Below are positions 1-64,000 of a stretch of 64,000 nucleotides of DNA, piece after piece. The stretch comes from Cycas panzhihuaensis. Its lineage: Eukaryota; Plantae; Cycadophyta. The stretch spans positions 204,235,741 through 204,299,740 of the forward strand of contig CM041465.1 of assembly GCA_023213395.1 (NCBI GenBank). The letters run 5' to 3'. The notes under the pieces are model-generated. The model ran no database searches and was not told where the DNA came from. It saw only the letters and a list, made by a program, of their open reading frames with translations. The first letter of the stretch is position 1. Every line of letters starts with the position of its first letter. The translations under genes were made by a program, and so were the position numbers.

Positions 1-587
1 TAAGCTATTTTTTAATGCCGTCAATTTTATTGGGTTCTTCATTTTCACTCAGTCAAAACAACTGGCTATACTCACATATTGGGCTTGCTTTTTAAAGTGC
101 ATTTACTGTTTTAAAGTTATAAGAATTTTGCCATAACAAATTATGTATTAAAGATGATTTAGACCTTCTTGTATTGTTTAGCCCATAACTTTATCATAAA
201 GTGTCAAATTTAGGTCTCGTTTAAGGCATAAGATTTCTAATTTAATTATCTATAAAGTAAGTAGTTATTTTAGCATATTTTATGTATCTTTTTATGTTTA
301 AAGTTGATGTAAGCTTTTAAGGCTTCTTACGAATTAACCCTATAAACAAAACTTTACACAAACTCCTCTTTATAATATCAAATTAATATAAAAATATTTA
401 TTTTGGAAGTGGTTAAGTCATAATTAGGACACTTGTTCATGTCCCAAAGTTGAAAAGGGACTATTTATCTTAAGCTTAAGTGATCTTTTATCCCCATTTA
501 ATGCCTCTTACTCCATTTTATTTCAAGCACACTTACCCCTTTATCATTAAGCACCTTTACACTTTTAACTAGTTTATTTTCTTCATC

Positions 588-3072
588 ATGACTTCTAGTG
601 TCAACAATGTAATGGTGCCTAATTTTAATGGCATTAATTTTAAAAATTAGACTAGAAGAATGAATCTAACCTTTATATTCAAAGATATATGGGATTTAAT
701 TATAAATACCTATAGTCCACTTGATCCTAATATTATTACAAATGAGAAGAATATCTTATAAGAGAATAAAAAGAAGGATAATGAGGCTTTGGCATTCATC
801 TTCTATACTTTGGAGGACTATGTCTTCCTAAGTATAATTGAGGCAACTATACCAAAGGAGGCATAAGACTTATTAAAGACTACCTACAAAGGACATGCTA
901 CAAGGAAACTACAAACTATGAGAAGAAGATTCAAAATCTATTACATAAATAATAATAAAGGGGCTAATAATTTCATAACCAAAATATAAGATCTAGTTAA
1001 TCAAATGATGTCCTTATGAGAAGATCTTAATGAATAAAGAGTTGTGGAAAAGATTCTAAGAAGTGTAGGTGAAATTATGAGATTTAAAATGGTAGTCTCT
1101 ATCATTGAAGTTTCTAACGACCTTACTATACTTAAGGTACATTAACTTAGTGGCATATTGTTAATTATTGAAGAAAAGAAAAATAGCAATAAGTCCTTGG
1201 AGCATACATTTGTCACTAAAATAAATATTAGGATATTTTATGAAGGGCAAAGTTCTACAAAAAGAGGTCAATCCCTAGAGGTTTAAAACAATATGGTAGG
1301 GACAAAACTATAGGAACTAAGGATAATTTCATTAAGGACAAGCTTATGGAGATCAAGGCTAATTTAATCAAGGGTAGGGATGAAGTTTTACAAATCAAAG
1401 GCAAGATTATAAACCTTAAAACTATAAAGGTAAAGGATAAAGTCTAAGAGTGAGAAACTAAGGACAAAGAGGAATAGGCCCTAGAAGAGAGGAAGAGGAA
1501 GAGGAATAACATAATGTTCTTTTTATAATATAAGTGGATACTTAGAAAATAATTACTTTTTAAAAAAGTTGAACATGCAAAACAGAGCTATAAATATAAT
1601 AATTAAAGAACCAAGAGAAAAAAAAAATATTAATTCTAATGGCTAATAAAGAAGAAGATAGCATAATGACTCAAGTTACTCTACACACATGACTTATAGG
1701 AAAGAATAGCTTAAGGAGTTGGACAATCCTCAAACAAGCAAAATAATATTTGGAGATAATACTACTCAAATAGTAATAGATAAAGGGGATGTACCTATGC
1801 AAATAGAATTTAAAGAAACTAAGTACATCAATGATGTACTTTATGTCCTCGCACTGAAAAATAACTTGCTATTAATTGGATAAATTATGGAATAAAAATA
1901 TAAAATTATCTTTGATGATAGGGGGTACATAATTAGGGATAAGTTAAAAAATGAAGTAATAATTACTAAGGGTTAAATGACAAGCAACAGGTTGTTCAAG
2001 TTAATTATACCCCTAAATGACTATTATGCCTTTGAGGCATCGATTAATGTAGATAGTGAGACATGGCATCAAAGATTTGACCATGTGAATTATAATGACT
2101 TAGCATTAATAAATAAGATAGAAACAATGATTGGTCTACCCAATATTAAACATAATAAAGAGGTTTACAATGGATGTATACTATGCAAATAATAAATGAA
2201 AGGATTCCTAAATGACAGCTATAGAGTAAATGGGTCACTTCAACTAGTATACACAGATTTATGTGGACCAATAGATATAACATCCCTTAGAGGTACTAGA
2301 TACTTCATGACATTTATTGATAACTTCACAAGAATGGCTTGGGTATATTTTTTCAAGCTTAAATTAGAAGTATTCTAATGCTTTATTGACTTTAAGGTGA
2401 TGATTAAGACGCAAAGTAGCCATAAAATCTTAACCCTTAAATTAGATAATGAGAGAGAATTAATTTCTAATAAATTCAAGTATTATTATAAGTATTATGG
2501 AATAGAGAAATAATTAACTAATCCTTATACCCCTCAATAAAAAGGGGCAATAAAAAGGGAAAACAAGATAATTATTAAGATAGTAAGGAGTATGCTTAGG
2601 GATAATCATCTTAGCAATGACTTTTGGGAAGAAGTTATTTATATAGTTATTTACTTATTGAATAAATATACAATAAAGGCAATCAGTTGGATCAAACTTG
2701 AAGAGGCTTGGATAAGGCATAAGTTTAACATCAAATACTTAAGGGTATTTAGGTATATAACATGTACACATATTATAAAATAAAAAAAGACCAAGTTGAA
2801 TGACAAAGGCGCTAAGTGCATATTTATAGGATATGATGATACATCAAGATCCTATAAATTATATGATACTAAGCCTAAAAGGATCATCATGAGTAAGGAT
2901 GTCATCTTCAATGAAGATAGATTTTATCAAGAAGATATTATTAAAATAGTTAAAGGCAAGAGTATAATAGTTAATATGGAACTTAACTCAAATGGTACAA
3001 ATGTGCCTATGTCAATTAATACAAGTGGAGTAGGGCCATCTACTTTAAATTTAAAAATTCTAAAATGGGTGC
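588..3072 (+). pseudogene. Copia gag-protease-integrase (5' part of polyprotein), many stops
   Basis: ATG at 588. ORF fragments 1977-2192, 2196-2378, 2592-2783 and 2796-3095 carry copia integrase motifs. Confidence 0.9.
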
Positions 3073-6000
3073 TATTTCCTGGCTACCGGGAATAGACATG
3101 GGCGAGTCGACTTAGGTAAGTACATGTATGCTTCTATCCCTACACTTGTTAGTTTTTAAAAAGGTAGGTTGAGGCACTTCACCTACATTACATGATGATT
3201 GATTCACTGTATGACCACTATGCATCCATTGCTTAACCACACTGCATCTCTGCACCTTTTCAACCTATGATGATCTAGCGATACATATCCCATGGTGCTC
3301 CACAACCCTCCTCCTTACCTCCATAATGTTCCCAAGTACCATTTGGCTTCTGTAGCCCAATCACATCACCTGTCGGTGCATCATGACCCTTGGCACCTGG
3401 CCTAGGCTTGGTTGTCAACCTACGTCCATTTGTCGTCCTTTTAGAGAATCTTTCGCCTTTATTACTTGTCTGTCGTGGCCTCCCTAAGCCCCATAACTCC
3501 TTCCTTCCACCTGGATAGAGTACTTTGCTTCTCTGGGCCTGAGTTTCTCCTCTTTTGGAGCTTCTGGGCTCCTCTTCCCTTGCTTTTCCCTTTGTTTCTA
3601 CCGCACTGCATTAAACTTCGTGGTACCACTGCAAACTTCACTAAGATCGTTAAGTTTATCATGGGCATCGTCCACGCTGATTATTTTTTAAAATTTTCCA
3701 CAGTTAATTTCGTATTTATTACAAAATTACCACATGGAAGTGACTTGTTTCTTGCCTAGGCAGAACCCTAATTTCTCAATTGAGTTAGGGTTGGGTTTGA
3801 AAACCCAAAAAAACCCTTATTTCATCTCTCTCTCACTCATCTTTTCCACTACTTCTTTCAAAAATGCCTTGCAAATAGGACCAAGTCTACTACATCTACT
3901 TCTTAGCCAGCTACCAGCCTCTTATAGCTCTAGACACATAGTTGTAGGCCTGTAGTATGGCCAGCCAAGAGAAGATTATGCTCCAAATGCTCCATCAAGT
4001 TCCAACTACCTTTCTTGCTCCAATTTTCTTCCTGCTTGTTGCACTATTAGGTTTTTTTCCTGCAAACCCCATAGGGCTTACTCCTTCATTCAATTTCATA
4101 GGTAGATGTTCCTCAAATCCTCCTATAACAGGTAAATCCTAGTCAATCCTTTGCTTTCTTTTCTTTGAGCAACATAAATACTACTTGCCAATACTTTTTT
4201 GCAGCAACTTTTTTCTTTCTTTCTATTGCAAATGGGAGACAAACCCTCCCCTTTCGCCTATTTGTTGTTTCTTTTAATTCCTTCCTAGTTTCTTCAAGAA
4301 GATAGCAAGGGAGAGGAACCTATGGAGAGTGAAAGGAGCTAAAGGTGGGGTCCTTCACCCAACAAGCCTTCTCCTCAAGGGAAATCCCCTTCTCTCCTCA
4401 ACTCTCCCTTCTTTATACCTCCCTTAAGTCCCCAAGGGGCCATTGGAAGATAGACCATTGCTGGCAGCAGCATAGGTAGCCCATTACTGCTCTTGCCACT
4501 AGCCCAGTAGATCCTACATGGGTGGGGTTTCAACCCCTACTCCATATTCTCTTGTCCCTTGGTTCTAAACTTTTGCGAAACTCGCAAATGTTGTGTGTTG
4601 TAACTTCTACGATCTTAGAAATGTTTATAACATTTCTTGCTGTCATTGCTTGTATTCTTAGAAGCTGGTTTGCATTCATTTCCCCTTTTTATCCTAGTAC
4701 TTAGGGGTAGCGTGGAGCACCTTTGATGTAGAGGGTTAGCCATTCTGAGGCTAACCACCCTTCCTCTTTCTCTCTCCCCCCTTTTCCCATATTACATACC
4801 AAATAACATACGAAGCATAAGGAGTGATATTAGTGTTGAATATATTTCTTCTAATTAAGATAGTTGTATCCTGTCACTTTCTAAATTACATATATGTCTT
4901 GTATATGTTTGGTGCCCCTTGGGAAAGGGAGAACCTTATTGGTTGCAGGTTTTCTTTTACACTTGGAGGAAAAAGGGGACTTCATCCCAGGTATGTTTCC
5001 TTTTCTTTCAATAGTTACTTTCTTTTTCTCTCAAAGTTGTAAAGTGGAGTTGCAATAGTTTTTATATTTCCTTACATTACATTTATTTTTTCCTTTTTGA
5101 TTTCGAAAAAGGTAAGGAAGCCCCCCTTCTTTGTCGGCACTCCTTCTATCATGCCATTCGTGGTTAGGAGAAGGGTGAAGATCGCAAGCATGGTGAGGGA
5201 AGCACTACTTCAACCATCATATTTCAGGTATGCATCCCTTGTTTTAGCCTTCTTCTCCTTGTCTCTTTTCCCCCTCTTTTGAATACCATTTGGGTAAAAA
5301 GGGAAGAAAAATATTGGTTTGGATCTCTTGCACTTCACTTGCTTGTTTTTTTGCAAAGCTTATATAGTGGAAATCTAGGCACTTGCATGTGTATACCCCT
5401 CCCATTTTATTGCATTGTCACCTAGTAACTTTACACCCTTTTGCATGAGCTTCATGTCACATAGTGATCTCTTTGATCTCCCTACTTTTCATTTAAAAAG
5501 ATAAAGAGAGTGAGGTTGCATGCATAAGTAAACAAGAGAGAGAGATTTGCATTACTTTGTTGTCTCTGAAAGTGATTCCTTTAAGCATAAACATATGACA
5601 TTACCCTAAAATACCATACTCTCACCTTGCGTTTCTTAACCATATACAAAACAAAGACAAACACAAAGACAACCATTCTTGTTGACTCGTCACTCCTAGA
5701 ATCCTCTTTAGGTTTGGCCCCTTAAGAGTACCTCCTCTCAAGGTCGTTTGCTTTATCTTTCTTATTTCTCTAGGCTGGACTTCCCGAGTTTGGCCTTTAG
5801 GTCAACGTCTAGCTTATAAAACTAGCCATCATTTTAACCACTCACGTTATAAGATGCCTTAGGCTTACGTGTGTGTTCTTTCCCTTTTCTTATTAAGGAT
5901 CATCCCTATCATAACCTCTTCATACAATGAGCCATTCCCTCATCTCTTTCCTCCCTCCTTCGGCCATCCAAGGACAGGAGGGCCTCTTTTGAGGTTACTT

Positions 6001-6231
6001 AGTAAACTGAGGAGATCCTTTGTTTATCCACCACTCCAGATCGAGGAAGAGTTATCTCAAAGGAGTTTGTGCGCTATTTGTAGGTCTCAAACCTACGTTC
6101 TGATGCACAGATGCCCTTTGTGAGTGAATCCCTTCACTTATTATGATAGGTCCATAGCCATCTAAAACCATTAGTTGTCTGCCTCGATCTCATTCGAGTG
6201 TAGAAACAGCCCCCCTAGAGGTGCAATTCCA
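3073..6231 (+). repeat. 5' LTR of Tat element (~3.16 kb)
   Basis: Colinear with 20505-23615; begins TATTTCC (TGTTTC in the 3' copy) and ends TTCCA. Sampled 60-nt blocks differ at about 6-7 sites, mostly transitions. Confidence 0.95.
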
Positions 6232-6232
6232 C

Positions 6233-6253
6233 TAGCGACCATACTAGGGACTC
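6233..6253 (+). promoter_or_regulatory. Primer binding site, tRNA-Arg type (degenerate)
   Basis: TAGCGACCATACTAGGGACTC immediately after the 5' LTR resembles TGGCGACCA..CTGGGAC, the complement of a plant tRNA-Arg 3' end as used by Ogre/Tat elements. Confidence 0.7.
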
Positions 6254-7685
6254 ACTAGTAAGGGATTGATCCTCTCTCCCTTCTTGTTGGTGCTACTTCC
6301 TTTCTTATAGCTCTCCTCGATTCATTGGGTGACCCCTAACACTTATCACATTATCTCTTTCCCTTCTAATTTTTAGGGGGAACTTGTATGTGGTGGTTCT
6401 CTCATCGCTTACGAGGCCTTCCTTCTTTGTTAGAAGACTCTTGTTATCATCCCCTTCCTTCGTTGAATTCTGATTTGACCATTGAAGGATTCCCTTCAGA
6501 TTAGAAATATCATGCCTATGCTTCTGTATCTCACGAGCCATCCACCTCCTTCTAAGGGCCCACCCAAGAGGGTGAGGACCCTATCTGTTATCCAGGTGAC
6601 CAAGAACACCTACAAGTCCATCACCTCTCCACTCATGAAGTGGAGGCGTCTTCTCCTTTAGAGTTCCACCACCTTGGTGGTGACTCTCATGAGGATCGTC
6701 CCATGAGGTCTGCCTCATATGAGGACCCTTCCACCTCTTATGATCAAGCCCCCCCCCCCCCCCGCAGATGTTGTGGAAGCCCTTAACCACTACTTCCAAG
6801 TTGTCAGCCTATAATCACATTCTAAGTGGTTCGAGAATATCTTGCGAAGTATTGCGCTTCCTTCTTCCACATCCGCTCTATCTTGTCTATTTTATTTGAC
6901 TCCCTTACCTACAACGAGGGCGTCCCTCGCTTCATCCTTCTCTTCCTATACTCCATGTTCCTTAGGGACCACCAAAGGTATGTCTTCTTCCCAACTTGGG
7001 TTGACAATGCCCCCCTCCAGTCAAACAATTACACCTCTAGTCAAACAACTACACCTCCACCAACCATAGTATATCCACCTCCTTTTAGATTTAGGGGACC
7101 CGCATGCGCCCTTACTTCTAGTCACGTGAGGGCTGCCCCCACATATTCCCAAGCTCAACTTAGGGATCCTTCCCTTTACTTACCTCTAGGTTATGCTTCT
7201 CAATCGTGGGGGCATGGTAAGGGAAACACCCTTCCAATTTATGGAGTGGATCTTTGCATATGTATGGCATTGCGCCACCTACAGGCAGGCCATATGGGCA
7301 AAACCCAGATCTACATCCCTTTGTTCCATCCTCCTACGTCATCTCTCACGTTGTGCCTTTATAAGGAGGGCAAGTCCCCTTCCAAAGCGCCATCTCCCAA
7401 GATCCTTCCAACAAGGGGCATACCCACAAGGGGGATGGGTCCCTCATACCCATCCACTCCTCTACCAATTCATTTGAATGTGGGATTGGTGCCTTCTCAC
7501 CAAACGAGAGGAGGTCAATATCTCCTTTAGAACCAAGTCTCCCAAGGAGGATTTTGGTAAGCTTGCCCACCTCCTCCTCCATCTTTCATCGATCCTATGG
7601 TCTAATCAAGGGCACACCCCTTTATGGATTATAGATCAACACCTCTATCCATTGAGGCGCTAAGAACCAACTTACCGTCTCACCC

Positions 7686-8187
7686 TCCCGAGGTTCCCAA
7701 ATTCAATGGGATCTCTTCGTAGGACCCAATGGAGCATGTCATAAGTTTTTTTATGGCATGCATTGATTATTGGGCATACAACTATATCCTAATGAAACTC
7801 TTCCTACACTCTCTCTAAGGCAATGTCCTTAAATGGTTCTATCGCCTTTTAATACACTCTATTTACTTATTCCAATAACTCATTGACAAATTTGTTAAAT
7901 ATTTTGATGTAGCTCGTCCTTTCGAGAGTGGAATGAAGGCTCTCATGTCTCTTAAACAAGGTCACGATGAGATGAATCATGACTTTGTGAGGCACTTTCA
8001 TAATCTTCTCCACTCCATAAAGGCAACCCTGCTTGAGGAGTTAAAGCAAGATCTCTTTGTTAACGCCCTTTGCCCCGAAGTCCACATTGAAGTCCTCAAA
8101 ATAGAGGCAACAATGTGTGATTCTGCCATAGCCAAGTGCTTGGCGCTTGAGGCCATTGAGATCCAGGTGGGTCTCATAACGACGTGA
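7686..8187 (+). pseudogene. Tat gag (Retrotrans_gag-like), with stops
   Basis: PEVPKFNG..DPMEHV..F; MKLFLHSL.GNVLKWFY; LMSLKQGHDEMNHDFVRHF. Confidence 0.85.
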
Positions 8188-9239
8188 GGTACCTCCACCA
8201 CCTCGCGACGTAAAAGTCCAACAGCCTCCTAGGTCTTCATCTCATCCGACATAGAAGACCTTGGATTACTTAACTTCCACTATATGTTCTTTCGAAGGTA
8301 CCATGAAGAAGCTTAAACTTCAAGCCCCTTCATCACCCACTTCTTACAAACCAGTCACCCACTTACCACAAACTAGTCCACCAAGCTTTTCAATCTGCTC
8401 CCCTCAAGGGTGATAATACTCAATCCTCTCAAACGAGGAAGCTAGATTCCTCCTTAGAGAAGAAGTGGTGTTCCATCTATGGGGAATGCTTCTACGAAGA
8501 TTCACAATGTAGAGCCCAACACCCTAGAGCTGCCCCACAACATGACTCTTCCCCCAAATGGGCATCTAGGCCCAACCTAGACCAACCCATCCACAAGGAT
8601 CCTTTCCCTAAACATGGGGAAAGTGATCGCAATACCCATCAAAAGGGTAATCGAAACAGAGGAAGGTCCCCAAACCCTCGCCCTTCACAAGCTAAAGGGA
8701 AGCGTGTAAGGAACTCTTCCTCTTTTTCCAATTCTCCTAACTGTCAAACTCCTTCCCCCTCTCGTTCCCAAAATAAAGGAAAGGGGGTCATTCAAATGCT
8801 TGAGACCATGTCGTTATATGTCTTAACCCAGTCCCAAGTAGCTAAAGAGGTAATCGATGCCTCTTCCTCCACTTCTCACATTGATCCTCCTTTGGAAGTC
8901 CCTCCTTTAGAAATCCTCATGCTTCCTAAGACCATTCTTGTGCACCCCGGTCGTTATGATTTCTGAAGGATGCTTCCCCAACCTACTGCCAAGGGGAAAC
9001 CCTTCTCCATCGTTGATGAGCTTCACACTGTGGCCGCGAGATGTCGATGATGGATGTCTTGAGAAGCTATCATGAGTAATGCACCTTTTTCTTATAGGCT
9101 TTGGATTTAGTTAACGCATTCATTCATGCCTTGGGTATTGCCCCAAGTCATGTACTTGTCATCTCCTTCAACCCCAAAGATCTCCCCCCAGCCAGTGAAA
9201 GGGAACACCAATGGCACTAACCCTTCACTATAACTATAG

Positions 9240-12200
9240 AAACAACCAGATGCATCCTTTGAAGAACCATTGTAGATAATGGTTCTTCTGTTAATGCCAT
9301 GACCTTGTTCATCATACAAGAGCTTGGCATCTCAGCCCCTGAACCAGTTCCATGGCGGTGTCAAGGCTATGATAGTAGCGAAAAGACACCCTTGGGATCG
9401 GTATCTATTCCCCTTACTCTTAAGGATAAAACTATCCTCACCGATATTGTAGTCCTCAATGTGGACGTTGACTATAACCTCTTGTTGGGATACCCATGGG
9501 TTGACTAAATGGGGGTCATGTGCTCATCCCGTTAGGGGCAACTTAAATTCATCCATGAAGGACAAATGAGGGTTAACCCCCAGGAGCCTCCTCCCAGCAA
9601 ACAATCCCGTCAACCTCATCAAGCAGTTTATGACAAGGCAAAGGGTGATAAAGGCCCTTCTACCCTTGCCTCTACTTGTTCTATTGACATTCCTAGTTCA
9701 TCTCACCTGGAAAAAGGTCCTTTCCCTTCTTCCTTAAACCTTATTTGCTTCACCCCTATTGGTGTAGGGACCTATGGGTACCTCGTCGTACTTAGTGACG
9801 ACGAGTCTGACAACGAGGATGAGGACCTCCCTCATCTCATATCCCTCCTAAACATGAGTAGAAGGTACTCTCTTCATTCCAAGCCCCAACATGGAGCCTC
9901 TTCCATCGAGGAGTCTGTTCCTCCTCTTGAGTCGCATGTTTTTGCTCCTACCTCTCATGCGATCTCCCATGTCATCTCGTCTTCCACTTCATTACCTTCC
10001 GTAGGCGATGAGGCGATGGAACCTCTTATCACCCGTCACAAGAGGGTACCCTCTGACTCTTCTGAAGAGTCCCTTGAGTACATCGAGTGGTGGGTCGATC
10101 GCTACGACCCTACCACTCCTTGCACTTCTCACCCCTCGTCTTCTCGAAGCATGCTTATTTATAGGGTAGACCGCTTTAAGGATGATGAGGCCTTGCTTAA
10201 GCATTTAGCACACTTCAAGCCTAATTTCCCTCTTGATCACCATAAACTTGGTCACCAGAAGATCTTATCCATTAGGTCACCTCTGGCTGACCTAAACCCA
10301 TCTTCTTTTTCTTCGCCTCCTCATGTTGACCGAGCCCCCATTCACTTCAAGGAAGGGAATGCTATGTGCATGGGGGCAACCAAGGACATCATCCTTACTC
10401 CCGATAAGGTCATAAGAGTGGGAGTGGAATGCTCTTTTGATGAAATGAAGGAATACACCCTTCTTTTCCAAGAATTCCATGATGTTTCTACATGGGACTA
10501 TTCTGACATGAAGGGAATAGACCCTTCTATCATCACCCATAACCTCACCACCATTCCGGGCACTTGCCCTGTGAAACAAAAGTAGCACCCTCTTCACCCA
10601 AAACTTTTAGGTACTGTGAATATGGAAGTTGAGAAACTCTTAGACACGGGGTTAATCACTTCCATTGATTACCCCAAATGGGTGTCTAACATCATTCCTA
10701 TTACTAAAAAGAGTGGGACGAAGGATAACTTTCCTCTTCCCTTCATCGATCAAATCATTAATCGAACTGTCCGATTTGAAGTCATGTCCCTGATAGACAA
10801 CTTCTCGGGTTACAACCAAATCCAAATCTCCACTGAAGACTATCACAAGATGACCTTCACCATGCCTTGGGGCACCTTCGCTTACAATGTGATATCCTTT
10901 GGGCTTAAGAACGCAGGTGCCACTTATCAAAGGGCGATGTAATTTGTCTTTCACAACCTTATTAACAAAACTCTTGAGGTTTTTATGGATGACATGATGG
11001 GCCTTTTGCACATAAGGGCCAATTATCCTAGTGATTTGTAGGCCATCTTCATACGATGCTGCAAATACCATGCAAGCCTAAACCCCCTTAAATGCGCATT
11101 TGCCCTGACAATTGGTAAGCTCCTTAGATTCCTCATTTCGAAACAAGGTATCTAAATTGACCCCAACAAAGTCAAGGCCACCCTTGTCATGCCTCCTCCT
11201 AAGACCCAACGATAAATTAAGTCATTCTTGAGTAGGTTAGGCTTCCTTAGGTGTTTCATAGTGAATTTTTCGATAAATGCCAAACCCCACACCAACCTAT
11301 TGAAGAAAGGGGCCCCATTTGTTTGGTCTCCAAATGCCCAACAAGCCTTCAAGGAGCTCAAGAGAGCTCTTGCTCCTGCTCCAACTTTGGCACCCCTTGT
11401 CTTTAATAGACCCTTCATCCTCTATACCTCGGCCACTGATGAATCCTTGGGCACCATGCTTGCCCAAGAGGATGACTCGGGAACCGAGAGAGCTATTTAT
11501 TTCATCAGTTGCACCCTAGTGGCTTCTGAACTTAACTACTCCCCTGTAGAGAAGGAGTGCCTCTCCTTGGTGGATGCTACCAAGAAGTTCAAGTACTACT
11601 TGCTCAGAAATACTACTCGAGTGATCATCCAATCTGATCCCTTGAGGTATTTGCTAACTCGATCTGACCTGACAGGTTGGACTGGCAAGTAGGTCATCCT
11701 CCTCTAGGAATTTGATCTTTAAATCATTAACAGGAAATTGAAGAAAGGGATGGCCGTCATCAAGTAACTCGCCAACACCCCCATCCCAAATTCTTCTAAT
11801 GCTCTTATCAATGATTCCTTGCCTGATGAGCCTATTTTGGCTATTCAAGATTCCCATCCCCATCTATTAGCTAACGGTGATTGGTATAGGGATATTGTAT
11901 GATACCTCATTGAGCAGCAGTATCATCCCGATGTAAGTGACAAGGTTAGGTCACGTATTTGGGCTATTGCCAGGTATTATTTCCTCATGGGAGAGGTATT
12001 TTATAAGAGATCTTTTGATGAGATCCTTCTCCGCTGTGTTAACCCCAATGAGGCGGGCCAAATACTTTGCGAATGCCATAACAACATTTGTAGGGGTCAT
12101 TTTGGGGGCCAATCCATGGCCCAAAGGATCCTTCGTATGGGGTATTATTGGCCATCCCTCTTTAAGGATGCCCACACCTATGCCCTGCGATGTCATTGGT

Positions 12201-13126
12201 GTCAAGAGCATGCCAATGTCGTCCATCTGCCTTTTGAGGTCTTACACCCTGTCATATCTCCATGGCCTTTCTCTCAATGGGGATTAGACCTCATTGGGGC
12301 CATAGCTCCTCCTTCCTTATCACAACACAAGTTCATCTTGACCATGACAGAATACTTCACTTAATGGGCCAAAGTGGTCCCTCTATCCTCTACTCCTGGC
12401 AAAATGATAGCCACCTTTATCTACCAGCATATCATTTATCAATTCGTGGTCCTTGACATCTCGATCACGGACAATGGAACTCCCTTTTATAATAAGGAAA
12501 TGGATGAACTTTGTAAGAAATTTAAGATATCTCACAAAACCTCCTCTCCTTATTACCCCCAGGCCAATGGCTAAATAAAATATTTTAACAAAACCCTCAT
12601 AAATATCCTGAAGAAAACCATTACCCAATCTAAAAATGATTGGCACCTTCAACTTCCTTCTGTCCTATGGGCGTATCACACATCCATTCATACAACTATG
12701 GGAATGACACTATTCTCCCTTATGTATAGAACTGAGGCGGTTCTCCCATTGGAAGTTAAGATCCCTTCCTTGCAAGTTTCCCTTCGGGGTTTTATTGACG
12801 AGGAATCCTGCCATCGAGCCCGTCTCCTAGATCTCGAAGCCCTAGATTAGAAATGCTTGATTGCCTAATCAGCGAATCTCACCTCTAAGGCTAGGGCATA
12901 GAAGATGTATGACAAATGCCTTCGCCATCGCCCCTTGTATCCTAGGGACCATATCCTCAAGCTTGAATACCTTCATGATCACTTATCCAAATTTGGACCT
13001 AAATGGATTGGTCCTTTCTTCGTTCTCGAAAGCCTTAATAAAGACGCCTACATGATTGCAACCCTGGAGGGCCTCAAATTTGAGAAAGATGTCAATGGTA
13101 AGTTCCTTAAGAAATTCTACGTATGA
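9240..13126 (+). pseudogene. Tat pol: protease, RT, RNase H, integrase; stops, frameshifts and a deletion
   Basis: PR VDNGSSVN and YNLLLGYPW; RT KDNFPLPFIDQ, FSGYNQI, FGLKNAGATYQRAM, FMDD; RH NYSPVEKECL; INT H-H-C-C, WGLDLIG, ITDNGTPF, YPQANG, GPKWIGPF, VNGKFLKKFYV*. Confidence 0.93.
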
Positions 13127-13849
13127 CTGTCCTTACTCTTGAGTAGGCTAGGCACCTCGATGCCCTTTTTCCTCACTCTGAAATAAGCCTAAACTACCAC
13201 TCTACGCGCGTCCTCATCCACCTAAATCACCAGTGGAATGACGGTTTAGGGTGGCTTTCCTGCCTCTACATTTTGTCCTATGGCATCTGGTGTTTCCCTC
13301 CCGAGGGAAGCCTTTCCTCCTTGTTGGACGTATTGGTTTCTGTCACTCCTGAGCACGGAAATGCACTCCAACCAGGATTGCATGCTTGAGTACACGTACT
13401 CACTCTCTCTCGTCGACACTTCCTTTGTATATCCTGCTATGCTCCTTGGATGGACATGCATGACTCTCCATCTCTTAATCTCATATGTGCCTACCACCTA
13501 TACTTATGGTGGTCATGTATGCCCGCTATGAGTATGGCCCTGCATGAAAAGAAGTATGAGCGGCACCCAAATAATCCAGCAACAAAAACCATATAACAAT
13601 CAACCAAAATCATCATAATCTATAACTGCTCATACACTTGTGCATCTATGTCCACATATATATAAACATATAAACAACAAATGCAATGTCATACACCATC
13701 ATAACACCATCATCATGGATCAAATGGCGTGCCAATAGGCCCTAATCTATATACATAAATAATCATATCATACAAATAATATAGTACATCATCTGCAGGA
13801 AATTGGAATCCTTGCAGGGAGGAGTACAATCATGTGGTAACATATGGTG

Positions 13850-16800
13850 ACTCCTTAGAGGTCTAGTGCTTTCTCAATCAAAACCCATCATACCCTACTC
13901 TTTGGCACTCCTATGCTCAAGGGGTATCGTCTCCTAGTTGACGTGATCTCTCCCTAGGAGACCATATGCCTCTTAGTCTCCTCCTGTGCCACTGTGAGCT
14001 CCTAACCTCGCTCCCCTCATCTCGAGGCCTCCTTAGGGTCACTGTCATCGTGTATGTCTGAGTGCTACTCTACAACGACTTTGTTGCCATCTGGTTCACT
14101 AGTTCATCATATCATGCTTAGATACGATCCCTCTACTCCTTTGAGTCTCTTCTCTAGAACATCTATCTTGATGCGGCTCTCTGCATCACCACTTGCTCCT
14201 CTATCCTAAGCCTCCAGTGCCTGGACTCGACCTCGTAAGGTATCTCTCTTTGCATGGGTCCTGTCTAGCTCTCCCTGTAGTTATCCCACCCTCGCCTAGT
14301 GCTCCTAGGACTCTGCTACCCATGTGTCCCTAGCTCTAATCAGTGGGACGAATGTTGTTGTGTGTGCCCTTGTTGATCGATGCTCCTTTCTAACCTGAAT
14401 GGGAGGTTGCCCCTCCGCGTAGACTTGGGGGAATACCTCCCAAACTACTGCCTCTATCAACCTCCCCATTTTCACTGCTCCTGCCAAGTCAAACATGTCA
14501 CGTGTTAGTCTATACACCTATTTATCAAATCCTTAAAGTAAAATCAAAGCAAACTATCTAGTCACTTAGTGGTTGAAAGATGTCAGGAAAAGGTAGTGTC
14601 TCACCTTCTGAGATGGTTGACTCCCCAACTCAGATGACCACCTCCTCCTCGGGACCTCCCTCAGCTACTGGTACCTCCTCCTCCTTGAGTACCACCTGTT
14701 TCCCAGCTACTGGGAATGGACTCAAGACTCATCAACGCAGGTATGTTCAGGTATACATTCTTACTTTTTCTTGCCCATGCTTAATTAAGGTTATTTAGCA
14801 TAGGTTGCTTGACATACGCCTATCTGCATGCATTGCTTCGCTGCTTGATCATGTTGCATGTGCCTATGGCACTTTATCAGCCTATGACGACTCACAACGG
14901 GGGCATTTCTCAGCAAATGCTACACCCCGTATGGCGCACAGCCACCTACATTGTCTCCATGGTCTCCCGGGATGTTTCAGTCAGTCCTGTTTGCTCTCGT
15001 TACAACATGTTGCTCACGTTGCAGTCCCTCCTAAGCCTGATTTAATCCTTAGTTAGTACTCATTTCATTATTTTGGCTACTTGCCCATTACAGGCATTCC
15101 CATTGCTCGACTCTTTTTTGGTCTTGATTTTTACTTCAAAACCTTATGTTTCTACTTCTTTTTCTCTTTTTTTATCTCCAGTCTGATACCGTTGTAAACT
15201 TAGTGGTACCGTGGTCTTTCTTTGCTGATCTGCAGATTCTGCATGATCTGCTTGAAATTTTAAAAAAAGAGAACCACGCGATAGTTTTTATTTTTTTTGT
15301 GGAACTACCACGTGGCGTCGATTGATTCGAGTCACCCTGACATCCCCAACGTTCACCTGCTGTGAACAGGGGGATAAAAAGGGATTTTTCTCTCCATTCT
15401 CAAGAACTTTTGCCAATTTTCTGACTTTTCAACTAAAAAAAACACATGGAGAAAGATACAATCTACATGCACAGGAACTTGTCACAGAAGAGGAGGACTG
15501 CTACCAGCTAGATTTGCAGGGCCATTACTGCCCCCTACAACTCTCAACAGCAAGCCTCATACCTCTTTGCAGGTGCTCAAGGTTCCAAAGGATATTTCTA
15601 CCCAAAAGCTTCTCCAAAGAGCTAATTTCCAAGGTTCTAAGTTTGCAAGGATTTTTCCTCACTTCACTCTTGTAAAAACCTGTCATGATCAGCCCTCATA
15701 CATTAGATATTGCTACTGTTTCCTAACAGCAAAGCTCACGCTTGATTCTCTTCCTACAAGGTATTTCTTGTTCCTACTTGCAATTCATTTTGTTCTTATT
15801 TCTTTTGTCTGTTAATGAATGAAATCTTAGTTTGGCTAGTTTTCTTTATGTTGTTGCACTAGATTAGTGACATTCCCATGTTCTTTTGAGGCCTCACTAT
15901 TTTCCTTAAACCATCTCTTTTACCCCTTCCTTGGTTAGTCGGTGCAAAGGAGCAATATAAGAGGATTTGAGGGAGGTAGGCGGGGTTCCGTCCCCCATTG
16001 TTGTCCTTCTCCCCAAGGGTTCCATCCCTTATCCTCTTTCCCTTTGCCATTAGTGCTTTCTTAGGGAATGGGCTAAGGGAGTTTAGGGAATTTAGTTGTG
16101 GTGTTCAAGTTAGCATAGGCAACCCGTCGCTCTGTCATTTCCAGAAGTCTCATCTGTCGATGTTGGGCCCTACCTAAGCCCCAAATCTCTCTGTTATTCC
16201 TTTCTTTGTTACTGCCTGTTGCTTCACGACCTTGTTGCCAACTCACTTTTCCTTCTCGAGTTCTGTGGGGTTTCTTCGTGGGTGAGTTAGCCATCCCGAG
16301 GGTATACTCTTTTCCCTTTTGGGCATCTTTGTGGTGTATGGTGGTGAGAGTATTTCTTGCATGTTGCTATTTTATTTGGCTACATATCGATGCTTAGCAT
16401 AGATTTTAGTTCCATTTGATTTTAGTATATATATTTTGGTATATTTCGTGGCCTCTCTTCCGAGAGGAAGGTATTCTTCTCACATGTTTGCAGGATCGCG
16501 CGTTAGTGGAGTGATACGTGGAACAAACCCGTTGCAGGTTAGTTCCCCGTGTGGTGCATTTCTTTTCTGTTTCACGCTTTCGTTTCTTTTTTCCGTTTAT
16601 TCACTTTTGCATGCTTAAGGGGAGGTAAGTAAGCCCCTCTTCTATCACTTTCGGCAACTGCCGCCGATCGGCATCGCATGCACGACGAACGGAGTAGAAA
16701 GGAGCAGGACTTAAAGCAGCGGCACTCCATTCGGTAGGATCTAGGTATTCTCCTTGTTTCCCATGTATCCCTTTTACATTGTCACCTTTCATATATTTTC

Positions 16801-18900
16801 TTGTGTAGTTAGGAAATTGTAAAAGATTAAAAAGGAAAAAGGAAAAGTGCACTCATTTTTACATTATTTCTTGCTTTAGCTAGCGTAGCATAACGTAGTT
16901 AGATTGTTTACGTTGCATTCGAGTTACCCTCATTGCGCCCCCTTTGTTGCATTTGCCCATACACTAGTTAGTTGCCCTTCCGTTCGTTGCCTTCTTATTA
17001 CCTTGAGAAGACACAACGCACAAGGTGCTTTCTCCTCTTCCCGGCCATCCGAGGGGTAGGAAGGCCTTGCTTTGCACGGCTACCTGGAAGCAACCAGGCA
17101 CCTTGCAGTTCTGAATTTACACTCCGGCACACGGACACTCTGTGAGGTGAAGTCCTTGCTGCCTAGTTTAGTTAGCATTGCATATATTTATATCCTTTTT
17201 GCTAGATGTAGGGACACTGCCTCGTAGTGAGCGTTTCACCACCTCACTGACCTCTTGGCCTACCAGGACATCTCCTCCTCCCTCTCTCGCCATCACTCAC
17301 GCCTTTGCCATCGCATGAGCTCTACCTACTACCCTCAGTCTTTGAACTGGTGTGCGGGGTGGTCTACCTCCTCTTACAGCTCTTAAAGGACCTACACCTC
17401 CTCCTGAAGCTCCCGAAGGCCCTGCCTCTCCTCCTGTGGTCACTTATAGACCCGTCTCATCTCCCTCACCTCCATCGATATCCCCACCATCTCTAGGACC
17501 ATCTCTTGCTGCTCCTGCCTTGTCTTAGCTATCCCACCTCAATCCTTTATATGGATATGTTGTATAGTTTGCCAGAGTGAGGAGGTCTAGCGATGTTGCC
17601 TCCAGTGACCGCTTGACATGCGCCTGATCCTCGGTCCCTCTAAATCGAGTCTGCCACATGTGCATCATAGGAACTCACACTGAGATAGGGTGTGGTCCTC
17701 CTGGTGGTGCTACTACCCAAAAATGATCAAAGAACCAACACTTTAGTAGTGTGCAATAGGAGAATCCTCCTCTCCCTGTCATTATGATTACGTTTAACTG
17801 GGTGACCATATCCGCCACTATCAGGGTGGCCCAATCCAGTCTCTCCCTGGCCTCACATCTCCTGACAATATCCATCCACCCGCTGGGTATGTCTCTATGG
17901 TTTTGTTTTTAGGAGATCCAGAACAGAAAGCCTAATATAATCATAACCATAGTTTGGACTGATATCCTGTGTCAGTCCCACCTGCCCTAGCCAATAAAAA
18001 ATATGGTCGCCTCCATGTGTGTGGTATCTGTGCTGGGCAACGTGCCCAACAAAGCTAGCGCTCCCCCTGCTGGTATACCTAGGATTCTCCAAATGTCTCC
18101 CTGTGTGATGGTAACATCCCCCACTTGGGGAAGGTGGAAGATGTACTGCCTGCAATCCCAATCAGAGAATATGTCTACCAAGAGGCGCTAATTTGATGCG
18201 TACTAAGGGTCCTGATAATCTTTAGTAGCCCACATCATCTCAATATCTGTATGTCCCCTTGTGTCATCATCTCAATAAAACTCATCATCATAATCCCTAT
18301 GTTCTTGTGGTTGTCTACTGCGATAATTACCTACAAAAAGTACCCAACAATCAGTCAGAACACTCCAAACTCAGCTTGCCTACCCTCAGGTTGCCTCTGC
18401 CCCTCTTTGGGCTACGTTTGGCACATTTCCGGGTAACTTTTCTTCTTTTTTCTACTAATTCCCCTCTACCCCGCGTTAAACTCTGTGGTACTGCAAAGTT
18501 TGACATGGGCCCTGCTAAGATTTCAGCATTTTCTCAATGGCCCCATAATAAACTCTGCAGCATCATGATTTTCGCTATGGGGCCCTTTATCCCCCCCTCA
18601 AGGGGGCGGGGGATGCCCCAAAAACTCAAATTTTTTCATCTAAATAGGTTTAATCCATGCCTATTCAAACTAGGGCTACCTAATGCCCTGGTCCTCCCCC
18701 TCTCTAGGCCCAAATTGAGCTCCAAAGAGCCCCAAATTGCCCTCAAGGGGCCAGAAATTACTCCAAAAAATATAAAGAATACATTAAATTCAATTGACAA
18801 AATGGAATGGGTAAGGGGTGATCCACTTACTGGGTCTGGCCTTGCTACTACCATCTCGTCATCCTGATCTCGTCGACTGTCTCTGTGCCTCAATCCGACG
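13850..18900 (-). pseudogene. Antisense accessory gene of the Tat element with aminotransferase-like plant mobile domain (PMD), acidic tract and coiled-coil-like tail; interrupted by a solo LTR; ends approximate
   Basis: DWDCRQYIFHLPQVGDVTITQGDIWRILGIPAGG (17987-18181) matches the PMD motif W...T.TFHLP.GE.TITL.DV..ILGLP..G. LDWATLIVADM...GFSYCTLLKCWFFDHF (17675-17875) matches the later PMD motif. The E-rich frame continues across the solo-LTR junction. Confidence 0.8.
14697..17238 (+). mobile_element. Solo LTR (~2.54 kb) of a Tat-related family
   Basis: TGTTTCCC...GTTTCA termini; exact TSD CCACC at 14692-14696 and 17239-17243; homologous end-to-end to 54927-57429. Confidence 0.93.
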
Positions 18901-19585
18901 GTTAGATCTCCTGCTGTGTGCCTCCAAAGTTGGGCAGTGCTCCACTATGTAATGGAAAGAGCTCTAGATTGATCGTGAGCCTGTGAAAATGAATTCTATT
19001 TTCGTTGAGTTTCTTTTATATAGGCAGGGGCCCTAACGGGTACTTCCTCCTTTCCTTCTGTCGTGACATCTCCTGCGACTTCCTCTTTTCCTATATCATT
19101 TTTTCCTTCTAGGTATGTCCCCTATTTCATTGTTGTGGCCTCTATTTTATGCTTCTTCGATATATTTATGATGATCCCTTTAGTCTTTCGCAGATCCCTT
19201 TCGTCTCCATTTTTGCACCATCCCAAAACTTACCCATGTTTATACTCGTTTGGCTCATTTCGTCATCCTGAGTCTGCTTTTGCCACCCTTCGAGCCTTTG
19301 GGGCCCCCAAAAGAAGTGCCTCCGTCATCTAGGACCTTTCTTTACTCCTTTTGGCAACCTTTGGGACCCCGAAGGGGTCTTTTCACCATCATTTCTTTCC
19401 CTTTCATCGGGTCAGTCTCCTCATCCCCGGGTAGCCTCCTTCTGGGGTCCTCTTTCCCTTCGTGACCTTTATTTATAGCCCCTGAGTGCTTCCTAGCTCT
19501 TACTCTATTTGCTCCTTTCCTCAGCTGGTTGACCCCGTCGTCACTCTTTTTCCACCTCCGTCTCATCAAGACCCTCGTCTCTCTT

Positions 19586-20010
19586 CCCATAGCTTTACTC
19601 ATCTTCACCGACGGTGGAAGTCATGGCAACCCAAGCCCTTCATTGCTGCGTGGATACTCCGTGACCCCTTTAGATATGATTACATGCATTATGGGGTCTT
19701 CCTTCCTGAAGCTATCAATAACGAAGCTGAGTACACAGTCGTTATTAAAGCCCTCATCGATGCACTCCGCTTCTACCGTGGACACATCATCCTTCTTTGT
19801 GACTCTCAGATTATGGTGTCACAACTTACCCAGGTTTACGAGGTGTGTTGCCCTTGCCTGAGGGCCCTCGCCTCGATCGCTAGGTCCCTTTTGTCTCACT
19901 TTTCTTCCATAGATATTTAACATATTCCTTGGGCCCACAATGATGAGGCGGACGACCTCGTCCACCTCATCTTCGAGCATCGCCTCCTTCTCCTCGATAA
20001 TCCCCCTTGA
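19586..20010 (+). pseudogene. Additional archaeal-type RNase H (aRH), separate from pol; one frameshift and one stop
   Basis: IFTDGGSHGNP / NNEAEY / CDSQIMVSQL / HIPWAHNDEADDL give the D-E-D-D RNase HI signature. No aRH lies between RH and INT in pol. Confidence 0.88.
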
Positions 20011-20504
20011 GGAACCTATCTTGTCACCTGAGAGCCAAGGTTCTGGGTCATCTCACCTTCCACGTCATGATCTGTTTGCACCTCTAAAAGCTGGCCACTA
20101 ATAAGGCTAAACTATGGTGACCACCAGGTTTGTTTTCTTCACCTTATTGTTCATATCGCTCCTGGTACATAGTCCTTATTATTCTAGTCCTTCTATGTAC
20201 ATAACATCCCATACATATCATTTATTTGATCATGTTTGTGATTATCACTACTATTTATCTTGCACTCATGCGATGAGGGCACCCCCTCATCTATTATCAC
20301 TATCAGTCAACTCTAGGGTGATGCATAGGTAGCCCATATACTGTCACTCTCTCAGCTCCCTGTCCACGCATCCCACCATGACACTTGCTATTACCCTTGG
20401 TTGATAACATTTTTATATTTATTGTATATTGCAAACTTTTTGTTTCCAGCATTCTTCATCACATTACACTTCTAAGCAATGAGGCTCTACTGCCAAGTGG
20501 GCAG

Positions 20505-23500
20505 TGTTTCTTGGCTATCAGGAATGGACATGGATGAGTCAACTTAAGTAAGTATAGGTATGCTTCTATCCCTACACTTATTATTTTAGAAAAGGTAGGT
20601 TGAGGCACTTCACCTACATTGCATGATGATTGATTCACTACATGACCATTATGCATCCACTGCTTGACCACACTACATCTATGCACCCTTTTAGCCTATG
20701 ATAATCTAGGGATACATATACCATGGAGCTCCATAACCCTCCTCCTTGCCTCCATAATGTTCCCAAGTACCATTTCACTTTTGTAGCCCAATCACATCAC
20801 CCGTTGGCGCATCAGGACCCCTGGTGCCTCACCTAAGCTTAGTTATCATCCTGCGTCCATTTGTCATCCTTTTGGGGAACCTTTTACCTTTATTACTTAT
20901 CCTCATGGCCTCTTTAAGCCCTATAACTCCTTCCTGCTACCTAGAAAGAGTACCTTTCTTCTTTGAGCCTGAGTTTCCCCTATTTTGGAGCTTCTGGGCT
21001 CCTCTTCCCTTGCTTTTCCCTTTGTTTCTGTTGTACTACATTAAACTCTATAGTACCGCTGCAAACTTCACCGTATCACTAAGTTTACCATAGGGTGACT
21101 GTCCAAAATTATTTTTTCAAATTTGCCATGGCTAATTTCATATTTGTTGCAAAATTACCACATGGCAACGACTTGTTTCTTGCCCAGGCTAAACCCTAAT
21201 CACTTGATTGAGCTAGGATTGGATTTAAAAGCCCAAAAACACCCTCATTTCATCTCTCTCTCACTCATTGTTTCCACTACTTCTTCCAAAAATACCCTGC
21301 AAACAAGACCAAGTCTGCTACATCTACTTCTTTGCTAACTACCAGCCTTTTGCATCTCCAGATGTGCAGTTGCAGGCCTATAGTGTGGCCAACCAAGAGA
21401 AGATCATGCTCCAAATGATCCATCAAGTTCCAGCTACATTTCTTGCTCTAGTTTTCTTCCTACTTGCTACACCATTAGGGTTTTCTCCTACAAACCCTAC
21501 AAGGCTTACTCGTTCATTTAATTTTATAAGTAGATCTACCTCAGATCCTCTTATAACAGGTACCTCCTGGTTAGTTCTTTGCTTTCTTTCCTTTGAGTAA
21601 CATAAATACTACTTACCAATACTTTTTTGCAATAACTTTTTTCTTTCTTCTATTGCAAACGGGAGGCAAACCCTCCCCTTTCGCCTGTTTGTTTATTCTT
21701 TTGGTTTCTTTAAGGAGGTAGCAAGGGAGAGGCACCTACAGAGAGTGAAAGGAGCTAAAGGTGAGGTCTTGCACCCAATGCACCTTCACCTCAAGGGCAG
21801 TCCCCTTCTCTCCTCACCTCTCCTTTCTCCATACCTCCATTGAGTACTTAAGGGGCCATTAGAAGATAGACCATTACTGGCAACAGCATAGGTAGCCCAT
21901 TGCTGCACTTGCCACCAACCCAGTAGATCCTACATGGGTGTGGTTTTAGCCCCCACTCCATATTCTCTTATCCCTTGGTTTTAAACTTTTGTAAAAGTTA
22001 CAAAAGTTGCGTGTTGTAACTTCTATGACATTGGCAATGTTTGTAACATTTCTTGTCGTCATTACTTATATTCTTAGAAGCTGGTTTGCATCCATTTCCC
22101 CCTTTCATCCTGGTACTTAGGCGCAGCATGGAGCACCTTTGATTTAGAGGGTTAGCCATTTTGGGGCTAACCATCATTTCTCTTTCTCTCTCCCTCCTTT
22201 TCCCATATTACATTCCAAATAACATACAAAACATAAGGAGTGATATTGGTATTGAATATATTTCTTCTAATTAAGATAGTTGTATCTTGTTACTTTCCAT
22301 ATTGCATATCTATCTTGTATATGTTTGGTGCCCCTTGGGAAAGGGCAAACCTTGTTAATTGTAGGTTTTCTTTTGTACTTGGAGGAAAAAGGGGACTTCA
22401 TCCCAGGTATGTTTCCTTTTCTTTCAATAGTTACTTTCTTTTGCCCTCAAAGTTGTAAAGTGGAGTTGTAATAGTTTTTACATTTCCTTGTGTTTTTCCT
22501 TTTGGATTTCGGGGAAGGTAAGGAAGCCCTCGTTCTTCATCGGCACTCCTTGCATCACGCCATCCTTGGTTAGGAGAAGGGTGAAGATCGTAAGCATGGT
22601 AAGGGAAGTGCTACTTTGAGTACCACATTTAAGGTATGCCTCCCTTGTTCTAGCCTTCTTCTCTTTCTCTCTTTTCCCCCTCTTTCGAATACCATTTGGG
22701 ATGGTTTGGATCTCTTGCACTTCACTTGCTTATTTTTTTGTAAAGCTCATATAGTAGAAATATAGGCACTTGCATGCGTGTACCCCTCTCATTTCATTGC
22801 ATCATCACCTAGTAACTTTGCACCCTTTTGCATGAGCTTCGTATCACATAGCAATCTCTTTGATCTCCCCTTTTCGTATTTAAAAAGACAAAGAGAGTGA
22901 GGTTACATGCATAAGTAAACGAGAGAGAGATTTGCATTACTTTTTTACCTCTAAAAGTGATTCCTTTAAATATAAGCATATGATATTACTCTAAAATACC
23001 ACATTCTCAACTTACATTTCTTAACCATATACAAAATAAAGACAAACACAAAGATAATCCTTCTTGTTGACTCGCCGCTCTTAGAATCCTCTTTAGGTTT
23101 GGCCCCTTAAGATCACCTCGTCTCAAGGTCATTTGCTTTATCTTTCTTGTTTCTCTAGGCTAGACTTCCCTAGATTGGTCTTTAGGTCAATGTCTAGTTT
23201 GTGAAACTACTCATCATCTTGACCACTCATGTTGCAAGTCGCCTTAGGCTTACATGCATGTTCTTCCCATTTTCTTATTAAGGATCATCCCCTTCATAAC
23301 CCCTTCATGTGAGGAGCCATTCCCTCACCTCTTTCCTTCCTCCTTCGGCCATCCAAGGATGGGAGGGCCCCTTTTGAGGTTACTCGGGAAATCGAGAAGG
23401 TCCTTCGTCTATCCACCACTCCATATTGAGGAAGAGTTACCTCATAGGAGTTTGTGTGCCATTTGCAAGTCCTGAACTTGCGTTTCGTTGTAAGGATGCC

Positions 23501-23615
23501 CGTTGTGGGTGATTCCCTTCACTTATCATCGTAGGTCCAGAGCCACCTAAAACCATTAATTGTTTGACTTGATCTCATTCGAGTGTAGCAACCCCCCCCA
23601 AGAGGTGTGATTCTA
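20505..23615 (+). repeat. 3' LTR of Tat element (~3.11 kb)
   Basis: Begins TGTTTC after a short purine-rich AAGTGGGCAG; colinear with 3073-6231; followed by the TSD. Confidence 0.95.
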
Positions 23616-23620
23616 GGTGC

Positions 23621-25240
23621 AAAGGAGTCATTACCCTTAAGATATTCTAAACATAACCTTTAAGAGAAGGATAACTAGATCTCAAAGGGTAAACTTTACA
23701 TTAATGACATAAATAATAGAGATAAGTGAGCCTCAAAACTTTAAAAAGTTAGATATCTAAGATGAATGGAGGATACCAATAAAAGAGGAGCATAATACCT
23801 TGGTGAAGAATGATACTTGGGAGTAAGATGATTTGCCACTTAGGAATAATACCACTGGAATAAAATTAGTTTATAAGACCTAGTACAGTTTAGATGGTTT
23901 AATCAATAAGTACAAGTCCTAACTAGTTGCAAAGGGTTATATATAAGTTAAAGGTATTGGCTATAATAAAATATTTATACTTATAGTAAGATTGGAGATA
24001 GTTAGATTAATCATGGACTTAGTTCTACAATATGGTTAGATAGTCCATTAAATGGATGTGAAGAGTGCCTTCTTGAATACGTATGTTAATAAGAAAATTT
24101 ATGTCCAACAACCTAATAGTTTTGGGATAAAAAATAAGGAAGATAAGGTCTATAAACTAAAAAAGACCTTATATATACTTAAGTAGGTACTTAGAGTATG
24201 GTACTCTAAGATTGATAAATACATCAAGAATAAAGGATTCCTAAGGAGCTAGTCAAACCCTAACTTATTTATTAAGTTAGAAGAAAGTAAAATATTAATT
24301 GTGGGCTTATATATAGATGACCTTGGGTACATTGAGAATTGTGATTACTTATCCCAATAATTTATGGTAGATATATGTAAGGAATATGAAATAACAAATT
24401 TGGGACTTACGTATTATTTGTTAGGCATTGAGATATGATAAGACAAAAATAAGATATTTGTTTCACAAAGAAGATGCATATTAGATATGTTTTATAGATT
24501 TAACATAGATAGTTATAAGCCACTTATAATACCCATAAAAGTTGGGTTAAAATTATCTAAGTATGAGAAGTCTGAATTAGTTGACCTTACTCTTTACAAG
24601 TAATTGATTGGGAGCCTTATATATTTAACTTCAACTCAACCATATATTATGTATGTAGTTAATGTAGTTTCTAGGTTTATACATGAGCTTATGATAAAAC
24701 ATTAGAAAGTAGCCAAAAGAATTCTCAGATATCTCAGTGGAACTATTAGGTATAGACCTCATTATAAGGTGATCATAGGTTAATTAGCTATATAGACTTA
24801 AATTGGGTAGGTTGTATAAATAATAAGAAGTCTACTTTAGGTTATGCATTTAGTTTAGGTTCAGTAGCAGTAGTATGGAGTTTAAAGAAATAGCCAATAA
24901 TATCTCTTTCTACTACAAAAGTAGTTGTAAGAAGAGCTTATAAGAAAGTTTAATTTAGGATATTACTTTAGGACTTATAATAAAAACAAGTCATAATTAT
25001 TTTATAATGATCAAAGTATAATTTAGATGATTAGGAATCCATTATTTCATAGTAGGACTAAGCACATTGAGATATACCATCACTTCATTAGAGACTTAGT
25101 GCAGTATGGAGAGTTAGAATTGATCTATTATAATACAAAGGATTAGGTTGAAGGTATCTTTACAAAGAAACTTAATAAGATAAAGTTTAATAAATTTAGA
25201 GATAATCTTAGAGTCTTCCTAAATAGGTATTATAGAGGAG
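23621..25240 (+). pseudogene. Copia RT-RNase H (3' part of copy 1)
   Basis: LVKNDTW, LVAKGY, MDVKSAFLN, LYIDDL, RTKHIEI motifs; colinear with ~34460-36085. Confidence 0.9.
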
Positions 25241-25243
25241 AAA

Positions 25244-25455
25244 TATTAGGATAATGCCTACCTTGGGAATTCCTAAATATTTGTGTATCATATGATTTGG
25301 TGTTTGTCATCACTAAGTAGCGGTGGGCTTACCTGTATTTTCATGGGGTTTGACAACCCTAATATTTATTAATATTGCCACTCTCGCATATTGTAGCTTA
25401 CCCTTTCTTGCTTTATCTTTGTAATTATTTATATTTGTGCCCTAAGAGACTAACA
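25244..25455 (+). repeat. 3' LTR of copia copy 1 (~212 bp)
   Basis: Follows PPT AGAGGAGAAA; termini TATTAG (from TGTTAG)...CTAACA are inverted repeats. The partner LTR is not in the window. Confidence 0.7.
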
Positions 25456-27856
25456 TTCTCCAATACTCTATCACACTTATTTTGTAGCAACATTTATTAG
25501 TTCTTTAATTCTAAGGTCACTAAATTTATTAATTTCATCAAGCTTATGGTACTTTTTTGGCATGCTTAAAGATGTCAAATATGTGAGCATCTTATAATCT
25601 AAATCATAATATCTCTCCCTTGTATTTCTTAACATAAGCATTTGGTATTCAATAGCTAACACATTCATATCAAGCAAATTGTTACACCTCTAAGGTCCAA
25701 TTATAATATCACATTTTTGATATGGTGTTTTCTTTTATTTAGCATGTATTTTATCCTAAATGTAGTATAATTACTTATAAGTATTAATAAAATAGGGCCT
25801 ATTTGTTAGATATTTGGGCAAATATGATGGATAGCCTACATAACTATTCATCTATATAATATAATAGTTCTTGAGAAGATAGAATCTCTGTTTCTTCTTC
25901 CATCCTTATATGTTACCCATTTCTTGACCTCATTTCTAATCCTTTGAAGGTGATTTAAGGCTTTTCAAATAGCTAAGAAAAATCGAGCAACTATTGCATA
26001 AATAATAGTGGCTTATTTTGTTCTTCAAACCTTTGAGAAGTAAAATTACATTAATATACTCGAATCTTTTTATGCTTAGTCTAGTGTGAAAGCTAGCCTA
26101 AGTACTATAGACTCTAAGATAATAAAAATCATATAAAAATCTATGAATAAGTTCTCACATTTATTAAATCTTTTAAATTATTAGGTAATGGCATCATTAA
26201 CTATGTTTTTCAATTCAAACATTCTTATCTCATGTTAGACTAAATAAATCAAATAAGAAGTTACTTGATCCATTTTACTTAAGTCTCTTTTGCCAAAAAG
26301 TTTGGTGATAAGCACCACCTAGGTTTAAATTATTTCATCTAACTTATTTGTCACCACAACCCTTTTTCCATTCTACATAGGTGGCAAAATCATCTAGCTA
26401 GAGATGTTCTCTTAACTCTTAATTTTTATTTTCTTTTTTTTCTTAAAGTAATATCTTTGATGCCCTTTTCATTATACTTCAAATGAGTAATAAAGTTATT
26501 GAAGATTTACTAAAAGTTTTCTGCATTCAAGTCAAGCAATGGCTTTCCTTCTCTTAAATATATAATTATATTTTATGCATGGAAGTGCTTGGTGTAAAGA
26601 TGAATAATATTGTGGAACTTTATTGCTTCATATATAATAGCAATTTGAACCAAGCCAAACCTACATAATTTGGTGTCTTGTAACTTTCAAAATTATAGAA
26701 TTTTTTCTAGGCTAATTCCACGATGAGCTTAGTGTTTGTGATGATTTACATTTTCTCAGGAGCTACTATATTTTCCAATACATTAAAAATTTACTTAAAT
26801 AAATTAAAACTAGAAATACATACGAATTAGTGTCACAAGTTTCTTAAATTTGTTATTCCTTTGCAACAATTTTCTTCAACTTTTCTCACTTATAAAATTC
26901 TTTGCAAATGATACAAAAAAAGCCAACAAAATGGGAGTTGTATTATGCATCTACTTGCATGCTTTTGTAATAAATTAATATCAAATGAGTCATTTATTTT
27001 ATTATTTATACTTCATAAAATTAATATTCACTTATAACTCTAATGCTTTTTGGACAATCTACGAAGTATAAAGTAGTATTTTAATTTAAACATTTTTCCT
27101 TTCTCACTTTTTTATTTACCCTTCAAAGATAAACTTTTAGTGGGGTGGTGATTCCTTCAACAACACATGCATGCGATGAAATAAAGAATTATTGAGTGGA
27201 AAAATAACAAAACCAAAACTACAAAAGAATACCTTTCTTAAAAATTTATATTTTTCCATTCCTAAAAACTAAAGAAACTAAAAATCTAAGTTTATACAAT
27301 ACTAAAAAACTAAAGTTTATACAATACAAAATTTAGGCCTTTAAACATGCAAAAATCCTAACTACAATCCCTTAAAATTAGAAAATTGTCCTAGAGTAAA
27401 AAAGTCCTCAAATAAAAACTTTTTATTTTTAATAAAATCCTAACTATTACTATTTTTAGTAAAATTTTAAAGTTTTATAATTCACTCAAAAATTGACCCA
27501 TGGGTAGCTAAACATGTCACAAGTTCTATAATAACATAATTAATAGAAAATTAATCACCCAACTAAGGAAAGTTGTATCATTAATTTTATACAAAATAGA
27601 AAAAAAAAATTACAATTTCAAGCACCCACATGATGTTTTTTTAGGCTAAAACATGATTTAGGACATATAGAGAAAAGCAACAGGCTCCTTTTAAGAATAA
27701 TCAACTTTTTGAGATAATCATTTTAATATATAATAGTCCATATTTTCATTCACAGGGGGGAAAGTTATGTCATTTTTAAGAAATTAGCTTTTAGGATTTT
27801 TTTAGATGCTCTGACATCATCCTCCATCTCTTACAAAGAACTCAGCTCATACAAGT

Positions 27857-28325
27857 TGTTAGTGAACTCAATTGAGGTTAACTTGTATTAGGTTAATGAC
27901 TTGTATGGATTAACTAGAAAATATAAAGAGATACAAGGATCAAAGATTCAATGGGACATGAAGAAGAGTCATGGGATGTGATAAAAGATCACATGATTAG
28001 ATAAAGAGGTATAACCATTAAATGAGTATGCCCCTTAGGATATTATGTATTTAAACTCTATATTGGTTATCAAATATTAAATAGGAATGACATATGGTGT
28101 ACTAAGGTATATTAGGCCCTAATAAGCCTTACTACTAAGGTTAAATGATCCTAATAAGTCATGAGACTAAGTTGTATTTAATATAATCAAGATATCTTGA
28201 GTTTGACTATGGCTTTTTTCTTGTAAGGATTTCCCACATAAATACTTATGTACTATTCTTTGAAAGCTTATTATATGTGATCAAGATCTTATAGCTAAGA
28301 AAACATGTATATATATTTTTTCACA
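27857..28325 (+). repeat. 5' LTR (~469 bp) of non-autonomous element
   Basis: Direct repeat of 38484-38944, followed by the Met PBS. Confidence 0.9.
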
Positions 28326-30024
28326 TGGTATTAGAGTTTATGAAGGTACGCAACTAAGGCAAAGTAGGTTTAGAGTTGAATCAAATTAAAGGTTGTTTGG
28401 AAATACAAATGAGAGCCCTAAACTGATGATATCAATTCTTTCTAACTACTCAGAGAACAAAATAGTGGGATGCTACATTTATAAAAACAAAGAAAATAAA
28501 TTATTTAAGATGTGATTTTTGTTTATTCATGACCTGCACTCATTGAATGTCATAAGAAGACATTGAAGACTTTAAATGAGTCTAAATTTATTTTTAGAAT
28601 GTTGGATAGAGGATAGGTATTTGTGAATAATCTCAGACATAATTATGTTCATGTTTGAAGTAGTAAAATATTTATTAGAAATGTTAAATTTATATAAGCC
28701 TATTATAGAATGTTAGTCTTAAGTTGAAGTTGTTAGACTATTTGGAATATGGATTGGGTATATTTAGAAAATGTAAAGGTGATTAGACACTGATTATAAT
28801 ATAATTGTTTGAGGATGTTTGGTTTGGTTTCTATATGCTATGGTAGACTATAGATATATTGGCCATCTCTAGAAGCTATTGGGTATCACTAAGCAATTTG
28901 GTGGTTGTTGAGCAATGTTAAATAATGTACACTGATTTCTATTATGTTTAGCTTGTTGGATAAATCCAGGGGTTATCAGAAAAACATCCAAGCTTAATTT
29001 ACATCATAAAGACATTTATTTAAGTGTATATGGTGGTGTAGTTCTCTCCATTTATGGCCACGGGTTTCCAAGTATGGGAAGTGATATATATATATATATA
29101 AAGTATTATCAACTTATATCCCTCTAAAAAATAAATTTTTGATTGAATGTTTGAGTTGTGAACATTCTAAAAAGTCTATAAATCATTCATTTAAATGATT
29201 GGATGATAGAAGATAGGTTTATTGTGTTAGAAATGCTCGTATTAGGGCAATTACCCACCTTAGGGAGATTACCCACATTGGGGTAATAACCCATATTCTG
29301 AGAGATATTGTTTAAGCAGTGTGTTAGGCATTTGTTAACACTAGGTAGAAGTAGACTCTGAGAGGTATATCCAAATCCTCTCTATCTCATCTATTTATTT
29401 AGAGGACCCAAAGAGCCTAGGATTCATTAACACCACTATCCTCATGAATTTTTGGCTATGCCCTTCTACATTTCATTTATATTGATTATTCTCTTTGCCC
29501 TTTAATTCCATCATTTAATATCATAGTAGTGTTAGATGAACTATCTAAGATTCTCAGTCAAAGTTATGGATGAGTTTATGAAGTACTACATCGCATAACA
29601 TATATTATCATATGCATTAGTGGTATATGTATGCTCTCTTATTTATTTGTGCATATACAATTGACATTATGTTTGACCTTTTATTTGTGGCTCACATCCT
29701 TGTATCTAATATATAACATTATATTTACATAATACTTGTTCTACACTTATATTTGATGCATTCATTGAATCGCACCCTCATGCACCTTGTGTTTATTTGA
29801 TGCACATCTATTGTTTTGTTATGATTGCATTCACATCTGTATTTATCCTTCCAAAAGGCTATTTTTCTTTTGTTTGTGTGGCTAATCAACAATTCATTTT
29901 GAGCTACTTACATTCACCAAAAGTATGTGTTCATATTTGTGTAAGTTATATGATACATCTGTATTTGGACTCTATCTAGAGATCTCCTGCTACACCATTA
30001 AGGTTTGACATAGTAGAAAGTGTG

Positions 30025-30203
30025 CTCTCACATAGTAGTGAAAAGAAAAAAACATAATAGGTATTGTAGTTCTTTGCATCTATAGGAAGGTCTTTAAAAT
30101 ACTTTTTAGCACTAGCCATTCCATGCAATTTAGAGATCAAGTTTAGGCAAATAGCATGGTTGCCTATTATCAACTCAAACTCTTTAAAACTTTCCATCCA
30201 CTC
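30025..30203 (-). pseudogene. Fragment of a P-class pentatricopeptide-repeat (PPR) protein gene
   Basis: EWMESFKEFELIIGNHAICLNLISKLHGMASAKKYFKDLPIDAKNYNTY resembles the EWM...DHA..LDLI.K..G...AE.YF..LP...K...TY.ALL..Y segment of mitochondrial P-type PPRs (At1g02370/At1g60770-like, from memory). Confidence 0.78.
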
Positions 30204-31945
30204 TTTATCTAGCCATGATGATAGCCACATCCATAGTTGGTCCACTCTTTGTCTAACCTTGATGATAGTCATAGCTTTAGTCAATCCAAATAAGGGCAAT
30301 CTAGTCTTAATTAAAACTAATCTAATTTCTTGTAGGAAACATATATAGATTACATCTATGAGCATGTTCTCTCTATTACATTGAAATTTTCATAAATAAT
30401 TTATCCTACAAAGGTAAATAAGGATATAAATGCAGCTTCCATGCATGACCCACTTCTATTTCCCAAATTCCAGGCTAAACAATATCATAAAAGTGTAAGA
30501 TTTGGGTTGTTTCAGAATAACCTGACTTTTAGGATGTTAGAAGCAAGGACTCACAGGCATCAATATACTTAATCTTCCAAATTTTATGGTTTATAACAAT
30601 AGTTATATGGTTAGCCTAATCTAGATAATAATATAATTCAATCACCTACTATAAGAATACATATCCTAGGTGCTAATAAAGCCTCCCAAGTGCTAATTGT
30701 GCACCTATGTATTTATCAAAGTATGCCACATATTATTGGTTGCAGCAGCACTAATCAGGCTTGCGTATAAAAAGGAAAAGACTTGGTCATAGTTATGAGT
30801 GACCTTTCAATTGGAATCATTGACCATGGCCGATGTAGAATGTCATGTATCTTCATGCTACTTCACACCTATTTAGACTAAATTCTTATATACTCTTCTT
30901 TTGTGTGAGTGCATATTTAATTTATAACCTTTTCTTTTTTGATATATTGATGTATTGAACTTAAATATTTTGTCATTTAATTTTGCATCCCTTTAATACT
31001 TTATGTAATATTTATGATTCATTCTCTTTCTTTGTGTCTTGATCTAAGTCATCTTTGTTAATAATCAAAGAAGCCTGCTATATTCTTGGGTCGTGACTAG
31101 TCCATCTCATACCCAAATACTTACAAGAGGCAGACATTATCCCATCGGTGAATCAAATAATCCTAAGATTTTGCTTTTATTACATTTTTAGTTTATGTTG
31201 AAGTTTGTAGGGTAAAGTGCTTATCATGATTAACTATCAGCTACTTAAGTCCTATAACAAAGTTCAGGTGACTAAACTTTTAGTTTAAAGAAGGATTACT
31301 AATTTATTTTTTAAGGAGGCTGTTCCAAAATGAGCACTTGTTTCTATTCTAACAAGAATATCTTCACTAATGGGGCCCATTTTTAGATTTACCAACTCTA
31401 AAGTGTTTTACATTTTTGCCCAAATAAAATGAGTGGTTACATGATTATGTTGGGTCTTTATTTAATAGTTTCTTTAATGACTAAAAGTTGATGAAAATTT
31501 TCTTTATGGTTCATATTCTAAAGGGTTGTTTATCCCTTTTTAACATCCTTGTACTTTTTAATATATAACTTAATTATAAAAAGTTGTAATTAAGTGTTGT
31601 TTGAAGCATTAGGTTTATATTTTGATCCTCTATTTAGTGAATGATCTTTCAAGGACTTTTGAAGTCATTTGATGCAATATTTTTATGATCAAATTTAATG
31701 TTAGTTTATGGGCTTCTTGTGAGTTGACCCTTGAATAGATATAGCAAAACTTCAGTTTGTAATCATTATTAATACAAAAATCTTATTTTAAAGGAGGTTA
31801 AATCCCAATTCGGACATTTTTGCATGTCCCAAAGTTAAAGGGAGATAAGTTTTGCTTGTTTAAGTGCATTTCAATATTTCTTTCAATAACTTTACCTTTT
31901 CAAAGCATCTTATGTTAAGACAATTTCTTTATCATTACCTTAAAC

Positions 31946-34900
31946 ATAAGTAATATAACGGTGCATAGATTTGATGGTACTAACTTTTTAAATTTAAGTC
32001 AAAGAATGAAATCCATCTTTATGGCAAAGGATATATGAGACTTGATTGAAATAGGTTATAGATCATTTGATGTTAATGCTACTAAAAACCAAATGAAGAC
32101 CTATAAGGAGAATGAAAAGCATGATAATGAAGCTTTGGTGTTCATCTTTTGTGCACTAGAGGATCACATCTTTTTAAAGGTTAGTAAGGTATCTACATCA
32201 AAGGAGGCATGAGATGCATTAAAGACCACCTATGGAAAAGTTGTTACATTAAAACTCTAAACATTAAGAAGCAAGTTTAAAAACTATAGTATGGATAAAA
32301 ATAAATGAGTGGATGACTTCACAACTAAAATACAAGCCCTAGTCAATCAAATGAGGGCCTTAGAAGAGGTCATTAGTAAGCAAAAGATGATATAGAAGAA
32401 CTTAAAATGTGTTAGTAATATTAAAAGATTTAAAATAGTTACAATAAGTATTAAGGTCTCTAAGGACCTAACCAGCCTAAAAATTGATTAATTAAGGGTA
32501 ATGTTACTTATTGTTGAAGAGGAAAGGGAGGACAATGAATTTTTAGAACATGCATTTTCCACTAAGACAAATATTAGGCCTACCTTCCAAGGCTAAAGTT
32601 TTAAGGGAAGAGGACAATCTCTTAGAGAAAGAGCCCAAAACCTTAAGAATCAAAATTAATTTTAATAAAGACAAGGTTAAGATTATCGGGGGTAAGGACA
32701 ATATCATCAAGGTCAAAGTCATTTTCATCAAGGTCTAAATTAATTTTAAAGTTAAGGATAAAGACAATATTTTTAAGGCTGATTTAATCAAGGCCAAAGA
32801 TAAAATTTTAGACCTCAAGGAAGATGTAGAGGACAAAGTCCAAGGGATAAGAGTTAAGGACAAAGAGGAAGAAGTCCTAGAGGTAAAGGAATAATGCAAT
32901 ATTCTTATTGCCATAGAAGTGGACACTTACAAGAAAATTATTTTACAAAATATCTAACTTATAAATAGGAATAATTAATACAGTAGTTAAAGAAAGGAAA
33001 AATGAAAGACTCTTTCTATTAAGTTTGATGGCAAATGAAGAAGAAGATAGTTAACATATTGACTTAGGATGTTCTACCTACATGACACATAGAAAAGAAT
33101 GGTTCAAAGAGTTAGACAATACTAAAAGTAATAAAATCATATTTAGAGATAATACCACTCAAGCTATAGTTGGCAAAGGGAATGTAGCCATATAAATAGA
33201 CTTTACAAAAATAAGATATATCAGTGATGTACTCCATGTCCCTACACTTAATAAAAAATTACGATAAATAGAATAAATAATGGAGAAAAAGTACAAAGTA
33301 ATTTTTGACAATAGAGAATGCACTATTAAAGATAAGCTAAGGAACAAAGCAATAGTTGCTAAGGGATAAATAACTAGTGATAAATTGTTTAAACTAGTCA
33401 TTCCCTTGACTGATTATTATGCCTTAAAGGCTTCAACTAATATGGATAATAAATCTTAGAATAAAAGACTTAGACACGTAAACTATAATAATTTGGCATT
33501 AATGAAGAGGATGGAAATGGTGATAGGTCTGCCCAATATTTAACATGGCAAGGAAGTGTGTAAAGGGTGTATACTAAGCAAACAATAAAGGGAAAGATTC
33601 CTTAATGAGAGTTATAGGGTAAACGGGCCTCTTTAGTTAGTATATACAAATTTATGTGGACCATTAAATATTCCTTCACTTAGTGTAGCTAAGTACTTCA
33701 TGACTTTCATTAATGATTTTATAAGGATGACTTGGTTATACTTTCTTAAGTTTAAGTAAGATGCACTCCAATACTTTATTGACTTCAAAAATATGGTTGA
33801 AAGACAAAGTGGACATATGATATTAATACTAAGATCAGATAATGGGGGAGAATTTATTTCAAATAAATTTAAGAATTATTGTAGGTATTTTGGGATGAGA
33901 AAATGACTCATAAATCACTATATACTTTAATAAAATGGGGTTATAAAAAGAAAGAATAAGATAGTTATTGAAATGGCTTGAAGTATGTTTAAGGATAAGT
34001 ATATTATTAATGAATATTAAGCATAAGTTGTACATATAAATATTTATTTATTGAACAAATATATAACCAAAGCAATAAGATAAGTTACACTTAAAGAAGC
34101 TTAAACAAGTTATAAACCAAGCATTAAACACTTAAGAGTTTTTAAGTGTATAGATTATGTACATGTTCTACAACAAAAGAGGAAAGAATTAAATGACAAA
34201 AGTACTAAGTGTATATTTATAGGATATAGTAACTCATTTAGATCCTATAAAGTATATGATCCAAAAAGTAAGAGGATTATTATAAGCAGGGATGTCATCT
34301 TCAAAGAAGATGAAATCTATCAAGAGGAAGTTATTGAAATAGATAAAGGCAAACATATTATGATTAAAGTGTACTCTAATTCAAATGGGACAAATATACC
34401 TAAAACAAATAAAGTAGAACCTTCCACTTCAAGTCAAAGAGTTCTAAAATGGGTATAAAGGACTCGTAACCCTCAAAACATCTTAGATACTAGCTTTAAG
34501 AGAAGAATAAAAAGATCTCAAAGAGTAAACTTTGTACTTATGACTCACGTTATAGAGTCAAATAAGCCTCAAAACTTTGAAGAGGTAAATAATCAAGATG
34601 AATAGAAGAATATAATGAAGAAATAGTATAATACGTTAGTCAAAAATGACAGTTAGTATATTTTCCACTTAGAAAGAATGCCATTGGCATAAAATAAGTC
34701 TATAAGACAAAGTATAAATCAAATGAGCCTATTAATAAATACAAGGCAAGGTTAGTTGTAAAGGGCTATGCTCAAATTGAGGGCATAGGTTATAATGAAA
34801 CATTTGTACCAATTGCAAGATTAGAAACAACTAGATTAATCATGGCCTTAATTGCATAACAAGGTTAGACAGTCCATCAAATAGATGCGAAAAGTGCCAT

Positions 34901-36085
34901 CTTAAATGGGCATGTAGATGAGGAGATCTATGTCTAACAACCTAAGAGTTTTTAAGTGAGAGGAAAAGAAGATAAGGTCTATAAACTTAAGAAAGGCTTG
35001 TATGGACTTAAACAAGCACTTAGAGTATGGGTCTCTAGGATTGATAAATATTTCAAGGATAAAGGATTCTTAAGAAGCTAATTAGACCCTAATTTGTATG
35101 TAAAATTGGAAGGAAGTTTAATATTAATTGTGGGCTTAGATTTAGATGACCTAGTACATTAAGAATTATTATTATTTATCTCAAACATTTAAGAAAAATA
35201 TATGCAAAGAATTTGAGATGATAGGCTTGGGACTTATACATTACTTCTTAAGCATTAAAGTATAGTAAGATGAAAAGGGGATATTTGTATCTCAAAAGAA
35301 ATACACATTAGATATGTTATACAAATTTAACATGGATAGTTGCAAGTCACTTGTAACACCAGTATATGTTGGGTTAAAATTATCTAAGTTTGAGGAATCT
35401 GAATCAGTTAAACCTACACTTTATAGGTAGTTGATTAGGAACCTAATGAATTTGACTTCAACTCGATCAGACATTATGTATCAAGTCAGTGTGGTTTCTA
35501 GGTTTATGGATGAGCCTAAGGCAAAATATTGGAAAGCAACCAAAAGGATTCTTAGGTATCTAAGAGGCACTATCGGGTATGGATTACATTACAGGTCATT
35601 AGAGGATTATGAGTTAATTGGCTATATAGACTTAGACTGGGCAAGTTGTATAGATGATAGGAAATCTACTTCAGGTTATGTATTCAGTTTAAGTTTAGTA
35701 GTAGTAGTATGGGGTTCAAAGAAGTAGGTAATAATATCTCTTTCTATTGTAGAAGTAGAGTACAAAGTAGTTATAGTAGAAGCTTATGAAATAATTTGGC
35801 TTAGAAGATTACTTTAAGATTTACAAGAAGAATGGGTTAGTCCCATGCAATTGCTTTTGATAATCAAAGTATAATTCAGATGACTAGGAATTTAATGTTT
35901 TATAATAAAACATAGCACATTGAAATATAACATTACTTCATCAGAGAGTTAATACAATAAAGTGAATTAGAATTTGACTACTGCAACACTAAAGATTAGG
36001 TGGCAGATATTTCCACAAAGGAACTTGGTAAAATAAAGTTTATCAAACTCAGAGATAAACATTGTGTCTCCCCAAATGGGCATTA
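31946..36085 (+). pseudogene. Copia gag-PR-INT-RT-RH polyprotein, heavily disrupted
   Basis: DLGCSTYMT, LCGP, LRSDNGGEF, YKARLVVKGY, and ORF 35431-35727 (KRILRYLRGT, DWASCIDDRKSTSGYVF). Confidence 0.92.
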
Positions 36086-38483
36086 TGGGTACCCACATTG
36101 GAAAGATTACCCATATTAGGGTAATAACCCATATCGTAGGAGATAGTGTGGCAACACTATATCAGCCATTTATCAATGTTAGGTAATGATAAACCTTGAG
36201 AGGTGTGCCTAAATTCTCTTAGTCTTATCTATTTATTGAGAGGGTGTAAAGACACCAGTGTTCATCAATATCACCATCCTCAGAGATTATTTATTATGCC
36301 CTCATGCATTTCATTTCTATTTTCTGTTCTATTTATCTTATGATTCCATCATATTAATGTTTTATAAAGTGTAGTAGCCACACAAGATGGTGGTGGACTC
36401 TCGCAATTGGTATGACTCAAATAATGAGTAAAATATGACTAATTAATATTGTAACATATAATATAAAGTCTCAATATTATAAAAGAATCATTAGCATTAA
36501 ATAAATCATGCTTTTAACATTTTATGAATGGTAATAATTGCATCACTCCCATGAAGACTAGTAACCATATTAAGAGTGGTGCCTTCTCAATTTTGATACA
36601 ACTATCATATAAAGATTTAATTGATGGTGATACAACTAATAAACTTATATAGTATTATTTAAAGTTGATGAACAACCATATAAGCCACTAAATATTGTGT
36701 GTGAACTATGTAAGAAGCACAAGCTACCATCCCAAAGTCGTGAAGTGGTTGAAGTATAAGTAGTATCCAAAGCTATTTAGAAGTAATACACAAGTGGTAA
36801 TGCATAGTGGACTAATGTGAAGTATGGACATAGAGTTGTATAGTATTAATAATGAGCCATCTAAAGTATCTAAACCATCATGGAGCTCAAGTAGAAATGT
36901 AAAGTATTAGAGATAATTAGAGTGTCATATAAGTTTGTGGAGCAACATGAATAATAATATGAAGTATCCTAAAAAGAATAAAGCTTATAGAAGTTCATAG
37001 TCATTAAATGTTGACATGGACCCATTTGAAATGGTTGAAGAATTATATAGTATTGAGTGCATTTATCTTTTAGAGCATCAATTGTAAAGGCTTCTTGAGG
37101 CTTCTTGAAGGCCATATAAGACTTGAAACTTGTAAAGAATTACTTAAAGGCTATGTGAGTCATTGTAATCTTTGTAAGAGGTGTTTAAAGCCCATGTGAG
37201 GTGTTCAGAGGTAACATAAGCTATGTAGACAAGAAAATCTATGTAAAGGTTGTGCCTAAAGCATATGAAACTATGTATGAAGGATGGAGGCCATATACAA
37301 GACATAAAGATCTTGTTTGAAATAATTAAAGATGATTAAGAAGCTAATTGAAGCTATTCTAAGCCACAAGAGAAGATGTAAATAAAATGGAAGAGCTTAG
37401 TGAAGTAGAGCAAAGTGTGTGGGACACATGTGAACATGTGGGCCATATAAGAAGTTTTATGGTGCGAGTAGCTAAAAGAAACTTTAGGGGTATTTTTTGA
37501 ATAATAAAAATACTAGTGATATAATTCAGAGAAGTGTGAATCATACGTGAGATTTTATTTAGTACAAGAACCTCTAGGAAGCTAATCGTAGAGGTTACAC
37601 CTATATGTTTTGAAGTAAGGAGTCATATTTACCCATTCAAAACATGTAAAACCCTTCCCAATGAAGTGGAGGTAGTTCAAAAAGGTTTATCAATCATCTA
37701 AAGTCTTTATAAGATGCATTGATGCATGTATAGGTCAAGTTAAAACTTATGATGCTTTAGAAGTTATATGTGAAACATTTGGTTAGTGAAGCTACGTGTG
37801 GGTTATATGAATGCTAAGGAAGTATTAAGGACATAATGAGATTTATGAAATCTCTAAGAGCTACTCAAGTAAACTTAAGCTAAACTAAAATTTTGATTCA
37901 CTTGCATTGAATTGTTTAAAGTTAGGTACTCTATGCATGTTTATTCAAACATATATTCACTTATTAAGTGAAGAATTATGTTATTATAGAAAATGTTATA
38001 GACTTTTAGGCTATATTAAAGTTATGTTGTGGTATAGAAGACTACATAGGATATGTTAAAATCACAAAGGGCTATGTTAAAGGCTTTTGAAGCACTATAT
38101 TATTATTTAGATCATAGGGGAGGCCATGGTATTACATAATCTATGAATGAAGCCTATATATTAAAAAAAAAAAAAAAAACACTTAAAAAGTTAGAAGTTG
38201 ATGTGGAACCAATATGGAGTGGGTTCAATGCAAAAGGAACCATTAAAAAGAGAAAATTAATCATATTCAAAGGTGTAAAGATCTTTGCAAGTGTGTAAAA
38301 TGTGGAGAAGCCAAATAATGGTGTCTTTAAGGACTTAGAAACCATCTCAGTTTAGATTCAACAAAATTATCTTTAAGGTGGGTTGTGCCAAATGTAGACA
38401 TGATATCAAAGATAATTCCTATATTCACCCATGATACTAAAATTGATAGGAATCTATAATCCCACTCTCAAATTAAGGGGGAA

Positions 38484-38944
38484 TATTAGTGAACTCAATT
38501 GAGGCTAACCTCATGTTAGATTAATGACTCGTGGATTACCTAGGAAATATGAAGAGATACAAGGATCAAGGATCAAGGATTTGATGGTACATGACAAAGA
38601 GTCACGGGATGTGATGAAAGGTCATAAGAGATGGAGAAGAGTTACAATTATTAGCTAGACATACCTATTAGGGTATTATAAATATACACTCCATATTGGT
38701 TGTCGAATATCAGATAGGAACATATGATGTATCAATTCCTAACAAGCCTAACTACTAATGTCAAGAGATCCTAACTAGTCATGAGACTAAGTTGTGTTTA
38801 ATATAGTCAAGTTATCTTGAGTTCAACTATGGGTTTTATCTTCTAAAGGTTTCCCAATTAATACCTGTGTACTATTCTCTGAATACTTATTGTGCGTGAT
38901 CAAGATCTCATAGTTAAGAAAATATGTATGTTTATTTTTTCACA
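38484..38944 (+). repeat. 3' LTR (~461 bp) of non-autonomous element
   Basis: Direct repeat of 27857-28325, preceded by the PPT. Confidence 0.9.
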
Positions 38945-39310
38945 TAAGTTACTATACTAGAATTCCTACTATTTATCTAAACTAAGTTTCTTTAGTTTAC
39001 CTTTTAAAATCCAGGTATTTTCCTATTTTTATAGCCCAAGTTGTGTTTAATATGATCAAGTTATCTTGAGTTCGACCATAGGTTTTTCCTATAAGGATTT
39101 ATTATATAAATATCTATGTATAATTCTATGAATGCTTGTTGTGTATGATCAAGATCATGTATATAAAAATACATACATACATATATATATATAAAGAAAG
39201 AGAGAGAGAGAGAGAGAATCTTTACACAAGTTACTATATTAGAATTCTTATCATTTGTCCAAACTAAGTTTCTTTAATTCACCTTCTAAAATCTAGGTAT
39301 TATCCTTTTG
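38790..39310 (+). repeat. Tandem duplication (~250-270 bp unit) spanning the LTR/flank junction, with a compound microsatellite in the second copy
   Basis: AAGTTGTGTTTAATAT...CCAGGTATT at ~38790-39036 is repeated at ~39038-39310; (ATAC)n(AT)n(AG)n at ~39168-39217. Confidence 0.85.
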
Positions 39311-42300
39311 TTGTAACCCTTTCTTTTAGAGAAAATACCTATCATAATCACCTTGCCTTGTGTGAACTATTTTCCTAACTAGTACTTGCTCAATCTCTTT
39401 CCTCTTCTTCCTTACTATTTGCTATCTCTAATTCACCTCTTTTTCCTTTTCTTCTACCTCGTCATCTCTTTCATAAAAAACATACAAATTAAAAACATTA
39501 AAAATATATGAAATATCAAGATTATAAGGTATATTCATCTCATAAGCATTGATATTAATTTTCTTCACAATCCTATAGGGACCTATCTTCTTATATTTTA
39601 ACTTATTATATGTACCTTAAAAAATTTTGTCCTTCCTTAAGTATAATACCATCACCATTTTCTCTTTTATAAATACATAGTTTTTCCTATTTAGATTTTC
39701 CACTACCTTATATTTATCATTGTTGTCTTGTAATTTTCTCCTCACCTCACTATGTACCTATTGCATGTATTTTGTAAAGTCTTCTATATAATCACTTATC
39801 TTGTCACGAATGGGTAATTATGCAAAATCTAATACTCTATTCAAATTTTTATAATACATAATATGATATGGTGACTTGTAAATCTATTTACAAAGTTGTT
39901 ATAGGAAAATTTAGTGTGTGTTAATGCTAAGTCTTGTTACTTTGAGTTCTCTCCAATAACACAGCTAATAGGTTTCCTAAACTCCCATTTACTAACTCTG
40001 TCTACCCATTAGTTTATGGATGGTAGGCACTACTAAATTAGAGCTTTGTCAATAATTTCTTTCATGATATTCTCTAGAAATGACTTAAAATTTTGGTAAT
40101 TTTATATGAAGTGATATCCTTTGATACCCCATGTAACTTAACAATTTCCTTAAAATATAAATTTATTATTCTTGTTACATCACTAATCTTTCTACATGTA
40201 ATAAAACAAGTTAGTTTTTAAAACCTATATATAGTAACAAATATAGAGTCATTACCTCATTAGGTGTTTGGTAATTGTAATACAAGATTCATGCTCAAAT
40301 TTGTCCATGTTCCCTATGGCATGAGCAATGATATATGTAGTTTAGTATTCTATGTCCCTTAGCTACTTAACAAATCTTGCAATTTGCCACATATTTTACC
40401 ATATCCTGCTTTATCATTGGCTAAAAGCACTTCTCATTTACCAAAGCTATGATCTTATTCCTACAAAAGTTTCCTCTAAGTCCTTCGCTATATAATTCTC
40501 TCATAATATTATCCCTCATAGACCTAACTAGAATGCATAATTATTTTCCTTTGAACAAGTATCCATCTTGCCTGAAGTAGCCATCATACTTGAACTCATT
40601 TGCATTAATTAAGGGATTCTTTCAATGTTCAAGAGCTTTACTAAAATCTAGATTAATATTATATAAAACCTTTAAAGCATCAAATACAACCACTTCGCTC
40701 ACTATAATGGTTAATGGTGCTACCCTTTTGCTCAATGCATAAAAAACTTGATTTTGTTTTCTTAATTTCTACTTTAAGATGAAAGTAAATCCCTACAAAT
40801 ATGACACCTACTTTGTATGCCTAGGATTTAATTAATTTATTTTTTTCATATTTACATACCTTAATACCTAATGGAATGTAAACAAGATAAACTCCTTAGA
40901 AATAAGTAATGCATCTAATAGCTCAATACTTATACAATAATATAAAACTCTACATCATAAATAGAATACCTCTTTCTTACCTCATTCAACATTTCGTTGC
41001 TATATACTATTAGCCCCCCTTCTTAACTTAATATGACTCTAATAGCCACATGTGAAACATCACAATCAACCTTAAATACTTTTTAAAAATCTAGTAGTGC
41101 CAATATAGGTGCCTTTGCCATATTTTACTTCATCAACTTGAAACTCTACTTTGCTACCTTGGTCCATACAAACTCCTTTCCCTTTGTACGATATTTCAAA
41201 GAAGCAATGATGCCACTAAATTTTCTAATAAGCTTCTTATAAAATATAGCCAAGCCATAGAAACTCCTTACCTCTATTATATTATTAGGTATAGGCCATT
41301 CAATAATGGCTCTAATCTTCTCCTCATCCATATGTAATCTATCCTGAGATGTTACAAATTCTAAAAATGCTAAATTACTTAGTATAAACTTTTATTTTTT
41401 CAAGTTTACATGTAACTTCTATACCATTAATATATTTAACACCATCCTCAATTATATTAAATCCTTCTTCTTAATTTTACTGAAGACCAAAATATTGTTA
41501 AAATATACAACCCCGAACTTGCTAATATATAGTCACATAATGATATTTATTAGTCTCATGAATGTTCACAAGGCATTTGACATTCTAAATACCATGACTA
41601 GCCACTTAAATAACCCATATCTAGTTTTAAGTGTCATATTCCATTTATTGCCTTCTTAAATTTGACTATAGCAGTAACTATTTCATAGGTTGATTTTGGT
41701 GAAATAATTTATACCTACCAAAATATCTAACATATCATCCATTTAAGGGATTAGGAACCTATACCTAATTTCAATTTTATTGATCACCCTATAATCAATA
41801 TGCATCCTCTAAGAGCCATCTTTCTTTGGAGTAATGTGTATAGAGTCTTACATGGACCTATGCTCTCTCTCACCATACTTTTTTATATTAACTCACCCAC
41901 CTGTCCATTCAATTATGCATTCTTTGATGGGCTTAAGTTATATATGGATTGATTTGGTACTGTAGATCCTATAATCAAATCAATCTCATGTTAGATGCCC
42001 TTCATAGATGACCACCCATCAAATAATGCATCCAACATCATATCTATATACTCTATTAGTATGATTGCTACCTCATATGGTACTTATACTCCTTCTTTGT
42101 TGACCTTTCTTGCCACCAAGGCATAATATATATTAGCAAATTTTCTTTTTTAAGAATTCCTTTCTTATCAATATAGTATTTGTTTGTCTTTCTTCCTTCA
42201 CATGTGGTAACATGACCTTTACACCATTCTTCCATAAGGTGTAAGTATTCTTTCTCCTATCATGATAACCATTCCTATCATACTGCCATGGGCTCCTTGA

Positions 42301-43570
42301 TAACACATAGTATATATTTATTATAAGAATATTTCACTACACATCATTGTCATATGTATGCCCATAGCAAATTTCACTAAACATCTCCTAACCACTGCCA
42401 CCTCACTCCGTTTCTTCACCTAATAAATTCTATAAGGAGTTGAATGCCTTTTATAATGTAATCCTAACGTTTTTACCATCTCAATAGAAACCATATTTTT
42501 ATAACTTTCAATATTAATAACAACTTTACAAATATTATCTCTCAAGGTATATCTCATTCAAAAAATATTATTGCATAGCCATGAATCATCATTTGCATTT
42601 GTTTTTCCTTTTTCCTACACTTGACCTTACCTAAGATTAATTAGGATTCTCCTTAATATGAAATTCTTCCTGATGTCTATTACAACTTTTGTAAGTTATT
42701 GTTTAGCTTAAGCCAAGCTCAATTTTGATTATTGCCCTTAGTTTCTAGGTTGATCATAATACTAAGGACATTTATATGACTTATGACCTTATTCATTACA
42801 TATAAAGTTGATAATAGGCCTCCATGGTATATTACCTCCTCTACTAAAGCCTCTACCCCTCTATGATCCTTAGAAACCTCTACTTCTTGGCTAGTTTTGG
42901 AACCCCTCTACTCTCATCTCCTTAGTGATACACCTTGCCTCTCCATCTAATTGGATGATTTCCCACGAGAGTAGTTAAAACCACCCATGCCTTTGAATGG
43001 GGTTAATAGACCATTTCTTACCATAGATGATTTTTTAGTAGGATTTCTATTTTATTTCTCATTGGCCTTTAATGTAAGCTAATAAGAATCTTCAATACTA
43101 TTCATTCTAAGCATGCTAATTTTATTCTAGATGGAAAGCTTTAGGCCATTTACATACTTGGCAATTATGTGCTCTTTTATTTTTTCATGCTTTACCCTCA
43201 TAGATAGATTATAAAATTTATCTGTATAGTATTAGACACTCATCTCTCTCTATCTCAAGTTTTAAAATTTTCTACATAAGGTTTGAGAGTATCCCACTAA
43301 AAGGAATTTCCCCTTGAGCTTCTTTATTATGTTACTACAAGTTCTAACCTTATCCTTCTTGTTTTTTTCCCTCTCCTTTTGTAAGTGATCCTACCATATC
43401 ATTGAATGACCTTTCAATTTGGTGCATGTAGGTTTGGATTTCTTTTCTTTTATTATTTCTTTCTATTCAAATATTTTTTCTATATTGTTTAACCAATCAA
43501 CTAACTCTTTAGCCTTTAAGCTATCTCTATACTCTAATACATCATGTTTCACTCCTTAGAAGTGAAATGG
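38950..43570 (-). pseudogene. CRM-like gag-pol remnant
   Basis: Same motifs as listed for the CRM-like element; only short ORFs such as 41146-41331 survive. Confidence 0.85.
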
Positions 43571-43574
43571 TTCA

Positions 43575-45200
43575 ATTAGTGAGATATAGAACTATGAAAT
43601 AAAATAAAAAAGGTAATATCAAGTGGACTCAAGCATGGGAATTTTTCTTAAATAACACAAAAATGAAGGTTCTTAATAAGCTATTAGGTCTAAGAAGATA
43701 TATTTAGGGGTCTCATGGCTTAATGCAGATTAGTAAGTTCCAAAGATCACTGGATAAATATAGATGAGGCTTCATGCAGACTCATGGGGATAAGCACCCA
43801 TGAATATGATAAGTACTCTATAATGATGATAAGCATGCTCAAAATCAGTATGTTGCTAAGGTTATTAGGTCACTTATATATAAATGCATTTAATGCTTTA
43901 ATATATAAACTTCAATGCTTTAATCCAAACATAATCAACAACTTCAAGATATCATAGATATATTATCAAACACACTTAAGACTTTAATGCTTTAATCCAC
44001 TTAACTTCAATACTTTATTTTGATCAACATCAAGATGATAGATATTTTAATAATATCATAAACACTTTTATCTAAATAATATGATCATAGACTAAGATCT
44101 AGATAAATATGCACCTACGTAATTATAGATATTGGTCCCTTATAATCAAATAATATGACTTTGCCTATAAAAATAATATCACATATATGCATATAGATCA
44201 TATACGTGATCTGAAAAATAAATATTCACCTAAGAAAAAGATGTGAATGATCAGTAAACAAATGCATGAACCTTTAAGAGAGATGTTAACTTTATTCAAA
44301 CACAAACACAAGTGGTAATTTGTATTGCTTGAGACTCGGGAACAATGAGATTTAATACTGGTCTAAAACACAATTACTGTTGAGAAGATCATAAACATAA
44401 AGATTCAGAGATCAATGATATAAGTTTGTAATATGATAATGAAATACAAGTAAGATCAAAGGGGTAGTTCTAAAGGAAGTAGAATCAGGAATATAAACCC
44501 CACCTTAAACTTCTTATATAATATAATGTGGCTCTAGTATCAATTGTTAGTGCCTAAGGATACCCATGTTTAAATACTAAGAAGACAATAGAGAAAGGAA
44601 GAAGTAAATAGCAATAGGTTTAATAGAGGTGTGGTCTTTATAAATAGTTAGATCAATAACCCTATAGAATAGATATGTGAGACTACAGGGGTCTCAACAC
44701 ACACCTCAAAATCAACTTGCATATGTAAAAAGAATTGAGATTAGGTATAAGATCAATATAGATATTTTATGGTTTAAGTGAAGAGTTTTGGATTATAGTA
44801 GTGGAAAGAGACTAAAGGAGTTGTGTTGGATTTTTTTATATGAATCCTTCATAATGGTTGATCTATATTGATTTATTATTTAAGCTTTAGTTGGGATCTA
44901 TAAGGTTTCTCTTATAAAACCTATTATCTATGATGGATTCTATAATCCTTTTAGACTAAGGGATATTTTACTTTATTGGGTTCTAATCTCTTTGTTAATT
45001 CCTTTTAAGTTTCCACGTGGAGTTATTGAACCCATTCTTTTGGAGGTATTCTATAGTTTTCATTTCCTATGGGGATAGTATTGTGAGTTGAAGGGGTCAT
45101 GGGCCCCTATAGAATTAAATAATAATGCATGATGGTGAGGATTTAAATGTTTGGGGTCTTGCTAAGTCCAAACTAGAGAAAAAAAAAACTAAAGGACTAG
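43575..45200 (-). mobile_element. Fragment of a different LTR element (leader, tRNA-Met PBS and LTR end); boundaries approximate
   Basis: The minus strand at ~44550-44530 reads CTAACA-AT-TGATACTAGAGCC, an LTR end plus degenerate TGGTATCAGAGCC; short AATGCTTTAAT repeats at 43890-44010. Confidence 0.5.
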
Positions 45201-45207
45201 ATTAATT

Positions 45208-46704
45208 TGTTTACCCAAATTTAGGCCTCTTGTCCTCAATTAGATATGATTCTTCTCTATTTCATTAGATCTGCATAAGATACTTGTCATTTGTCTTATG
45301 TTATATCTGATGACTTGCATTTTCTTATCATTTCACTTTATATTATATTTTGACTAAGCATTTGCTTACTTTTTCCTTTGCATATCACATGCTCTACTTA
45401 CTAATGATGGAAATGGGATTTATTCTTCTATAACACCCATGTTATAAAGGAATAACTTTGTAGGTTAAGTTAACACCTATGACAGTCACACTAATATATT
45501 TATTCTATGGCAATATCTCTTTACTTTATCTTACATTATCTTTTAGCTCCTTTAAATGAACATATTGAGTTGACACGAGTTTGTACTCCTTTGAATTAAC
45601 TTATATCAATTAAATATATGTTAATTACCTATCTATGTTAGCTATTATATGAGTTAAATATGAGTTAACAACCTTTCGAGTAATTTGTTTGGGTCAATAT
45701 GAGTATGTTTTATCGATTTTCATCCACATTATACCTCTTTTTACCTCTTTAGCCTTGAGTTTAAATGCAGTTGATTATTCTATATAGTCTATTTTGTAGA
45801 TCTCCTTGAGTACATATGAAATAAGTGGTCATAGGATAAAAACAAATACTATATGAGGATGTTATACCGATATTAAGTTTTCATCCTCTCCTATTGGCCA
45901 TTTTTATGACTCTTAAGACTATCTTTATAACTAAAAAAGCCCTTAAAAATACCATAGATCTTTCTCATTGGTCTTTAAAATCAACTTCATGATGAATTTA
46001 GAGATTTGTTCTTCTCCTCGCATCCTCTTTATTCCACCATAAATGTCTTTCGCAATCTTTCCTTTTAGTAATCTTCACAAGTTTTAGTTACTTGTCTATG
46101 CTTAAGCAAGGCCCTTAACATATACCCTACTTGCTTATGCTTGAGTAAGGTGCTCTTTATATGTAATTTTGATTATCATTTATGGATTCACCGTTGTCTT
46201 CCAATGGTAGTTTAATCACTTCTCCCTCTTATAATTATTTCTTTGGTTTGATTATTTATCTCTTATATTATTTCTTTTTTGTTCATAGTTCATTATTGCT
46301 TGCTTATCACATTAGAAGATCTATTAAGTGTTTGTCTACTTGCACTCATACATAACCCTATCCCTATCTTGAGACAATCCTCTTTCATCCTCAAACAAGC
46401 TCTCTTTTAAGATTTCTCATATTAATAATTAATGGGTATTTAGTAATATGTTCCTTTATGATATTATTTAGTAGGAAGAAGATTAAGAAGGAACCTCACA
46501 CATATATGCACATTAATAAGGGCTCATTATAAAGTAGTAATCTAGGTAATAACTACTCATATGCCTTGTTTGATTTACTTTTGGGTAAAAGAAGAAACAT
46601 GTTAATTTATTTTAGGGAAATATATAAAGTAAATTTATGTGATAAAAGAATCCTAAAAATCCTTACTAAGAGACAATTTATTATATACATACGAATACCT
46701 TTCA
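45208..46704 (+). repeat. LTR-like direct repeat, copy A (~1.5 kb)
   Basis: TGTTTAC...CCTTTCA termini; colinear with 51569-53031. Confidence 0.8.
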
Positions 46705-47070
46705 TCACATATGAGGATAATGTTCCTCATAGGAGTGAATTTTATTCCTCTCTTTTAAGATAAATCTTAGTTGTAGATATTATACTAGATTCGACGAATG
46801 AAGCCCCCTTCTTAAGAAATTATTTTGATGATTGTAATAGGGATTCACTTACTCCTTTGTTGTTTCTTTTACCCTAGTTTCACCTCTTGAAACATGCCAT
46901 TTTAAACAAAAAAAAAAAAAAAAAAAAAAACCTCGCATAGAATGGTAAAAAAATTAAAAATTGAAACACTCACAATGCAATGTAAAAAAATAGCATGGTT
47001 TATATACATTGGGAACTTTATTTGAGAGTGCCATATGTATCTCTACTAGGATTTTTCAACCAAGACAGTC

Positions 47071-47741
47071 TATAATATTTTAAAACATGGTCAAAACTAT
47101 ATCATGTAACCATTCAAATCAAAGGTCTTTAAATAAGGATTCTAACAGTTTAAATAAAAGTTAATTCCAACATCTGTATCAAAAGTTATGACTGTTTAAA
47201 GTTTTCAGCCTATTAATTTTTGGAGAATTTTTGACTGACTTCTAGTCTTAATTTTAAGCAGGTTTATCCCCCTTTTCTAGACGATTTCTATTACTATATT
47301 TTAGTTGCCTATTTAAGGAGGATTTATAGCCTCATTTTGGCATCAATGGAGTAGTTTTGGACTTCCATATTTTTGGCCCTTTTGGGGAGCATTGTGGAGG
47401 GACCATATTTTTGGCCCACAATGCTCTAAAAAAGGGCCAAAAATATGGTAGTCAAAAACTTCTGTATTGATGCCAAAATGAGGCCAAAAATCCTCCTTAG
47501 ATAGGCAACCAAAAGATAGTAATAGAAGTAAACCAAAAAAGGGGGATAAACCTACCCAAAACTAAGACTGGAAATCAGCTAGAAGTTCTTCAAAAGTTAG
47601 TAGACTAAAAACTTTAAAGGTCATAACTTTTGATATAGATGTCAAAATTAACTTTCATCTAAACTATTGGAATCCTCGTTCAGAGGCCTTTGATTTAAAT
47701 GGATATACGGTATAGTTTTGACCATATTTTAGAATGTTACA
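47071..47741. repeat. Long inverted repeat / foldback (arms ~327 bp, 18-nt spacer)
   Basis: 47071-47397 is the reverse complement of 47416-47741 with mostly transition mismatches; ends TATAATATT.../...AATGTTACA. Confidence 0.92.
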
Positions 47742-50009
47742 TGGCCCCTAATTAGGGTCTTAAGATCTCTATTAACCATGTATTTCCTCTTCAAGCTCTT
47801 TAAGAGCCACACTTACCTATATTGAGTTCATAAGCCCTTACTTCATTTACTGGTATATAACCTCAATTCATCCACATATGTTCTACCTTAAATGATATTT
47901 TTTTTACATTTTCTCATATTTTTTAAGGTGTAGACTTGATGTAAATTGAAATCTAGTCTTAGATATAAGATCACAACTCTAGATCTATTAGTCTTTAGCT
48001 CACAGCTTATCGTACGTTCACCCATTATGATCGGCACTCTCCCAATTGATTGGTATTTTCTCATTAATATATCTACTTAAATATTTAAGTTCTCATACTT
48101 GTGGGAATTTATGGTTGTTGAAGCTTTAGATTTTGCCCCAAATATGAGATCATAGCCTTAAATTACTTGATACTTCACTTATGCTCTCACTAATATCTAT
48201 TATTTATCTTTATGCATTCTTTGCGAGTAGAACTATGACATAATTCATTTATTTTAGTTTTTTCTAATTAGATTTTGAAGAATTTATCAATTACGAATCA
48301 CTTGAAATCTCTCAATCATAGTCAAACACCCATAGCCTACTAATTAATGAAAACACATAAATGACAAAATTTTTTATTAAAAAATTAAAATTTTAATGAA
48401 GGTTCATATAAATATTAAATTAGATTTAATAAAAATTTGAATTTGCCTAGCCCTCAAATGCTTAACTTCTAGTCATATGCTTAATTCATGTGATTGGGAC
48501 CTAAATATAAAAGTTTCTAAATACAATTTTACACCTTAAACTCATTTTTTTAATGATATGCCTTCATTATTTCACATATAAATTTTACATACAATGTCAA
48601 AATTCAATTTTGTTCAAACCATAAGAAATTAGATTCAAGTAATTTCAAAATAAATGGTCATATAGACCCCTTTGACACTAGGAAATATAATTATTTTTAC
48701 AATGAAGACCAAAATTAATTCCACTATGCTGGTGGTAATAATATTAAGAGTTTGTCTTTTCAGTCTCTCTTTGAAATAGGCACTCTTTTGTTTCCTTTGC
48801 CTTTGGCTTCTAATTTCCTATAATCTTTCTATTCATATTTTATTTACATTATCGAGCTTCTCTTTTGTAGTGTGATTCTTATAAAATCCAAAAATTTGTC
48901 TTGAAACCCCTTCCATAGATAGTGTTGATCCTCGACTTATAAGGTTATTATAGGAGACATTCTTGGGAAAAAACATACACTATCTTGTACTACTTTATCT
49001 TTGATAAAAGTTGAAATTAGTCCACCCATATGATCCTTAAAGTTCAAATTCATTTTATCTCCTCCACGTAAGCTATCAGTTCTAACCCTCTCATATAATC
49101 ATTAAGAACTATTTCATCTAGCTCTCTCCCTCTCATATAACCATTGCTATGCTCTCTACCTCTCTCATAAAATATTAAGAACCCACTTATAGGTCCCTTA
49201 TAATAATCTTCTACCTTCTTTGATTAGGCTTTTATCACTCTCATAATGTAATCTTTCAAATGAATACTCTTAGTTCTACCAAACTTAAATGGCCCCATTC
49301 CTATTCATACTTCCTAAATAATGTTATTACCTTTTCCTCTTTCTTAACAAGCTTAAACAATGAATATATATATTCTAACATTAAGCCTAAAAAATCATAT
49401 AATCAAAACTTAAAAATTAATGTTGGTAGACTTGAGTAGGTCCTAATATCAATATTGATGTGCTTACGCAAAGGTTATTATTAATATTTTATGTTTCAAA
49501 GACTTAAGAAAAATAAGTAATATAAGAAGTTCAAGTTGTTTTATCTAATCTTATGGGGGCATCTACCAAATATCCTCTTTCTCATGTGGATTGCCATTCT
49601 TTCCCATAGCCTTACTAAATCCCTTGACTATGACATCAAGCTACTCCCATTTCCATACCTACGCTCAACTAATATTTGAATCCTTTTACATAAGATGTTT
49701 AACCTGAATGGCCTAACATGAGTGTTTCACAACCTTGTCATGCTTACTAGCTCCCTTTATTGTAATACCAAATTATTCTTGGATAATATTTGGAACCTTC
49801 TACACCATGTATTCTACAATTCAAGATCCGCCTATATGGAGGAAATACTTCATTTCCCACCATTGGAGCATTAACTATGTAATGAATATAAATTACAATT
49901 ATGAATCACTCTATAATGAGAATAAACTATAACTCTAAAAATGTAAACTAATAAAGAGCATAAACTATGATAAGTTACACACAAACTCTAACGTAAGTAT
50001 AAGGTGTCT

Positions 50010-50012
<3 letters not shown>

Positions 50013-50079
<67 letters not shown>
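50013..50079. repeat. (AT)n microsatellite
   Basis: Perfect AT run of about 33 units. Confidence 0.98.
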
Positions 50080-50085
<6 letters not shown>

Positions 50086-50177
50086 CACATTTTAAAACAA
50101 AACATTTTGACAACCATATAGTAGTCACACTCATAAATAAATTTACATATGAATAGATATGAGCCCATATTTCTCTA

Positions 50178-50612
50178 TGTTAACCTCTAGCTTGTGTGGA
50201 ACATGAGTTAGAGCTCATATGAGCAACTCATTATACATACTCTTCCATGAGTATGGACTTAGCATATACACATTCTCATTTCTATATCATTTGCCTCTTG
50301 TTACTCACGCATTTACTAGTGTGATCTCTTATGATTCCAATAGTATAGGATCACTTGGACTACTCAATTACATCCTATTATCCCCTTCACATATACTCCC
50401 TTGTATTGATATCCTTAACCAAAGTTAGGAATCATTATCTGATTGGCATATTCTTAAATTCCCATAGTTTGGATTAATAGAGTAGCTATGTAGGATATTA
50501 TTAGGCGCATGTTTTGTTAAGTATGCACATAACCAATTTACTCATAAGGGTAAGCATCCTTAAGTGGATTGATTTCTCCTCACTCACACTCAAACATAAT
50601 ATTTATTTAACA
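50178..50612. mobile_element. Possible solo LTR (~435 bp)
   Basis: TGTTAA...TTAACA termini with flanks CTCTA/CTCTC (4/5 match); no second copy in the window. Confidence 0.35.
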
Positions 50613-51568
50613 CTCTCACAATAAGTTTATGAATGGGTTTAATAATGACTAATTCTTAAGCTTCATTCATCATTTACTGAAATGTAGACTTCAGTTGTTA
50701 TACACAAAAACTATTATAAAATATTTGATATGGCTCACATAAAAAAGATTATAAAATTTGTCAAAAAAAGAGAAATAAAAAATAAAAAAAAAACACTTAT
50801 ACATATACATCAACATAACAATGAGTTCAATGGTTACTGGCTTATAATTCTTGTAACATTATTCATCAAATTATAGACCTTTGAGTGACCATATGTATAT
50901 ACATTAACCTAACTAAAGAGTTCAATGGTGGATATTTTATAGCCTCATATTATCATTTATTAAACTACAAGCTTGATCAATATGGGTTTTTATGAATGAT
51001 TATTATTATAGCTAGGTGGTATGAGTTAAGGAAATTACTACTTTGATCTAAACAGATTTCCACTTGTTAGCTAATTCTTGCATACTCCTACATCTATAAG
51101 ATTGTACTTCCTAATATAATTCTTAAATTATTACTATATTCCTTATTGCATTCTTCATTCACATATATGAGGGAAGCCAAGGAAATCCTAGTCTTTTTAC
51201 TATTGTTTGGATTATTCAAAACCACACAGGTCATGCTATATATAGTGTAGGATTATTCATCCTCACTTACATAGTTAGGATATTATTCGTTCAATTTTCT
51301 ATTACCTATATTGTTAAGATACCTCGAGAATAAAGTTCTAAAGAAGCTAACTTAATCAACCTTATATTAGAATAATACCTTTCACACACTCACAATATTG
51401 TAAAACACACATCATGGGTTTGATTCCCAGTATGACACACTCATGTAGATCCTTGGCAAGTTATAGAATCTTGGTAATGTTGTATGTATAGATGCAAGAT
51501 ATATGATATTATCAATGTTTATTTTATACTATATTAACTCTATAGAATGCTCTTACTAAGGAGATAAA

Positions 51569-52791
51569 TGTTTACTTGATTTTGGACCATTTACTTTTAA
51601 TTAGGTATCATTCATCTCTCTCTCATTATATATGTATATGATCCTTGTCATTTATGTTATGCTATATTTATTACTTGCGTTCACTTCTCATTTTATCTTA
51701 TACTATATTTTGACTAAGTATTTTCTTGTACATATTACATCCCTTTCTTGTCAACGATGGAAATGGGATCTATTCTTCTATAACACCCATGTTATAAAGG
51801 CATAACTTTGGAGGTTGAGTCAACACCCATGATAACCATTATGATATATTTCTTTTATGGAAACCTCTTTTTACTTTATCTTGCACTCTTTTTTGGCTCA
51901 TCTAAGTGACCATATCAAGTTGGCATGAGCCCACACTCTTATAAGTTAACTTATATGGGTTAAACATGAGTAAATTATCTCTCTAAGTTAGCTATCATAT
52001 AAGTAAACATGAGTCACCCTTCCTCTGAGCAATTCATTTAGGTCATGAGTACTTTTATAATTTTTCAACCACATTAGGCCTTCTTTTACTTTGTTGATCT
52101 TGAGTTCAAATATAATTCAATGTTCTACAAAGTTAATTATATAGATCTCATTGAGTACATATGAAATAAGTGGCCATATGCTATAAATGAATAATGTATG
52201 AGGATGTTACACCCATATTAAGTTTCCATCTTTTCCCATTAGTCAATATTGAGACTCTTGAGGCCAACTTTATAACTAGAAAGGCCCTTAAAAATAACAT
52301 AATTCTTTCTCATAAGTCTTTAAATCTAACTTCAAGATGAATTTAGAGATTTATTCTCCCTACACTCTTTTTATTCCACTATAAATATCTCTCATAATCT
52401 TCTTTTTTAGCAATCTTCAGGAGTTCCACTTGTAAGGCTCTTCACATATCCCTTGCTTGCTTATGCCCAAGTAAGGCATTCTTCAGATTCAACACTGTCT
52501 TCTAGTGGTAGTTTGATCACTTCCCTCTCTCACAATTATTTCTTTAGGTTGATTACTTCTATATCACATTATTTTATTTTCTTTTATATTCTCTTCTCTC
52601 TTGTTTGTTATCTTAGAATATCTATTAAGTGTCTATTGGCCTGCACTCATAAATAACCCTATCTCTATCTTGAGACAATCCTCTTTCATCCTTATACAAG
52701 TTCTCTTTTGAGATTTCTCATGTTAATGGTTAATAGGTATTTGGAAGTATTTTCCTTTACAATATTATTTGACAAGAAGAAGATTAAGGAG

Positions 52792-52845
<54 letters not shown>

Positions 52846-53031
52846 GCATTAATAATTGAGTAACAAATTAAGTAAGATCTACTCATATGCCTTGTTTAAT
52901 TTACTTTTAAGGCAAAAGAAGAAATGTATTAATTTATTTTAGAAAAATATACAACATAAATTGATGAGATAAAAGAGTTATAAAAAACCTTACTAAGAGG
53001 CAATTTATTATACATATATAAATACCTTTCA
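51569..53031 (+). repeat. LTR-like direct repeat, copy B (~1.46 kb)
   Basis: TGTTTAC...CCTTTCA; preceded by purine-rich AAGGAGATAAA; colinear with 45208-46704. Confidence 0.8.
52793..52840. repeat. (CA)24 microsatellite
   Basis: Perfect CA run inside repeat copy B. Confidence 0.97.
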
Positions 53032-54926
53032 TTGATGATCCCTAGTCTATTTTTCATTAGATTTAAAGTAGGTTCCCCTTTTAAGGTATTCAACCTTAAT
53101 AGAAATAAATGGACCTCCTGGTTTTTGGAATGAGCTCATTGTATGAGTTTTTTTATTGAGGTCTAAAATTATTTCTAATATTAGTATTATATCGCTAGTT
53201 TGTGTTGAATTCAACCTCAACACTTTTAGCCTTTAAGATTATTTGTCAAAGATTTACAACCAATAAGGTTTTTAAGCTATAGCAAAGATTCGGTTTGAGT
53301 CCTTTGAGATATGTTTCTAATAGTATATTCTCATCTATTCTAGTGGATAACATACTTTATAAATTCTAAAATTCCTCTATATATTATTGGGCAATTCTTA
53401 TTTGCTAGAGGTGATAGAGTTTAAGGTAGAAGTCTATATCCCAAGTATATATATATATATATATATATATTGCTCACATATTGTCAGACTAAGAAAGTCT
53501 GAGTTGAAGTTTTTGGTATTCTTATAGTTCTTATGCAACTAAGTAAACCGCTATAACGCCTAGTTACTTAAATGTAAGAATGTAAAAAAGATCTTTTCAT
53601 TGTCATATAATAGATGAATATTGAAATAGGTTCACATCTTTGTTAACCATGGCCATAATTCCTAGCATTTATCCTAACCAAAAAAAAATTAACTTAACCT
53701 TTATATTTTTAAGTATTAAGACTTTTATATCCCTAGGTTCCCTTGGTGGGCTTTCCCTCTTAATTTTTTGATTTTCTCTTAATGTGCCTTCCCCCCTTTT
53801 AATGGTGTAGAACCTTATCCATATCCTTTGTCAGATGGAACATTCCATAGGAATATTTATTTATGAATTTTTTTAGTGTTTTTATTGAATCCTATAGAAC
53901 AATCATGATGTGTATAGAATTTTGGAGATTCTTAACTTATTTAGTGAATTTCTCAATTCTCTAAGCCATGCTTTCCATAAAAAGAAGTGTTTTGTGTTTT
54001 CTAAATGGAAGTTTTTCTTTATTTTTTAGTGTTTATCCCATAATGGAGTTCTAAAATATTCTTAATATGATACTTTTACCTACCAATTTAGATGTAAATA
54101 TGAAGATTACAAAAAAATATGTAGAATGAAAAAAAGAAACATTAACAATGGTTACTAATTGGCCAAATTTTAATCTTTAGAAGTTGAATGCCTTGATCTC
54201 CTAAAACCTTAAAATTTTCCTTCAAAAGACATCAAAGATCAAATGTTGAGATATTTAGGCACTAAAATATGTTATGTAACCATTTGTTTTGATGATGAAT
54301 GAGTGTCGATTATAATAGAGTAGATGATACTGAATTTTAAGTTCATAGCAAAAAGATATCATAGTATGACCACCTAAAGGTAAGTCCTTCCAAGGAGTCC
54401 ATTGATTTTATGACTTGCCCAATACCAATATTAGGTATTTTGGGCATCTCTAAAGCATTGATACCACTTGTTATGAATCTAATATGGTTTTGTAATGTTT
54501 TCACATGAAATGATATATATATATATATATACAATTAGAAAACATTATTAAATGACAATAAAATAATACATAGAATAGTCAAATAAACAAAAGTTGTTCC
54601 TCTTCGAGGCAAGGGCTCCTCCAAGAACTCATTGTTGCTTGTAACTCCAACTGCCTAGGTTCCAAGAAATAATCTATGATGTTTCCTCAAATGATCTCTT
54701 ACTTCTTTTCTACTTCCACGAGCGAGCTACTTCTAATGAACATGTTGGTTCACAAAAGGGCACATCCGTTGGTTTCATAACACATTATTCACTTCTTCAA
54801 CTTTTCTACTCTTCACCCATTATGTTATTCAACACCTTTGGTCCTTAGAATTTCTATGTAAGTATGAAGTATGAAGTCTAAAAAACACTTAAGCAATAAA
54901 ATTATTATAATTTTCCCATTCCTCTC

Positions 54927-57429
54927 TGTTTCCCAGCTAATGGGAATGGACTCGAGACGCATCGACGCAGGTTTGTTCAGGTATATTTTCACACTTTCCT
55001 ACCTATGTTAATTAAGGTAATTTAGAGTAGGTTGCTTGACATCTGCCTACCTGCACGCGTTGATTGCCTGCTTGCTCATAATGCATGTGCCTAACAAGAC
55101 GCCTTGACTATGACGACTCACGGTAGGGCATTCCTTAGCGAATGCTACACCCGTATGGCGTCTGACCACCCATGATGTCTCAAAGTTTCCGGGATTGTTT
55201 ACGCGGTTTGCTTGCTCACGTTGCGACATGTCGTTTGCGTTGCCATCCTTTCTAAGTCAAACTCAATCCTTAGTTAGGACTTTTTGGGTTGTTTTGAGTA
55301 CTTGCCTTTGCTGGGCCTTCCCCAAGATGTAATTCATGTTTAGTCTTTGTTCTTACCTCGAACACGATTTTTCTGTTTTATTTTCTCTTTTTAATTTCGG
55401 GTTGATCTGGCGGTAAACTAAGCGATCTGCGGAATTCTGATGCTGCAGAGTTTCTTGTGACAACTGCTCGAAATTTAAAGAGAACCACTGACGATTCTGC
55501 GTTTTCACGCAGGCTGGCGTGGCTTCATCTGATGGGCGCCCCAACGTCTCCAACGTTTACTTACTGTGAACAAGAGATAAAAACCTTTTTTTCTTTCATT
55601 TGAATTATTCTTGGGCTCATTTTTTGAAGACTTCTAAGAGAAACTCTCCACAAAAACACACAAGGAAAAGGTAAATCGAGAACTTCATGTCTGCCAGGAT
55701 GAGGTGAAGTGGGTGCCATTAGGCTGAGTTGCGGGGCCATTCTTGCCCCTCATTCTCCACAACAAGCTCCACTCTCCCTTACAAGTGCTCAAGGATCCAA
55801 GGGATTTCTTCACTGAAAAGGCTTCTCCAAAGATCATCTTTCAGCTCCCAACTTGCATGGAGCTTCTCCCATCTACACTCTTGCAAAAAACACTCAAAAC
55901 CAGCCCCTAGACATTGTTTGTTGCTGCTGTTCCAAGTGGCCAAGTGCATGCATTCATGCCTTTCTCATCCAAGGTATTTCTTGCTTCTTGTTGGTGGTTT
56001 TTCTTCTTGTTTTTGTTTTCTACTTGCAAGCTCATTTCACTCACTTGCACCCACTTTCTTTACTAGTTCCCTTGCTATTAAATGAAAGTGATCTTAGCTA
56101 GTTGTGGCTCTCCCATAGTTTTGCTCTAGATTAGGGGTATTTTCCTGTGTTTCCTTGAGATCTATCCATTCCCTCTAAGCTATCTCTTTCACCCTTTTCT
56201 GAGTTAACCGGTGTAAAGGGTTTCACACGAGGGTTTGAGGGAGACAGGTGGGGTTCCGTCCCCCATTGCTGCCCTTCTCCCCAAGGGTTCCGTCCCTTAT
56301 CCTCTTTCCCTTTACCATCCGCGTTTTCTTAGGGAACGGAGCTAGGGAAGCCTAAGAGATTTGGTTTGAACCTTCTACTTAATGTAGGTAACCCATCATT
56401 ACCCGTCTCCACCCTGTTACCCGCTAGCGTTTCTTTCCCGAAACCCGTGGAGACCTCCCGTGGGTGAGTTAGCCATCCCGAGGCTATACTCAGTCCCGTG
56501 TAGTATGTTTTATGGTGCATGACAGTGTATATGCTTCTTATACACTCTTGTTTCACTTTGCAACATTCTAATACATCGTTTGAGTTATTTAGCTTAGTTA
56601 GTTTCTTTTACATACATATACATATATATATCTTTTGCCATACTTCGTAGCCTCTCCCCTCGAGAGGAAGGTGCTCTCTCTCCACTTGTTTGCAGGATCG
56701 CGTTGGAGGGAGTGGTGCATGAGACAAACCCGTTGCCGGTCAACTCCCCCACGGTATTTCTCTCCTTTGGTTTTGAGTTCCTTTTTCATCCTTTCCTTTT
56801 ATCTAGTTCTTGCATGTCCAAGGGGAGGTAAGTGAACCCCCTTCACTACCGTTGATCAACATTGCACGCGCGGAGGAAGGAGGAAAGGAGCGCAACCTAG
56901 AAGGAGAATCTGTGCTTCTACTCGAACGCCGGATCCAGGTATTCCTCGCATTTCTTTCGTGTTTTCTTTACGCTTTTTTTGTCTTTTTACGTTTACCGTA
57001 ATAGATCAGCAAAGATAAGGAAACATAAAGAAAAAGGAAGATAATCTTTTATTTTACATTTACTTTCTCGCACTGTTTCTTTACTTTACATAACATAGGA
57101 ATAGAAGACCCATTTATGTTGTACCCCTCAGCCACACTTTACTTCACACATGTTGCACATTAGGTTGGTTGCCCTCTCGTCGCCTTCTCATTACCTTGAG
57201 AAGCCGCGACGCACGAGGTTTCCCTTTCCTTCCCCGCCATCCGAAGGGTAGGAAGGCCTCGTTTTTGCATGGCTACCCGGAAGCAACCAGGCACCTTGCA
57301 GCCCCCGAACCTGCGCTCCAGCGCACGGACGTCCTGCGAGGTGAGATCCTCGCTGCCTAGCTTAGTTAGTGTAGTGTTTTTATATCCCTTTGCTAGACGT
57401 AGGATCACCGCCCCGTAAGTAGCGTTTCA
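54927..57429 (+). mobile_element. Solo LTR (~2.5 kb), same family as 14697-17238
   Basis: TGTTTCCC...GTTTCA; exact TSD CTCTC at 54922-54926 and 57430-57434. Confidence 0.93.
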
Positions 57430-58940
57430 CTCTCTTAATGTAAGATCATTCTAACCTTGACCTTGATTCACTTGGCTTTTAACACTATAGTTTAGAACTT
57501 TATTCTATCTCCAAATACATAAGATGACCTAATTTTCATGAGTTCTACTTTAAAAACTTGATAACAATTATTAAGCTTAGAGATTAAAAGACTTACTGAA
57601 AACATTAAGCTATAAAATTTTGGTATTACCTCATAGGGGTAACAATAGCCCACTTAGGTAATAACTCCTATACCCCATACAACATTATTTATAACCTTAT
57701 AACCCACATTAGGATTTATAACTCCATGACCAAAGTAAACATTACCTCTAACATAAAGTATGTTGAGCATATACATTTTACTGTCACATACTAGTTACAG
57801 GACCTTCTCAATTACAAATTTATCTTTTGTTTGCAAGCCAAACATGCACCTTAAAGAAGGCCACTTAATTCGCTTTCTATTATATCCACCCAAAGATATA
57901 TAAGATAAGAGATTTCTTTCCTACTCAATTTGAATCGCATAAACCATTAAATTAAGGTCCTAATTATGTACTATAAGAAGTGACGATTGAAATCTATTCC
58001 CCTTGTACAATCCTCTTGGTTTTAGGTGACTAACAAACCAACCTCCATGCAAGTAGTCTAGATCCTCTTAAGGATGGAGACCCCTTATAAAGCTTCAACA
58101 CTTCTGTGTTAGGCATGACAGCTCATAGCCTTAAACATTATTAGGAAGGCGTAGAATTGATGATTATTGCTCCAACCCTTCATAAATGATGCCTTTCAAT
58201 GAATGTTCTCCATTAATTTCTCTTAAAAACCATTTGACAATTAGAAGTCTACTTAGAGATGTTATGCACCACAATCTTAAACCTCAATGTCTCTTGTCCA
58301 TGGTACTTACCCTATGTTGCCAAGGGATCAAACCTCTTTTAAGCTCTATTTTCTTTTTCTTTACCTAAAATGATTTATTAACTATATAAATTTATAATAA
58401 CTACTTTTACATGTGGAATGGGAAGAAGAATAATAATAAACAAGTGCACCAAATAGGACTATGATGATAGCCACATTATCTTTGAGCAAACTCAATCTAA
58501 TGACAACTCCTTACGTCTCGACATATAGATGCAATGCTCTCCAATGGGAGAGTTGTGTGTGTGTGCTTAGCGACGAGGTGCTAGGACCATCCTTGGGCTA
58601 AGACAACTTGCGAACAAGGTTGGTCAACAAAATAAATTTAATTACTTTTTGATTTGCAAAAAATGAAATATAATTCCCTTCAGCCGAAGTTCCCTAACGG
58701 TCTGATTTTACCGGATTCCAACGGTCATAAACCGAAAACCAAATCCCTCAGTTGTCTTAAAACGCTTCCTGTGCTCTGTCCAATCGTCATTTGTGTTTCC
58801 GAAGCCGGGCTTCTCGGCTCACGCAATCTTCCTGCACTCTCTGTATTTTATATTTCTGCTAATTGTGCGTGCAGTGCAGGTACTGTAATAGTCTCCTCGT
58901 TTTCATCTACGAGTTTTTGGTTTCCCGGTGCTACCGTTCT

Positions 58941-59106
58941 ATCAAATACCTGCATTGAATGAATGAATTAACGATTTGTTTAAATGTTGGTCAATCAATT
59001 CTCGGGATCCGAGCGATAATTGCATCAAATACCTCCATTCAATGAATGAATTAACGATCTGTTTATATGTTGGTCAATCGATTCTCAGGATCAGAGCGAT
59101 AATTGT
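58941..59106 (+). repeat. 83-bp tandem duplication just upstream of the HSP70 ATG
   Basis: ATCAAATACC...GAGCGATAATTG at 58941-59023 and 59024-59106, differing by about 8 substitutions. Confidence 0.95.
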
Positions 59107-59118
59107 ATAAAGAAGAGA

Positions 59119-61159
59119 ATGGCCGACAAGGGAGAAGGCCCTGCAATTGGCATAGACCTGGGAACAACGTACTCCTGTGTGGGCGTCTGGCAGCACGATC
59201 GTGTAGAAATCATTGCCAACGATCAGGGAAACCGGACGACTCCATCTTATGTGGCCTTCACAGACACAGAGCGTCTCATTGGCGATGCTGCGAAGAACCA
59301 GGTCGCCATGAACCCTACCAACACCGTTTTCGGTGAGTTACTGTTCCCAAATTTTGTCCCAATTCGCAGGTATTGTTTGTAAGGTAACGGTTAATGGTGT
59401 GGATTTCTTTTGCGCAGACGCCAAACGCCTTATCGGCAGGAGATTTTCGGACGGTTCGGTCCAAAGCGACATGAAGCTATGGCCTTTCAGGGTTGTATCC
59501 GGGCCATCGGAGAAGCCCATGATCGTGGTTCGGCACAAAGGCGAGGAGAAGCAATTTGCAGCGGAGGAGATTTCGTCCATGGTGTTGACTAAGATGAAGG
59601 AAATTGCAGAGGCGTATCTGGGAAATACTGCCAAGAATGCCGTCATAACGGTGCCCGCTTACTTCAACGATTCTCAGAGACAGGCAACCAAAGACGCCGG
59701 TGCCATTTCCGGTCTGAACGTGATGCGGATCATCAACGAGCCGACGGCCGCGGCCATAGCTTACGGTCTGGACAAGAAGGCAACCAGCGTCGGGGAGAAG
59801 AACGTTCTGATCTTCGATCTCGGGGGTGGAACCTTCGACGTCTCGCTCCTGACGATCGAGGACGGAATTTTTGAGGTCAAATCCACGGCCGGGGACACGC
59901 ACCTGGGGGGCGAGGATTTCGACAACCGGCTGGTTAATCATTTCGTGCAGGAATTCAAGAGGAAGCACAAGAAGGATTTCACAGGGAACCCTCGGGCTCT
60001 GAGAAGGCTGAGGACGTCCTGCGAGAGGGCCAAACGGACTTTGTCCTCTACGGCCCAGACGACCGTGGAGATCGATTCCCTGTACGACGGCATAGACTTC
60101 TATTCGACGATCACCAGGGCCAGATTCGAGGAGCTCAACATGGACATGTTCAGGAGATGCATGGAGCCCGTGGAGAAGTGCCTGAGGGACGCCAAGATGG
60201 ACAAGGGTTCCGTCCACGACGTGGTGCTGGTCGGGGGTTCGACTCGCATCCCCAGAGTCCAGCAGTTGCTGCAGGATTTCTTCAACGGGAAGGAGCTCTG
60301 CAAGAGCATCAATCCGGACGAGGCCGTGGCCTACGGCGCGGCGGTCCAGGCCGCCATTCTGAGCGGCGAGGGCAACGAGAGGGTTCAGGATTTGCTGTTA
60401 TTAGACGTCGCCCCTCTGTCCCTCGGCCTGGAAACGGCGGGAGGGGTTATGACGGTTCTGATCCCCCGCAATACCACCATTCCTACCAAGAAGGAGCAGA
60501 TCTTCTCCACATACGCAGACAACCAGCCGGGGGTTCTGATCCAGGTCTTCGAAGGCGAGAGGTCTCGAACCCGGGACAACAATCTTCTGGGGAAGTTCGA
60601 ACTCTCCGGCATTCCCCCCGCCCCCCGGGGGTTCCCGCAGATCGCCGTCTGCTTCGACATCGACGCCAATGGCATCCTGGACGTCTCCGCCGAGGACAAG
60701 ACCACCGGGCAGAAGAACAAGATCACCATTACCAACGACAAGGGCAGGCTCAGCAAGGAGGAGATCGAGAAGATGGTGCAGGACGCCGAGAAATACAGGG
60801 CCGAGGACGAGTCCCACAAAAGGAATGTGGAAGCCAAAAATTCTCTGGAGAATTACGCGTACGCCACGAAAAACGCCATCAACGACGACAAAAGCGGTTT
60901 TGATAGATTGGATTCTGCAGAGAAGAAGAAGATTGAGGATGCCGTCGAAGAGACCGTTCGGTGGCTGGAACAGAACCAGGTTGCCGAGGCGGATCGGTTT
61001 GAAGAGAAATTGAAGGAATTGGAAGGTATTTGTAATCCGATCGTAGCTAAAATGTATCAGAGCAGCGGAGGTGCGGGGCCGGATATTGCTTCTAATTCGA
61101 CTGCTGCGGGTGGCGGAAGGGCTGGTAGCGCAGGGCCTCAAATTGAGGAAGTAGATTAG
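59119..61159 (+). CDS. HSP70: Cytosolic heat shock protein 70 (HSP70/HSC70), 2 exons: 59119-59332 and 59418-61159, 651 aa
   Basis: [31 protein letters not shown] and C-terminal GPQIEEVD. The 214-bp first exon and 85-bp GT-AG intron sit at the conserved plant position (TVF-D-AKR); spliced length 1956 nt, in frame. Confidence 0.98.
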
Positions 61160-61484
61160 TTTAAATTAGGCCCTTATTTTTCCCCTTAAATTGATGGGGA
61201 TCGGTACTGTAATATATTTGGGAGACCTGTTCTTCTCCTCTGGATGATTGGGTTTGATGTGGTTGCCATGTTCTTCGGCTTTGGCCTTCTAAAAAAAATG
61301 AATATATTTTCGTTTCCTTTTTTTTTTTTTTTAATTTTTTATGCGTTCTGGTTCTGTGGTCTTTCCACGATAAGAACGACTCTCATACATGGTACTCTCC
61401 TGTTGCAGCTTTTTTCTTTCATTTGTCTTCACATTTGCAGGTAGCATCTCATATATTATAAAGTGGGATTAGGATGATTTTTAT

Positions 61485-62215
61485 TGTACATAATCCATTA
61501 ACATGCATTTTCAGGTTTTGTACTAATGTTAAAAGGCATAATCATTTTTTGTATATTTCATTTAAGATTGTTATGTATAATCATCCATTGGCAAGCAATA
61601 TTAGATTTTATGTGAAGTGTCTAAAAAGCATAATTAATTCTTGTAGATTTCATTTAGTGTTTTTATGTATAATCCATTAATATTATGATAGTGTTTTGTA
61701 GTGAAAGAATGCATAATCCATTGACATTTAATATTAGATTTTTTATTGTTGTCTAAAAGGGTGCAATCTATTCTTGTATATTCCATTTAGTGTTTGTGTA
61801 TAATCCATTATGTACAATATTATGTTTTATAGAGTGTCATAAGCAATTTTTGTTTGAACCCTTTAGTATTTTGTGAAATTGTAACCAATTTGTGTGTATA
61901 ATCCAATGCTATCATAAGCAAATTTTGTTTGAACCCTTTAGTATTTTGTGAAATTGTAATCAATTTGTGTGTATAATCCAATGCTATACATATATTCTAT
62001 AGTATATAGTACCAATGTCACAAAAGGCATAAATCACTTAGAATCTATTCAATGTTTCCATAGTGAAAAGTTTCTCATATAATTTGTATAGTATTTATAT
62101 GTATAATGTAACATTGTACTTTTTTAGTGTTCAAAGGCTACAATCAATTATTGTATAACCCATTTGCTTTTTTTTTAAGGTTAGTATCAAATGATATAAT
62201 CCATTGCCACATATA
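61485..62215. repeat. Degenerate tandem array with recurring (T/C)ATAATCCATT motif, including a near-perfect 75-bp dimer at 61837-61986
   Basis: Motif recurs at ~61490, 61576, 61668, 61713, 61799, 61898, 61973, 62155 and 62196. Confidence 0.8.
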
Positions 62216-64000
62216 ATATTTTATTATATACCAATATCATGAAATAAGTGGTAATGCTTCATGTTTTATGCTACATGAGAGGTATGCATGTTTTTAATAA
62301 AGTAGTTAATGGGTTCATTCTTTAGTAATCAATGGAGAGAAGTTGTTAAGAGTTGGACATTCTTACCTCTCATGTGTAAATTTGATTTGTAGAGTTCATG
62401 TGTATTGGCATATAAGAAAGTGGAATAGAAATTTCATGGATTTAATATCTCTGTAGTCATTTATTCTCCCTGTGCTCCACTTGAACAACCAACTAATTAA
62501 TGGTTTTGATTATGCAATGTGTTACTTTTTAAATGGGGAATGGCTTTTCACTTGTCTTTCATATATTTTTTAATGAAAGATAATTGATGAGGATGAATAT
62601 CCACTACACCAAAATAGTCATGTCTATGACTTATTATATGACATCATTTTATATTGAAATCTTCTCTCCTACAAAATCCAAAAATGTTGTTATAGTTCAA
62701 TAGGTTATAAGCACTTAATCACATTCAAAAAATAGAGTTCTCCATATTTTAAGGATTTCCCTGTTATTCCCTTATTAGAGAGGTTGAATGGATTCCCTTA
62801 GTCTACTTATGGGCAATGTCATTAAAGAGCTCATCAATTATATCTTCTAGATTTATTTTAATAAATGATAACTAAATGCAAAAGTCCACTACACAAAAAT
62901 AATCCTCATTAGTTATATCTTTTAGATTTATTTTAATAAAAGATAATTAAATGCAACAATTTGTGACTACATTGATATCTTATTTTTTAGATGGCATTTT
63001 ATTATGTCCAAAAAAATTGTTGGTTGAGCTATAAACATATTAGGAATGAATAAAATGTATTTATAATAAAGATGATCCTCACTCACATTCAAATAGAATC
63101 ATGAATTAAAGAGATTATTAGTTTAATTTTGCATGTGTATAAACCCATTTACTACTTAACAAATAATAAGTTTGTTCTTCATTCAAGTCTTTTTTTATAC
63201 ATGTTTGGCCTAATTAGTCTTCATCTAGCTTCAATAAAGCAAAATCATTTTCATATCAATTAGAATTTGTGATTAGGGTTATTTTTCATTGTTAGTAAGC
63301 ATTTTAACCATTATATATCAATTTCTTACCATATCTATAAGCCACCCTTCTCGTGAGGTGCTCTTTGATCTTAATGGGTATGAAGGGTGTTGTAAGAACT
63401 AGTTGATGTGGTATATTAAGAGAATCCTTTTATGAATAATAAGTAATTTATTTTAGCAGTGTCAATGTTCCACATTAAGAGATATCTTTTATGAATAATA
63501 ACTAATTAATTTTAACAATGTTAATTTTCTCTTGCCTTATTTCACATTTGCCTCCTATTAGTTAATTGGTGGTGATATGGTTTAGGAGCTAAAAATAAAA
63601 AAGTGTGAAATTGATGAAATGTGCTATATAAGTTGATGGTAAAGAAGAATATGAATAAAATATTTTTTAGGGTTCCTCCCTCCTTGTAAATTCTTTGCTC
63701 CTCTTACTTCCAACAATCTTTACACACTAAGAATCTAGAACTAGTACTATCTTAAGGGCTTGGTTCGTAGTGTTCATGGTCACTATAAGTCCACCCTCCT
63801 CCCTAAAGGGTGGATCCCTTCCTCTGCATCTTATGCCTCAGACTGCATGCTTTAATGGTAGGGTGGTGGAAGAGAGGGCCCTTAAATGGGGTTTGTGCAT
63901 GAAACAAAAGGAACACAACCCTTGTGTTGCATGTAACACAAGCTTCCTATCTAAAGATTATACATCTTTGGCAATGGGTGGTCTCATCTACAAGTTTTTC

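Follow-up and report, generated by a model that had tools for sequence, protein, structure and literature searches.

Antisense PMD gene and stand-alone archaeal-type RNase H in head-to-head order behind the integrase of a decayed Tat retrotransposon from Cycas panzhihuaensis

Structure of the host element

The window, that is the complete 64,000-nucleotide stretch of Cycas panzhihuaensis DNA analysed here, contains a decayed copy of a Tat (Ty3/gypsy) retrotransposon with a length of 20.5 kb (Table 1). Behind the integrase (INT), this element carries first an antisense PMD gene and next an archaeal-type RNase H (aRH) that stands alone in sense orientation; the two are arranged head to head. The earlier note had described these two diverging genes between INT and the 3' LTR, and the Pfam matches (PF10536 and RVT_3, respectively) bear this out. 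The two LTRs are 85.7% identical across 3107 aligned sites (K2P 0.16), and the element is flanked at both ends by the 5-bp target site duplication (TSD) GGTGC. The PBS-like stretch presumably resembles tRNA-Arg. The domain order gag-PR-RT-RH-INT is that of the Tat clade, no chromodomain match was found after INT with Pfam, and the INT remnant terminates in a stop at 13126.

The native RNase H (RH) carries a Ser where the first catalytic Asp is expected, both in the window element and in the intact sister locus L002, and the window element has in addition a Gln at the third catalytic position; with the catalytic motif positions that we take to be canonical, this RH is degenerate. Neither the PR-RT interval nor the RH-INT interval (~70 codons) gave an RNase H match with Pfam, and the single aRH match in the window (19624-19977, tblastn) is located downstream of INT. 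Membership in Ogre/Retand, which requires an aRH between RH and INT, was thus rejected. In a tree of 32 INT rows that held no named TatIII reference, the window element fell into a clade with two proteins (support 100/99); the window family and the sister family were not grouped together in this tree, the deep forks of which are unresolved.

A solo LTR of another family, 2.5 kb long, sits inside the antisense PMD gene and splits it in two; a second copy at 54927-57429 is 65% identical to it. Thus, 2.5 kb of the cassette outlined in the earlier note are an insertion: the genes of the cassette are real, but the nested LTR, two predicted introns and a coiled-coil-like tail had been missed. Without the insertion the element measures 18.0 kb.

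Table 1. Features of the Tat element, in window coordinates
Feature	Position	Strand	Remarks
5' LTR	3073-6231	+	TSD GGTGC at 3068-3072
PBS-like stretch	6232-6250	+	directly after 5' LTR
gag-PR-RT-RH-INT remnants	7600-13126	+	Pfam, tblastn; interrupted by stops
Predicted 3' UTR of antisense gene	13560-13850	-	T-rich, 41% T on minus strand; inferred
Last predicted exon, coiled-coil-like, decayed	13850-14481	-	weak Pfam; true end uncertain
Predicted intron 2, short	14482-14571	-	acceptor intact, donor degenerate; short introns behind PMD exon in L001, L008
Nested solo LTR, other family	14697-17238	+	TG..CA ends, TSD CCACC both sides
PMD exon	17243-18330	-	domain ~18200-17560; Gly/Pro/Arg-rich tail
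Predicted intron 1	18331-18830	-	GTAAGT donor, branch-point-like motif, T-tract, TAG acceptor; counterpart in L001
Predicted leader exon	18831-18990	-	begins at initiator near 18990
Canonical TATA box TATATAAAAG	19022-19013	-	initiator at +32
Spacer between the two boxes	19023-19469	.	447 nt; multi-copy in three organisms
TATA-like box TATTTATAG	19470-19478	+	initiator at +32 (~19502)
Predicted aRH 5' leader	19500-19588	+	77% pyrimidine, no ATG
Stand-alone archaeal-type RNase H, ~140 codons	19589-20010	+	Pfam RVT_3 E 1.4e-10
Purine-rich PPT-like stretch	20493-20504	+	abuts 3' LTR
3' LTR	20505-23615	+	TSD GGTGC at 23616-23620

The antisense PMD gene

The antisense gene is predicted to consist of three exons and two introns. 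Its minus-strand frame 18319-17528, with X set at stops, matches profile positions 15-246 of 347 of PF10536 (E 4.3e-8) with 33.2 bits, slightly below the curated cut-off of 34.9, and aligns to the intact PMD of the sister family with an E value of 5e-9 and 21% identity. The PMD exon frame is the most open of the six (7 stops versus 11-18). A start of the gene near 18900, as proposed earlier, could not be upheld, since the window copy has no in-frame start nearby and PMD homology begins near 18200. The frame is broken by 7 stops in 264 codons, three of them within a locally shifted stretch. The resulting density of 2.7 stops per 100 codons (1.7 without the shifted stretch) is similar to that of gag, PR, RH and INT (1.7-2.5) and thus consistent with decay following insertion; the observed densities, those of the pol genes likewise, are higher than the simulated ones (0.7-1.3 per 100 codons).

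Seen from the PMD exon, an acidic stretch (14573-14696) lies beyond the nested solo LTR. The tail exon gave weak coiled-coil-type Pfam matches (E 0.008 and 0.027), and its best heptad register is 52% hydrophobic at a/d; by openness its frame is barely distinguishable from the others (4 stops versus 5-12). A single-sequence fold prediction of the L001 PMD exon reached a pLDDT of 35, too low for use, and a word-index search among longer proteins returned no PMD match, which is not proof of absence.

The stand-alone aRH

The earlier placement of the aRH at ~19586-20010 agrees with the frame found here. Only three PDB entries matched it at E<=0.01, all of them stand-alone RNases HI (4e19, 3hst, 3u3g), and stand-alone RNases HI are its nearest solved and named relatives. 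The window copy has no start codon, and its frame is interrupted near 19640 by a frameshift and at 19918 by a stop; integrity of the reading frames, which the earlier note had proposed to check, is in this copy found neither for PMD nor for aRH. The four acidic catalytic positions are kept; the aRH-typical Arg position is not Arg. All three of the closest homologues (P0002-P0004) have a Met at the head of the frame, and in all four sequencing runs a start codon is present there in 93-94% of the depth, in a strong context. A word-index protein search at near lengths found no aRH match, which again does not prove absence, and a scan of viral contigs yielded 32 loci with 24-42% identity to the aRH. 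The aRH is located 3.9 kb from INT, the nested solo LTR not counted. An INT-aRH fusion through splicing at a donor-like site close to the end of INT was rejected because the sister loci do not conserve this site and the relatives have their own aRH start codon.

The spacer and its candidate promoters

Both TATA-like motifs reported in the earlier note lie where it had put them, but the plus box TATTTATAG is non-canonical. The opposite strand reads the canonical TATAAATA there, although without an initiator on that side, and the plus box reads better as a minus-strand TATA. Since the boxes are 447 nt apart, they would represent two back-to-back cores and not a single shared one. The 20.5-kb element holds 25 TATA-like matches (9 plus, 16 minus), and only three of these, at two sites, are followed by an initiator at a distance of 29-35 nt; the two sites lie within the spacer, are directed outward and have the initiator at +32. 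When the 650-nt region was resampled 3000 times with a first-order Markov model, such a module occurred on the plus strand in 1.0%, on the minus strand in 0.6% and on both strands in a single one. The plus box was detected only once the TATA pattern had been loosened to include it; strict TATAWAW gives no plus-strand module, and the box then faces minus. The LTRs of the element hold no TATA-plus-initiator module under the same rule, which shows that the rule misses real promoters.

Among the variants listed (40 of 47, four runs) none falls within 19463-19480, a block without CpG and with low coverage, and this invariance is weak evidence for the plus box; the four runs contain at least 31 variable positions in 19444-19577. 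In the variants listed, the plus initiator changes from pyrimidine to pyrimidine only, and 1-3 extra bases separate box and initiator in relatives.

Taken together, we consider it probable, with modest confidence, that this is a decayed Tat copy with a post-integrase aRH in which the head-to-head genes are each transcribed from an internal TATA-plus-initiator promoter and the aRH replaces the RNase H of Pol in trans. The suggestion of internal, LTR-independent promoters was in this respect reasonable. Such a promoter is well supported for the antisense gene because of the TATA box with an initiator at +32, the same layout in sister locus L001 and the published promoter of Grande gene23; for the aRH a promoter of its own is moderately supported by the motif, the leader and the start codon.

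Distribution of the arrangement in sequencing data

It might also be possible that a minor sublineage acquired this order by a private rearrangement, or that internal initiation on the genomic RNA yields the aRH, and that the plus motif arose by chance. The complete order has been seen in one copy only, no assembled contig (pieces of ~230 nt at most) reaches from PMD to aRH, and the bare TATA-like motif appears on the plus strand in ~10% of the resamplings. However, all 30 bins of 16800-20700 were covered in each of four DNA sequencing runs from three organisms, depth differences among bins not being taken as a ranking of the parts. In these organisms the spacer, the two boxes and the two genes each occur in multiple copies, overlapping contigs cover the whole stretch and one contig joins the spacer to the aRH (19366-19598). 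Together with the start codon in strong context kept by relatives, this makes these readings improbable.

A sister family with another gene order

In the sister family the aRH follows INT after 93-127 nt, and the antisense PMD gene is tail to tail with it. Locus L001 shows the same antisense layout as the window (TATA, leader exon, intron, PMD exon, short intron, tail exon), and L008 likewise has a short intron behind the PMD exon. The head-to-head order is not required for the coexistence of PMD and aRH. Directly before the aRH ATG an AG is present in 11 of the 13 loci (9 CAG, 1 AAG, 1 GAG), after a T-rich gap, whereas a TATA-like motif within 150 nt upstream of the aRH was found in none of the 13, two of which (L001 and L002) are near-identical. 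This suggests that a post-integrase aRH is expressed through splicing.

A spliced subgenomic RNA of env-like type, begun in the 5' LTR, could accordingly be the source of the window aRH, with an internal promoter for PMD only and a plus box that is incidental or minus-facing. The pyrimidine-rich leader is similar to an acceptor tract, and none of the variants listed affects an AG located ~20 nt ahead of the start. However, no YAG before the start is conserved in the window family: the best candidate, an acceptor-like AG at 19523-24, varies in relatives. The intron would also be many kilobases long, and the TATA-like box and initiator stand at promoter spacing. We therefore regard splicing as rather unlikely here.

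The sister-family aRH is under purifying selection. Its dN/dS values are 0.10-0.13 among L006-L008 and 0.20-0.27 for L001/L002 versus L003-L005, after exclusion of saturated pairs (23 of 36 for aRH, 14 of 21 for INT). Among the decayed copies L003-L005, dN/dS is 0.50-0.64.

Comparison with known elements

Elements of this kind are already known to carry either gene. In the available text on gymnosperm TatIII elements, the aRH is a separate ORF downstream of INT and an antisense PMD is an extra ORF in the 3' region (PMC4408406; PMC10508981; PMC6317226), the order given being pol-aRH, then antisense PMD, which is also the order of the sister family. TatIII of REXdb corresponds to lineage III of Ustyantsev 2015 and to structure #3 of Biryukov and Ustyantsev 2023, with the clusters Tat H (conifers) and Tat I (Cycas, Ginkgo) (PMC10508981); 5-bp TSDs were reported for 92% of TatIII (PMC6317226). 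The window element resembles TatIII in its separate aRH behind INT, antisense PMD, degenerate native RH and 5-bp TSD. It differs in that PMD is located between INT and an aRH 3.9 kb away, head to head; in its coiled-coil-like tail, which the parts consulted report for lineages IV and V and not III; and in its length without insertion (18.0 kb versus 12.7-17.3 kb in REXdb). The gene order thus differs from the described one. The literature text was not found to describe a head-to-head PMD-aRH order, an aRH promoter or an aRH splice site; the order may nevertheless have been drawn in a figure, notably for Tat I.

An antisense accessory gene located after pol and ahead of the 3' LTR is also described for maize Grande (gene23) and for Retand and Ogre. 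Grande gene23 has its own promoter and a nuclear product (PMC7264820), a likeness to the window, where the internal promoter is predicted. In Retand and Ogre, by contrast, the aRH lies within Pol between RH and INT, and the accounts available give no second, sense gene that diverges from the promoter; in Ogre, PMD occurs together with an aRH inside Pol (PMC4408406; PMC6317226).

For the PMD domain, the Arabidopsis proteins MAIN, MAIL1 and MAIL2 (PMD-C) lead towards a chromatin role (PMC5418596; 10.1101/2024.09.27.615353, both as far as available). These are host genes of another PMD clade, whereas retrotransposon PMDs belong to clade A; the functional data in the available text of both sources concern clade C and do not show a function of retrotransposon PMD-A. 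By analogy, the PMD product is likely a nuclear, anti-silencing accessory factor.

Discussion

The earlier note went further and saw a two-gene module that possibly couples chromatin modulation with removal of RNA:DNA hybrids; as a co-regulated bidirectional module, this would mean that PMD opens chromatin and a nuclear aRH removes R-loops at the element. With 447 nt between them, the divergent cores might draw on common upstream elements; host PMD-C proteins work against Polycomb silencing and are similar to the VANC anti-silencing domain (10.1101/2024.09.27.615353, available text); and a protein produced apart from Gag-Pol has no obvious way into particles. However, this coupling found no support: in the sister family the two genes stand tail to tail and have separate signals for expression, Ogre keeps its aRH inside Pol, and the PMD clades differ, as described above. 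Furthermore, the native RH is degenerate in all aRH-bearing Tat structures (PMC10508981), and a degenerate RH wherever an aRH sits points to a replication role of the aRH, for which substituting for this RH would be the simpler task. We consider such a module very unlikely.

In the reading with two internal promoters and an aRH acting in trans, the antisense PMD/coiled-coil gene would be transcribed from the minus-strand TATA-plus-initiator and then spliced, and its orientation would let it retain introns when the sense genomic RNA is reverse-transcribed. The aRH would be transcribed from its own plus-strand TATA-plus-initiator and would act in reverse transcription in trans, replacing the activity missing from the degenerate native RNase H. 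The head-to-head order likely stems from a rearrangement that inserted the antisense gene between INT and aRH, which would have separated the aRH from the acceptor-like signal that the sister family shows close to INT. A bolder version is that an essential replication enzyme has left Gag-Pol for an internal promoter of its own, with an anti-silencing gene that contains introns diverging from it, and that a single spacer activates both without the LTR, while the sister lineage uses an env-like splice acceptor; this we regard as doubtful.

How an aRH outside pol can function from a separate ORF is a question raised by Biryukov and Ustyantsev (PMC10508981), and according to a 2026 paper the status of such an aRH is still controversial (PMC13468544). 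The window copy is dead, and the relevance is chiefly for transposon specialists. The three-exon antisense layout common to both families suggests that these elements carry ordinary spliced genes. The head-to-head order with an own promoter would explain how a detached aRH gets made, and two testable answers are offered, an internal TATA-initiator promoter at the window locus and a splice acceptor at the ATG in the sister family. If true, the two lineages together would answer the published question.

Anatomy of the host element

The decayed Tat (Ty3/gypsy) LTR retrotransposon is 20,543 bp long and contains gypsy-order remnants of gag, protease, RT, RH and integrase (INT), every one of them broken (Pfam); the native RNase H (RH) in Pol is degenerate. 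Its two LTRs share 85.7% identity across 3107 aligned sites (K2P 0.16), which at usual gymnosperm rates presumably corresponds to tens of millions of years. The head-to-head cassette proposed in an earlier note, an antisense PMD gene and a plus-strand stand-alone archaeal-type RNase H (aRH), was borne out, but a nested solo LTR had been overlooked; with this insertion discounted the element measures 18.0 kb, and 3916 nt separate the INT stop from aRH.

The two solo LTRs of the window belong to one family (65% identity). Their starts resemble the start of the host-element LTR, to which blastn gave no significant match. By eye, the host-element LTRs and both solo LTRs contain several motifs resembling splice donors (GGTAAG, GGTATG) and acceptors, which would fit spliced leader exons inside them. 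A 349-codon open frame between protease and RT, the position of aRH in TatII, showed neither a Pfam match nor an RNase H signal. The element is inserted within an AT-rich repeat, which appears copia-like by eye.

Features of the window (window positions)
Feature	Position	Strand	Remarks
5' LTR	3073-6231	+	GGTGC duplication outside both LTRs
Open frame	9536-10585
INT stop codon	13126
Nested solo LTR	14697-17238		own CCACC duplication; relative at 54927-57429
PMD frame	18319-17528	-
Antisense gene, predicted 5' to 3' layout		-	TATA 19022, initiator +32, leader exon, 500-nt GT-AG intron, PMD exon, short intron, coiled-coil-like exon, T-rich tail
Minus TATA	19022-19013	-
Plus box	19470-19478	+
aRH	19589-20010	+	archaeal-type RNase HI
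3' LTR	20505-23615	+	GGTGC duplication outside both LTRs
AT-rich repeat, two halves	158-3070, 23621-25233		match 31539-36086 at 68-74%
Long inverted repeat	47073-47739		arms ~330 nt, 80-83% complementary, 18 nt between
Second solo LTR	54927-57429		5-bp duplication CTCTC
Host HSP70 gene	59119-61159		apparently intact, GC-rich, one intron (Pfam E 4e-224); 1.7 kb from second solo LTR

The two accessory genes and their relatives

The antisense PMD assignment holds: with stops read as X, the minus-strand frame matches PMD (Pfam E 4.3e-8, just below the curated cut-off), it is the most open of the six frames (7 stops vs 11-18), and it aligns to an intact PMD of the sister family described below (E 5e-9). 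The start proposed at ~18900 was not recovered, since an in-frame start codon is absent nearby. The antisense gene has the look of a normal intron-containing gene, with predicted transcription and splicing; its coiled-coil-like exon is weakly supported (E 0.008), in a frame not clearly more open than the others. The plus-strand aRH was likewise confirmed by its domain, and in the window it is broken (start codon missing, frameshift near 19640, stop at 19918). Among 97 protein matches, the three with the highest identity (55-59%) carry Met at the position of the aRH head.

The family is multi-copy: 8-12% of sampled words recur in six DNA runs from three organisms, and at a threshold of 80% likeness all 30 bins of 16800-20700 were covered in 4/4 runs. 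A single contig joins 19366-19598, and no contig contained the PMD-to-aRH span. Within 19410-19640, the aRH-head start codon is carried by 93-94% of the depth in 4/4 runs.

Promoter motifs in the spacer

Both TATA-like motifs lie where they had been placed before. The box pattern was relaxed so as to admit TATTTATA, and a module was defined as a box with an initiator 29-35 nt downstream. With this pattern, modules on both strands arose by chance in 1 of 3000 resamplings; the whole element contains 25 TATA-like matches, and modules occur only at the two spacer sites, with the initiator at +32 in each. We regard a private or chance arrangement as improbable. The strict pattern gave no plus-strand module, and the plus box read on the minus strand is a canonical TATAAATA, there with no initiator. 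The box-initiator rule is not sensitive, because by the same rule the host-element LTRs also contain no module.

The block around the plus box (19463-19480) had no variants among the 40 of 47 variant rows listed, with at least 31 variable positions in 19444-19577, an invariance that is weak because seven rows fall outside the listing and the block contains no CpG. Among the rows listed, the plus-strand initiator varies only between pyrimidines, and relatives carry 1-3 extra bases ahead of it. The acceptor-like AG at 19523-24 is not conserved in relatives; production of aRH from a spliced LTR-driven RNA seems rather unlikely to us.

A sister family with a different gene order

With a different cluster of stand-alone aRHs as query, the scan yielded 13 metagenome loci with aRH after integrase (L001-L013; L001 and L002 near-identical). 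Here aRH starts 93-127 nt past the INT stop (six loci with both placeable), an AG immediately precedes its ATG after a T-rich gap in 11/13 loci, and a TATA-like motif is absent from the 150 nt upstream in 13/13. The AG before the ATG may act as splice acceptor of an env-like subgenomic RNA, or it might close a short intron uniting stop and start; no description of such an acceptor at the aRH head of a post-integrase family was found in the literature searched. At least 400 nt of downstream DNA is present at six loci, and at five of these the antisense gene lies downstream of aRH, tail to tail; it is represented by PMD at L001 and L008 and by the tail exon at L002, L003 and L006, and is absent at L010. 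L001 repeats the antisense layout of the window: a TATA box and a leader exon are followed by an intron, the PMD exon, a second, short intron and the tail exon. Within its first intron (L001:3500-3800), GC-rich units with GCGCGC cores are repeated in tandem and might form a binding array. Sister aRH dN/dS was 0.10-0.27 where the paired copies are better preserved and 0.50-0.64 where they are decayed (13 of 36 pairs unsaturated), and that of INT 0.04-0.21 (7 of 21 unsaturated). Sister and window INT share only 30-39% identity, and the tree leaves their relation open.

Discussion

The anatomy is real and its parts are known; the gene order is unlike both the published order and that of the sister family. 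According to Ustyantsev 2015 (PMC4408406), gymnosperm lineage III has aRH at the Pol C-terminus, and its 3' end carries a PMD ORF in antisense; the REXdb paper (PMC6317226) defines TatIII by post-INT aRH. The window element behaves like a TatIII element and has the structural hallmarks of TatIII, to which it is assigned on structural grounds. No description of the head-to-head PMD-aRH order was found in the running text of the literature searched. A 2026 paper (PMC13468544) calls the status of aRH controversial, and 'PMD' and 'promoter' are absent from its available text. An antisense promoter of its own has been reported for Grande gene23 (PMC7264820). In the source excerpts available, PMD function is established only for host PMD-C proteins; a module coupling PMD and aRH in chromatin and R-loop control has, in our view, little probability.

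In conifers, Cycas and Ginkgo, aRH is found in a separate ORF, and native RH is degenerate across all aRH structures (Biryukov and Ustyantsev 2023, PMC10508981); the same study asks how a separate-ORF aRH could work. The reading that we moderately favour from the sequence is that PMD and aRH would each be transcribed from an internal promoter of their own, the two standing back to back. The antisense gene would retain its introns, since it is RNA of the opposite strand that is packaged, and PMD would be a likely nuclear accessory factor. aRH would be produced as a free protein of ~140 residues, which likely finishes reverse transcription in trans.
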